Positions 1 through 64,000 of a DNA stretch of 64,000 bases are shown in pieces. Made by a program: the position numbers and the translations under genes. The stretch covers positions 1 through 64,000 of the forward strand of contig NW_026866660.1 of NCBI RefSeq assembly GCF_026571515.1. The letters run 5' to 3'. Origin of the DNA: Ruditapes philippinarum. Taxonomy: Eukaryota. The notes under the pieces are model-generated. The model worked only from the letters and a program-made list of their open reading frames with translations. It was not told the origin of the DNA and did no database searches. Position 1 is the stretch's first letter. Every line of letters begins with the position of its first letter.

Positions 1-624
1 TATTTTGATTCTTGATCAATGAAATATTTTGCAGGAACGTTTTTTAGATGGTCTTTCAACTGTGGATTTAGTTTGGGGACGATATGTCAAAGTCACAAAT
101 GGTAAAAGTTTATTTCATGCTTGTGCTTATTTAGTCCTTATTTATTGACAAACGTCTTACATATTTGATCATAGTAATAGGTCCTCAAACTTTGGTTGGT
201 ACTTTAGGTGATAAAGTTAAACGTCAATGTATTGTGATGCGTATGTTTCATTTACATTTATTCTAAAGTTGAATATTTTTCTTATTTATAACGCGTGTGT
301 TTTGTATTCAATTTCTCTTTTTTCATAAAAATGGTTAAAGAATGTGGAATGACTATAATAAATACATGATGCTGAAGGAAAGATGACAAACATATAAAAA
401 AATTAATAAAAAGGTAAAAAAAATGCAAATTAACATGATTTCAAATCAAACTTTCGTGAAATTGATTAAAATTAATATAAAGACACATTCAATGAGTAAT
501 TAGAAAATCATTAATAATTGAGAGCCTTCAGATATCTAAAGATAATTTTAAATGGTGCTGTTGCAATTATTTACGAAAATAGGAACATTTTCTCAGTGGT
601 TATAATCAAATTATACCTTCTTAC

Positions 625-3600
625 CTTCCACTCTTACTGTCATCTTTGCATCTGCATTGAATGGTACCACTTCATTTTTAGCAAGACATTTATAGATACC
701 CTCATCTTCATTTTTAAGAGAATGAATCATCAACTTGCCCATTACACCCTCATATTCAAGGATATTAATCCTACTGGTAGTTTCAATCTCTTTCTCATCT
801 TTGAACCAAGATACAATTGGTGTAGGGTAACCAGAAACTTTACATTTTAGCTCGAGGTTATCACCCGTAACCATATTCTTATCACTGTCATGAGATTCTA
901 TTTTTGGACTTGCTGCATATAAAATCAAAAAGATCCAGTGACTCTCGATAATAAATAAATGTTTTTGTTATCATATATTATGATCATTCGAAGTTTAGAT
1001 AATTTCAATTATACAGTTATCATTTGTGCTACATACTTATAAGTAACCATCGTAGGTATGGTCATATGTTTACCTTAAGATTTATCAAGTTGAACTAGTC
1101 TACTTTTAGGGAGTAAGGTTTACGTGTTTTAAGTTTCAGATATTTTACAGAAATTAGATTCATTCCATCTTATAGTGTAAAAGGATATGCTAGTTAATTT
1201 GATAGGCAACAATACACTTCTTTTATTTGTTTTATTCATTAATAACACCGATTACCATTGGTGCTATATTTTGGCAGTCATTATCATTCGATAAATTAAA
1301 TAATACAATATCATTTAAGGACGAGAATTTTACAATTTAGTTAAAGGGACATTTTTGAAAGGGTAAATATGCGAACTCACCTTTTAGGTAAAATGGTTTG
1401 ATACGGACAGTCTGTTTCTCCACCATAGAGGTAGGAAACATAACTACAATGCATTGATATGCTCCCAAATCTGCTCGTGCTGCAAATATTATTTAGAATA
1501 TATAATTCCTTGAATTTTAGAAGAATGAACTTCTTTTAATGATTAATAAATTAACATGCTGAAAAGTTTGTTATTTGTTTAAATGTTTCAGGATTAGTCA
1601 TTATTTAAACGATTCGCATACTCTTATCTTGCACCGTCATATATGTTATTGTATTAGAAAAGAAATTGCTTGGTTACCGTATAAGTGGTTTTTTCTGAGG
1701 GCTCCAAATTAAGATATAACAATTAAATATAAACCAGACAACAATTAGAGTATAAGACTATTATTTAGCAGAGTGAGGGTTAAAATAGTTTAAAAGATTT
1801 AATGATTAACAAACCTTTCAGCGTCTCAGCAAACACTATATACATGTATGATGTTTAAAAATCTTCATTCACAAGTTCGCATAATTTAAAAATAAGAACA
1901 TTCTTACAAACGCACATGCATACTTAGCCGACAGAAATTAAATAAAACTCGATGACCCGCCAAGCATTATAATTCCTTACTCGTTATTACATAGACGAAA
2001 CAGGTAGTGTAATAATAAATAATATAGGACACATATCGTAACAGGTTAAAAAAACAAAATGAAGAAATACTCTGCGGATTTTAATTCTGCGCTGCTGAAA
2101 TTAATCGCAGAATACGCAGAAATAAAGTCCCGCAGAAAAAAAACAACTTATACGGTAACACAAATGTACTCGGCCCAGATTCACGTTTGAATAAAATTAT
2201 TACATTTTCACAAAAACAAAAAAAAACGTTTACCCATTCAAAGAGTTTGGGACAAATTGCTGAAAAAGCTACAGTTATATAACTTGACAGAGTTACTGAC
2301 TTGACTATTGTTAATGCGAAACATTAATACTGACATATAATTGCTATCAGATGAAGTTGAAATATATTCAACTTACAAGTAACAGCTTATCAAACATATA
2401 TACATTGACCTTGAACTCAGTATCTAAACACTCCATTCAAACTTAATAAACCATCTAAGGTGATATGTTTTTCCAAATATGGTAAAAAATAAAGGCTGTG
2501 GAATAAAAATGGTAAACAATATATTGTTTGCAAAGGTGACATTGATGTTGTGACTTCTGACTCTGGACAATCAAGGTATGTTCCTTCCAAATATGAAAAC
2601 TATCAATTATTTAAGGCTATATAAGCAAACGTTAAATCGATTTTAATGATCTTAGCCTTGACCCAAATAACCCCTAGTTACACCAATCGAACAAGACCTC
2701 CCTAGGTACGTTCCTTTAAAACATGACATCAGTTTATAAATAAAGAATGTATGAGCAAAAGTGTTAAAACTTGCACCAGTGACCTTGACATTTACCCAAA
2801 ATCACCTACACTCAAAAATACGTTACATGACTATAACAGTCATCAACTTTAGAAATATGGAAAATATCATTCAATTAATGAAGCTTTAAGAAAAGCTTAC
2901 AGATAAATTCAACATGCCGGAATAGGTAAACTATATACTTATTTTCGAAGTGATAAGAATGGAAATAACTGGGAAAAGTGAATAGCAAACCAATATAACT
3001 TGACATGTAATTTGTATTGACAACAAAGTATGTAAAGTGTGGGAATAGTGCAGATATAACAACAAATATATAAGGTTAATCATATCAATTTACTTAGTGT
3101 TCAAAAGCGTAATAACTTGAACAAAGGAAGCCAGAATTAGTTTTTGTTGTTTTTTACTTGCAAAGATCATGTACTTTATAAATAAGGTTATACATAATGA
3201 GGCATTTGGTATAGGTAGAACTCAAGACATGTCTATCTTGTTGGTTTATGTATTGATCTCGTTCGAACAGGTGTTTTGTTTTCATTACGATAGTCCCCTT
3301 TCCATATTCAACACAACGATAAGTTGACGGACGGTTCAATTTCCATATGCCCTGAATATAAAAACATGTATTACTATTTACTTTAAAAAAACACGAGAGA
3401 TTCAATCTCGCCCATGAGGTCTTTGGATCCGGTTTTTAAGTTCACTTGCTCCTTACCGCTGTGGGTTCAAATCCCGTCAGATATTTTGGATTATTCCATG
3501 TGGTTAGGTTATCCAGGCAGCTTACGAAGGTTATTATACACAGGTGCCGATTCGTGTCTGGAAGAATGCACAATGTTAATGGACACTTACTTCTAGAGTC

Positions 3601-6600
3601 AAGATGGTCACCACATGACCGTTACTATATCCTTGTATTTTAAAATCCAATCAAAACGGCTCACTCGGCTTTTGCAAATGCAGGGTTGTAATCAACATTG
3701 AAAAGGTTGAATATAAAGGAAAAGTCGAAAGTAGTGTTAACATAGCAAGTATGTACTGGTACATGTTTTGAAAATGATCAAGGTTGAATTAGCTTCTTAG
3801 TGTGTCATGGTAGCGGTATTACAATTATTCAATTATTTCTACTACAAAACATTCTTTATTCTTATAACTTAACTAGGGAAAAATAATCATAAATACATGT
3901 ATAATAAAAACTACAGACAATCATTACTTGGTTTGGAAATTTGCAGAGTATTGTTGCTTATTTCGTATTTATCACCCTCTACAATGTGTGTCCCATTTCG
4001 TTCCCAGGAGATTGTGTGTTCGATATCTAGGACAGTTTTGATGTTTATATTACATAGAAATTCCACAGTTACTCCATCCTCCTCCTGTAACTCCACATCA
4101 ACTCCACTAGCTGACAGTAACAAATAGCAAAATAAATATTAGTATTTCAAATCGGTGTCCGGTTATAATAACAGTCGCAATAGGGAATTTGAATTAAGGT
4201 AGACCATGGGTAATGCATTTCTTCCATTTTGAAGAGTTTTCAAATAGACTACAATCACTTGTCAAGTACGCACATTGAAATTTAGGGGCGTGGGTTCAAA
4301 ACACAGAAGGCACAACTTTTATATGTTTCATTTTTTTCTTTTTAACATTATCTATATATAATAATTGTTGGCATTTATTTGCTAAATAGGTAGACCATTG
4401 GTAATGCATCACTTCCATTTTGAAGAGTATTCAAATAGGCTACAATCACTTGTCAAGTACGCACATTGAAATTAAGGGGCGTGGGTTCAAAACACAGAAG
4501 GGACAACTTTTATGTTTCATTTTTTCTTTTTAACATTATCTATATATAATAATTGTTGGCATTTATTTGCTAAATAATGTTAAGGTTCATAGCAAATTTG
4601 ATATTTTCAAAGTTGAATAAAATAACAACTGTAGCGTTTACCGAGCTGTTGACTATTTATCTATTGCTACAAAATAAAATCTAATCATTTTTAGTATTCT
4701 TAAATGCAAATACATGTTATTTTTCCCGGGATATTTATCATAATGATTGGAAAATAACTAAAAAACACTATTCATTGCAAAATAACAATCTTAATCTATT
4801 TCTAAAATCTATCAAAAATATGTATTTCAAGAAATAATTTATTTACTGAAAAACTATTCTCAACCTAATATCATTCTTAAGCTTAACCTATCCTTCATCC
4901 CCTACATTTACATTTCAACCATCTCTTATCCTACATTCATTTCTAAAGATACACTACTTCAAACATTGATAACAACAAATAGTTCCTAATAAATTATTTG
5001 TCTTATAAATATAGCTTATAGATTTCTGTGTACTACTAACTATAATCTTTCAATTCAATTCGAATATTTCTCATCAACCGTTGGCCCGACTGGTCTTACT
5101 GAAACAATAGAACACTTCAGTACCAGATATTTGAAATTTCTGTGTACAAGAAAATGTTACTATCATTACGATCCGACTCTTACGAGGACATAACCAAACA
5201 AACTTTAAATATCTATTCTCCAAACATACTTCAACTTAAACATTCATCCAGAGGTTTGACAGAAATAGCAAAGCGTCCTAAAAGTCAGATATCTATGTTT
5301 TTACTACGACGTTCCCTTCTATACACAGACATATTCAGAATACCTAAAATTAAATACCAATATCTCAAACTTTCTTTAGTCAAACGTTTGTCCATGAGGT
5401 TTCACAGAAACAGCAAGATATTTTTAGCACCAGATATCTGAGATTTTGTGTACCAGTAAATATAATACAGCTCTGGTCTTCCCCACGGACGAAACCAAAT
5501 TGACTCTTTATCGCGCTCGCTCTATATAAACTAGTGATTGCACCATCTCCGCAGTGAATAAAAACAATGATTTTGATTGGCTAATAAAAATAAAACATTT
5601 CAGGATACTGATTCTAACAAAATCTTATAAGCGTCTGTTACTTAAAGTTATTTCTGCTATGAACTACTGTAACTAATAAACAATTTCAAATACAAACACT
5701 TCGTATAAAAGGCAATTGGCAATTGGCAATAATAATTCGTTATATATTTTTACAAGAAACACTGAGAGAACATGTCTAGAATATTCTTAACTCTTTATTC
5801 TACATTATGTTATGTTTGACGTCAATGAATAAACAATAATATACATATATTTTTTTCTCTCAAAGAAATTCAAGTGTGTCTCCTTTTTCAATTTTGAATT
5901 TACTGCATACACAAAAGTTTAACATATCCCCTAAAGACAAATTATAATGGAATTAATTGCAAGCGTCCAAAATAATTCTTTAATCAAAATAATTGAGTGA
6001 CAATATCATATTTGCAAGAATAAATCATTGTAAAAATACTACTTTGTGTACATTAATTTCATACAGAAAAATTACTATAATTTGGTTCTAAATAATTACC
6101 CTGGTATTAATCATACAGTATTAAAGCCAAATAGCTTTCATCAAGCGGTTGAACCAATTTTGACAACATACTGCTGAGTTATGACATTTCACAGTCGGTC
6201 TAAATAAGATGAGCAGCAGAGTCGTTATTAAGAGGAGTGTTAAAATATGGATGGACTTAAAACGTTATATTGTTTAAAATAGCGAAAATACTTGGGAAAG
6301 GAAGGATATAGGGTAGATATCCGATTAACTTAACCTTGATACCACATTCATTAAAATCCGTTCATATGGTGAAAAGATTATTTTTTATGAAATCTATTAG
6401 GACAAAATTAACTGTATTTGTCATCAGTTATTCGTTGGATTCATTAATAAATTCAAATGTAAGTTAGTATTGACCAATTTGGTCAATGTCAAATTGCCGA
6501 ATGACAACGCGTCATTGTACAAGGCTTCTATAGTGCTTCTGAAGATGAAGTCGTTATGTTCCCCCGTCCTATTATACTCACCTAACCTTGCCCCTTTTAC

Positions 6601-9600
6601 AAAGCTAAAAAAATACCTTTTGAAGAAAATTCGTTCAGCGCAAACAGATGGGTTCGTCTTTAAAGTATACCTAAAAGGACTATAGAAATGCCTTCAAAGA
6701 TTGGATCTGGTGACAAAAACCTCGCAAATCAAACTTTACTTGTTTTGATGTATTGATAATAGAGCATATCTCGTTCACCTGCCACAATGGTGCCATAATA
6801 TACATCGGAATCGATCTCCGATTGTACAGATGAAGTGCATTAAAGAGTTTGAATTTCTATATATACGAGGGTTGTCCCAAAAGTCCGTGACAAATTTTAT
6901 AGCCGGTTCATTTTTAATGCCAATAGAAAATAATTCACATATATAACCGTTAAGTTTATTATTTAACATTACAACAAATCATTTACAAAAAATTTACCCT
7001 AGTTACTTAGAAATTTTCAGTATTAACGACATTGGTTTGAGATGCCGGCGCACGTCAAATAATTTACATTTTGTTATGAATAGGCTGAAATTAATTACGT
7101 ATATTTCAAATATCTAATGATGTGTCTGCACAATGTCACGTTGACTTCCTCTGCTGCTATGTTTAAATCATCTCTGAAAATTTTAGTTAAATAACTTAAA
7201 AAAACGAAAAAGATACGAATAAATGAAAATATCTCATATAAAATAGGAAAGTTAAAATGGCGACGTTCGAAGAATTTGCGGCGCAGTGAACATGTCACTC
7301 AGGTTTCATGACTATTTCGAGATGACACATGTAACGATTTTCAACAAATATACCAAATATAACAGTTAAGCAACATATTCTGAGCATTTGTGTACAAAAG
7401 GCATGAACGGAACCAGAGTTTTGAGCTACAAAAAGCGAAAATAAGGAAAACACGGATAGGAAGACCGATCTTCGTCGCCTATTTCCTATGGCTAAAAACA
7501 GGAGTAACGAGACCGGAAGTTCGCGTATAGCAAAAATTAACGTATGCCATCCAAACATTCAACAGACATTAACAACCACATGATTTAAGTCAGAAATTGA
7601 CGATTTATGGGTACCATTATTGCGTTGAGAGCCATTGAGAGTATTTGAGAAAGGCGCCTTATATAGATTTAACGCCGTCTTTGACGTTGGACGTGCGCCG
7701 CGATTCAGTTAGTTGCCATGGTGTTTATGGCATATTTTTGTTGTTTGTTGATATTTATCTATGAAAATTTGTGAAAATGTTTAAATTATATGGGTTTATA
7801 ACATATTAAAATATCATATTCGTACCTGTTTTATTTAGCTTTTAAACAATCTTGTCACAGAATATTGGGACAACCCTCGTACTATTAAAACTTAAGATAT
7901 TTAGGTCATATTGGAATCAACAAAACAAAATAGAAAAGCTAGCATAGTATGCATGAAATAAATATACCACAACTATCTATGAGAAATTGATGCCAATAGT
8001 TATGTATTAAAGACTCATTGTGACCTTAATTGAATCAATAGATTGGAATTTTGATAGTGAACAAGTATCCAAGTTTTCAGTGAGTATGTATTTTTAATTG
8101 TTAAGCCTCAGATGTGTTTAATATTGTACTATTGTTTTATAGTATATACTTTGTATTTCAAATGGCAGTCCAACTACAACCTTGTTAACAATTTGCTATT
8201 TTAAATACAAATCATTTTAGATAAAAGCGCTATTTTCTTTAGCATCTAATAAGGCTCTCACAAATTCTTCATATATAAATACACCATTATAGAACAAAAT
8301 GGTTCATTTTCTTAAAATTTGAAATTCACAATTATTATGTATTTAATTTATGGCTATATCTGCCTAAAAGCATAAAAACTATTATTGTTAAAGATTACGC
8401 GATAGAAAATCCGTCTTTGAAGGATGAAGTATATAAGAAAACTAGCACTTTACAATATTTTAAACAACTGTATATCATTATATGCTTTATTTCTGCTACA
8501 GAGCAAATGTCAGTTTTAAAAAAAGCTTTTCTTTAAACATTTAACAGAATTATCAAAAAGTCATATGTTCAAGTAAAAGGTATACAATTTATAGAAAAGA
8601 ACAAGAAAGAGTAGAAATAACCAAAAAGTATTGGGCCTACCAGTGAAGGTTATAACTTCAATCGAACTGTACATTCCCTCGCCTGTAGCTTTTTGGGCGC
8701 GACATTGATACTTCCCCCTGTCACTTGCATCAGTGACATTTTTTATTAATGTTGTTGTGGTCCTATATAACTTTAGTGACGCAATAAATGTTTCATTTAC
8801 AGTAACCTGTCAAAAACAAAAATATAATCTATTCAATCGTTAAGATAAGTTTTACAATAAGGGCTTTATGATAAAAATGTGTCATTAATTCCATAAGTTA
8901 ACTAGAAAGTATAAATTTTACAATTTCGATTTGTAAAAGAGTAAAGACTTATTTTCTTACATGATATCCACCAAAAGTACCCACTGGAAGCATGGTGCCA
9001 TCTTTATAAAAAATAGCTTTCACATAAGGTGTTCCCTTGAAGTGTACGATACAATCCAGTCTTAATTCGGCTCCTTCAAGTGTTAGCATATATGTCTTTT
9101 CTGGAACAATCGTTAGATCTATAACATACTGCCCTGTAATTAACATAGATATATCTAAAGATTACAACATCAATATGTGTGCAGCAGCATTGGTCAACAC
9201 AGCGTGTACACGGAACTATTCAACGCAGGAAAGGTGTAACAGAAACGCAAAATCTTTGCAAATATATTACATTTTTAACCTAATTAGTATATCTTTCGTA
9301 TTTAATAGAAATGTTCTGTTGGTAGTCTCTTAAATTTTGGTGGAATCTGGACCAAAGTCACCAGTGTTTTAAAGTTTTTTAACATTCTGACTTATGCAAT
9401 ATCTGTCAACGAAATATAACCTTAAATGGTCCGTTAGCACTATGGTCAATGTCAGATATAATTTGAAATAGTCGTATAAGGGGTCAGTTGCATGGGTTAC
9501 CAAATTGGTACATATCTTAAAGCTTTTAGTTAAGCTTGTGGACTTTGGCTCTTAGGTCAAGGTAACCGACGCTTAAAATTGATTTTTAAAGTTTTGCTTT

Positions 9601-12600
9601 ATATACAGTTTTTTGTTCTTGACTGGCAGGAACATTTTTTGGATATTATGTTTGGGGACGCAATTTTAATGTAACCATTGCTAAAAGTAGATTTCATGTT
9701 TTTGCTAATTTAGTCTTTTTTTTTTAATTGACAAATATCATATTTGATCAATATTGCCATGATTGTTAAATTTGGAACTTGTGTTTTGCGTAACTCAAAC
9801 TGGATATGACATAGAGTCATAAAACTTTACTTGACCGTTGGTCAGCATGTATAGTTGTGCATCAGTGGGTTTGTGGTTTGCTTGTTTTAATATTCTTTTA
9901 AACATACTTCAGGATATAAAATTGGATTTTGAAATTTTTAATATTGGGAAAAATCAAGGTGTAAACATTGGAAAATGTGGATGTCGAATCCATGCCAAAT
10001 CTTCTTATGGATGGTTGTAATGTATACTTTCCTTTGTTTTTTCCTCTATCATACTGTCTGCTGTACGTCAATTGACTGACAAAACAGTTGAGTACTGAGA
10101 GGGGCATACGTGTCATATAGATTCTAGTTAAAATTTGATGTAGAAAACATAGGAACTCTGCCTTTTTTGTCCATGGCAATATGAAAATTATTTATAATTA
10201 AGATAAATAGGAATGTCTTTATGATAACCGCCGTATGAACACATCTGCGGATGTTTCTAAATTCAAAATTTTACCGGTTTCGTGTTTAATGTTGAATTCT
10301 GCTTAAGTCGGTGCTAGGGGGCGTGGACGGTAACTTGCATTTTCCAGTACCGCCATGAACAGGCTCAATCAAACCGACCCTGCAACATTTTCAATTTTGT
10401 CGTGTTGGGCTTTCTTTAGGGATTCAGTTTGACTATATCTTATAATAATACATATTGTAGACACAGCTGAAATATGCATAACTGCATTGAATATATTGTG
10501 TTTTTGGGACGGAGGCCTTTATTTATAAAATTAAATGTTTTTTTTTTTTTGTTGTTGTTAGTAGTAGTAAGTATAAGAGGTAGTAATGCATGCCCAATAA
10601 ATATATTTTGGTATCAGGAAAATTATTTACTTTAAACGAAAAAAACATATAAATATAGTGCGCTGAAAGGAGAAAAAAAATTACGTTTTAATAATAAAGA
10701 TTTCTGATTTTAGTGAGTTACAATAATTGTTAGGAGGTTTATCTAATGGCATGGTAACTTTATGGACATACAATTTAAAAACATCAAAAACGTGTAACTC
10801 ATTTTTAGACAAAATGCAAATAAAAAAATCAATTCATATTTCTACAGCATTGTAATATGTGGTATTCAACTGCTTCAATGATAGAAAATCTTACCTTCCA
10901 CTCTAACTGTCATCTTTGCATCTGCATTGAAAGGTACCACTTCATTTTTAGCAAGACATTTATAGATACCTTCATCTTCATCTTCAAGAGAATGAATCAT
11001 CAACTTGCCCATTGCACCCTCATTTTCAAGGATATGAATCCTACTGGTAGTTTTAATCTCTTTCTCATCTTTGAACCAAGATACAATCGGTGTAGGGTAG
11101 CCAGAAACTTTACATTTTAGCTCGAGGTTATCACCCAGAACCATATTCTTATCGCTGTCATGAGATTCTATTTTTGGACTTGCTGTAAAGATGAATAAAA
11201 AAAATACAATGACTCTTGTCTATTCAAACATCAAGATTCTTGATTGCATGATTTGATAAACTTTATTGTACTTTCTGATATATTTCTATAATTAGCCCAA
11301 CAATCGCCCTTAAGAGATACAGACAGAAATACATGTAGTTTGATGCTATTTTTAAAAACTTTCCAAACATGATCAACTTACTATTAAGGATAGAAAAGTT
11401 TTAAAATGTTACGTTTGTCAAGTAACAAAGTTTAAAATATTGCAATTCCATGGGTTCTCAATAACTTGTAAAAAAGAAACAACATATTTCATCTATTATT
11501 CGATTTGCTGGTAAATAACACCGATTCCCATTGATGCAATGTTTGAGGAGCCTCTACCATTCTATAAGCCGACTTTATTGATTCCTCCCATGATATTTTT
11601 CAATATTCTAGATTGGATTTCAATAAAAATGAAAATAATTTATTGAAAAAAAAGTACAATTATTTTCTAAGTTATCATGTGAACTCACCTTTAAGGAAGA
11701 ATGGATTGATACGGACAGTCTGTTTCTCCACCATGGAAGTAGGGAACATAACTACAACGCATTGATATGCTCCTAAATCTTCACGTGCTGCCAAATATTA
11801 CACATAAGAGGGTCATTTAGTTGGCATGCAAAATATTCCAAAGTTTCTATGTTTTTTAATATTATAGTTCAAATGTTTCAGGATTGCTTAATGCTAAGAA
11901 GTTTTGATTTAGATTTGTTGCACTGAAAACGTGTATAATTAATTATGATTTTTCAAATAACCAAGCGAGAAACTCACAAGTGGGGCACTTTTTGGTTCGA
12001 TTCTTGTATGAACAATGATTTTTTATGCAAGGAAAATGCCTATCGTGCCTGAAATAATGCATGAAATGCACATGAGGTATTCCTGCTCGAGTTAAATCAC
12101 CATATAAAATTTGCTGTATTTGCATGTTTTAAAAAACCAAACAAATAGGAAAAGACGACACTCTGCAGGGATTTCCTATATTACAATGAACACTCATGTT
12201 TAATCATAACACGTGGAACATTAAAATTGTGAATAAGTATCAGGGACTGTCTTAAGTAAGGTTAGTAAATTAAAGAACAAATACAATATAATTATGAAAA
12301 AAATGTACTCGTTCTTTTTTTGGTTTAGCCGAGATTAAATGTGTATTGTAGTACTCTCGCAATTATTCACTACAAAGTTTTCTTCAATCAATTGTTGTAA
12401 TTTAATAAGGGAATTTAATACAAACAATACGAATTCAAGTAAGTAGGCAATGATTACTTGGTTTAGAGATTTGTAGAGTAGTGTTGGTTATTTTGTACTT
12501 ATCATCATCTGCCAGGCGTGTCCCATTTCGCTCCCAAAATATTGTATGTTCAACAACAACTTTGGCAGCTTTGATGTTTATAATACATGGGAATTCTGCA

Positions 12601-15600
12601 GTTTCACCGTCGTCCTCTTGTAACTCCCTATCAACTCCACTAGCTGACAATAAAAGATAGCATGGTTAAGTAAAATAACCTATATTTAGAAATAACATCA
12701 TACGAATTTTATGAGAATATTCTCATTCATGTCGGCAATTATTCTAATTATCATAACAAAATGTAAATCACACAACACTCATTTTTGTCAATCAATTGAA
12801 TCGTGGATGAGGGTTGAACAAGGTGACTAGAAGTCTAATGGTTGCTTGCCTAGTGGGTGATAAACAATCTGCTTGTGCAAAAAGGCCCATGCCCGTGTTT
12901 GTATGAAGTGTGTTAACGAAAGTGTTTGCCATGGAATATAGTATAGACACAATTATATTGTACAACTGAACGGCAGTAAAGGCTCTCATTATCTATATAT
13001 GGTATCAAAACTGAAGTGGGTTTTTTAGATCATTATGGAACAATGAGCAAAGCAGACAAGTAAGAGTGTCTGACAAATTAACCTGATATTTTAGGCATGA
13101 AGTGAAGATACCTTGACAGTATATAAGAAAATGATGCTAATATTTAGGGATGGCAACAAATACCAAAATCAATACTCGAGTACTCGGTCATTTTTCCGAT
13201 CAAGTACTCGGTTACTCGGATGACTTGCAATGATCTTTAAAGTTTTATCACACAATATTAAAACCGTCTGCATGCTATTTTCGTTTTCTATTTTAATTCA
13301 TAGAATTCATGACTATAAATAGGACTGCAAGAAATACATATATAAATATAAACATAAGAAATGTCAATGACAGAATTTATTATTTACCTATAAATGTTTT
13401 CCCTAAAATACAGGATGAACTTGAAGCGCAAATACGCTTCAACGGATAGAAAATTCCGTATTATGTTTGTGACAATTACGGTACCGTGTATGGAAGTGCC
13501 AGACTATTTTTGACGTAGGTTCCGATCTTAACTGCGTATGAACGTAGCATTTGGAAACGGAAACCAAAATTATAAAAGGCGTGGCCGTTTTTGCAAAAAT
13601 TACGTATTCATCCGTCGGTCATAAATCTTCATTTCATTTTCTGAAATTTATTATAAAAGTGTTGTATAATGAAAATCATCTATGATTCAAAAGAAAAGGT
13701 ATATAATAAAGGGAAAATTATGTTGTAGCAGCTTTCTGAGCCTATGCATTTTTCTACTCGCAATGTTGGAAAATTGATATTTCGCTCGACCTTCGGTCTC
13801 GCGAGATATCAATTTTTTCACCGCTGCTCGTAGCAAAATATAATGCTACAACATATTATTCCGTATATATTTACGTTTTGATATAGAACGTGTTTCGGCT
13901 ACAAACTGTCTTATATTTAAAGGTGATTAAATATCATAAGAGGCCGAATGATGTAAACGACACAGGACTGTGTTCAGTCAAACTGCTGGTCGCCTCGTTA
14001 AATTTAAGATATCATTTTCACACCTCTGCAAGGATGTTTTGATTGCATTTAAAAAGTATTTATACAGATACGTGTATATTATCGAATTTCTGAACTAATC
14101 TTTCTAAATAGCAAAAACGTAGAAAATTAATATTATTTCCAAGTTATCGAATATCAATTTGATAACCGATATTCGGACTTTTGATCGAGTACTCGTTTAA
14201 CCGGTTACTCGTTGCCATCCCTACTAATATTAAGAATCAAAGACTCAGTTATAAAACGATCATTTATCCTTTATTAAATTTCTACAATTTTAATTTCTTA
14301 AAAAAATCATTTTCTGTGCCCTGTACCATTCAAAAGTATTACTCAGGTCATATGGCAAGGTCATTTTAACATTCTCTACAATTTAACATTTACGAGAAAT
14401 ATAGTTATAGTGACTATTTATTTAAAATGGTAATCAAAATAACAGTTTGTTCACAATATTCACTAGTTTTATAACAAATGATTTCAGATTTATCGCTTTT
14501 AGTTACTTAACAATGGAGTTTAATAATAGTAATACAAATAAAATCAAATAAGCAAGATATTAAGATTCAGAGGTTCTTTATATATATAAACATGCATTTA
14601 TAAAAAAATTTGTCCCAATTTTTACACAATTAATTTTGTTATTTTGTCATTTTTCTGTGATTTTAATTTTTTTGCCTCGTAAACTTTCAAATAAAAACGT
14701 CAATAAATCAGAAAATATAATTTTATGTATTCACGAAAACCCTATTTAAACTGACGAAAGGAGTAGAAATAAAACAAAACTAAAGTATTTGGGCCTACCA
14801 GTGAAAGTTACCACTTCAATCCGATTCATTATAGGTTCCCGTCCTCTGTAGCTTTATTTGGACCCCCCGGGCGACATTCATAGCTCCGCCCCTATTTACT
14901 GGCATCAGTGACATTTTTTTTTATCAATTGTTGTGGTGGTTTTCCTATATAAGTCCAGTGGAAATGTGCAATAAAAAGTCTGACTTACAATTACCTGTCA
15001 GAAAAAAGCAGACACACAATCTATGAAATCGTTATGTTCACAGGTTTTAAGATAAAACTTAAGATGCAATTCTCTGTCATTACTACCATAAGTTATCTAT
15101 TTACTAATTTCTAAATATGTGAAGTAAAATATTGAAAAATTTATATTCTTACATTGTATCCATAATGTGTACCCACTGGAATCATAAGGCCATCTTTATA
15201 AAAGTTAACTTTTACATTTGTTGTGTCCTTGAATTCTACAATACAATCCAGTTTAAACTCGGCTCCCTCAAGAGCTAGCATATATGTCGTCTCCGGAATA
15301 ATCTTTATATCTATAACTGTAATAAACAGAGATATAGACAAATATATAATCACACCATCCATGTGATTTTATCTACATTTTAATGTTTTAGGCAATAAAA
15401 TGTGAAAAATTAAGCAAGTGGATTGAATTTTTTTCTTAATGTTTTCATGGTAATTATTTTTATTGCAAGTACCGTATTTGGAAAGGAATGAACACAAGTC
15501 ACAATGATTTGCTAGATTATATGCTAATAGACTCCCCTGCAAGATTTCAACTAAACAAATCCATCAAAGGATTATTTGATTCATTCGGATTGGCCCCTCC

Positions 15601-18600
15601 TACATCTTCGTGCAGAAGTTAAGAATTAAAAATCCATAAAAGGTGGTTTGTTTTTCTTATTAAGTTGTTAACTGAACAAATTTGATATTTTATTTTAGAA
15701 GGGATTATTTTAAAGAAAGATTTACAAAATACTTTTTTTCAAAATTATCATTACTTGTCTACTGCAGTAAGTTTGTTTTGTACAATTTGGAAATAAGATA
15801 CTGTTAAAATTAAAGAAAATCATAATAATAATTTTAAATGATTATTATTGTTTTGATAATTTACAGCGAAAAAGGTGCTTATAGAAGTAATGGGAAAAAT
15901 GTTTTTGGTTCATTGAATTCATTTGAAAAAATAAAAATTTTTAAACAAGATTTTTTAAAATATTTTTGAAAAACTGTTTTATTTTTTAAGATGAAGGGGT
16001 ATTTTTTTGAAAATTTTTAATATGTTTGATAGTTTTTTTATTTTCCCTCCCAGCAGCTTTAAAATATGAAAATAAGAATAAAAGGGGAATTTTAAATTTA
16101 TTAGAGAAACAAAAAAAATTACTACCAAAAAGGGAATTAAACCCCCAAAAACCCTTTTTCCCTTTATTTTTTTGCGGGGAGACTTTTAAAGGGGCAGGAC
16201 CAAATTGGGTTTTGGATTTTTTTTCCCAGATAGGTTAGATTATAAAATTTTGTTTTTTTCTGCCATATTTTAAAAAAGACACCTTGAAAATTCTCTTTAG
16301 TTTAAAAACCCAAAGATTTGCAAGTACAATAATTTGGGTAAACATTTTTTGGCGTAATTGAAATTCAATTCTTTTTAAATGGTCGCATGTTCAAAAGGAA
16401 ACAAGACGGGGAGATATAAGTTAGTCCTTAAATTTTTTTGTTCTTTTTATTAATGACCTATTGTACTTATCTTCGGGAACAATGTTGTGATAGGTGGCAT
16501 TATATAAATATTTAACTATTTTCCGGATATTATAATGAATTATTAGCAGATGAATGTTGCAGACACTTGCTGACATTTGCAACGCCATGCTTTAATGCTT
16601 TCAAGTCGTTTTGGCGACAATGTGACAATAAGTGTGTCAAATAAGGGCAAGGTAAGAAAAAAAAGTATTCCCCGTAGAGGTTGGTCCTTTAAAAACAGTT
16701 CAGAGAAACATAGGAGGTTTTGGGGATAGACAATAAACCTAACATTCAGATTATTTAAATGTATGGGTCTCTGCTTTTCAACACCCCTAAATTTTTCAAT
16801 GGCCCAAAAACACAAGCACTCGTATAAGTTGGCGTCTTAAGCAACAAAATCTTGTCTTATTGAAAACATAAGAAAGGGTAATCAAAGGCAAAATTTTGGA
16901 TATTTTAAATATTTTTGGGAAATTATTTTAAAGGTGTTTTGATTCAATGGGTTTTTTAACACCTACACTTTTGTTACGGATCAGATATATGGGGATTTGA
17001 AAAATATTCCTTCATAATCACAGGAGAGAGGTTTCAAAGTAAAAGTTATTATACAGAAAAATTTCTGGATTAAAATTAATAAAAAACAATTCAACGATGG
17101 GGTAAGCGCTTGGCGAATGTGGGTCGTTTTCCCGGGGTTGTATTTTTTTCTACTAAAAATTTGTAAGAAAATTTGGTGGGTTTAAATTTAAATGCCTTTA
17201 ATGCCGAATCATAAAATTATCATAAAAACTGTCGTCCTGATCATTAAAAAACTTAGGATGAAACTTTGGGGAAGACCGGTACACATAAAGCATCAGAGAT
17301 TCGAGAAAATCTCTGTTTTAAATTTTGGTTTGTATTTTGTATTTGGCTGTCCCCAAGATTGTTTAGGTGATAATCACCATATTTATTATAAATTAAAACG
17401 GCCCAAATTTCTGATTTGTCCTTTACACAGGAACGGAATCTGAATAAATTTTTTCATTTATATCTCTTCTAGATTGTTAATCATTATCAAGAGGTTTTTA
17501 AATCCTTTGTTAGAATGAAGAGTTTATACTTAAGATTGGATGTCGCATTTATGTATTCTTCGGTTATCAAAAAAAGCTTTGGGTAAAATTCAGATGTTTC
17601 GAGTCAATTAAACTGGGGTATCATACTTTTGGTAAGACACTATGGGGATACCAAGAGATGAAAAGGAGTATGTAATCTATTTGTTTTTAAGTTATCAAAA
17701 AAACAGTGGTAGAGGATGAAATTTTGTGGAGTGTAAAAAGTTATTCGCAGGCCAAGAGATTTATACCTGGGTTTAATGTTGGTAGCATTATGCTTGATGG
17801 TTTGTCAAATGGTAAAAGCTGTTACAATAATAACAAGGATTGTTTAAAATTATATGTAGGTTGGATTTCATACAATAGTAAACTGAGATACCCTTGCTTT
17901 TCACTATGTAAAAGTGTTGTTTTTTTCTAAAATAATGTGGTGCATCTCTCTACAACAGTGGGAATTTCTGGTATTGTAAATGTATAATGGGCCGATGGCT
18001 TTCCTATACAAATGAAATGTTGTTATTGTTATAGTATTAATAACTAGAACTGCCACTGTCATGGCGTGAAATACCCGCCGCATACCAAATTTGGGCGGAA
18101 TTTAAAGTGACCCTTGGAAGTCAAAAAACCTCCCGCAAAAATGAGGGTTTTCTAAGCTAGTGTTGTAAGTTTTTGTATTTCATGCTTCAAAAGTGAAAAA
18201 GTCAAAAAACAAAAACATTGGGGGGACAGGCAAATTTAAAAAGGGGGCATCTTCTATTTAAAAACAACCACAATTTCCAAATTTTGAAGAAATGTTTACC
18301 AAAGGGCCCGAAAACAAATTTAGCGGACAAACTTTTTTTTAGTTTAAAGGCCCCCCGGGGGGACCTTGAAATTTTAAACCCAAATGACTTCAAAAATTTA
18401 AAAATGGGGCATCTAAAGGTCAAAGATAAACCTCCCTGCCAAATAAAAAGACTTGGGTTCCCAAAAAATTCTTTTAAATTTTTTTTGGGCCCGGGCCCAA
18501 ACTTTTTTTTAAAATCAATGCCCTATTGACCTTGACCTTTGAACCCCTGGTGACCAAAATCAGAGGGGTCATCCTACTAATTCATGAACGAACCTCCATG

Positions 18601-21012
18601 CCAATATGAAAGACTGTTGGGGTCCAATGGAAATTTTTAAGGTTTATTTGGCGGACAAAGGCTTTTTGAAATCAAAGGCCCCTGTGACCTTTTTACCTTT
18701 GACCTGGTGACCTAAAAATCAAATAGGGGTCATCTACTAATTATTTACTAACCTTCCATAGCAAATATGAAGACTGTGGGTCAATGGATTTTTTAAGTTA
18801 TTGAGCGGACAAGCGGGTTTTGAAGTAAAGGCCCTGTGACCCCTTTTCCTCAGACTGGTGACCTCAAAATCAAAAGGGGGGTCATCTTTGATAGTGACTC
18901 ACCTCAATGCCAAATATGAAAGACTGTGGGTTTCAAATATTTCTAAGTATTATTGCCGGAAAAGCTTTTTTTGAAGTCAAGGTCTCTATGACCTTGAACC
19001 TTTGACCTGGTGACGGCTCAAAATCAATAGGGGTCATCTACTAATCGTGACTCACCTCCATGCAAAATATGAAGACTGTGGGTCAAAATATTTTTAAGTT
19101 ATTGGGCTGACAATCTTTTTGAAGTCAAGGCCTCTGTGACCTTGGCCTTCGACACGGTGACATTAATATCAATAGGGGTCATCTACTAATCATGACTAAC
19201 CTCCATGCCAAATCTGAAAACTATTGGTCATAGGAGACTGTGGGTCAAAATATTTTTAAGTTATTGGGCGGACTAGCTTTTTGAAGTCGAGTCCCCCGTG
19301 ACCTTGACCTTTGACCTGGTGACCTCTAAATTAAGAAGGGTCATCTTCTAATCATGACTAACCTCCATGCCATATATGAAGACTGTGGGTCAAAGGATTC
19401 TAAAGTTATCGGGCGGACAAGAGAAAAACCGACGGACGCCCGACGGCCGGACAGCCGGACGGACAAGCTGATTCCAGTATACCCCCGTTACAACTTTGTT
19501 GTGCGGGGGTATAAAAAGATGTATGTAAAATATTAGAGGTCCGCAAATATTGTTGAGCATTCTGCCCCTGAAAAAAATATACTTTTCTGTAAAAACTACA
19601 AGAAATGTATATCTTTAAATTATGTTATTGTTTTTATTATTAAGAGGGATGTACAACAATAAACGTGACTTGGGCTGTCAATAATTGGAAAATTTTCAAA
19701 TAATCACTTATTTTTATATATCACACTTAATCGGAAATGAATACATACAAACTGACACCATATCTAATCTGATACCGGAAATAGCTTGTCCGTAACAGCA
19801 AATTTAAAAATTCACGGTCACTCAAATCGGCGCAGTGCGTAAACTTGCGCTGACAAAAGACACTTTATGATACGTATATTTTACAATAGGGCAAATTTGG
19901 ATTTCAAAATATACCAAAACGTCATTAGCCATATCTTTGACATTGTCATAAAAAAATGGCTTTATAAAAACTACATTTATAGTTGCAATCACAATTCAAA
20001 CGTCTTGTTAAAGAAAAAGCTGCGTTAATACTATGTCGTCGGAACGTCTTGAAAATCAATCAATAAGAGAATTTTTGTCAAAAGTAAGGCAAAAGCTGTC
20101 TTAAACATAGAAAAGTATTATGGCTCTCAAGGGCAAAGTTCCAGGAAGCCAACACATAGATTTTGAAAGGCATAAACGATTAAAAAAGTTATTAGAGATA
20201 TAGAGAACAAATAAGGGAGTGGTAGAAAGAAAAAAAACATGTTCAATGACGTTGTTGACGCCAATCGCCGAGACGTTAACTAATGACTGGCGATTTACTA
20301 CGATGTTCGACAGTAGCTACCGGACGTTGCAGTCAACTCAGAATAACAAAAGATTTTAAGATGTTAATGGTAATGCGTATATTATTATACTCTTGGTTTA
20401 CAATTGTATAAATTATTTTACGTAATGGTCTGATGGTGAAATTTTGTCAACAAATTGTTAAAAAGTCACGTTAAAATTGGTTATGCGTTTTATTTATTTT
20501 GAAACAATGGCAATTTTTTTGTAACTTGTATTTTTTTCGCTTATGTGTGATTCATTATGAAGTAATGATACGCAGGCAGTTTAAATCTCTATCTTTAATG
20601 TTTCTAGTTGGTTCATGTTGAACTGCCGGCCCGCTCGAACCTTCCGCGCTCATTCTCGAAATCATCTTTTTAATCAACACGTGAGACTACAATCTTTATT
20701 ATTCACGTACTCAATATAGTCCTAATCAATATAACGATTATCATCAATGTTGCCATAGGTAGTCTCTGAAAATACCATGAATAGTGCGAAAGTCATTATT
20801 ACACTTAACATCACTGTTATCACAATGGTCGTCAACAAATTAAAATAAAACTTATCAGAATCATTATCATCACAATGTTCACATTTAAAGTTATAGTAGC
20901 AATATTTGCAATTAATGATAAATTCCATGTATTTACCTGATCCAGTGACCAAAAATGTCACTGAAATGATTTGAAGAAATCCAAAAAATAAATAAATGAT
21001 ACTTTTCATCAT
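625..21012 (-). CDS. Gene A: multi-exon IgSF protein, signal peptide plus two copies of a three-Ig basigin/neuroplastin-like module; 3' end outside the window
   Basis: GT-AG exons with compatible phases, in transcription order: 21012-20937 (MMKSIIYLFFGFLQIISVTFLVTGS); module 1: 15316-15153, 14994-14799 (frameshifted in this assembly), 12643-12458, 11787-11689, 11182-10895; module 2: 9133-8961, 8806-8641, 4110-3928, 1479-1381, 912-625. Ig hallmarks: LDC..FYKDG..DRGKYQC, FLC..WERNG..DLGAYQC, LELKCKVSGYPTPIVSWFKD..DEGIYKC. The basigin-like label is from resemblance only. Confidence 0.85.
1675..2157. mobile_element. Non-autonomous DNA transposon (MITE) with TACCGTA termini
   Basis: Terminal inverted repeats TACCGTATAAGTGGTTTTTTCTG / CAGAAAAAAAACAACTTATACGGTA; same family as 25404-26116. 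Confidence 0.65.
3410..3655 (+). mobile_element. Degenerate tRNA-derived SINE
   Basis: B-box-like GGGTTCAAATCCC near 3463-3475, followed by a body whose 3' half matches the reverse complement of 43942-44056 (GTGxCTGGAAxAATGCA...AAGATGG...ATGACC). Confidence 0.6.
4197..4577. repeat. Direct tandem duplication (2 x about 190 bp) of an interspersed repeat end
   Basis: GGTAGACCAT..GTAATGCA...TTTGCTAAATA occurs twice back to back; a related sequence lies at about 34315-34460. Confidence 0.8.
6470..6725 (+). pseudogene. Decayed mariner transposase C-terminal remnant
   Basis: ORF 6470-6685 contains NDNAS (cf. HDNA), YSPNLAP (cf. mariner YSPDLAP) and KLKKYL; another frame reads DYRNAFKDWI. Internally deleted and frameshifted. 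Confidence 0.65.
6866..7879. mobile_element. Tc1/mariner-type MITE
   Basis: TIRs CGAGGGTTGTCCCAAAAGTCCGTGACAA / TTGTCACAGAATATTGGGACAACCCTCG, with TA on both flanks. Confidence 0.85.
10220..10430 (+). repeat. Dispersed repeat family R1 copy
   Basis: AATGTTGAATTCTGCTTAAG.CGGTGCTAGGGGGCGTGGACG...CATGAACAGGCTCAATCAAACC, shared with 21660-21790 and 53728-53910, and inverted at 51260-52640. Confidence 0.75.
13145..14223. mobile_element. hAT-type non-autonomous transposon with 8-bp target site duplication
   Basis: TIR TAGGGATGGCAAC / GTTGCCATCCCTA, subterminal TACTCG repeats, and perfect TSD CTAATATT at 13137-13144 and 14224-14231. Confidence 0.9.
13705..13870. mobile_element. Palindromic (foldback) MITE nested in the hAT element
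   Basis: Arms TATGTTGTAGCA..AAAATTGATAT / ATATCAATTTT..TGCTACAACATA around a GACCTTCGGTC loop. Confidence 0.6.
18042..19513 (+). mobile_element. Helentron/HINE-like non-autonomous element with internal tandem repeats of about 140 bp
   Basis: Starts AACTAG; repeats GTGACCTTGACCTTTGACCTGGTGACC..AGGGGTCATCTACTAATC; CGGA-type microsatellite; 3' hairpin CCCCCG..ACAACTTTGTTGT..CGGGGG then ATAA. Confidence 0.75.
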
Positions 21013-21659
21013 GAAAACACACTAACTAAATACAAATTGTCAAAATTCACTACTTTCAACAGCGTATGTGCACTTTTAATGTGGAAGTGAAAACATCTGA
21101 ATATTTAATATATTTAATGGTGTAAATAGTTGTTTATTCACTGGTTATGTTTATACTATTTCCGGTTACTGATATGTATCAAGATTTAATCAGTATATTT
21201 GTTTCGTGATTTATCCTTGGTGTAACGTTCAAAACAAATATTATTATTGTTTCTGAGATCATTCAAAATAAACAAACTAGGTAAAACTAGTTTGGATATA
21301 ATACCTACTTGTTTTGTAGAGTTTACCAGCTCTTATCGTTTAGTAGTTTCATTATTTTCTTCTGCACTTTTATATTTAAGTTGTTGATATTATTAAAAAT
21401 ATAGACTAAAAAACTAAAAGATACCATGTAATTCTTATTCTCATTTTAGATTTAAGAATCTTATATTATCATTGACAATTTTTAAGTGACATTTAACTTT
21501 TCATGATTATATTTTGTTTTATGCTTCACAACAGCAGGTGTCAAGTGCCGTGTGGCAGCTGTAAAAAGTTGCCCCGTACTTCACTTCAGTGTTGTTATAT
21601 TTTCTGGTCCTTCGGGATCATTGATGCCAGCACTATTAAGTGTTGAGAATTGAGTACCG

Positions 21660-21790
21660 CTCAAGCCGGTGCTAGGGGGCGTGAGGGATGTTGCACTTAT
21701 TCAGTATCCCTCATGTACAGACTCAATCAAACCGAGTCTGCAATTCTCTTGTAATTTTGTTGTGATTAATGCTTCCGAGGGATCACTTTG
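21660..21790 (+). repeat. Dispersed repeat family R1 copy between divergent genes A and B
   Basis: AAGCCGGTGCTAGGGGGCGTGA...CTCAATCAAACCGA matches 10305-10380. Confidence 0.65.
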
Positions 21791-23675
21791 TTTCCAGAAT
21801 TTTAGTATTGACACATATACAAGAGATATCAAACCATATCGATTGAAAAATAATTAAGATTTAGGTTTAACTTTTATATCTGTTATAAAGGACAACAAAA
21901 ACACATGTGGTATTAACAGTTAATTAAAGGACAGTTTTATTTATTTCATCTTTATCTCAGTTTTCAAGTGGTAAAAACACCTATAGCTTTTATATGAAAA
22001 AAGAATATCTTAACAAATTATGATTAATGTAAGATTTGATAAACAAGAAAGAGGGTGGGTGAAGAAGAAAGAAAGCCAATCACATTTGTCATCTATCAAT
22101 GTGACATCGTTGTATCTTGAAGTTCATATGTATAATATCTAGTTAAGATTGTGCATTTTTGTGCAAAAATGAGGGAGGATAACGATCAAACTTTAAACAC
22201 ATCAAGTTGTAAAATTACCATATTTTAACTCATTTTACATCAAAACGTACATGTATGAAAATTCTAACATGTATATAGAATCTAAATATATCTTTATTTA
22301 ACAATTTTCCAAAAAAAAATGATAAAAACAAAATAAAAAAATAAATAATCTGACCGGACTTAAAGAATAAAAAAACGAAAAACAAAAAGAAAATTTTGCT
22401 GACCACATGTAAACTCTGTATCATCATTTAGATTGCATACCCATTAGAAGGGGTGTTCTGAATTTAGCCGTCTAATGTCATTATTAGTTTAATGTTTTTC
22501 TCTGAAATGAAGAAAATATATATTGGATATATTAATGCTTATGTAGCACTGTTCACAAAACCCATGTTTTCTGCAACCTTCTGCCAAAATGACTTTTAAT
22601 ATACAAAGTGCATTACACATAGATATATGAAATGCATTTATAAACGATGTGAACTTAGAAAAAAATATTTCAAATCAATGTTTTGAAATAGAAAAAAAAA
22701 GAAAACTTCTGGTTAGAAGAAAAAAGTTATTTTCAGTCCTGAAACAAAACAATATATTCCATATGTTATACATGCGCGTGAAGCTATCTAAAAAGTCTTA
22801 AGCAGACGAGTGATAGGTCCTTGCGAGCAAAATGAGCTGACAGAACGAGAAAAATATTTTATCTAGAGATATAATTATGTATACAAGTGTATATAAACAT
22901 TAATGCAATTTATGAAGAATTATTTATAGTCGACATGATTTGATATCAGTTTAATCTTCATCAATTTCTTTCTTGAAAAAAAAAACGAAGCAGACGGCCG
23001 ACAAAATTTACGACCAAGACTCTCGACTGTCTTAAGACATACAATAAATGAATTTGAAATAAAAACCTTTTTTTTCGTTTTCTTACTTAACAGGTTATGG
23101 ACAACATTAATGTAGAGAAATGTAATGAAACAGCTGCACAAGTGTGGCACAAAGTCAAATTGATCATTTACATAAAAGGCCTTTCTCAGCACCATCACGT
23201 TAATTTTGTATAGACGGATAACACTTGAAATTAAAAAGTAAAAATCATATTTAGAAAAAAGAACATTACATACTTTATTAATTCATGTTCTCTTATTTAG
23301 TCAGGATATAACGTTCTTTATTCATTGCATTTTCAAGAAATGGACTCCTTACAAGAATATGGCATGCCTTTCGATTTGAAATGAAAAATAAAGAGTGAAG
23401 AAAAGCTGTTGATTGAGAATAGTATATCAAATATTTGTCCACAAAAAAGCACACAACAAATTACAACTTGACTTAATTGTTTATGAGTTTTTAAGTGGCT
23501 AACATATTGAAAATGAAAACAGGAAGAGAAGGGGCAACTTCTTAAACATAAACAGGATGTTTACTGATTATTTCAGATAAACAAATTCAATATTTACATG
23601 TTAATAAACGCGTATAAACATTATACCATTTTATTGATAGTGTCGATGTTAAACTGTTTTAATAATAGATCTAAA

Positions 23676-26600
23676 ATGTTTCTTTCGCCTAGCAACGCAT
23701 TTGGAAATTTTAAATGGTTTCTTTTCATTATCGTTCTATGTCTAGTCAAAGGTAAGAAAGAAACATATACAAATTCATGAAAAAAATGTATAAGCGAAAT
23801 AATAATAGTAGTAATAGCAACAACAACAACAGTAAAAAGATAATAATAGTAATGGTAATTAAATCATATTAATGACTTCACTAAAATGTGTGCATTATAA
23901 AGTGCAAAAATATTTATAATGCATGTTAATCATTATCAAATGTCCGGATAATTTATCCTGATAGCGATAAATGATTCAGGTATTATAAATAGATACATAA
24001 TATAACATATAAAGAAAACAAAGCATTTAAGACCTATTACATCTATTCAAATTTCAAAGACTTAAAATACTTTCTTTGTATATTTTCAGTTACCACCTTA
24101 GACTTTACCATATCCAACGATAAAGTTTTGGAAGGTAGTTCAGGAACATTGACCATGATTTGTCATATAACAGAAACAGATGTTGATTATGTTTTCAATA
24201 TACAGATATTACGAATAAAATCCAAAAGTGTTTCAGAGACAAATCCCAGTAATTGGGATAGCTTAGCTGAAATGCACTTTGGACAAACCGAGAGACCAAG
24301 TTTGAGTCCAGCTATTAATGCAAGTGCTAAGGATTACGTTGCTGGAGGTTCATGGGGCAAGATAACACCTGTTAGTACATATCTTACACTGTCTATGAAC
24401 ATAGAGAAGTTAGTTTGTGATGATGCTAGAGCCTACAAATGTAGATTGATTTATAAAAGCTCTTCATCCGCAAGTATTGTATCTGTTGAAAATATGGGCA
24501 GTTTTAAAGTTTATGGTAAGTACATTTACAATGTCGTAAACGCTTGCATCAATTCGACATGAGCTCAAATCAATTTAAAATAGTTTATTGACATTGTAAA
24601 AAGATTACAGTGTATAGCTTTTTCAAACAATAAGTCAGAATATTGTATCATATACATGTCTTCTTTACTGTTTATAACTTTTTTATCAACCGTGTATTAT
24701 TTTTTATTTCTATGTTTCTAAAACTTACTTGATCAGATAGAAAATAATGATATTGAAGATTTACAAAAATCAATAATTTGTATATATATATATATATAAA
24801 ATATATTAAAGTCAATCATTTTCTACATCTGTGTCACCAATTTCCAATTATTATTATTCTGAACTACTATTTTCCAGATAAGCCTCAAATAACATCGTTG
24901 ATAGCAAGAATGAATGGTATTCTTGTACAAAAATCGTCATCTATGAAAATGGTCACGTGTAATGTAGGAGATGTTATAGAGCTCACGTGCACTGCTAACA
25001 TAGGAAGTTTACCGGAAACAATAATTAGGTGGCGTAGGGCACCAGCAAACACATCAACAGATCAGTTTATCGATTACCAACCAGCACCGGGTACAAACGA
25101 TGATGGAACTGCAATCAGTAACAGTCAATGTGGGTATACCAGAGTAGCTTCTATAAGATATAAAATTGAACCATCAGATGTTGATACTGATAGAGAAAAC
25201 GACATTGGATTTGAGTGTTATATAAGTCTAAGTGGAGATATTTATGGAAACTCCTTTGTAACTAAAGACAACCCAAGGTTTCTCGCTGACGCTAGTAAGT
25301 TTTTTGTATTTAAATTAAACAGACAAATGCCAATACGAGTGATGATCGTGTAAATTACATTTGAACACAAATACTAGTATGTTGCTTTGTTATTTACATT
25401 AAATACCATATAAGTACTTTTTTCTGCGGGAACTTTATGTCTGCTATTTCTGCGGTTCATAACGACACCGCAGATTTAAAAACCGCAGAAAATTAAGCCT
25501 TTCCCTGTTCGGTATGTCGGAATATGTCAACCACCGGTATTGTATAAATACATTACCCTGTACCGTTATCACCCTTTGTAAAAGGGAAATTTTCTTTATG
25601 TATCAGTCGTGATTTTATTATTAGAAAAAAATTGTTACTTTGCTTGTTCATTTTTCCCAAATAAATATCATGTTTGTATGATTTTCGCTCACCCTATCTT
25701 GATTTCTTTTTAGTAAAATAAAACTGTTCGTGCAATAAACATATCCTTTTGTATTTGTACACTACGTGCGATTTTGCCATTATTTATTTTTCACACTTCA
25801 TATTTATTCAATACAGTATAAAACTGGTTGCCAAAGCACGTTTTTATTTGTGTTTATTAACGTGTATATATCGATACAATTTGATTACGAAGAAACACAT
25901 TATTTGTTGTCTGGAGGTTATCCGGAACATGGTACGTCAACAAATTTTGAAATGTTGTTTGTATTTATCGGTTAATTTTGCAAAAATATCTTAATTAAGA
26001 CGCATCAATGCGAGAATGATGACCCCGAAGAAATAAGATACGCAGAAATTTTAAACCCCTTATTTTAACAAAAATCACAGAATATTAAGCCCGCAGAAAT
26101 AAGTACTTTTACGGTATAGTGTTTGGTTTTGATTTATGGCACTATATCATATCGTAGAAAGTTTGTTTTATGTCTTTCAAAGTCTTTCTTAGACAATTCC
26201 CGTTATAATTCTAGTATTATTATATTATTATCCCCCACCAATAAATGTGTTGGGGGTGGCTATAATGGATTCGCTTTGTCGCGTCGGTCGGTCCGTCCGT
26301 CTCCATTATTGTGTCGGCTCTATAAATCCTATACCAATTGAAGAATTTTCTTCAAACTTGGCTCAAATGTTCATCTCAACTAGGCAATGTGCAAAACCCA
26401 TCTTACCCTTGTGCCAGCTTAAGGTCAAGGCCACAGAGTCGAACATTGATTTAGAAAATGTTCTGAAATTTTAATATGTACATGAATATTTCTAAAACTA
26501 GAACAGATTATCATTTGAAACTTCAAATATATACAAAGTGTCGCAAGTAAGATATGCAGGTCAAGTTTCATAACTAAAAAAATGTTGGGGATAACTTTGT

Positions 26601-29600
26601 ATTGTATTTTGACAAAGTTAAGTCTTTTTTCATGTCTTTAAATTTATTTACTATAATATTTCATAAACCAGAGCAGATATTTACTTGAAATTAAAATTTA
26701 TATGAATGGTTTACAAGCAAGCTCAGATGACAAAAATTCTACAATTCCATTGAATTATGACACAAGTTATGCCCCCTTTTAGGCTTAGAAAATTTTCTGA
26801 TATAACCATTAATACTAAATGTTTTGAAACTAGAACAGATATTCACTTGACTTAAAACTATATATGAAGGGTCACAAGTAAGCTCAGTATGCAAAGTTTT
26901 TCCACTCTTAATTACATTTTGACATAATTATGCCATTTTCTTAACTTCACTACTTATGTTTGTTTGTTTTAGTACATTGGGAAAATGAAAGGTTATTTGT
27001 AACTGTTTCGAACATGATTTGACAATATATATTTATACTTTACCTGCGTGTACAATTTGTCTTTTTTTCGCAAGAGATAATTTTTTTATGTATATGTATT
27101 TGTGCCCATAACCACCTTTCCAAGTCGTATTATGTCAAGGACATTTGTGGGGGTATGAATCCCATTAAGCGATAGTTCTAGTTTTTACATTAATGTATCA
27201 TCAATTGTCAGTGTCTCAAATCGTCAAATAGATGTAAGATCCAACTCACTCAATCGAAAAACACAATTACTAATAAGTAATTTCCTTAGGTCCATAAATT
27301 TCTAAAGTGTAATGCGGTTTTCGAATTTGAACATTTTTTGAATCTATGTACAAGTTTATAAACTGTTTTCTATATCCGCACGTTCTTTTAGCATTGGAAT
27401 GTTTCTAAAATACTGAAACTATAAAATATCATTTATTTATCATAACAACAAAAACAATCAATGTTTCACATTTAATCCTTTGAAATCCTTTTTCAATACC
27501 ATGGAGTTCGTAACGTTTAAACCACACGTTTTGTTAAATCATAAAATTGATTTTATCTTAATCTTTTCTTTTAAATTCCAGTGCTGTTTATTTCATATTT
27601 AAAAAATGAAGAAGAAAAAAACATTTCACAAAGTTATTTTCTAATAAGTATTGCTTCATGGTCGATAATATTATGATGACATTTCCATTTGCAGATGAGC
27701 TAACGACATTAAGAAACCCAGTCGACGTCACGAAAGGTAATTTATGAATGATTTTCTTTGACATTAAAGTGCGTTGAAATAACTTATATTGGACCTTCAG
27801 ACAGAACAAAATATATTTGAAAGAAGAGTTTCAGTGCATTTATTGACATTTATTTTATGCTTTTCAGTGGATTACTGATTTATCCGTGAAAATTATATTT
27901 GATAATTTCACAGTGAAAATTATCAAAATATATTTTCACACTTTTCAATGACGAAACTACTTTTTTAAGATTTTCCCCATGTGGTACCTCAATTTTATTT
28001 TTTCTGACTATTCCGACAATGTCAGGCTGTTTAAAGAAAAACAAAAGTGAAATTGATAAATAACTTATATGTCAAAAGTAATAAAAAGAAGAAAACTTAC
28101 AGTATGTTACTTCTATTCATTCAAAATACCAATCACCAAATATCGTCTCTTTAATTTTTTGTTTCATTTTTACAGTCTGAAAAATCACTCCTTCCACATG
28201 CAAAACTGCTCTTGATGACATTTGGGAATATTTAAGTATCCTACGAGCAAAAACTGCCGTATGCTTAATGAAAACTTGAAAAGCAATGGCAGCTTTCAGT
28301 CGAGGAATATGTAAAAATCCCAGCGTTCGTAAGGCTTCCAAAATTTCCACTTTCCTATCCACTTTTTTGAATATTTACACATCTGTCAACACTTATTTAT
28401 TGTCTGTTACAATCCTCAAATAAGTTTTCTATCTTTTAAAAAGGTGTATGACTAAGAAATCCAAATGATATCCCCCTGAATCAAACACAATTATTTTCCT
28501 TTAGTGAAATTACTTTAAAAATGGCGGCCGCTTACATTTAACAAAGCAAGGTCTAATATAAATTCGCAGTCAGTAACAGAAATATGGATGGATGGTTGGA
28601 CTTTTTCTCCAACTAGAATTGTTTGTTTTTATTATTTAAACAAGCGATCAGACATATTTGTTTAATAAAATGAATACTATCACCACCATTTAACGTTGAT
28701 TGTGGAACTTATTTTTCAGCCCATGACTTCTTGTATCTAATGAGAAATTCGACTTTTTGAGGCTCTCAAAGGGGAAAACAGATTTTAATATTAACGTAAA
28801 TATTAGGGAAATTTCGTTTTAACTTGTTTTTAAGCATAAAATAAAAAGAAAATTTGTTTGTTTGTTGTGTAAGATGTAATTTTATTTCATCTCGTGAACT
28901 TTAAAAACAGTATTCTCACTCGTGGCTACGCCACTCGTGAGAATACTGTTTTTAAAGCCCACTCGATGAAATAAAATTTCATCTTACACACAAACAATCA
29001 AATATCCTCTATATATTTCTAAATTACAAAAAAGATAAACAGCTCAAGTCAAATTATGTGAGATAAATACTTTTTGCATGAAGGAACATTTCCTTTATTG
29101 CCTTAATCATTTTTCATTTATGCTATTTAATTTTATTTTCAACATCTCATTTTCTAATCAAACACTAAATAGAAAATCAGAAGAGTTTTTTACAGATTCC
29201 TGAAAAAAGTAGAACCTACATTAACCGCAGATAATCCCCAATACATTTTTATAACAAAGCGAAAGTCGGCCCATATTAAATGATAAAATGTCAATTCGAA
29301 GCGTGTATACATTAGATGCTTGACTCGTATTAGATGCTTGACTCGTATTATTTAGTACCTTTACTTGTTTTCCCTTAAGACAATGTGGATGCGTCTCTCA
29401 CTATAAGCAATATAAGTGCAGCTGAGAAAAATTATACCAAGCGATTTCAGTGATCCCATCATTGTAATTATAATACTATATATCTTGAAAAAAACTTATA
29501 CTTACATACATTTTATTAAGTTATTTATTGACAGATTAAATGGAATATTTATATATAAATTTCAGGTTATAACGATATCGAATTATCAATGAGTGGAATG

Positions 29601-32419
29601 GTTGGAGCTATTGTTGTTTCGCTAGTCGTTGGAATTCTTACTGGCATGCTTTGTACCTGGATTGTTCTGTATAGGAAACGAAAGTCTCAAGGTAATTATC
29701 TACTAAAAATATATAATTTGCATAAATAATTATTCCTGACATACTTGCATTTTCATATACCCTACTAAAAAGATAATTATAATGCGAATATTGCATACTT
29801 TTGTGTTTTTATTTAAAAATAGATATAATAACAATACAAATAACGTGTATATTCTTTATAAAGTGCCTCCAATTTATCACTTTCCCGTTTTATAGCCTAA
29901 AAATTACGATTACCTATTGGTAAATTATCAAAAATCTCTTACTATTGTCTAGTTATTTACATGATATGTGCCATGAAATAATGTTTGTATAATGTAACAA
30001 TGTTTAATTTTTTACCAAACGCTTTAGATTTCAATCAAATTACTTCATTTATGTGATAATAATTTATTATTTATACCTACTTATATCTAGCTTTTAACAA
30101 CGACCATTAAAGTGATAAAAATCTGATTTCTCAAAAGGTCAAAAACAATGGTATCAAAACTTAAGTGCTGTGAAGTATTTCGATATGACCAAATTTGTAA
30201 AAAAAATAACAAGGCAAAATTTATTTTATAATATAGTAACATACATAATTTTAAAAGGCACAATTTGATGATATTGTATACTAACAAAATAGGTCAGTCG
30301 CAGCAAGAACAACTACACTCTATACAGGCTCAGGAAACTGTGTTTAATAACATTTTATCAACATCGTAAGTAATATATTTTTCTAAATCTTTAAGTTAAA
30401 CTTGTAAATGTTGTTAATATTTCGTTTTAGTTAAGAATATGACTATGAACAATATTCGGAGATTGAGTCAGACATAGGTGGACACAAAAACAGCAAACAA
30501 ACAAACAACAAACTATGTTACATAGTCTGTTTGAAAAGTCATGATTTATTGGGCTACTTACAAGGACAATTGGGCCATATCGATATCGCCGTAATGATTG
30601 GATATAAGTTTGAATGTAATTATTATTTTTAGAAACATGTACGAGCAACTTCAAAACCGGACAGAAATGGAAAACAAAGCAAATTATGACACTCTGAAAG
30701 GTAAATGTTTGAAAGTACTCGTTTTGTCCTAAATATAGTGTTGGTATAAAAACATTATTACTTTTAACAATAAATTCTCCTCAAGCTGGAAAAATCAATT
30801 CAAGTAGTATTTATTATATCATGTTCATCCACCAACTAGTTCTGCTTAACTGTGCTCGTTCGTCCATTAGTAAAGAATTCCCAAGCAAGTATTTTGACAA
30901 CCAAGTATAGAAGGATCTGAAGATTACGATAGTAGATTCATTTCACAAAAAAGTTTTAGTCGCATCAATTTGATCTAAAATTGGTTTAATCGTGTTATTC
31001 ATGTAATATTATATCCATACATTAAGAAATCTTAAAATTGATTTATTTTTATTTTTGTTATATTGTTATAAACAAGGTAACATCCAAGTAAGAAATTATG
31101 GGTATTTCCGTCCTAGGTGTAAAAATTTTACATACTTTAATGGTCTTATGCTCCAGGGGTCATAATAAGTTATATGTGACTGCATATCAAGAAAGATTCT
31201 ACATGTAGAAGGTAATTCCGAAATTGGAAGTGTTCTCCCTCAACAGGTGCGTGGAGGACGGAAGACGGAGAATACTTCCGGTAGGATTTACCTTCTGTAA
31301 ATATCGTCTACATGTAGAATCATTTCTAACATACAGGCACATAAGACTTAGTTTCACTCGTGGAGCATTAGGCCATTAAAAAGTATATAAAAACCAGTTG
31401 CATGTGTGTTTGACCCATTTGGTCTCTCTGTTGATGCATTTCAATCGTAACATGTCATGACGGTCTCATCCTGGGCAAAATCTTATTTTTGGGCTTTTCT
31501 GCTTTTCTGAAGATTTGCTCATAGTCAGTTTTGATAGAAAAATATGTATTGCATTGATTCCATGCAAAAAATCCGGCAAAAAAATGACACCGAGAATGGG
31601 CATACCAATTATTTTCGTACTTGGATGTTGCACACCTTGTCTATAACAATTTAACAGAAACATAATATGTTTTCTTTTATTTTACATATTTTTAATATTT
31701 GGATAAAATATAACATGAATAACAAGATTAAACATATTTTAGGTCAAATCAATGCGACAAGCACTTTTGATTTTACGTACTAAATCGTATGCGTATTTTT
31801 ATGCTGCAGAAATATTGCTTTCCTTATTACATTGTACTGTATGGAATCCTAATCGTTATCAATTACCTTGATTTAGAGCAGACATTTATCATCTGACATG
31901 TAAAAATAAAGATGCATTACTAAATTTATTGTGATGACCTTCGTTTTAAATATTTCATTCGACCATGTTTAGCTGTTTTAACAATACATCAACATTTTGA
32001 ATAATTTCAGGCGATTCTGGTAACAAGATAAGCAGGTCAGTAGAATTCAATAGAATCTTTATTTAAGACATTTATGTAACAACATTTACGTGAAAGTCTG
32101 GAACTATTTCTTGAGTACTAAATACACATGAGTGTCTTTGAAGTATTGAAATATAATAATAGTTAAAATCAATGTCATTGATATGGTAACACGATTTCCA
32201 AATGATTTTCGTGTAAGATAAATATGTGTTACAAAATTATATGGATCAATTTATTTTATTATGTATTTCAAAAACAGGCTATGTTACTTATTTAAAAATT
32301 TAAGTGTTCATATCTATTTTTTTTATTATTTCAGCCAAACACATTATGAGAGACTTCAGCAGGGAGCAAATGAATTATTGTCCTATGAAACGCTTAACAT
32401 ACCTAATAAAAGTGCTTAA
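23676..32419 (+). CDS. Gene B: type I IgSF receptor (signal peptide, two Ig domains, stalk, TM, tail with two ITAM-like motifs), about 445 aa
   Basis: Exons 23676-23751, 24090-24515 (LTMIC..WDSLA..CDDARAYKC), 24878-25294 (IELTCTANIG..IRWRR..FECYI), 27695-27736, 29566-29691 (TM, MVGAIVVSLVVGILTGMLCTWIVLY-RKRK), 30293-30365, 30633-30700 (YEQL-x11-YDTL), 32011-32035, 32335-32419 (YERL-x9-YETL, stop). All GT-AG; the 1338-nt join is an open frame. Confidence 0.85.
25404..26116. mobile_element. MITE, same family as 1675-2157
   Basis: TACCATATAAGTACTTTTTTCTGCGG / CCGCAGAAATAAGTACTTTTACGGTA terminal inverted repeats; subterminal CGCAGA repeats. Confidence 0.7.
26225..27184 (-). mobile_element. Helentron/HINE-like element, reverse orientation
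   Basis: Hairpin CCCCCA..TGGGGG and GTCC/GTCG microsatellite at left, degenerate internal repeats, CTAGTT end at right. Confidence 0.6.
28855..29012. mobile_element. Palindromic MITE (long hairpin)
   Basis: TGTGTAAGATG.AATTTTATTTCATC...TTTAAAAACAGTATTCTCAC-TCGTGGCTACGCCACTC-GTGAGAATACTGTTTTTAAA...GATGAAATAAAATT.CATCTTACACA. Confidence 0.8.
31132..31386. mobile_element. Degenerate foldback MITE
   Basis: TTTAATGGTCTTATGCTCCA / TGGAGCATTAGGCCATTAAA outer arms and GATTCTACATGTAGA / TCTACATGTAGAATC inner arms. Confidence 0.65.
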
Positions 32420-33039
32420 CGAACAATTCGCAAACATCCAAGCTGTTGGTGACATTAATGGAATGAATAAAAACATATATAATCAAGAAATATCATTAAT
32501 AACCCCTAGTTAACCCAAACATCAAATAAATTTTAATATATTTAGATCAAATATTTCGATGGAACAATGTTATTTGTACGTAAGACTTATTAATTGTGAA
32601 CATTCAATTATTACCAGAAAATCACTTAAAGAATAACCCGCGCAACGGGAGCTATAAGGAACTGAAAAGTTATTAATTAACATGGGTCAGATAAACACCT
32701 TAAAGGACACCTGTATGCAAAATTTAAACAAACTTTATTGTATGGAAAACGAGTTTTGTCCACTTATCTGAACTGACGCTTAAATGTTAGAAGGGCCTTT
32801 TTTCGGGAACCATGTACTAAATACATGAAATTTATCTATGTATTTTCTTTATGAGCGATTGAAAAAATTATATATAGTTGAATAACTTTAAATATATCAA
32901 TAAAGTTATTTGTATTGATAGAACTTATGTAAAAATAAAGGTACTTTTATAAACTTATTGTGATGATCTTCATTGAGAATAATTCAATGTACCTTGCTTA
33001 GATTTTTTAACTATACATCAACATTTTAAATATTTTCAG

Positions 33040-33447
33040 CCGATTCTGTTAACAAGATAAAAAGGTCAGGAGAATTCAATACAGTTTTAATTTGGGAACT
33101 TTGTGTAACAACATTACGTGAAATTCTAGAACTGCTTCTTGAGTACGAAATGCACATGAATGGCTTTGAAATACTGAAATATTATAGGAGAAAATGATTT
33201 CATTGAAACACGATTAATTTTCCAAATGATTTCGTGTATGACAAATATGTTTTGTTTCACAAAATTGTATGGGTCATTGTATTATTCTATGCATTTTAGA
33301 AAAAGGCAATGTGATTCATTCAAAACTTTAAATGTTCTGATCAATTTTTGTTTTTATTTCAGCCAAACACATTATGAGAGACTTCAGCAGGGAGTAAATG
33401 AATTTTCGTCCTATGAAGCGCTTAACATACCTAATAGAAGTGCTTAA
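33040..33447 (+). CDS. Duplicate, intact alternative terminal exon pair of gene B
   Basis: Exons 33040-33064 and 33363-33447 (SQTHYERLQQGVNEFSSYEALNIPNRSA*) within an approximately 1.03-kb tandem duplication of about 31900-32930; splice sites and downstream AATAAA retained. Confidence 0.7.
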
Positions 33448-35754
33448 CGAACAGTTCGCAAACATCCAGGAAGTTGATGAAATGAATGGAATGAATGAGG
33501 AACATATTCAAGAAATATCATTTAGTTCTCCTCATTAACCCAAACATCAAATAGATTTTAATATATACATGTCAAATATCCGATGGAACAGTGTTGTCTG
33601 TATATAAGATATATTTAATTGTGAACATTTATCACCATAAAAAAGGGTATGACCATCCTAACGGGCACTATGAGGAACTGAAAAGTTATTAATTAACATA
33701 GGTCAAATATACACCTTAAACTGTATGCACAATTTCAACAAACTTTATCGTATGGAAATCGAGTTATGTCCACTTATCCGAACTGACGCTAAAATGTTAG
33801 AAGGGCCTTTTTTCAGAAACCATGTACTGAATACATTAATTTCATCTATGCATATTCTTTATGAGCGATTTGAAAAAAAATATAGTTGAATAACTTTCAA
33901 TATCTGAATAAAGTTATTTGTATTGATAGCACTTACATGACTTATGGCCTGAATTTCAAATTAACACGATGAGTTTTAGCTCGTATCATTGTGCTTTATG
34001 ATTATTCTAAATACATGGCTCTTGTTCCAGCAATAAATAGGGATGCATTCACGGAATGGCTAAAGGGTAATTGAGCTCCCAGTTAATTTCTCCGCACCAT
34101 GCCATCTTGCAAAAAAAAACACAAAAAAACATTTCCTATGTTATTTAAATTAAGGTCGAATTATTTGTCTGCTGAACACTCTTAGCAGCTTTGTATACAT
34201 GCACTCATGTCACTTGTTGATATAATGCCCTTATCCATATGTCAATCAGCTTGTGTCTCTTATTATTTCAGTTAAGATAGAGTTACAACTTAAATGCCTA
34301 TTCTACTTGTATATTAAGGTATGAACATCGTAATGCATTACCTCCGCTTTGAAGAGTACAATAATTTATTCAAATAGGCTAGAACTATTGTCAACTTCAT
34401 TGAAACTTGGCCGTGGGTTCAAACACACCATAGGGTCAACTTCTTTTCTTTTAACATTATGAATCTCTCATTTTCCGTTTGGGACTGAAAAAGTGTTTAA
34501 TTTTAATTGTTTAATCTTATTAAATAAAGTATTTATTAACTTAATCTAATATCAAATACGGTACCTGATATTTTCAAAGTGTAATAAAATCAAAACTACA
34601 CGATAGTATTTATATTTTACAAGATTGACCAATAAACTTATGAACCAAAAAATAGGGAAACTTTGAAAACAGAACTTTAATGGATTTTTTAATTAGGCTC
34701 TCTAGCACCTTTTAAAAATGGGTGGAATAGAGTTACATTTTATATATATTCCATAAATGTTGAGAAGAATAAATCATTTTGCTTATGTTGTTTGTCAACT
34801 GAATGGTACTATTTGTTTCTTACCAAATAGTAATGGGAAAACATTTTTCATTAGAATGATATTGTAGATTATTTTAAAGATCCTTATTTCTGTTGCGCAA
34901 AATTAAATACCTAAACACGTCTGAGAAATAAAATTTGCTCGAATGGTTGCAAATCAAAGACATGTCAACATATTTGAACTTATCTGCAACCCTAAACTAA
35001 CAATCTTTATACATATTTTTAAATGTGTCTCTACTCCAATGTACGTAATAACCATGCGATGTTTGTGTGCATAGATGTGTATCAGTTCTGCTGCGGATAG
35101 GCAATGAACGCTCCAAATTTCCAAACAATGTTCTTAATTCTAAAAGCCCATAAGAAGATATGGGCTACTCGTAATATCTTCAGGTCATAAGTTGTCGATT
35201 CTAAAACCCCATATCAAGATACAGTGTTTAAAATTAATTATTTTAGGTAAAGGTGACAAAGTATAATAATATGAAAAACTATAAAAAAAGCATTCAAGTG
35301 AAATGTTTTATTGAACTTAACGTACTGTGCAAAATTATATAACATGTCTGCTTGACAAATCATCAGCAAATAAAAATCACTGATAAAAAATTGAATATTC
35401 AAGAACAAATTCAACAGTTATAAACAAATGAATATTCAAAAATAAAATGAAATAGTTATAAACTATTGAACATTCAAAAACAAATTAATTACAGGTTCAA
35501 AGTAATGCATTAAAATACATAGTTACATGTAATGATATGCTGATTGTTAGATGTGTAATGATATGCACATAATTCTGTGTAATAGAATGTCAACTAGTTT
35601 AATGCTACTTTGAAACCGTACAAGTTTAATAACAATGTTTCGAATAAAAAAGTTAAAGTAAAGATGCATACAATATGTAGGGATTCATGTAAAATTATAC
35701 AATAAAACAAGACATTCAGGTAAGTAAATCGTTATACGACATCAAAACTATATA

Positions 35755-36995
35755 AAGCGATACATGTAGCGTTATACAACTATGAAACTAGGTTTAGTGA
35801 TTCATTTAACGTTATACAACTATAAAACTATGTTAAACGATTCATGTAACATTATACAACTATGTAACTATGTTAAGAGATTCATGTAACGTTACAAAAC
35901 AGTGAAACTATATTAAGAGATTCATGTAACGTTACAAAACAGTGAAACTATATTGAGATACATGTAACGTTACAAAACAGTGAAACTATATTAAGAGATA
36001 CATGTAACGTTACAAAACAGTGAAACTATATTAAGAGATTCATGTAACGTTACAAAACAGTGAAACTATATTAAGAGATACATGTAACATCATACAACAA
36101 CAAAATTAAATTCAGCGATTCATGTAACGTTTTACAACAATGAAACTATATAAAGCAATTCATGTAACGTTAAACAAGATGAAACTATATAAAGCGATTC
36201 ATGTAACGTTAAACAACAATGAAACTATGTTAAGTGAGTCATGTAACGTTATACAACTATGAAACTGTGTTAAGTTATTCATGTAACGTTAAACAGATAT
36301 GAAACTATGTTAGACGATTTATGTAACGATATACAACTATGAAACTATGTTAAGTTAGACATATAACGTTATACAACTATGAAACTATGTTAAGTTATTC
36401 ATGTAACGTTAAACAACTATGAAACGATGTTAGACGATTTATGTAACGTTATACAACTATTATACTATGTTAAGTGAGTCATGTAACGTTATACAACTAT
36501 GAAACTATGTTAAGTTATTCATGTAACGTTAAACAACTATGAAACTATGTTAGACGATTTATGTAACGATATACAACTATTATACTATGTTAAGTGAGAC
36601 ATGTAACGTTATACAACTTTGAAACTATGTTAAATTATTCATGTAACGTTAAACAACTATGAAACTATGTTAGGCGATTTATGTAACGATATACAACTAT
36701 GATAAGTGAGTCATGTAACGTTATACAACTTTAAAACACTTTTAGATGATTCATGTAATGTTAAACAACTATGAAACTATGGTAAGTGAGTCATGAAACG
36801 TTATATAACAATGAAACTATGTTAAGCGACTCATGTTACGTTATACAACTACCAAACTATATATTGAGCTATAAAATTACAAAACTACATAATGCAATTC
36901 ATGTCATATTATTCAAGAACGGAACTATGTTTAGCGATTCATGTAATGTTAAACTATGTTAAGCGATTCATGTAATGTCAATATACATCTACGAA
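35755..36995. repeat. 40-bp minisatellite, about 30 copies, with a 120-bp higher-order block
   Basis: Unit approximately ATTCATGTAACGTTATACAACTATGAAACTATGTTAAGCG; three alternating variants at 36231-36700. Confidence 0.95.
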
Positions 36996-38019
36996 ACTAT
37001 ACTTTTAAATCAAGATTATCCTAACTCCGAAATAATTTTAGTTGATTAATGAAATTTATTTTCAAATGAAAAAAAATACTTTGAAGTAAAATATTTCACA
37101 AAAAATTACAAAATATAAATTAATAAAATTAGCCTGAATAATGTTATGTTTGGCTTAATAATGCTAAAATTGTGAATACTGATAATGTTCACCGATCAGC
37201 AGTGACATGGTTGGACTAAGTTGTTAACATTCTCATAATGCTCATCAAGGCAAGGGAGTTTATAGCTTTACCAAGATTTTAGTTCAATATGTTACCCATA
37301 TATCAGCTACGTAGAGAATACCATGCTACTGTTGGCCAACCTCGCCCAATGGGGCCCACATAAGCCTTGCTTTACAACATACATATTAAAAGATAGTACC
37401 ATGTTTTAAATTTATTTATCATCCAAAAAAGTAAAACATACTGATCAAGTTGTTCAAAAATTTAGATGAAATTATTGATTAATTAACGAAAGACTCTGCA
37501 TTAAATTCTGTTGTTATGGAATTATCTTGTTCAAACAGGGTTTACGTTAATTCAAAAAACTGGCGGTTATTTTTTTAATGTTTTTGTAAATATTATTCAA
37601 AGCGTTATCTGTTTTTCAAGATAAAGTCATACATAAAACATAATTGAAACGACCTCCTTCGGACAGACGTACAGATATACGGACATCATTGACATAACCT
37701 TTGCTATAATTACATAGGTCATCAATACTAGGCATCATCAACCTAAAAAGGTTTATGTGAAGCACAAATGGCAAAAATCCAATCATACACATAAATTGTA
37801 TACCATAAAACAAATTGTATAATAAAAAACTATTATTATTCTTGCAATCTTGATCTTAAACCATACTGGCCTGCCGTCTTACACATAACAAATGTCTTCT
37901 TATGTTTCTGAATTTCTTTGTTGTTTTCGGTTGTATGTACGTTTTTCTACTCTTTTTTTTTCGGAGGGTGCTCTTTAGACAATCTGAATAATTGAATAAA
38001 CAATCTCATAACTGACCTT

Positions 38020-40855
38020 GAAATGTTCTTATATGTAACGCTTAAGGTAATGACTAAGGCTATAATCGCATATATCTCATATGAATGTTTTTTCTCCAGT
38101 ATGAATTACCAAAAGCTCCTTATACAATCGCAACACCAACAACTGATATGTGAATGAGTATTCTTCCTACTAAGTCCATGTGACCTATAATGGTATTTTA
38201 TACTGCAAACACCACATCTAAATGGTTCTTCTCCAGTATGAAGTCTCAAATGGCCCGAAAACTATCCTGAAAGCTGAATGTAGTATTAAGTTCATCACAT
38301 TCGAATGGTTATGTACCAGTATGAATTCACATGTGACGTACGCTTTTAAAGAGGAAACACTTGTGAATGAATCGTTTGCCTCATACATCACATTACAATG
38401 TATTTTCCTCATGTAAAGCCTATGAAAACAGCTATCATAACAAACTCGTTTGCAACCTATCACATTTGAATGATTTTTCTCCTGTGTTCCTCCTGTGAAG
38501 CTTACGAGAACACCCATGCCAGATTCGTTTTGTTACACACATCACATTTGAATGATTGTTGTCCAATATGAGTTCTCAACTGATTCTTAAGACAATTTGA
38601 ACGAACATTTAAACGTACAATCACAGAACTGACATTAAGATGTCTTCTCGAGAATGTATTGACATGTGACGCTAAAAGTTATCTTTAAAAACTATAATAA
38701 ACATCATACTTGATTGGTTTTTACTCAAGTATGCATCCTCAAATGTCAATTCATTTTATTTTCTGTGTTTAAGTTTAAGTACGTAAGACACATCTAAATG
38801 GCTTTGCTTTTGCTATGTGTGCTCATATGCCGCTTTAAATAACGTTTTAGACTGAATGTTTTAGCACATAAATCACACTTGAATGTTTTTTCTGATATAT
38901 GTATGCTCATATGCCGCTTTAAAGAACGTTTCAGACTGAATGTTTTAGCACATTAATCACACTTAAATGTTTTTTCTGATATATGTATGCTCATATGCTG
39001 CTTTAGAGTTCCTTTGAGACGGAATGTTCTAGCACACAGTTCACATTTGAATGTTTTTTCTTTGGTATGTATGCTTATATGTGTCTTAAGACTACCTTTG
39101 AAACTGGTTTTAAAACCACATAAATCACATTTGAATGTTTTCTCCGGTATATGTATGCTCATATGCCTCTCCAGAGTATGTTTTTGATGGAATGTTCTAT
39201 CACATAAATCACACTTGAATGGTTTTTCTGATTTATGTATGCGTATATGCTTGTTTAAATTTCCTTTTTGATTGAATGGTCTAGCACATACTTCACATTT
39301 GAATGTTTCTTCTGATAGATGTATGCTTATATGCGTATTTAGAGTTTGTTTCAGTCTAAATGTTCTAGTACATAAATCACACTTGAATGGTTTTTCTGAT
39401 AAATGAATGCTCTTATGCTTCTTTAGGTAACCTTTTAGACGGAATGATTTAGCACATACTTCACACTTGAATGTTTTTTCTGACTTATGTATGCTTATAT
39501 GCTGCTTTAGATTTCCTTTTGTACGGAATGTTTCAGCACATACTTCACATTTGAATGGTTTTCCTGATATATGTATGCTTATATGCTTTTTTAGATATTG
39601 TTTTAGACGAAATGTTTTAGGACATACTTCACATTTGAATGGTTTTTCTTTGGTATGTATGCCTATATGTTTCGTAAGATTACTTTTTTGACTTGATTTA
39701 TAAGCACATAAATCACATTTGAATGTTTTTTCTTGTGTACTACTGTAACAGTGTATGCTCATTGTGTCTTTAGAGTTTGTTTTAGACGAAATGTTTAAGC
39801 GCATACTTCATATTTGAATGGTTTTTTTATATGTATGCTTATTTGTTTTTTAAGATTACTGTTTAGACTGATTTATAAACACATAAATCCAGTTTTGAAT
39901 GTTCATTTTTCTTTGTTATGAATGCTAAAATGTGTCTAAAAATTATTCTTTAGACTTAATTTATAAGCACAAAAATCAGACTTAAATGTTTTTTCTGATG
40001 TAATAATGCTTAAATGGGTCTTTCCTTTTCGACGGAATGAACTGGCACATAAATCATTATTTTATGGTTTTCCATTGGTATGTATATGCTCATGCTCTTA
40101 TGCTTCTGTAGATAACCTTTTAGATGGAATGATGTTGCACATAAATCATATACGTATGTTTTTTCTTGAGTAAGTATGCTGAAATGTGTCTAAAGATTTC
40201 CTTTTAAACTGGATTTATAGGTAAATAAATCATATTTGAGTGTTTTTATTTTATCTTAGGCTTTATGTTCATATGCCTGTTAAGATTAGTCTTAAAACGG
40301 AATGTACAAGTCGATATATCACATATGAAATGTTGTTTTTTTTTTGCGTAATCTTTGCTCATATATTCCTTAAGATGAGCTTTTGAATGCACTATCATAT
40401 ATATCTGATTTAAATGTTGTTTTCTTAAATGTAACATCTGATGTGTTTCTCAAGATAACACGACTGACTGGACGCTCTGTCACATATTTCTCATTTGAAT
40501 GATTCGTTTCCAATATGTATTCTTCTAGGTGTCAAAATATCACTGTTATCCTTCAAGGCATCTTTTTCAGAAACATCATAAACGACTTCTATATCTTTAC
40601 TTTGCACTTTTGCTTCTTTTTTATATGAGAGTTCATTTTTCTTGAATGAATGTTAACAAATCAAATTTTAAATATCTTTAAAATCACACAGATCAAATGT
40701 GTATGTTAACGTTTTATATGAAATCAAAGTTCAATAATTAAGTTAAATTTCCCGAGTGGTTGTACACGTTTTTTACTGCAATATGTTTTCACTTTCACAA
40801 TCACCTCTGTTCTGCATCAAAACTTGATTTAAACTGCACCATCACATGAGAATTT
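38020..40855 (-). pseudogene. Tandem C2H2 zinc-finger array, disrupted; intact core ORF 39804-38953
   Basis: Nine perfect F-K-C-x2-C-x12-H-x3-H fingers with xxEK[PT] linkers. TAA replaces the Leu codon at 38953-38955 and two further fingers follow it. Frameshifted finger relics flank both sides. Candidate splice acceptor at 40856-40857. Confidence 0.8.
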
Positions 40856-41070
40856 CTGCAAAAGAAAATATCAAACAGATAATCAACAATATGAAACAAT
40901 TAAGAACATGTTTGGAAACACAAATACCCATCCCCGGATTCTTTTCATAAGGCTGTATTAGAAAAAGTGTAAGAATTTATTGTTAGAAGAGGTACATTGA
41001 CCTTGTGACTGCCTACACTTAATCATCCAAGGATGTATGTTCAGTTAAAATGTTATTAATATCATCAATA

Positions 41071-42303
41071 AACAAGAGCCATGTCAACATGGCCATCCCC
41101 CGCCGAATGTGTTTGCTCATTGGAAGAATGTATATGTAGAAGAGCAGAATAATTCCATTTTCTTGTTCTTGTGCACTGCACTCTTCCTCAATGAGATTCA
41201 TCCACCTATGAAGTTTCAAGTTGATTCCTCAAATACTTTTTGAGATAAGCTCCGGAAAAAGAAGAAAGGGCAATAACTCAAAAAATGTACAGGGAAGAGT
41301 TATCATTCTTGTGCACAGCATTCCTCCTTAATAAAATCTATCTACCTATGACATTTCATGTTGACATCTCAAACACTTTTGAGTTATGCTCCAGTCGGGT
41401 GAAAAATTAGGTATGAAAAATAACAAAGGGCAATAACTCAAAAATTATGAAAGGTTGAGTTATCATTCTTGTGCACTGCACACCTCCTGAGTGAGATCTA
41501 TGCACCTATGAAGTTTCATTTTGATATCTCAAAGGCTTTTTGAGTTATGCTCTGGACAATAATTAATTTTGAAAAAAAGCAAAGGGCAATAACTCAAAAA
41601 TAATGCAAGGTAGAGTTATCATTCTTGTGCACTGCACTCCTCCTCAATGAGATCCATCCACCTATGAAGTTTCAAGTTGATACCTCAAATACTTTTTGAG
41701 ATAAGCTCTGGACAAAATAACATGAAAAAGAACAAAGGGCAATAACTCAAAAATTGTATAGGGAAGAGTTATCATTATTGCGCACAACATTCCTCCTCAA
41801 TAAGATCTATCCAACTATGACATTTCATGTTGATATCTCAAAAACTTTTTGAGTTTTGCTTCACTCAGGTGAAAAATTAAGTATGAAAAATAACAAAGGG
41901 CAATAACTAAACAATTATGAAAGGTAGAGTTATCATTCTTGTGCACTGCACACCTCCTGAGTGAGATATATGCACCTATGAAGTTTCATGTTGATATCTC
42001 ATAGGCTTTTGGGGTTATGCTCTGGACAAAAATCATTTTTGAAAAATAACAAAGGGAAATAACTAAAAAATTATGCAGGATAGAGTTATCATTCTTGTGC
42101 ACTGCACTCCTCCTCAATGAGGTCTATCAACTTATGAAGTTTCAAGTTGATAACTGAAATACTTTTAGAGATATGCTCCGGACAAAAATGTCGGACGGAA
42201 GGACGGACGGACGGACTAACGGATGGATGGACGGAAGGTGGGACGGACGGACGGACGGAGACTATTTCTATATCCCCCGCCGCCTTTTCGGCGGGAGATA
42301 ATA
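41071..42303 (+). mobile_element. Helentron/HINE-like element with internal satellite of about 157 bp
   Basis: AACAAG start; GGGCAATAACT-type repeats at about 41268, 41428, 41584, 41737, 41898 and 42053; (GGAC)n at 42193-42258; 3' hairpin CCCGCCG..CGGCGGG then ATAAT. Confidence 0.8.
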
Positions 42304-43869
42304 AAGGTTATATAAGAACATGTTAAGAAATCTATTTTGACACCTCTAACCTTGACCAACTGACTCATTAACTCATTGCAAATTAGATCAAGAAAACCAT
42401 GCAAGGTATCTCCTTACCAGTAAAGAAAGGATGTGTGGGCAAACATTGAAAAAAATCTACTAATATTTCACGCAGTGGTGACATTTAACTCAATCCAAAG
42501 ACCACACCAATTATCATTCTACGAAATATGAAAAATATCAGTCTGAAAATACAGGATGTATCAGCAAATTTGTACAAATCTATTATTTGCACATTAACCC
42601 CTAAGACAATCCAAAAGAAGTAGACATGCACGTTATCTTCCTACCATAGACATAATTGTGTCAAAATTATTACATGTACGGGCCAAAGTGTAAAAATCTC
42701 TGTTTAGCAAAAGTGACATTGACCTTGACCTAAATGATCCCTGACTAAAACAGACGAGATACCCCATACTACACAGAAAGAGGATTATTGAAGGCATCCA
42801 CCTACCAAATTTAAGATAGCAAATAATCAAGAGAGATTTTACTTAAAGATAAATCCAACTGGTCGGGATAGCTTTACCATACAAGGCCCTATTTTTAGAA
42901 TTATAGAAATGGAAATAACCGGGAAAATGAATTGCAAAGTAATATATGTGGAAATTATAAAACCATTATTACAGATAGAGCTTAAAATATATCCAACTTA
43001 TTATTTTGGTTGACATTATCCATTTTTAAGTGCTGAAAATGGCAAAATGGAAGCCATGTTAGTTACCAACCCAGATCATGTAACTCTATAATGATAAGCA
43101 ACTGTGTAAAATTATGAGGGTATTGGCACAGATAGAACTCAAGATAAATCCAACAAGCCGACATAGTTAACTTCATATGGACAGATATGAGACAGAATTG
43201 GGATAAAAGTTTCTATTGTTTTGTTGTTTTTTTTCTTTTGTTTAACATAATACCATTGGCCCCTTCCTCAATCATTACTGACTAAACTGTATTGTTCTCT
43301 TCCGTTTTGTTTACAGTTAGATGGTCACCTTTCCATATCTGTAAAAACAAAAACTATATGCCTCCCCATTTTGATAAGCAACGCTATAGAACAACATTTC
43401 TCATGAAAATTCTAAGTTCAATGGGGAAATTATGATAATTTTGGTGCTAAAGTTGTGAACCTTAATACATATGGTGTGTTGACAATCAGAAACATATATT
43501 TGAAGTTTGAACAAGGAATTAAACTAGAAATTATTTTAAGAAAAATAAGAAGTTATAGTGAAAACTAGTTTACTGCGTAAAACTTCAATCAGAAATCTGG
43601 ACGCGGTCGCCCACTGAGCGAGTAATTCAACTCACAACATACTCTGTCAAGCCGAGCATAAATCTCAAAACCGCCATCTTACTGTAGAGGTAGTTAAGTT
43701 TCATAAAAATATTTTCAATTCGTTTTAATACAGATCACAAATATTGTGTGTTTTTTTTGCAACATTAAAGTACTTGATGCCATAGCAACCGCATTTTTCA
43801 ACATAGAGAGAAAAAATATTACATATAAAGTCTCCAGACTACAATCTTTCTATATTTCAAGATACAAAG

Positions 43870-44455
43870 ACAAGAGGGCCGAGATGGTCCTAGATCGCTC
43901 ACCTGACCCATCTAACTCATCCGAGCAAAAAACTTAGACAATTTTGTTTGTTTGGGTTTTCGTCATACCGACACAGTATAGGTCATTTGGCGACGTTCCA
44001 TCTTTACTGGTACAAGACGACCTCAGGTGCCCTTCCATGCATTATTCCAGGCACAAAACTAAGACAAGCATCATGACCAAGTTTAATGACAATTGAGTAA
44101 AACAAGTGACCACTAGAGTGTTAACAGGTTTTTCCATATTTGACCCCCAGATGACCCAGATTCGAAATTACCTAGAAATCATCAAAACAAACTTTCAGAC
44201 CAATTTTAAGATATTTGGATCAAAACAATAGCCACAAGAATGTTGACAAGATTTTTCTATTTTAGCTCCTGTGACCTAGTTTTCCATCCGAGATGACCCA
44301 TGTTCGAATTCATCAGAGAAATTACCTAGACACGCATCCTGACAGTTTGATGATGATCGAGGCAAAAATGTGACTTTTAAAGTGTTAACAACAAATGTGG
44401 ACGGACGCAGAGGATCCAAAAAGCTCAGTCTAAGCAAGCTCACGTTAGCTAAAAA
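43870..44455 (+). mobile_element. Degenerate HINE-like element with a nested antisense SINE 3' fragment (43942-44056)
   Basis: ACAAGAGGGCC..GATCGCTCACCTGA start, TGACCC repeats, GGACGGAC, AGCTAAAAA end; the insert has a (TTTG)n tail and matches the SINE at 3410-3655. Confidence 0.55.
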
Positions 44456-45309
44456 GGGGCATTAAAATTTACACGTATTACTGGTATGAAACTTAACATA
44501 GACAGTCGCTTTGTGATTTTGCTTAGTAGTTACGTCAACGTATAAAGTTAATATATCTACCAGTTCTTCAGATGGGATGTGCCACAAATGAAAATAGTAA
44601 AATTATAAAATATCGAAAAGAAATTGTAAATAATAATATTTTTATATATTTATGTGTGTTATGTGTGTATGTAATTCATAATACTGTTTTTTTTTTTTTT
44701 TTTTTTTTTTTGTAATAAATGCTTTGTTTTAAGTTACATGATCTGGCTTGAAATCATAATCATATTGTTGATTATCTATTAAACTGCTTAGGTGTGAAGA
44801 GCCATAAAGCATATTTAAAGTAAAGTTACTTTTCTCAAATAGCCTATATATTGTCATATCTGAGTGTTGACTACCAGTATCAAATGTTATTATCTCTTAT
44901 AGCATTGAGCAACACATATAATTTTAATGTAAGATGGCCTAATTTGACTTAAATTTACACAGCCCCTTTTTCAACCTTTCATCAACATGTTTGTATATTA
45001 ACAACTGCCTTATATTAACATATTATGCATATAATGTTTAGAATCATGATAACACTGGGGTCTTATTGGGATTTTATCCTTTCTATATGATTAAGTATTA
45101 CCCGGACATGTGCACCTATGTAACTTTGAAGTTTTACTTTTCAGTTTTGCCCTATATTATTTTATTGAAAATTAAATTTTAACAAAAGTAAGGTTATAAA
45201 GTGATTGAACTATTCCTGAAGGTAACTATGGACCAAACAACTTGAAAAATCCAGTATTTGGTATAGACATGTATAAAGCCATACAATAATGTATTTAAAT
45301 CCATATTCT

Positions 45310-45659
45310 CCCTTAAAGGTTAAAATATCCATCTCAATATTCACCCTTGAAGGTTAAAATATCCATCTCAATATTCACCCTTAAAGGTTTAAATATCCAT
45401 CTCAATATTCACCCTTAAAGGTTTAAATATCCATCTCAATATTCACCCTTGAAGGTTAAAATATCCATCTCAATATTCACCCTTGAAGGTTAAAATATCC
45501 ATCTCAATATTCACCCTTAAAGGTTTGAATGTCCATCTCAATATTCACCCTTGAAGGTTAAAATATCCATCTCAATATTCACCCTTGAAGATTAAAATAT
45601 CCATCTCAATATTCACCCTTGAAGGTTAAAATATCCATCTCAATATTCACCCTTGAAGG
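45310..45659. repeat. 34-bp minisatellite, about 10 near-identical copies
   Basis: Unit CCCTT[GA]AAGGTT[AT]AAATATCCATCTCAATATTCA, head to tail with no spacers. Confidence 0.95.
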
Positions 45660-47399
45660 CTTAATTAAAATATCTAACTTGCAATAAGGAAATTTGTGAT
45701 TCTTCTAATCTGTTTATTTATAAAAATATAATAAAAGAGTTTTAATGGCTAGAAAAGCACATTGCTAATAACAATTTTGATTAAATACAGCTATTATAGT
45801 CTATAAACTATGATAGAAAGAACAAAACAAGCAATATGGTAAACACGACTTCCCCTAAATATACAGAAAAAGTAGAATCCTTAAAGAAAACACTGAAAAC
45901 AGTAAAAACTTTTAAAAAAGAACCAGTCTCAGTTTGAATGTAGTGGTTATATACTTATAACAGCTTAAATTAATCCATTGTTTAAATGCTTGCATAAATC
46001 ATGGTCTTTCAAAAGGAATTTATTTGAAAGACCCGTACTAATTTCCAGGGATACTTCTGATACATTGGTTTAATTGAAGTTTGATAGCAATCAATTTAGG
46101 GTTATTTACAATGAATGTTTTAATTTATGTTTATTTATAACCTCTATGCCCCATGATTTTATACAATATTAAAATGCAACTAGTCTATAGACAATGTTTA
46201 AATGGTTGGGCTGTTGGACTGTATTAAAAAGATTTCTGGTGCTGAGGTATGGTATTTTGAGAGTCCTTGGCTTGAGTCCCAGTCAGGCTTTATATTCTTC
46301 TCCCCCTTTGATATAAATGGATATTTCCAGTTTATCAATGATTTATTTAATCAAATTTGTGAAAAAAATAATGTCAATAAATTTAACATATGACTTCTTT
46401 TGTATGAAGCAAGTAGGAACTTGCCAACACTAAATTGTCAGCATGTAGACTGAAGCCCTTAATCAATTTCTTTCTTGTAACCAGTGTGAGTTTTATGCCA
46501 CATGACCTGTAAGAATTTACATATGTGTAATACCACAGGGGTATTTCCTTTAGGACTACTAAAACAAGAAGTAAGAAACGCAAATACATATAGTCCTATC
46601 CAATGTTCACAGGTCGTGGGATTGGCAGACAGTACCAAGTAGGACCGTATCAAGGGTGAGCTTAGATCAAAAATGTCATCAATTTTTTGGACACTGGCAG
46701 ACAGTGATATTCAACCCCCCACCCGTTAGATCAGTTAGGAAAAATTGTCCCTGGGTCTTCTTATTTAAATTTGCTTTCTTGCGAAAGCGAAAGTAGGTCT
46801 TAGAGGACTAAATATTTTATAGAAAATATAAAGAAGGAAAATATTAGCGATTAATGCTTACTAATCTGGAATATATACCAGTGATTATAGATGTATAATA
46901 TAGCACATTTATAAATATATAAATTGGATAATGTCATATAAATTTCATCGTAGTTTAATATAAACAGTTTTTGGAGTTCCTCACTTCTCCCAATCAATGA
47001 TGGAGCATGAGGTTAAGTGGTCTCCTCATTTTCCCAATTTTGCACAATTACAATGGCGGCCACAAAATGAAAGTTAAAGATCGAAATAAAGACAGCGTTT
47101 AATAAATATTATCATAATGCTTAATCTAAACCCTTAAAAATCTGCATGTCTAGCAATCATTTATTAAATCAAAAGGGTAAAATACCACAGACTAATATAT
47201 CAGAATGTTTTTAAGCACTTTATTGTCTGCGTGCTTAAAATCTAGCATTTTAGGTGAGCATTTATTGCTTTGCGCCTACGTATTGTGCACATAATCGTCA
47301 ACCGAAACGTTCATCCAACTATATACACACATTTCCAAATCAAAGATTTGTACAATTTGAAATATTTATTTCACCTGACAAAAAACAGTCCAATCATAT

Positions 47400-50050
47400 G
47401 GGGACCGGTAAAGTGTCTGGTATTTTAACTGATGCAGCTATAAGTTGTGATCTTATAAAGAAAAACGTTAATCATAGGAAGTCTAAGAAAAACAATAAGA
47501 TTTGGTTTGAGAGTGATTGTAAAAATCCTCGTATTCAATATATGAATTATAAAAACATGTATAGCAGGAACCCTACTGCAGAAAATAAAGCTAGTTTAGT
47601 TTGTAGTAGCCGACAGTATAAAATAGAAGTTAAGAAAAAGTTTAGAGCATATCAGAAAAGCATTGTTGATAAAATTAAAGGTTTAAAAAATAAAGATCCT
47701 AGATCTTATTGGAGTCTATTGAACAAATATTCAGGTGAGCGGAAGGAAGTTATTAACAAAGTAACAACTGAGGCTTTTTTTTATCATTTTAGTAAATTGA
47801 ATGAGGTTGACACTCAAGTTGACATTGATGACTTTGATATAACTAATGTCTCGTCAAATAACTCTGATTTAGATAAACCATTTACTGTATTAGAAATACG
47901 TAAAGCTATTATTTCACTGAAAAACAATAAAGCATCATCTTCCTTTGATCATGTATTGAATGAATATCTGAAGAATGTACCCGACAGCATGTTTGATGTG
48001 TTTTGTTATTTGTTTAATATTATTTTAGATTCTGGAATTTTTCCTGAAGTTTGGAGTAAAGGGATTATTTTACCAATATACAAAAACAAGGGTAACATAG
48101 ACGACCCAGATAATTTTAGGGGAATTACTATACTTAGTTGTTTTGGGAAACTTTTCACAAATGTTCTAAACTCTAGACTCAATAATTTTTTAGAAAGTAA
48201 TAATATTCTCTGTGAAGAACAAGCTGGATTTAGGAAAAAGTATAGCACTACTGATCATATATTTTCTCTGAAAACTTTGATTGATTTATATCTGTCTAAA
48301 GGTAAAAAGTTATATTGTTCTTTTATTGATTATAGAAAGGCTTTTGATAGCATAAATAGAACTGCATTTTGGCAGAAATTAATTAGCAATAATGTTGATT
48401 GTAAATGTATAAAGATCATTTATAACATGTATTTACAAGCTAAATCTTTTGTTAAAATTAATTCTTTTAGTCATATGTCGGAATTTTTTACAAGTCATAC
48501 AGGCGTTTGTCAGGGTGAAAATTTATCTCCCATATTGTTTTCTTTATTTTTAAATGATTTAAACTACATTTCCTGTATTTCCTGTCACAACATTTTAATG
48601 GTCTGGATCTACTATCAAACATTGTAAATGATACCCTGAGTGATTCTGATGTTGAAATGTATTTTAAATTGTATATTCTTTTATATGCTGATGACACTGT
48701 TATATTTGCTGAGTCTGCTGAAGAACTGCAAAAAGCACTAGATGCAATGTCAAATTATTGTCAATTATGGCATTTACAAGTTAATCCTTGTAAAACTAAA
48801 ATTGTTGTTTTTTGTAAAAGTAAAAGAGGTTTATGTAATATTCCAGCCTTTAGTTTTGAAGGTAATTTGCTAGAAATTGTTGATGATTTTTCATATCTGG
48901 GTGTTAAGTTCTCTTATAATGGTAAATTTGCTAAAACAAAGAATCATTTATTAGAACAGGCAAGAAAGGCTATGTTTTCAATTATAGTTAAGGCTAGAAA
49001 ATTGGATTTGCCTATCAGTATGCAAATTCATTTATTTGATAGCATGGTAGCACCTAAATTGTTATATGGTAGCGAAGTGTGGGGGATTGAAAATGTGAAT
49101 ATCATCGATAGATTTCAATTAAAATTTTATAAACTCATATTAAATTTGAAACAAAGTACTCCAAATTGTATGCTTTATGGAGATTTAGGGATATTACCTT
49201 TATCTATTCATATAAAAAGTAGAGTTTTGTGCTTTTGGAATAAGATTTTAAGTAGCAAACAAGAATCAATAAGCCACACATTGTATGATATGTCACACTC
49301 TTTGTATTGTAGAAATGTGTTGAAACTCCCATGGATGAATAGTGTTTGTAAATTATTAGATTCACTGGGTTTATCAAATTTTTGGATTAATAATGTTGCC
49401 ACTTCTCTTCTATTGTTTAAGAAAATTGTTAAAAATAGACTGAAAGGTCAGTTCATTCAAAATTGGCATAGTGAAATGTCACAATCAAGTTAATGTCTGA
49501 ATTATAGAATGTACAAAAGTGAATTCAGATTTGAAAAGTATTTAGATATTTTACCATCTCATTTAGCTTTGGTACTATTGCGCTTTAGATGTATGAACCA
49601 TAAAATGCCTATTGAGTCTGGTAGACTTTGTAATATACCAAGAGAATTAAGAGTGTGTAATTTATGCAACAATAGCTCACTTTGTGATGAATATCATTAT
49701 TTATTTAATTGTCAATTATTTAATACTGATAGAAAAAAATATATTACTAGAGAGTATAGTACTAATGTTAATTCAATCAAGTTTTCTATGTTAATGAATA
49801 GCACAGATAGGAGTATATTGTTAAAACTTGCAGTATTCTGTAAAAAAATTATTTCAGCATTTAAGTAACTGATAATTAAGCTTATTTTCATAATGTAACA
49901 TTTTCATTTTTGATTTATATTTGCCATGTAATACATCAGCATATTTCGTGGATATCTCTTTATATGTCATACTTTATGTATATATTATTGTATATGTGAC
50001 TGATGCCTCTATGAGGCCCAGCATTTTCAATAAACTGTTCAAACTGTTCA
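47400..50050 (+). mobile_element. 5'-truncated non-LTR retrotransposon (RTE-X-like), ORF2 reverse transcriptase disrupted
   Basis: RT motifs PIYKNKG..PDNFRGIT, EEQAGFR, FIDYRKAFDSI, GVCQGENLSPILF and LLYADD; C-terminal CxxC..EYH..C knuckle. Frameshift near 48570-48650 and stop at 49491-49493; no endonuclease domain. 3' end AATAAA overlapping (AAACTGTTC)2. Clade assignment is inference. Confidence 0.9.
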
Positions 50051-50807
50051 GGATATTACCACTTTATGCACATATAAGCAATCACAGTACAGGCATTCAA
50101 ATCAACCATCACCATGCCTCTACAGGTCTCGATATATATGAATTAATTCATCAATCAATCTTTGAACAAAGATTTAAATTTTGACCTTTTGTAAATATTT
50201 TTAATCAGTGGCCACACATAATTTTTGAGTGTTACAATAGATCAGATAACCAGACCCATTCCCAGTGGCAATGGCAATTTGGCAAATTATGCTTATTGTT
50301 CCCCAAATTTGGAAAGAAAAATGTCCCTATTAAACTGAAATTCTTGAAATCAAAACTGACAAATTGATACAGTTTATTCCACAGTGACAAATTGATACAG
50401 TTTATTCCACAGGCACAAGTATCGGACCTGGGAAGAAAAAAATATGCCCGGATTGATAAAAAAAAACTGTGTTCATCTTAAAAGTGTCATAAACCAAAAA
50501 AATGAAAATTATGACCTTCTTTTAAAATATACTATAAGTTAAAAAAAAAGCCGGAAACTCCAGATTCGAGCCTACGAGCAAGTGATTCATTTCCCGGGCT
50601 GATGTGAAAACAATTGGCCAGACAATTAAAAAATACCTTTTTCACTATTTTCGCGAATTCGTGCTAAAAATCTTTGGTAGACAAAATTGCGGCACAACGA
50701 TTCGGTACGTAAACATAGACTAATACATGTTTGTCAGCTGAGTACCGGTCAAAATCACTTGAATTTACTAAATAATATTACTAAATACATTAAGTTAGAC
50801 CACTCAC

Positions 50808-51042
50808 AACCGTCAGTAGCATCTGATACCTGTAAGCGAAATTAGAATTTCAAACCTTTCCACGGACTTAAAGTTCCTTTCTAAGCCAATCTCAATCAGC
50901 TTTTTATATTTTGTAACTGGAAAAATATTTTAACCATAATTAAAATGTATTGTAAATAGTGAAAAACATTCCTGCCACAGTTTAAAGATACAAAATACTC
51001 ACCTGACTCGAAGTGTAACAGACAGACAGGCATCTTCATCAT
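50808..51042 (-). other. Putative small 5' exons (about 51042-51003 and 50829-50808), possibly the 5' UTR of the zinc-finger gene
   Basis: Strong donors CAG|GTGAGT and GTT|GTGAGT and acceptor TTACAG|G; the spliced frame from the ATG stops quickly. Confidence 0.35.
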
Positions 51043-51259
51043 GGCGTATATAAATAAAAGGGCAGTAACTCCTGTATTTTAGTTATCCTAAATTATGTTG
51101 CAATATTTTTACAGTAAGTAATTGTTGTGCTTATGGTTATATAATTCGGGTCTGCTGCAGTCATTTTCTGTGTTTTTTCATTATTGTAACGGTAGTGTGG
51201 TGGTGTTGGTACTTTTAAGTCCTGATCACAGCAGTTATATATTTATAGAGAAAACAGGA

Positions 51260-52640
51260 ATCCCTAAAGAAAGCCCAACACGGCAAAATTGAAAATGTTG
51301 CATCGCGCCTGTTTATGGACGGTACTGTCAAATGCAAACTACCGTCCACGCCCCCTCGCATCGACTTAAGCAGAATTCAACATTTAACATGAAGTTAAAC
51401 TGGTACAATTTTGAAACATCCGCAGATGTGTTCATATGGCAGTCATCATGGTAGAATCTTCAATGTGACACGTAAGTGCCATTCCATGAAAAGTGGCATA
51501 TGATCCCCAATTAAAAAAATGCGTGTGCCCTAAACGAGAAAACAATGGGCGGAAATAAATAAAATGGAATTCTGAAAGGGGATCTGAGGTTATGAAGCCT
51601 GCATAACACAGATAAGACGTCAAAAGCAAAATATATAAAAGCAGGCCACATATCCTAAGGGTGATTCAACAGTATTCAAGTGAGGAATACTGGAACCACG
51701 CAACAAGAAATAGCCGAATAGAAAGCACTAAATAATACTACCACAAGCACAACAATAATGTCGTTCTTAACGATCTTTAAGGATCAAAAATAATATATCT
51801 GATTGCATGTATGGGGCGACTTTTAACAGCCTCCACACGACACAGACATCGCTGATGTGGCAATAAAATAGAGAAAACAAGAATCCCCAAAGAAAACCCA
51901 ACAGGGCAAATTGAAACTGTTCCAGGTTCGATATGATTGAGCCTATTCATGGACAGTACTGTCAAGTGCAAACTAACGTCCACGCCGCCTAGCACCGGCT
52001 TAAGCCAAATTCAACATTTATCATGGACTGGTACAATTTTGAAAACTTCCGGAGATGTGTTCATATGGCGTTTATCGTGAAACCTTCAATGTCACACGTA
52101 AGTGCCATTCCATGAAAAGTGGCATATGGTCCCCAAGTAAAAAATGCGTGTGCCCTAAACGAGAAAACAATGGGTGGAACTAAATAAAATGGAATTTTTA
52201 AAGGAGATCAGGTTATGAAGCTTGCAAATCACAAATAAGACGTCAAAAGACAAATTTAAAAAGCAGGTAACATATCCTAAGGGTGATTCAACAGTATTCA
52301 AGTGAGGAATACTGGTACCACGAATAAAAAATAGCCAAATAGAAAGAACTAAATTACTAAAATGACAACAATAATGTCGTGCTGAACGATCTTTAAGGAT
52401 CAGAAACATAACATCTCTGATTGAAAGTACGGGGCGACTTTTTACAGCCTTCACACGGCACAGACAACGCTGATGTGGCAATAAAATAGAGTAAACAAGA
52501 ATCCCTAAAGAAAGCGCAACAATGCAAACTACCGTCAACGCCCCATAAACATCAACAGATGTGTTCAAATGGCGGTTATAATGGAACCTTAAATCTGACA
52601 CATTAGTGTCATTCCATGAAAAGTGGCATATTGTCACAAA
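51260..52640 (-). repeat. Tandem array (two copies of about 630 bp plus a partial third) of repeat family R1
   Basis: TGGTACAATTTTGAAA..CATTCCATGAAAAGTGGCATA..ATGCGTGTGCCCTAAACGAG at about 51401 and 52030, partial at about 52555-52630. Confidence 0.8.
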
Positions 52641-53727
52641 GTAAAATCAAAGGGCTGCATGCTCTGTGGTATTTTCTGATCTTTCCTGTATAAGTTTATT
52701 TTTATTTACTATTAATCATCTTACGCAGCGACTGCGTTTAACAGTTTGTGATTGATACATATGGAATTTTGCATGCTTAGAGTTGCATCAAAAATCATTT
52801 TTCATTTTTTATTACAGCCACACTTTATTCTTGCATATCGTGGCAACTTCCTTACAAAAGACACTAAAAAAATGTTGCCTCGACAAGGATTTTAACCTTA
52901 GGCCTCTCACACCCTAAACGAGCGCGCTACCTCTGCACCACAGTGAAGTAATACGTATGTAGCGTGAAAAATAACAAATATATTGTAATTCTAAAATTGA
53001 GAATTTTCATTTCGTATTTGTAATCCTTATTAATTTCGAGGTATTTTGTTCACGATAAACCTGTTGTTAAACACTGATGAAAATAATTTAACGAAAATCT
53101 TGTCGCCAAAACAGTCCGACATGTATATATTCCATTACTCGACAGTCAGATTTATTTGTGTACTACGCTCTGGAGTATTCGGTAATCGACATAGCTAAAA
53201 ATAGCATTTTCATTTATTAAGTTTTACGGAAATAGTCGAACATTTTTCATTGGGTAAAAAAAATATTCATGCGCGAAATTTGTGATTGTAACCTCATATT
53301 TCTATTGACTAATGTAAACTTTTAATGCACTGTAATTCGTTCAATGCCTACATTAAAAATTATTCTTTCTTTTTAATTGCTGGTTTTTAAGCAGTTTTGA
53401 GTGACAACTGCTTTGCGTTGTTAGGTCTGTGGGGAAATTTTGTGTTAGACCGTGGATGTTAGCTTTGCATTTACTGATCTTGCGATCAGAAAATACAAAA
53501 ATGCGTGTGCCCTAAACGAGGAAACAATAGGCCATTGAATTAACAAGAGCACAGTTCAACCACCGCATCATTATTGTAACGGTAAACTATACCTTAAATT
53601 AAATTTTAGATCTAGTCCATAATCTAATTTATCTATGTTTATTGTTGAATGAAATGACATTTTGTTTGTTAAACCGTTATTTGATATAATAATACATCAA
53701 TACATTTATATTTATGTAACTGTGACA

Positions 53728-53910
53728 TATGATTACCGCCGTATTAACACATCCGCAGATGTTCCTTAATTCAAAATTTCACCATTTTTGTGTTTTAATG
53801 TTGAATTCTGCTTAAGCCGGTGCTGGGGGAGGGGGCGTCGACGTTAACTTGCACTTTCCAATACCGTCCATGAACAGGCTCAACCAAACCAAACCTGCAA
53901 CATTTTACAA
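53728..53910 (+). repeat. Dispersed repeat family R1 copy upstream of gene C
   Basis: Colinear with 10220-10395. Confidence 0.75.
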
Positions 53911-55332
53911 TCTTCACCATTAACCCCCCCCCCCTCCACACACACACACGTGCATGGAAGCCAGAATGGACGTGCTTAAAGAATGTTAACACAACGCCTG
54001 AGTTCCAGCTATCATATCGCGCATTTCCAATTAGAAACATGGCGAATATAAACAATAACCCATAAGTGTGTATCAATAGCTTTTTATCTCAAATAAAATA
54101 GATAATATAAATATAAATATGCCCTTACAGCAGTGTAGATATGAATGATAGAGCTTGTACGCAAGTCACTGAGTAATACAGATTTATAATTATGTAGACA
54201 GAAATGTCATTTCTTTAATATTCTTTGTATTTTTGTTGATTCTTATTAGGACTACGAGTTAGAAGTTAAAAAGATGAAACAGTCATATCATACGTGAAAA
54301 ACGTGTTTAAATTTTCCATAAACATTGCATTATATTTAAAAAGTACTGTAAATTACCTGTTTTGTTCCGTTTTCGGATAACTCCTAATTTACTCCGTTTT
54401 CGATAAGTACACGACATGACATTGTTCCTTCAACAACGTGGTAATCCTCATTATAATTAAAAAGTTATTATGTCCAGGTCATCTCATGGTAAAAGTCTAT
54501 TTTGCCTTAACCCTCCACCCCTGTAAGATAAGTCGCGTGTTTTAAATGGTGCTTAAATATTATGAATGATTTGCGTTCTTAGGATGACATGATTTTGCTG
54601 TTATGAGTGAAATTGTAAATGCATACCCTACTATTGGAAAAAAAGCTAAATGAGAATTTTACTGAGTCCTTCCAAGTCAGTTGGCAAAATGATGTCAATA
54701 ATAATTTTTGATTCAGTTGGAACTATATTCAGTCTTATGGTATAACAGAGGCAACGTCTGTACTGACTGCAAGTTTAAATTACGGACAATTTTGTTAACA
54801 ATACTTTATATATAGTACATGTAATAGTTACCTTACGAGAAATAGTCTGTATTGTTTTGTCAAACCAGTGTTGCCATTTGAAAAAAAATGTATGTGCATA
54901 CTTTTAATCATTGTTTTTTTAAACAGTACTTTCTATGTAAATGTCAATAGATTTAAAAGTCATATAGAACTTTTTTAACAAATGATTAAAACATTTATCA
55001 AGCTGAATCTTCTGCAACTTTCAATACCATTGGTCAAAAGTAATTTACCGCAAATCAGATTTTAAGTATAGAGATTATTTTGTACTTAATCGTAAATCGT
55101 AAACTGGTTGTTATGCACCTTGGTGCACAGTAATTGACTACTGAAATAATATGAATAATTTAATCAGTCCATAGGTACATGTTTTATGATAACATTTAAT
55201 TAAATGTTACTTTGATCAATATATTTGGGGCATTATGTACATGAACAAATACGGTTTGATAATTGTTGAATAAATATTATCACTTCACTGGTTTCATAAT
55301 GATATAAAGAGGAAGTTTTGTATTGTTTAACT

Positions 55333-58300
55333 ATGTCATATTTAAATCTTAAATTTCTCCTTTTCTTTATTGTATTCACAGCAAATGAAGGTAAGTTATA
55401 ACACTGATTTGTTTCAAATATTTTCTTTTATTAATTTCCGTTTTATTCTACGCAAAAATTGATTAGAAAATGTTCATTCCTTGAAAGTGAAATGATCCCT
55501 AATAGAAAGTCTGCAGTATCATAAAGCATTATTATGTAAGTATTTGTTTCATTCATGACAATAAAACCATGAAGAAAAACTGTGGATGTTGTTAGTGTGA
55601 GATACCTTATACAATAAAACAATTTATATAATCGAAATATTATTATCTAGCTTTTTAATGTTTATACTTAATAACATGAAACTCTATCAACATTGCTTTA
55701 TTTCCTTTCTTTTCACACTGTTTCAAGAATATTTCAGAGTATCCAATTGATATATTTCCATTGTTTTGTCAATAATTTACTTACTCCATCGTAGACCAAT
55801 CTATTTTAACATTAGTACATTTCAACGTTACACTCGTATAATACTATTTTCAAGCTCTGTAGTATGATATAAGTCACATATAAAGTTTGCAGCGAATTAT
55901 TACATTGTTATATTGGAAATAATGTTATTCAAAATGTCGTATATTCAAAACTTTTGTTTTTCAGATGCATTCATGACACAAACTGGTTCCGACGATACAG
56001 GTAAATTGTTAAGATGATTCTACAAAACATTTCGGAGTTCTGTCCAGTTGGTCTCTCTTGTACACATGTATGTAATGCGGTAATTGTAATGTGGGCATTT
56101 TATGTATGCATTGCGGAAATTATAATTTGACATATTAGTTCAATCGGTATGCATGTATTTAAACTATCAAAAATGTTCCACAATACAACTTCTTTAATCT
56201 TATATGCTTACTTAACATTCTGAATTTGTTTAATTCAATAATTGTAATGAGACAAATATGTAATGCATTACACAACATTATTTCACATGACTATCAATCA
56301 AAAAAGGTTAATTATTTCAAAAAACATTAAACCGTCATTAATGATATATGATCACTTTTAGCAGCTCTCCAGGTAGAATTATAGACCTTCAGTAAGCAAG
56401 TCTAATAGATTTCAAAAGCCCAGTGCTAAGAATGTATATATATAATATAATATCAGGATTTTTTTTGTTCACTTTTTCAAGTCAGGTCCTAAAATTTATG
56501 TTATGCAGTTACTGTATAATTTGGAAGATTTAGAATCAAAGTATGAATGTGAATGTTTCAGAAAGTATTTAAAGTTTATGTAAGTCATGCATTAAACATG
56601 ATATGATCCTGATGAATACGTGTAATTGTTTTGGGTAGTTTTGAAAATGGAACAAAACATTAAGGAATTTAAATGTCAAAATACAAAACAAAAATGACAG
56701 GCCAACAATAAAGGATCTGGTCAGACTGCGCGGATAAACATGTTGATCTAGCTATAATGCTGGTGACAAAAGGCGCAGCTGGCACTGTCGGTTCTAGCAG
56801 GGTGGACGAAATCTGATCTTCTTAAACCCATTTAGACATTAAATGTACACAAAAGTACCATAAAAAGTGCTAGTCAAGAAAATGGACCCATCGCTATATA
56901 TAACATAAGTTATATCATTACACCTGTATATAACATAATACATACATTATATTTGATTTGAAGAGATAATTCAATCATTTCAGGATACGGCGATTTTGAC
57001 CTACCATTTATTATTTTGGTTGGCATGGGCGTATTAGTGTTTGGTTTTCTGTTTGGTGTTTGCTGTGCTTGTGCGCTTTTACGCAGAAAAGAAAGTGTAA
57101 AAGGTAGCATTATGTTTGTTTATGATTGTTTTAAATCACTAATCTTGCTAAAATTTTGTGTTGACATTTTAATGCTTTGTGTAGGTCAATATATAAGAAA
57201 CGATAAATTGTCATTCTATTGACAATTGAGATTTCTATTAATATTTGAATTGTTTATTGGACGCAAATACAACACAAAACATAAGGAATGTAGTACACAA
57301 AATTATCTTCAATTCAATACCATTAGAAGAACCACTGAAACTATAATGTTGGAAATTTGGCGCATCTATTCAAGATATTGAAATAACCGTTTACTTATGT
57401 TGCAATAGTTAAGATACCACTTAAACATTTTATCCATCGAAAATTACTTAAAATTACCTGCATTTCATTACTTGAAATAAAAAGCTATAAATACTTTGTC
57501 TACAAACCCAATGATATACTATTCTCAAATTTGATATCTCAACATATTGGTAATTTCTACACAGTTAGCACTATATATTATTGTATAATAAACAAATAAG
57601 TACCCACTAGGTACTATGTACATGAGTATATCTTCACGATAGCATTGTCTGAAATTGATTCAATTTGCTATTAGGCAGAATACGTCCGATGAAGCAAGGT
57701 CAACAAAAGCCAACACAGTCTGGGGAGACTGGCTTCATTGTTTTAAGTCCTATAGAGTAAGTTATTTTATGGTCTTACACAATGTATTTATAGTGGCATA
57801 TTTCTGCCAACAAATAAGAACTAAATTGATAACAACATTAATAAGCTGAAACGTAAGTTAGTGTTGGTGTTTAGACTTACCTATCTGGTTAACAAGATAT
57901 ATTTTCTGTAATAAAAGTAATTTAAATATAAATATCTATTTATCAAAAACTGATAACACTTGCTCGACTATTATCTGATATTAGGTGGTTGTCAATGAAA
58001 GATAGTTGTTACTTATTATACAAGATAATTTTTGTTTAAATCCATTTGATATTCGTGCTTTTTGGTATTTTATAACTATTTGTATAACTTGTTAAATTTA
58101 CAGGTACTTAATTATTGTATAATATTTCGGATATTTTCCTTGCACAAACATTATAAGAGCAAATTAACTTAGTTTAGATGTTAATTTCATTCAGAATTCT
58201 GAAATATACCTGATTTGATTTAGTAAAACAGTAAAAATCACTTTTATGCATACTAACTCATACGAAGTAAGATAAACATTTTTATCTGATATTTTATCGG

Positions 58301-61300
58301 GTAACATAAATCTTTTATGTATAACCACCAAATATGTCAGATAAAAGTTTTTCGTATTATCTTGCACAACTAAAAAATTATTTATTTATACAGAAAATTG
58401 TGCATCAGATAAACGACTTACTAACATAAATATTTTAAAGATATACAGATTATTTATTTATTAGTTATATTTTTTAACTGGTAAGTGTTAGCACGGTGGT
58501 TTACTTGAAACTATAGTGAAAAGTTCAAGATGAATTTTAGAATATTTTATATTTCATTTATTATTCACAAATAACTTACTTAGAAGCAAACAAAAAATCT
58601 ACGCTTGAGATGTGTAAAGAATGGACTCTAGAATTAGATTTGAAGTGAATATTATCGTTGTATTGTTACGTTAGAACAAGTATCAATCTCAATACTGCAG
58701 CCATGTAAATTTTGAATTTTAATAGAACATTTAAAATTATTATTTCAAGGAACAATAACGCACAGATTCAAACGGGAACAAAAACAGAAAACAAACAGGT
58801 TAATGCTTCGCAAGACGGTAAGTTATTTCTTACATTGCAAGAATGTTTGATCCAGATCATTTTCCTAATATCTGACATTTTTTGATACGTGTTTTCGACA
58901 CATCTCAAGCATTTATTTAACACGATGTACGTATGTGTAATGTTTATGTGTTTGTTGCTGTTTAACAAAATAGGTGCAGTAAAGAAATCGAAGACTCGGA
59001 TAAAACAGACTCAGGAGACTCGATTGAAAGATTCTACACCTACACCGTATGTTATCCTTTATTGTTTTGTTTGTTCACATGAACTTTGTCTTGTATTCAT
59101 ATATTTTGATTTGTTTAAACATTTAACTTATAAGAAAAAGAAACGTCTCTAGCTTTATACCATCTGCAAAAATTACGCATTGATAAATTTTAGAAAAGAA
59201 TTATACGTACAGACAACCGTTCAGGTCAAACCAAATCCCAATTTCGTTGAATTTGATTTGATCTGTATTGCTTTCATGACAAGATCGTAATTTGAAACTC
59301 TTTTTTCCGTATCTGTAAACTCTTTAAGTTTGTAATTTTTAGTCATAGTTACGAAGAATTTCAAAACAGAACAGACGCAGACAACGAAAATATTTACGAT
59401 TCAATAGAAGGTATGTTATTTCTCTAACCTTTCTCTAACTCGATTTCGCACCCTACTGTTGCTAAGATACATGTATAGAAATAATTGCACAAAAGAAATA
59501 ATAAGAAAAAAACTATTTTATCAAGTTTTCAACAGTAAAAACTTACGTCTTAGAATGGATTGTATATGGATTAAATTATTGGCGTTAGTGTATGTGAGAT
59601 ATTGTTTCGGTATTGTATGAAAAGAAAACATTATAAGAACTGAAATATAAATAAAAATTCTTTGTTCTTTTATCTTTAAAATGCTTTGTAAACTATATAA
59701 CCGAGGGAGAAAACATTACATTTTTTTTTTGTCTATAGTATCAAAATCACGAGGGGTGTTGAACTAATGTTTTACACATCATAAGCAGTGGTAAAATATT
59801 ATAAGTTTAATGTATTTGCTGCTTGACAAAATAGGTTTAGCGAATGAAGATCAGCCTGAACTAGGACAGTCACATGAAGCGTCATCACATGATTCGGCAC
59901 CTTCACCGTATGGTTCCTTAGTTGTTCATATTCGTGCTTTTTTCTGCTATGAGATGTGCTTTATCTATTTGCATACGTTTTCAATTAAAAAAACTAATTC
60001 AACTAAGGCAGAAAATATCAATTATCCAAAAATAAATACTTGACTTCTAGTTTAATTTTTAATTGATTTAGTCCGTTCAAAATTGCCTTATTATGAATTC
60101 GAGCAATGTAAATGATATATGACACAATAAAAGTCAAACTTTATTTACGCTTTGTATCATAAGTATATGTGTTATTTCTTTAACAACATCATCTAAATCT
60201 GAAAGCTTTCATATTAAATTTGTAATCTTTATCGATTGAAATGTGTTCTAGAAAAAACAACGAACAAGTTCATAACAAAACAGATACAGAGAGTAATGAG
60301 ACGTATGATTCACTAGAAGGTGATTTTATTTTGTTATTTCTTCAATTGTAATGTTATTGCTTGAAATAACAAGAATTTGAAAGATTAAGTATGATTATAC
60401 GACTCAATTAAAGAATTCGTTGAACATTACGAAATGATGTATTTCTTGAATGACAAAATAGGCACAAAGACACAAGATCGACATCAATCTAGAGAGTCGG
60501 TGGAGACAGATTCGAATGATTCAGCACATTCATCGTAAGTCATCGTTAATTGTTTGCTTCAATTGAATGCGTTAATTATTATTTTAACATCATTGTTTTT
60601 TTTTTAATTTTTAGTGAAATTTGAAGTTTGACATATCTTGATCAGAATAATGAGTATCTCAATATGAATTATTAGATTATTTTGAATTTCATTTAATCTG
60701 TTCAAGTCACCGTCAGATGAATGTAAATAAGAATGCTTCCACATTGTAATTGTATTATCTGAAAAAAAATTCTAGGCAATCTTCCGAACAATGTCAATAT
60801 ACGATAGAGGCAGAAGATGGGGAGAGTGATGATTATCTTAACGGTACTTTTTTTATAAAATTGCGAGATTTATAATCGAAAATATAATTATATTATTCAA
60901 AATTAGAAATTTTCAATTATTCACGCGTAAACATTTAAAAATCTATACAGACTATGTCATTAATCCGTATTTCATACAAGAAGATCATTCAAGATACCGA
61001 TTGACGATCTAAATTTTGTGTTGATAGTTTTTAATTCTTCGAATGTTTGAGTCAATTGTTTGAATGCACTAATTTTGATTAAAAATACTTACTCATAACT
61101 ATAGTTTTTAAATAAATGTTTCAGCCGATGTCAATGAAGTACAGAATAGGTAATATAATGTTAAACTCTCATGAAAAAGATGTACTTTAAATCTAAATAG
61201 CTTATCAATCTAAAATAGTTCTTAGATACTTTACTTAGCCTGTGATGTTTATAAAATGTTTGTAAAAGTATATGAAAAAAGTTCAAGCTGAATTTATTTA

Positions 61301-61594
61301 GATTCAGGTAGAGAGATAAGTGTCATTTACGGCATACTTTTGACAGTAATTGCTTTAAATATGATTTATTTGAAGGTTGCCGAAGTAAAAAGGGTACACT
61401 AAAGTGTGTTTACATCAGTTTTAAATTATTTAGAATACAAACATTTATCATTTTTCGTAGGAATTATTTTCATTTGATATCTACATGTACCTAGTATATT
61501 ATTGTACTTTATATAGACTTTATATGTATATTGAGGTTATTTAAACGTTATTTATTTGCCTATTTTCAGCCAATCACACAGTGACACACTTTGA
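55333..61594 (+). CDS. Gene C: Ig-less paralogue of gene B; transmembrane adaptor-like protein with a repetitive tyrosine-motif tail, about 278 aa
   Basis: Exons 55333-55390 (MSYLNLKFLLFFIVFTANE), 55965-56000, 56984-57103 (TM, FIILVGMGVLVFGFLFGVCCACALL-RRK), 57675-57756, 58750-58817, 58974-59046, 59343-59410, 59835-59907, 60252-60319, 60462-60534, 60776-60843, 61125-61149, 61570-61594. All GT-AG; the 837-nt join is an open frame. Exon sizes 73/68/25 and phases match gene B. Confidence 0.78.
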
Positions 61595-63559
61595 GAGATG
61601 ATATGTTAACCAAGAGCCGATTCAATTTTAAACATGGTGCTAATTTTAAATTTCAGTTCGAAGTTTTAACCTTGTTACACCGAAGTTACAAATTAAGCTC
61701 TCTGCAGACATTTTTTTAAATGTTATAAAATTTGACTCGAGAATAGGGATATTAGAATTTGCAAATTAAGAGCACTATACTTTTAAAAGAGAACTCAACT
61801 GAAAAGCATGTTCTAATAAGAATTATTAGTCTAAATCGATAGATAACTTTATTTAATATTAGCATGAGCAGGTGTTTTGAACACATTTTTTACAACAACA
61901 AAAATACATTTTTTTTTAAAATGTAAGACTTTAAATACCGATTATGCCCAAGAATATTTTTTTTTACTTTTTCAAAAGCTTTTTCTTTTGATTTCCAGTT
62001 TTATCAAAAATACGTATAAGCTGCATACAGTCCTGATATAGTGATATAGTATTTTGTATGAAAGTCAAAATACGACCTTTTTATATATTGCTACTTTGAT
62101 GAGAAATAATTTCATATATAGCCCCTTTTTCAGGTAGCAGATATTCAATATGTTATTTTACTATTACCTAAATATTGAACAACTCATGTTTGTCTTTTTA
62201 AAAGGAAGGGCACACTTTGTTTCCAGATTTTTATTCGTTTCTGAGTCATAATGTTCATAATTTTATTAATTATCAGCGAAGTTGTTTAGGAACTCCTGTT
62301 TGTTAAAGATATATGCAAAATGGAAAAGAATTGAGATAACTCCATCAATAGATAATCAATATACCTGTCATATATTTGATGTCGAATCAATAAATTTAAA
62401 AGTTAAGCTTATATTCACTTATGAACAGATGATATACTTATTGGATAATTAAATTTGATTTGACAAATTGAATTCTTTGTGACTCTTTTCAGGGTTTGAT
62501 TTCTTTGAAACAATATAAATAGATAGATTACCTTTTGCAAATTGTCACTTTAATTCTTATTTTATTTTAGGGATGATATTGATAGAAATATTTATTTGCA
62601 TATTGAAAAATTTACAATGCCTTTTTATGTTTATGATTCAAACATATCTACGTTTACAAACCATTGTACATGTACTACAATATTTGTTCAATAATTGTGA
62701 TTAAAGTCTGTGAATAGCTAAATTAGTGAAACTGATATTTTAAATCATTAGTATAATAGTTTATTATGATGTAATATAGACATAGTTACCATGAACTTAC
62801 ATGATATTCATATACAACCACGAATCTATGTGTATAGTATGCACACTTTTTTGTTAACTTATGATTTTCAGTGCTCCTTTTGGTTCGTTTATATTATTTA
62901 AGTTTCTCTTTCAATTGTCATTTTCTTACATCATACTTTCTTTACATAAATATTGGCTTTTTCCCTTCATGTTCACTGTTTTTTTCCTCCATATACATAT
63001 GTTCGGAACATTGTAAAGATAATGCTCTCAATGCTAATAATATATTTCTTCGGATGCATGATATTGACAGCGCGGTTTTTGTTGTTCCGAACATCAATTT
63101 TATAATGACAAAACACCTATGCATGATGTCATGATGTATGTACATGAAAATTCTCCCTCTTACTGAATATGCTTGCTGTCCAAACATTATTCTAATATAC
63201 TCGCTGCCGTATCATATATGGAATTAAGTTGAAGACAACATTTACATTACAGACAAACTCTTACCACGCTATGTGTGTTATATTCAAAATGTAGTCTTTA
63301 CTCATTTATTCATCCCTAATCTCACTAAAATGGTGTGCATTCAATGGCTGTATAGTGTTATTAATCTATTTGTAGATATACCCCCACTACCCAAACTGAC
63401 CAATCATCAAAAATTTTCTAAAATGTCGTCTTTGTCTCTGGACCTATCAGATCTAATATCGTCAGATTCCTGTTTACATGAACGTGCTAGTTTGTTAGCT
63501 CGTACATGTTCTGAAATACGAAAATGACGTCAAACAATTACATAATATAATCGTCTCAC

Positions 63560-63960
63560 GTATTCACATGGCCAAAAATAACCACAATCAGAAACTTGCA
63601 GACTCTTTACATCAGACAGCGCATCAAAGGGTGACTGGTGGAGATTCATTAACAGAACAGAACATACTCTTTATTTTCTCAGGTACATAAGTACAATATG
63701 AGGAAATCATACATGTCACCGACTGAAAAAGGAACGATTCCGGCATTGTCTCATCATGTCACTCAACGATTTACATATAACAACAAATTAAAATGTGACT
63801 TGTTGAACAACCATTTCTTCAATCAGTCCTTATAAAGAAGTTCCTGACGATTTCTACTAGTAGTTTTAGAACACTCTCACATCCATAAGTATTACAACTC
63901 AAAATGTTGAAGATGCTCTCAACACTTTTAATACCAATATAGCTTATGGGTCTGATGAAA
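63560..63960 (+). mobile_element. Highly decayed LINE ORF2 fragment (region upstream of RT)
   Basis: Broken frames read KGDWWRF, IPALSH, LLNNHFFNQS and TLTSISITTQNVEDALNTFNTNIAYGSD, resembling the KAxGPD-preceding segment of CR1/L2-type ORF2. Confidence 0.45.
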
Positions 63961-64000
63961 CGATCGACGTCAGTTATCTTATCTCTACTCTGTGCTCTTT

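Follow-up and report, generated by a model that had tools for sequence, protein, structure and literature searches.

A two-Ig receptor gene of the clam Ruditapes philippinarum with two ITAM-like tail motifs, a candidate activating member of a CEACAM-like paired family

Gene structure

The window (the whole analysed stretch of 64,000 nucleotides from Ruditapes philippinarum) carries a gene of nine exons with AG/GT ends, which runs from an ATG at 23676 to a stop codon at 32419 and encodes an open protein of 445 amino acids (Table 1). The model coincides with RefSeq LOC132733261, except that RefSeq starts at an upstream ATG and thereby gains 26 residues. All eight exon joints are bridged by public contigs, each joint in two to four of four runs, and the first two were found again in a second set of runs (2/4 and 3/4); the runs are taken for RNA by these joints, none of the listed sequencing runs being recorded as RNA. 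The motifs picked out in an earlier, sequence-only reading are in place (YEQL at 30640, YDTL at 30685, YERL at 32345, YETL at 32384 and CDDARAYKC at 24416), and each tyrosine pair is indeed encoded by its own exon. That reading did not include the 25-nt micro-exon, the paralogue family, the ITIM sister gene or the shuffled tail cassette described below. The micro-exon is required for the YERL/YETL frame; a model that skips it enters another frame.

A tandem copy of the last exons lies directly downstream. Its reading frame is open if spliced, and it was seen unspliced only: contigs 32708-33389 and 32887-33383 read through its intron, and no spliced joint into it is present among the 15 of 54 joints listed.

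Table 1 Features of LOC132733261 and of the tandem copy of its last exons (positions in the window).
Feature	Position	Strand	Support or remark
Exon 1, signal peptide	23676..23751	+	joint 23749>24088 in both run sets
Exon 2, long V-type Ig domain; B-F cysteines C76/C169, extra C161 (P0001 numbering)	24090..24515	+	
Exon 3, second Ig domain, C2/I-like; C231/C307, extra C278	24878..25294	+	
Exon 4, stalk of 14 aa	27695..27736	+	joints in 4/4 runs
Exon 5, transmembrane helix and basic stop-transfer stretch	29566..29691	+	
Exon 6, juxtamembrane tail exon, 73 nt	30293..30365	+	
Exon 7, 68 nt, ITAM-like pair 1 YEQL-x11-YDTL	30633..30700	+	contig joints; motif conserved
Exon 8, micro-exon, 25 nt	32011..32035	+	joints 30698>32009 (4/4 runs), 32032>32332 (2/4 runs)
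Exon 9, coding part, ITAM-like pair 2 YERL-x9-YETL and stop	32335..32419	+	
Tandem copy, 81%, of 31898-32927	32927..33935	+	
Second micro-exon	33040..33064	+	inside tandem copy
Second last exon, YERL-x9-YEAL	33363..33447	+	inside tandem copy

Ectodomain

The structure model of P0001 shows a V and a C2-like Ig domain followed by a transmembrane helix (pLDDT mostly 85-97 over residues 51-330). In a VIA fold search the best matches, with Z from 13.6 to 12.3, are SYG-2 (the highest, rmsd 3.8, 211 residues aligned), CD166, Lutheran, nectin-3/4 and Rst D1-D2, and the scores of B7-H6 and CD200R are similar to those of these adhesion-type proteins. Model and fold matches together bear out the two Ig domains proposed from the sequence. 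Residues C76, C169, C231, W245 and C307 are invariant across 33 aligned sequences, and the predicted Ig beta-sandwich with its B-F disulfide and C-strand Trp places the protein in the IgSF. The extra cysteines C161 and C278 may form a disulfide between the two domains. Pfam matches of both Ig exons stay below the cut-off, an ESM Atlas search returned generic Ig receptors only, and Foldseek with the whole model returned mainly antibody Fv chains with poor TM, the VIA search being used in its place. A homodimer prediction for the ectodomain, run without an alignment, scored 0.01, which speaks neither for nor against dimerisation.

The suggested FREP/VIgL type, judged by the lectin criterion, did not hold: Pfam finds no lectin domain in P0001, and fibrinogen, C-type lectin and galectin domains occur in 0/81 scanned of the 96 profile hits. 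A profile hit from Mya, P0089, has F5/8-type domains. FREP Ig domains have an extra cysteine before the F-strand motif, as does LOC132733261.

Tyrosine motifs of the tail

All four tail tyrosines stand in YxxL motifs and form two pairs with spacers of x11 and x9. Two non-overlapping YxxL/I-x6-12-YxxL/I pairs arose only twice in 200,000 shuffles of the 89-aa tail, and both pairs agree with this ITAM consensus as given in the available text of PMC6994640. The stricter x6-9 spacing in the accessible part of PMC9546547 admits pair 2 (x9) and leaves out pair 1 (x11), and the acidic D/E at -3 that PMC6994640 describes is replaced by S and Q in the two pairs. Since the spacing of pair 1 falls outside x6-9 and neither pair has the acidic residue, we call them ITAM-like. 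Among the hits of the pair-1 exon, both tyrosines are kept in 27/31 and both YxxL motifs in 24/31 by hand count, these being tblastn hits and so biased toward intact motifs. Mercenaria keeps both pairs (YEHL-x11-YDSL and YEKL-x9-YTSI/L). The tandem motifs, already recognised from the sequence, are thus conserved among paralogues and in Mercenaria.

Paralogue family and tail cassette

In Ruditapes, 25 paralogous V exons have splice sites, and 21 of them are open; six V-exon and four Ig2 hits lacking clear splice sites were left out of the trees and of the dN/dS estimates. The family, of which our literature search (main texts, mostly outside subscription journals) found no description, includes broken copies, altered domain numbers and a species-specific expansion. 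Broken sister copies on contigs C2850 and C5824 are 71-73% alike to LOC132733261. Among the paralogues are copies of haplotypes or segments, such as C5824, which is 83-97% collinear with C15147:63-95 kb.

The V domain is more variable than Ig2, chiefly at residues 84-130 and 166-186. Median dN/dS reaches 0.64 in V against 0.30 in Ig2, values below 1 that do not amount to positive selection. In seven RNA-like runs, ranked by likeness to the window allele, the V exon differs from the window by 0-3 letters among the main contigs listed; the differences at 24277, 24278 and 24291, all in one run's V-exon contig, each change a residue by codon reading. Differences in contigs of the second set were not counted as alleles because they may partly stem from the broken copies on C2850 and C5824.

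The exons encoding the membrane span and the ITAM-like pairs also accompany other ectodomains, namely EGF-repeat, other-Ig, EGF and Ig-FN3 (P0061, P0069, P0080 and P0095), and are found on 14 contigs without the two-Ig exons. The presence of this cassette in LOC132733261 need not, therefore, be tied to the ITIM gene described next.

An ITIM sister gene with a similar ectodomain

LOC132741494 combines a two-Ig ectodomain like that of the LOC132733261 family with tandem ITIMs (LHYAEL and VEYAEV). It has alternative last exons, one encoding the ITIMs (C3394:245689-245868), which matches once in the Ruditapes genome, and one ending in GIGTGV, which we take to be a PDZ-type end. LHYAEL and VEYAEV are common to Ruditapes, Mercenaria, Mya and Dreissena, with LHYADL and TEYASV in C. 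gigas (LOC105345013); orthology across species rests on these tails, not on synteny. Between Ruditapes and Mercenaria the ITIM gene is 81% identical in membrane span and tail, 44% in V and 60% in Ig2. The 98 kb around LOC132741494 hold no further copy of the family.

The ITIM gene and the ITAM paralogue P0005 are 76% identical in V, 87% in Ig2 and 20% in the tail, and so show a hallmark of paired receptors: similar ectodomains and opposite tail motifs in one genome. The ITAM gene closest to the ITIM gene as a partner is LOC132713922. LOC132733261 itself is only 51% (V) and 54% (Ig2) identical to the ITIM gene, with dS of 1.19 and 0.99, and appears to be an old, divergent member and an early offshoot.

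The ectodomains of Ruditapes, 17 in all, fall into one clade (96/95), within which the ITIM gene is nested beside two ITAM genes (100/99); the tree includes one row (C15147 87k) on which no ITAM was found. An AU test on 16 of the 37 tree rows under LG+G4 rejects monophyly of the ITIM genes (p 1.5e-26) as well as of the ITAM genes (p 7.7e-08). The ectodomains cluster by species and not by tail type, while the inhibitory tails remain orthologous. Exon-limited gene conversion between the ITIM gene and the family is no more than suggested by the sequences: alignable flanks are absent from 3/3 ITIM-versus-family Ig2 pairs of at least 90% identity, against 3/12 other pairs, and in a control at 85-90% they are likewise absent from 27/29 other Ig2 pairs.

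Similar combinations occur elsewhere. In Mya, MAR_021551 lies two locus tags from the ITIM gene, to which it is 86% identical in Ig2, and has an unrelated tail (YEHL-x7-YTEL); a Mactra pair of look-alike ectodomains reaches 89%. Look-alike ectodomains with unrelated tyrosine tails are found in Mya, Mactra and oysters.

Discussion

As the outer part of a multi-copy family is common to an ITIM receptor, LOC132733261 is likely its activating counterpart, and we favour, with somewhat better than even confidence, the view that it belongs, as an activating receptor, to a CEACAM-like paired family centred on a single conserved inhibitory receptor. A ligand bound by the variable V domain would cluster the receptor, a Src kinase would phosphorylate the YxxL pairs, and Syk (or Shark) would dock on them and lead to uptake or haemocyte activation, while the product of the ITIM gene would recruit SHP2 and dampen the response. 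The clam genome holds a Syk-like gene (SH2 E 6.5e-18), a SHP2-like gene (SH2 E 5.9e-35) and Shark-like exons with an SH2-ankyrin-SH2 order. The Src/Syk-Shark-coupled signalling put forward in the sequence-only reading is in keeping with the Syk- and Shark-like genes; its allorecognition part gained no positive support. The family may have originated by repeated copying of the ITIM gene's ectodomain, perhaps by exon-limited conversion, onto a mobile membrane-plus-ITAM cassette. Activating members are probably counter-receptors against microbes that bind the inhibitory receptor, and the product of LOC132733261 has probably drifted to a ligand of its own.

A stand-alone activating receptor for pattern recognition or engulfment, CgIgR- or Draper-like, in which a borrowed ectodomain and a portable ITAM cassette have no functional pairing, is unlikely but deserves serious consideration. 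The spread of the cassette over EGF-repeat, other-Ig, EGF and Ig-FN3 ectodomains and over contigs without the two-Ig exons speaks for it, as does the modest 51-54% identity of LOC132733261 to the ITIM gene; it leaves unexplained, however, why the V domain of the ITIM gene is so divergent (44%) beside a conserved tail (81%), why that gene falls among ITAM genes in the tree, and why unrelated tyrosine tails recur on a like ectodomain in Mya, Mactra and oysters. We consider improbable a code for cell-cell recognition or adhesion (nectin/SYG-like), possibly neural, developmental or gametic, with the tyrosine pairs serving cytoskeletal adaptors. The top fold matches (SYG-2, CD166, Lutheran, nectin-3/4 and Rst D1-D2) and the alternative tail of the ITIM sister gene with its presumed PDZ-type end would suit such a code, but a V+C2 fold in common proves no function, B7-H6 and CD200R scoring similarly, and broken copies, changes in domain number and species-specific expansion fit immune birth-and-death better.

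That the distal motif works as an ITIM/ITSM, making the protein a dual switch receptor, is the most improbable reading of all. LSYETL does fit [ILVS]xYxx[LV], SSYEAL of the tandem copy fits the broad consensus, and so does SQYESL, which many paralogues have at their third tyrosine. However, given four YxxL motifs, I/L/V/S would by chance stand at -2 in one or more of them with a probability of ~0.69, and in 14 other stored relatives the tyrosine equivalent to that of LSYETL never has I/L/V at -2 (H, Q or P instead, with one S). The ITSM consensus has V/I at +3, whereas THYERL has L, and of these relatives 1/14 shares the T two residues before the YERL tyrosine. The conserved ITIMs of the family sit on a dedicated gene, LOC132741494. 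The overlap with an ITIM consensus noted in the sequence-only reading, matched in the LOC132733261 copy and not conserved in relatives, is likely due to chance. Hardly more probable is an allorecognition receptor or determinant that weighs ITAM against ITIM signals triggered by self ligands. No fusion-rejection system is known from solitary clams, and in seven runs the main contigs listed differ little from the window in the V exon, a weak objection because the runs were ranked by likeness to the window allele. In its favour, V is more variable than Ig2, three residue-changing differences occur in one run's V-exon contig, and Hydractinia Alr and Botryllus FF/FcoR are, in the available text of PMC9546547 and PMC12582321, clustered IgSF genes with ITAM/ITIM tails.

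Beyond the activating role favoured for LOC132733261, we propose tentatively, and with less than even confidence, a wider CEACAM-like pairing in bivalves. An ancient two-Ig ITIM receptor, a candidate haemocyte 'self' brake, would have diverged extremely in its V domain, probably under pressure from pathogens or foreign cells that exploit it, and activating look-alikes would have arisen independently in venerids, Mya, Mactra and oysters via different tyrosine-pair tails, the venerid tail being a portable exon cassette, in convergence with vertebrate pairing. Should the two kinds of receptor be functionally paired, protostomes would have reached again, and several times, the arms-race logic of CEACAMs, Siglecs and similar pairs, and LOC132741494 would be a candidate both for the haemocyte brake and for an entry receptor used by pathogens of farmed clams; that this gene has to do with tolerance of transmissible clam cancers is speculative. 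The activating receptors of the clam genome could be listed by way of the ITAM exon cassette.

Comparison with known systems

Oyster Ig receptors with ITAM or ITIM are already known singly; of ectodomain-matched ITIM/ITAM pairs in molluscs our literature search, mostly outside subscription journals, found no report. CgIgR, which binds CgSyk, resembles LOC132733261, as described in the available part of PMC6994640, in being an Ig receptor of a bivalve that itself carries an ITAM, with Syk present; its five Ig domains and single ITAM with an acidic prefix contrast with the two Ig domains and two prefix-less pairs of LOC132733261. On the inhibitory side CgNCAM1, like the ITIM sister gene a bivalve ITIM Ig receptor, dampens haemocyte responses but has three Ig domains and FN3, and the term 'paired' is absent from the accessible text of its description (PMC11841013). 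CgIgIT and CgIgIT2 are, by the titles of their reports, further oyster ITIM Ig receptors damping haemocyte responses.

The VIgL proteins of gastropods (FREP, CREP, GREP) share divergent Ig domains barely caught by profile scans, in the text available of PMC9334734, whereas LOC132733261 is a type I membrane receptor with a signalling tail and without a carbohydrate-recognition domain. Alr and FF/FcoR, as the accessible parts of PMC9546547 and PMC12582321 describe them, resemble the clam family by description: they are clustered IgSF genes of invertebrates whose tails carry ITAM/hemITAM or ITIM and are switched by alternative splicing, and their Ig domains are hard to detect. They differ in being tied to allorecognition loci with extreme polymorphism.

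The likeness to CEACAM1/CEACAM3, from what is available of PMC2832619 and PMC5112662, is the most extensive: a single ITIM gene whose V domain evolves fast beside a conserved tail, paralogues that cluster by species with the ITIM gene, similarity mostly limited to the Ig exons, and an ITAM in the receptor's own tail on separate exons of other source. The clam family, in contrast, belongs to a protostome and is alike in design, has a V and C2-like pair with two extra invariant cysteines, and carries two ITAM-like pairs, one exon each, in a cassette that also serves EGF and Ig-FN3 receptors.

Structure of LOC132733261 and fold of its ectodomain

The nine exons of LOC132733261 (Ruditapes philippinarum) have AG/GT ends and join into an open protein of 445 residues, with a signal peptide, two Ig exons (V and Ig2), a stalk, a membrane helix and an 89-residue tail; the RefSeq model differs only by a 26-residue upstream extension. 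All eight joints are spanned by contigs of four runs, which come from as many studies and whose type was guessed as RNA; support per joint ranges from 2 to all 4 of these runs, and the first two joints were found again in a second set of run contigs. All the named motifs lie where the sequence-only reading had placed them, those of the tail being pair 1 (YEQL-x11-YDTL) in the 68-nt exon 7 and pair 2 (YERL-x9-YETL) in the last exon, the reading of which requires a 25-nt micro-exon (32011-32035). This micro-exon and the last exon are duplicated in tandem (31898-33935), the copy being open and, among the 15 of 54 joints listed, observed unspliced only; paralogues too have whole ITAM exons duplicated (C6486:259586/260196; 28142/28997).

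The ectodomain, modelled from a 33-row alignment, gave a good predicted structure, and the proposal of two Ig domains is borne out by its top structural matches, which are two-domain V plus C2-type pieces: SYG-2 (Z 13.6, rmsd 3.8, 211 aligned) leads, with CD166, Lutheran, nectins, B7-H6 and CD200R among the best. In addition to the B-F pair, both domains carry a further cysteine that is invariant in the alignment. Because the loops to which strand order assigns them (C161, E-F loop of domain 1; C278, D-E loop of domain 2) face each other in the model, we infer an inter-domain disulfide. A profile scan found no lectin domain in the protein, nor did domains of the fibrinogen, C-type lectin or galectin type turn up in the 81 of 96 profile hits scanned. 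The gene is thus not a FREP/VIgL member under the definition in PMC9334734, which requires a lectin-type domain.

Tyrosine motifs of the tail

All four tail tyrosines are in a YxxL context, and two YxxL pairs arose in 2 of 200,000 shuffles of the tail. The tyrosine motifs are conserved in paralogues and in Mercenaria: both tyrosines of pair 1 are kept in 27 of the 31 genome hits of its exon (both as YxxL in 24, by hand count of tblastn hits, a method that favours intact motifs; in three, a stop codon replaces the first tyrosine), the last exon usually carries YE[SG]L-x9-YA[DG]L, and Mercenaria relatives keep both pairs. Vertebrates have longer-spaced ITAMs that bind Syk. The x11 spacer of pair 1 exceeds the x6-9 stated in PMC9546547, and both pairs lack the acidic prefix given in PMC6994640; the motifs are ITAM-like, not canonical.

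The ITIM-bearing sister gene and the look-alike receptors

LOC132741494 is a family member with a different membrane exon and tail. Its eight RefSeq isoforms combine a choice of two membrane exons with a choice of two last exons, of which one encodes LHYAEL and VEYAEV as tandem ITIMs and the other ends in GIGTGV. Mya shows both choices again; Dreissena and oyster show that of the tail. Genes with this type of tail occur in Mercenaria, Mactra, Mya, Dreissena, Sinanodonta and C. gigas, and the ITIMs are conserved wherever an ITIM isoform was among the records returned. Over membrane segment and tail, the gene is 81% identical to its Mercenaria counterpart; the other clam pairs reach 56-72%, and comparison with the oyster gives 38-44%. 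For V, the values are 44% with Mercenaria and 19-32% with the other species. Within Ruditapes, the ITIM gene and the ITAM gene P0005 are 76% identical in V and 87% in Ig2, with unrelated tails.

Ectodomains cluster by species: every one of the 17 Ruditapes rows falls into a single clade (96/95), in which the ITIM gene joins two ITAM genes (100/99). On the ectodomain tree, 7 changes are required for the eight ITIM/conserved-tail rows. AU tests on 16 of the 37 rows, a set in which support for the Ruditapes clade is only 88/87, reject a clade of the Ruditapes and Mercenaria ITIM genes (p 1.5e-26) as well as one of all ITAM genes (p 7.7e-08). Mya MAR_021551, two locus tags away from the ITIM gene of that species, matches it at 86% in Ig2, has a similar membrane segment and ends in YEHL-x7-YTEL; a Mactra pair shares 89% (tail YTNL-x7-YMDI). 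For oysters the comparison is across species only: an Ostrea ITAM-like receptor is 58% like the ITIM gene of C. gigas. None of the Mya, Mactra and oyster tails is related to that of the venerids (z in most cases < 3, maximum 4.2; venerid tails from different subgroups score 6-32 with each other), which suggests separate origins.

At the DNA level, the ITIM gene resembles five family loci in the two Ig exons alone; gene conversion is possible but unproven, because the flank control was ambiguous.

A tail cassette on several ectodomains

The membrane-plus-two-pair cassette also stands behind EGF-repeat, other-Ig and EGF ectodomains in Ruditapes and behind an Ig-FN3 ectodomain in Mercenaria, and it matches 14 contigs without family Ig exons. 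LOC132751731 could encode a DAP12-like adaptor or a truncated receptor. The second gene with this tail skeleton in the window has three 73+68-nt modules, a 25-nt micro-exon, an early-stopping last exon and partly decayed tyrosines (the first module reads YEEF-x11-YDSI); the region upstream of it lacks a family Ig exon. A similar exon is found at C2850:13335.

Features of the window and related loci
Feature	Location	Strand	Remarks
ITIM receptor LOC132741494	C3394:235423-274278 (L091-L095)		ITIM exon has a single match in the genome
P0063 / LOC132751731	G000 (clam genome) C6486:197889-204999		172 aa: signal peptide, very short ectodomain, membrane helix, both tyrosine pairs
Second gene with same tail skeleton	window 55965-61620	+	membrane exon 56984-57103
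I-set Ig exon of unrelated gene	window 10878-11219	-	
C2H2 zinc-finger array	window 38.8-40.4 kb	-	
Reverse-transcriptase fragment	window 47254-48624	+	
Tandem repeats	window near 18.4-19.4, 35.7-37.0, 41.2-42.2, 45.3-45.7 kb		

Family size and divergence

A genome search with the V exon gave 54 candidates, 45 of them matches. In the fetched DNA, 21 of the 25 V exons with clear splice sites are open, some of the set being haplotype or segment copies. Over pairs with dS < 0.5, median dN/dS is 0.64 for V (63 pairs) and 0.30 for Ig2 (80 pairs), values that indicate relaxed or mixed selection and are not proof of a positive one. Variable V positions (84-130 and 166-186) span strands C, C', C'', F and G together with their loops. 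LOC132733261 reads as an early offshoot of the family: its V dS is 0.8-1.2 to each of the other copies, and it is 51-54% identical to the ITIM gene.

Broken copies resembling it lie on C5824 and C2850, and C5824 is 83-97% collinear with C15147:63-95 kb (haplotype or segmental copy). Five predicted models (P0002, P0054, P0003, P0018, P0019) are family members without a signalling tail; the hydrophobic C-terminus of some may be a GPI signal, and they are possible shed decoys. The family Ig pair is also fused to adhesion GPCRs (P0065, P0071, one of them from Dreissena) and, in Mya P0089, to F5/8-type domains.

Proposed function

We consider it most likely, with moderate confidence, that LOC132733261 belongs to a paired family organised around the conserved ITIM receptor and acts there as an activating member: it would signal via Src/Syk, and this copy would have drifted towards recognition of its own ligand. 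The clam genome contains Syk-like exons for tandem SH2 domains (C14746), which match SYK best and ZAP-70 next, Shark-like SH2-ankyrin-SH2 exons (C560; read by eye) and SHP2-like SH2 exons (C10217). In oyster, CgIgR recruits CgSyk (PMC6994640), and CgSHIP2 is an interaction partner of CgNCAM1, which has two ITIMs (PMC11841013).

The most serious competitor, if a distinctly less probable one, is a receptor for patterns or engulfment that works unpaired; service in an adhesion code we regard as improbable, and allorecognition as more improbable still. Least credible is a dual ITAM/ITIM switch: the ITIM overlap pointed out in LSYETL is not borne out, as position -2 from the matching tyrosine holds I, L or V in none of 14 relatives, and four YxxL would by chance yield such a match with a probability of ~0.69.

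Ig receptors with an ITAM are already known from bivalves. In the literature searched, the scope of which excluded accounts of CgIgIT, we found no description of an ectodomain-matched ITIM/ITAM arrangement repeated across bivalve lineages. In mammals, according to PMC2832619, CEACAM1 and its ITAM partners show the matching pattern, their ectodomains grouping by species as in the bivalve family.

Follow-up and report, generated by a model that had tools for sequence, protein, structure and literature searches.

The window analysed here (64,000 nucleotides, positions 1 to 64,000 of contig NW_026866660.1 of the clam Ruditapes philippinarum) carries on its forward strand gene B (23676-32419), a receptor-family member with two Ig domains that serves as comparator, and gene A (55333-61594), a member of the same family and the subject of this study. 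Gene A consists of 13 exons, which from 5' to 3' measure 58, 36, 120, 82, 68, 73, 68, 73, 68, 73, 68, 25 and 25 nt, and all 12 of its introns are bounded by GT and AG. The spliced CDS of 837 nt encodes 278 aa and contains one stop, the terminal one; a preliminary description had proposed 13 small exons and a 278-aa frame, and its lengths, phases and splice sites are all borne out. Upstream, the presumed promoter region (54780-55332) is collinear with the locus of a paralogue, A' (C2850:7486-8196 aligns to 54780-55449); farther upstream this collinearity ends and the window has dispersed repeats.

Exon 1 (55333-55390) supplies the ATG and a signal-like hydrophobic stretch (19 codons plus 1 nt, phase 1). 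Flanks included, it is about 86% identical to its A' counterpart, and the RefSeq A' protein begins at the same Met; to the signal exon of gene B the similarity is weak and the phase identical. Intron 1, of 574 nt, leads directly to the stalk exon, exon 2 (55965-56000, 36 nt, phase 1-1), which is acidic and Cys-free; as had been claimed, no Ig exon stands between the two, and a tBLASTn search for Ig-like exons was negative in and around gene A and throughout 33500-64000. Exon 3 (56984-57103) starts with GYGD and encodes the TM helix (residues 38-64; hydropathy peak 2.7, Kyte-Doolittle, 19 residues), a CCAC cluster and a basic stop-transfer sequence, RRKE. It is homologous to the TM exons of the family and 67% identical to those of A' and a further paralogue, A''; the CCAC cluster is conserved in gene A, A' and P0001, a protein from the TM-exon search. 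The TM of gene A lacks a charged residue, with Val where A' has Asp.

In the tail, exon 4 (57675-57756, 82 nt) is membrane-proximal and basic, and is followed by alternating exons of 68 and 73 nt. Exon 5 (58750-58817, 68 nt) is a derivative of the ITAM exon that has lost both Tyr and agrees with the family consensus at 10 of 23 residues, exon 6 (58974-59046, 73 nt) is about 90% identical to A', and exon 7 (59343-59410, 68 nt) encodes the ITAM-like YEEF-x11-YDSI. Exon 8 (59835-59907, 73 nt) is open in gene A and interrupted by an in-frame TAA in A'. Exon 9 (60252-60319, 68 nt), the nearest to the family ITAM consensus (16/23), has lost the first Tyr and retained YDSL; exon 10 (60462-60534, 73 nt) is a cassette exon to which A' has no counterpart, and exon 11 (60776-60843, 68 nt) holds YTIE and YLN. 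Exon 12 (61125-61149) matches the 25-nt exon of gene B in length and phase, and the last exon, exon 13 (61570-61594), starts with SQSH, where its gene B counterpart starts with SQTH, and ends in TGA.

The predicted protein thus has a signal-like start, an ectodomain of 18 aa without Cys (about 20 aa had been estimated), a single TM helix ending in CCAC and a 214-aa tail, basic in its proximal and acidic in its distal part, with five Tyr. All the motifs listed in the preliminary description are present, from the CCAC at the TM end to YEEF-x11-YDSI, YDSL, YTIE and YLN; the last is the only YxN of gene A, and A' has none. The ITAM consensus is YxxL/I-x6-12-YxxL/I, usually with an acidic residue upstream (PMC6994640). 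Gene A conforms to it in spacing and in the second half of the motif; the first half, YEEF, has F at +3, so the motif is not a canonical ITAM. Pfam assigns no family to A' (P0004) or to the TM exon.

The receptor family and its Ig-less members

At least 14 loci share a common TM exon and ITAM exon behind differing Ig ectodomains. Judged from their sequences, they are a large, local family of predicted type I receptors whose module is the TM exon followed by a 73/68-nt ITAM pair; this pair encodes Y..[LF]QNRT....YD[ST][LI].G. Gene B is a typical case: its first ectodomain exon (Ig1) folds as a V-set Ig domain in structure prediction, by which the fold was confirmed since its Pfam Ig matches were sub-threshold only, and it possesses its own YEQL-x11-YDTL, a further tyrosine-motif tail and a TM without charged residue. 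Both this motif and the family consensus, YEQL-x11-YDSL, satisfy the ITAM definition.

Gene A has the family's TM exon in phase 1-1 with 73-nt and 68-nt exons behind it, and shares exon phases and acceptor context with gene B, B2, the loci on C6486, C9407 and C9537, and others. Those members have Ig-like exons, of V-set or other type, and as a rule a single cassette bearing YEQL-x11-YDSL; gene A differs from them in having four cassettes, the CCAC cluster and the derived YEEF, and Ig exons between signal and TM exon are absent from gene A, A' and A'' alike. The tail of gene A consists of four diverged tandem copies of the family's two-exon cassette, one of which retains the double-tyrosine ITAM-like motif, kept nearly constant by selection. 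The exon-for-exon homology to gene B that was first proposed holds for exon order, lengths and phases (TM exon, starting GYGD in gene A and GYND in gene B; 73-, 68- and 25-nt exons; last exon SQ.H, all phases identical) but is weak at the level of sequence within the window (E 0.012 for the TM exon, 0.009 for the 68-nt exon), whereas other family loci match gene A with E down to 4e-8 (tBLASTn, single-exon peptides, 11 loci).

Two further contigs, C2850 (A') and C5824 (A''), show the same Ig-less exon structure, which makes the layout of gene A more than chance. A' is annotated in RefSeq as LOC132739952, "uncharacterized protein", with the products XP_060583782.1 (171 aa) and XP_060583783.1 (169 aa); the model built here equals XP_060583782.1, and isoform X2 has a shifted acceptor and a different last exon. 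Gene A and A' have in common the signal exon, stalk, TM with CCAC, proximal tail and YEEF...YDSI, with about 71% identity over 170 aa and all splice sites shared. A' differs in that it stops soon after the ITAM-like motif, lacking exons 9-11, and in that 9 rather than 11 residues separate the two tyrosines. Exons 1-3 of A'' are identical to those of A', with flanks 91-94% identical; when the whole genome was searched at the DNA level for more 5' ends of the A type, only these three genes and dispersed intron repeats came up. The Ig-less layout is, on this comparison, older than the segmental duplication that gave the shorter copy A'. Ig remnants upstream of A' (C2850:5753-7151) were considered as the lost Ig exons of gene A and rejected: with 71-79% identity they are as far from gene B as A is from A', and thus represent a decayed B copy in a duplicated B-A-B2 block.

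No public protein for gene A emerged from homologue searches: the one with A', over candidates of 94-299 aa, returned A' alone, and the one with the 41-aa TM exon returned nothing. In a 1.84-billion-protein representative search, the matches to the TM exon were all of A' type, apart from a single repeat protein that is unrelated. A metagenome scan with a 21-nt pattern common to A and A' hit three contigs, all unrelated. Of the conserved Ig-less orthologues for which the preliminary description had suggested looking in related genomes, none was found outside R. philippinarum in the representative protein and homologue searches or the metagenome scan; within the genome, the paralogues on C2850 and C5824 share the Ig-less layout.

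Together these data indicate that gene A, a relative of the Ig-bearing ITAM receptors, is truly Ig-less and not the product of an assembly deletion. It is hardly credible that Ig exons were missed, whether by a deletion in intron 1 or because distant upstream exons are spliced to exon 2. The flank beyond 54780 is indeed rich in repeats, but the window contains no N, intron 1 of gene A aligns over its full length with that of A' (81%), and the stretch 33500-64000 is devoid of Ig-like exons. Moreover, the deletion between 55390 and 55965 that had been named as a refutation is contradicted by three contigs with the same signal-stalk-TM layout and by the RefSeq A' protein starting at the exon-1 Met. 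As for direction, the TM and ITAM cassette stands behind Ig exons at other family loci, which makes Ig loss likelier than gain and agrees with the earlier proposal that an adaptor-like gene arose by loss of Ig exons from a local receptor.

Selection on gene A

Gene A and A' differ with a dN/dS of 0.49 overall (p 0.007) and of 0.04 (p 0.001) over the 33 codons round the ITAM-like motif in exon 7, a pairwise measure that by itself separates the two lineages only in the ITAM-like region, and one that covers the upstream part of gene A since exons 8-13, the distal tail, have no comparator. Gene conversion can be rejected as the cause of this conservation because dS in the ITAM-like region is normal (0.30). 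The 505 nt of CDS compared contain a single indel, in frame, where about 30 would be expected at the intron rate. In simulations of neutral decay, ORF and splice sites were kept in 0 of 20000 runs at the full or at half the post-duplication time; no more than roughly a tenth to a quarter of that time could have been neutral (P 0.07 and 0.001). Gene A is thus, as far as these comparisons reach, under purifying selection that is very strong over the ITAM-like motif.

Possible roles of a protein without a ligand-binding domain

Because it lacks a ligand-binding domain, the protein would be unable to detect ligands on its own. We consider gene A a real and selectively maintained, derived Ig-less family member, and on balance favour a chain that signals or scaffolds on behalf of other receptors. 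Its most likely location would be the plasma membrane, with possible palmitoylation of CCAC, and Src-type kinases would phosphorylate its tail tyrosines; the phosphorylated tail would then dock SH2 proteins, Syk-type ones on the double motif and others on YDSL and YLN, allowing gene A to serve other receptors of the haemocyte surface. Bivalves have the downstream machinery for this: in the Pacific oyster, CgIgR, with five Ig domains, a TM and a classical ITAM, recruits CgSyk and activates ERK, so that an ITAM-Syk-ERK pathway runs from an Ig receptor (PMC6994640). Like the product of gene A, CgIgR is a bivalve membrane protein; its tail motif follows the scheme D/ExxYxxL/I-x6-12-YxxL/I, and it possesses the ligand-binding Ig ectodomain that gene A lacks.

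The same features could be read in the opposite sense. Truncated receptor isoforms can silence full receptors, and gene A might compete for kinases and SH2 proteins, or join receptors via its TM and silence them. This reading has in its favour that the first half of the ITAM is degenerate (YEEF), that one or both tyrosines are gone from two of the four cassettes, and that the TM retains the small-xxx-small pattern of the family; the oyster ITAM receptor CgIgR, for its part, acts as a dimer (PMC6994640). Yet YEEF...YDSI is the most strongly conserved part of the gene (dN/dS 0.04), as fits a docking function, and we regard such damping as rather unlikely, bearing in mind that positive and negative roles cannot be told apart by sequence alone. 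We also doubt that gene A is a once functional gene now silent, that is, untranscribed or a dispensable presence/absence gene with A' as the working copy. In favour of such a loss, A' alone is represented by public protein models of this assembly, but a gene's being missing from a protein set carries little weight, and the gene would have had to fall silent within the last tenth to quarter of the time since duplication and still keep 13 exons without a stop, frameshift or broken splice site. Far less probable is the pairing first suggested, in which gene A would be the dedicated adaptor of its neighbour, gene B. The two lie on the same strand in the same cluster and have homologous TM and tail exons, but this tandem-cluster membership is all that links them. 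Gene B is equipped with its own ITAM and further tyrosine-motif tail, and its TM is uncharged; the interval between the two holds a C2H2 zinc-finger gene and a retrotransposon; in the duplicated block the B copy beside A' has decayed while A' is intact; and gene B is not as close to the ITAM-type exons of gene A as other family members are.

If gene A is a signalling chain, which known chains does it resemble? The vertebrate adaptors LAT, NTAL, PAG, LIME, TRIM and SIT, to which it was initially likened, share its tiny ectodomain, its juxtamembrane Cys cluster and its long, acidic, multi-tyrosine tail, which in gene A includes one YxN. In these adaptors the juxtamembrane Cys motif is S-palmitoylated, and several YxN and other tyrosines that dock SH2 proteins become phosphorylated once a receptor is triggered. 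To our knowledge, however, they have neither a signal-type first exon nor an ITAM, so the likeness stops short of these two features of gene A; the YxN is single in gene A and lacking in A', and Pfam reveals no homology with A' or the TM exon. DAP12/TYROBP, FcR-gamma and CD3-zeta have a signal peptide, a very short ectodomain, one TM and a double-tyrosine motif that docks Syk/ZAP-70. With its signal-type exon 1, tiny ectodomain, single TM and ITAM-like double-tyrosine core, gene A resembles these chains at least as much as LAT. There are differences: (i), the vertebrate chains have ectodomain Cys for disulfide dimers, while the 18-aa ectodomain of gene A has none; (ii), they have an acidic TM residue for a basic receptor residue, again missing in gene A; and (iii), the first half-motif of gene A is YEEF and its tail, at 214 aa, greatly exceeds theirs and has additional motifs. 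Neither A' nor the TM exon shows homology to them (no Pfam match), and gene A is of independent origin, from the clam receptor family.

We know of ectodomain-less ITAM-type signalling chains only from vertebrates. In invertebrates, the receptors linked to ITAM signalling to date have a ligand-binding domain of their own, as CgIgR does (PMC6994640). Here, in two paralogues, a clam gene appears to have shed its Ig domains and retained, under strong selection, the core with the tyrosine motif, which could mean that the division of labour between binding and signalling evolves repeatedly, or that truncated family members regulate receptor signalling. Gene A being small, its motif well defined and its paralogue annotated, the idea is directly testable in haemocytes. 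It is a bolder and unlikely proposition that A and A' together are the mollusc-born counterpart of DAP12, FcR-gamma and CD3-zeta, ectodomain-less subunits that would associate in the membrane with ligand-binding receptors devoid of a signalling tail, A' pairing via its TM Asp; a basic partner residue was absent from the 10 family TM exons inspected, neighbours included. If true, multichain immune-recognition receptors would have a separate, protostome origin, through the loss of Ig exons from a receptor that signals by itself.

Gene A and its Ig-less paralogue

The 13-exon forward-strand model of gene A, the Ig-less candidate adaptor (window 55333-61594), was reproduced exactly on reading 55200-61700 and joining the exons: all 12 introns are GT-AG and the 837-nt CDS encodes 278 aa, its sole stop being terminal. 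Exon 1 (55333-55390, +) supplies the ATG followed by a short hydrophobic stretch; the ectodomain, encoded by exon 2 (36 nt) together with the first part of exon 3, has 18 residues and is acidic, with neither Cys nor an N-glycosylation site. Strong hydrophobicity is confined to one segment (residues 38-64) in exon 3, with CCAC at its end and then RRKE. The 214-residue tail changes from basic next to the membrane (pI 10.8) to acidic distally (pI 4.1), and carries five tyrosines, in YEEF-x11-YDSI, YDSL, YTIE and YLN; judged by its residues, YEEF, the first half-motif, is non-canonical.

When the 1.41-Gb assembly that includes the gene A contig, C15147, was searched, the TM exon of gene A matched two other contigs at 67% identity, and the same query against 1.84 billion representative proteins returned P0002, a 169-aa protein identified by cluster look-up as XP_060583783.1 ('uncharacterized protein LOC132739952 isoform X2', Ruditapes philippinarum; isoform X1 has 171 aa). 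Its gene, A', lies within C2850:7486-16324, a region collinear, introns included, with window 54780-63365 at ~70-75% identity (BLASTN). A' retains exons 1-8 with every splice site preserved, and our model of it is identical to isoform X1 at each residue, ending where exon 8 has an in-frame TAA, right after ...YDSIEGLAK. In isoform X2, the exon 5 acceptor is 6 nt further in and a different last exon is used (C2850:14009), details that would, we infer, derive from transcripts used during annotation. Across the public protein sets, searched with single exons of gene A or with proteins already matched, A' is present and gene A was not found. Since A' has an exon 8 orthologue and its locus nothing corresponding to exons 9-11, the long tail is probably ancestral and A' a truncated derivative. 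The third copy, on contig C5824, is probably the other haplotype of C2850, with flanks 91-94% identical and exons 1-3 identical at 214/214 coding nt. In gene A, a 574-nt intron separates the signal exon from the next exon, and the window contains no N. The signal, stalk and TM exons follow each other without an intervening Ig exon on three contigs, and deletion of Ig exons during assembly is therefore untenable.

The TM helix of A' (C2850:10502-10621; L006:502-621, a stretch of that contig) has an Asp in IIILDGTAV where gene A has Val, and this Asp is also found in P0002 and in P0001, an independent JGI-derived (metagenome-derived) fragment matched by the TM exon. It is reminiscent of the TM Asp carried by FcR-gamma and CD3-zeta; no basic TM residue that could partner it occurs among ten family TM exons.

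Origin from a receptor family and constraint on the ITAM-like region

The 68-nt ITAM-like exon matches at least 11 further loci in the genome, with the consensus N.YEQLQNRTDTE.R.TYDSLEG (YEQL-x11-YDSL); at family loci the ITAM exon is preceded, at a distance of 1-1.7 kb, by a homologous TM exon. Some of these loci have Ig1 and Ig2 exons of the type found in gene B, the two-Ig ITAM receptor at window 23676-32419 (+), and others at least five different Ig-like exons. The first ectodomain exon of gene B gives an AlphaFold model (pLDDT 84.7) for which Foldseek returns V-type Ig domains, namely nanobodies, TCR V and PD-1, at a probability of 1.0, Pfam matches of the gene B exons to Ig being sub-threshold only. 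The family thus consists of Ig receptors with one common TM+ITAM module, apparently combined with more than one kind of ectodomain. In other family members (L016:385-6207, L017:692-5628 and L018:180-1549), the module lies behind at least five Ig-like exons of a type unlike those of gene B. In the whole-genome search, the A-type loci (A, A') were the sole Ig-less members detected. The ectodomain exons of gene B are all phase 1-1 and the signal exons of A and B both end in phase 1, so that the frame is kept when Ig exons are dropped; Ig loss would be more parsimonious than Ig gain. The gene A tail itself is made of four tandem copies of the cassette, the 73-nt plus 68-nt exon pair that encodes the ITAM. 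Among its 68-nt exons, exon 5 matches the family consensus at 10/23 positions and has lost both tyrosines; exon 7 (13/23) keeps both and has F in place of L in its first half-motif; exon 9 (16/23) has lost the first Tyr and kept YDSL; and exon 11 (7/23) carries YTIE and YLN.

Over the 170 codons shared by A and A', dN is 0.143 and dS 0.293 (dN/dS 0.49, Fisher p 0.007), and in the 33 codons around YEEF...YDSI, one non-synonymous and five synonymous changes bring dN/dS to 0.04 (p 0.001). Gene conversion as the cause of this conservation is ruled out because dS over the ITAM-like region, 0.30, is the same as elsewhere, and because the pairwise value is near zero, both lineages must have been constrained there. 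Indels were also compared: the intron alignments hold 190 gap events over 3257 aligned columns, and the shared CDS (505 nt) a single 6-nt in-frame indel where ~30 would be expected (P about 5e-12). Neutral decay, which the preliminary description had named, for relatives, as grounds for abandoning its reading, was simulated for gene A with per-lineage intron rates, scoring start, frame and splice sites. Given the whole time since the duplication, or half of it, gene A stayed intact in 0/20000 trials; a quarter of that time left it intact in 0.1% of trials and a tenth in 7%. Neutral decay over the long term is thus excluded for gene A, and its recent death is still compatible with the simulation.

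Likely role of gene A

Gene A has the architecture of a membrane protein without a binding domain, descended from ITAM receptors, and the CCAC cluster is kept in A, A' and P0001. We hypothesize that its product acts as a signalling or scaffolding chain, possibly palmitoylated, the tail of which would be phosphorylated by Src-type kinases and could then dock SH2 proteins; it may relay or damp signals, since the sequence fits either. Bivalves do use an Ig-receptor-ITAM-Syk-ERK route (PMC6994640; summarised too in PMC13344425).

By analogy, the short ectodomain, TM and ITAM-like tail could be likened in function to vertebrate ITAM signalling subunits, and the Cys cluster and long acidic multi-tyrosine tail to LAT-type adaptors. 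However, neither Pfam nor the 1.84-billion-protein search returned homology of the A type to either group. Because, in addition, gene A differs from the ITAM subunits in having no ectodomain Cys, no TM acid and a non-canonical ITAM, and from LAT-type adaptors in its signal-type first exon, absent from them to our knowledge, it belongs to neither family. It is best seen as lineage-specific. The proposal of an adaptor derived from an Ig receptor is partly supported: that the gene is Ig-less, homologous and constrained (three contigs, family exons, dN/dS) and adaptor-like is supported or plausible. The proposed receptor/adaptor pair with gene B is not supported: gene B carries an ITAM of its own and has no charge in its TM, the two genes are separated by a retrotransposon and a zinc-finger gene, and the cassette exons of A resemble those at other family loci more closely than those of B.

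The duplicated block and its neighbourhood

Directly upstream of A', C2850:5753-7151 (L004) holds a decayed copy of gene B, its Ig1 exon frameshifted and split over three frames and its Ig2 exon reduced to the first third. These remnants could be taken for Ig exons that the A type itself has lost, a reading rejected on their 71-79% match to gene B, a divergence equal to that of A vs A'. Together with a gene-B-like gene downstream of both A (B2, C15147:70753-71851) and A' (B', C2850:21406-22474), they point to a duplicated unit B-A-B2 whose B copy beside A' has since decayed; the A type was already Ig-less before this block was duplicated.

B2 as a whole (C15147:70753-73544; L008), past the window end, is a two-Ig gene 9 kb downstream of gene A. 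In its Ig2 exon, Cys replaces the Trp kept by gene B and B', and the first third matches in another frame; its TM exon (about 73335-73544) is intact and uncharged. The TM exon of B' (C2850, about 25165-25408) is degenerate. Within the receptor cluster, a 283-aa single-exon ORF (window 38953-39804, -) encodes about ten C2H2 fingers (zf-C2H2 E 2e-43), and window 47254-49868 (+), between B and A, holds a retrotransposon with three consecutive ORFs, its frame split (RVT_1 E 7e-19, 2e-10). A dispersed repeat (window 51245-52646, 53729-53914, 10221-10430 and 21636-21743, with two further copies at C2850:4076-5445) occupies the region just upstream of the end of A/A' collinearity. Finally, a second set of the 25-nt and last exons of gene B (window 32960-33447) follows the first (32011-32419), which would fit two alternative 3' ends.
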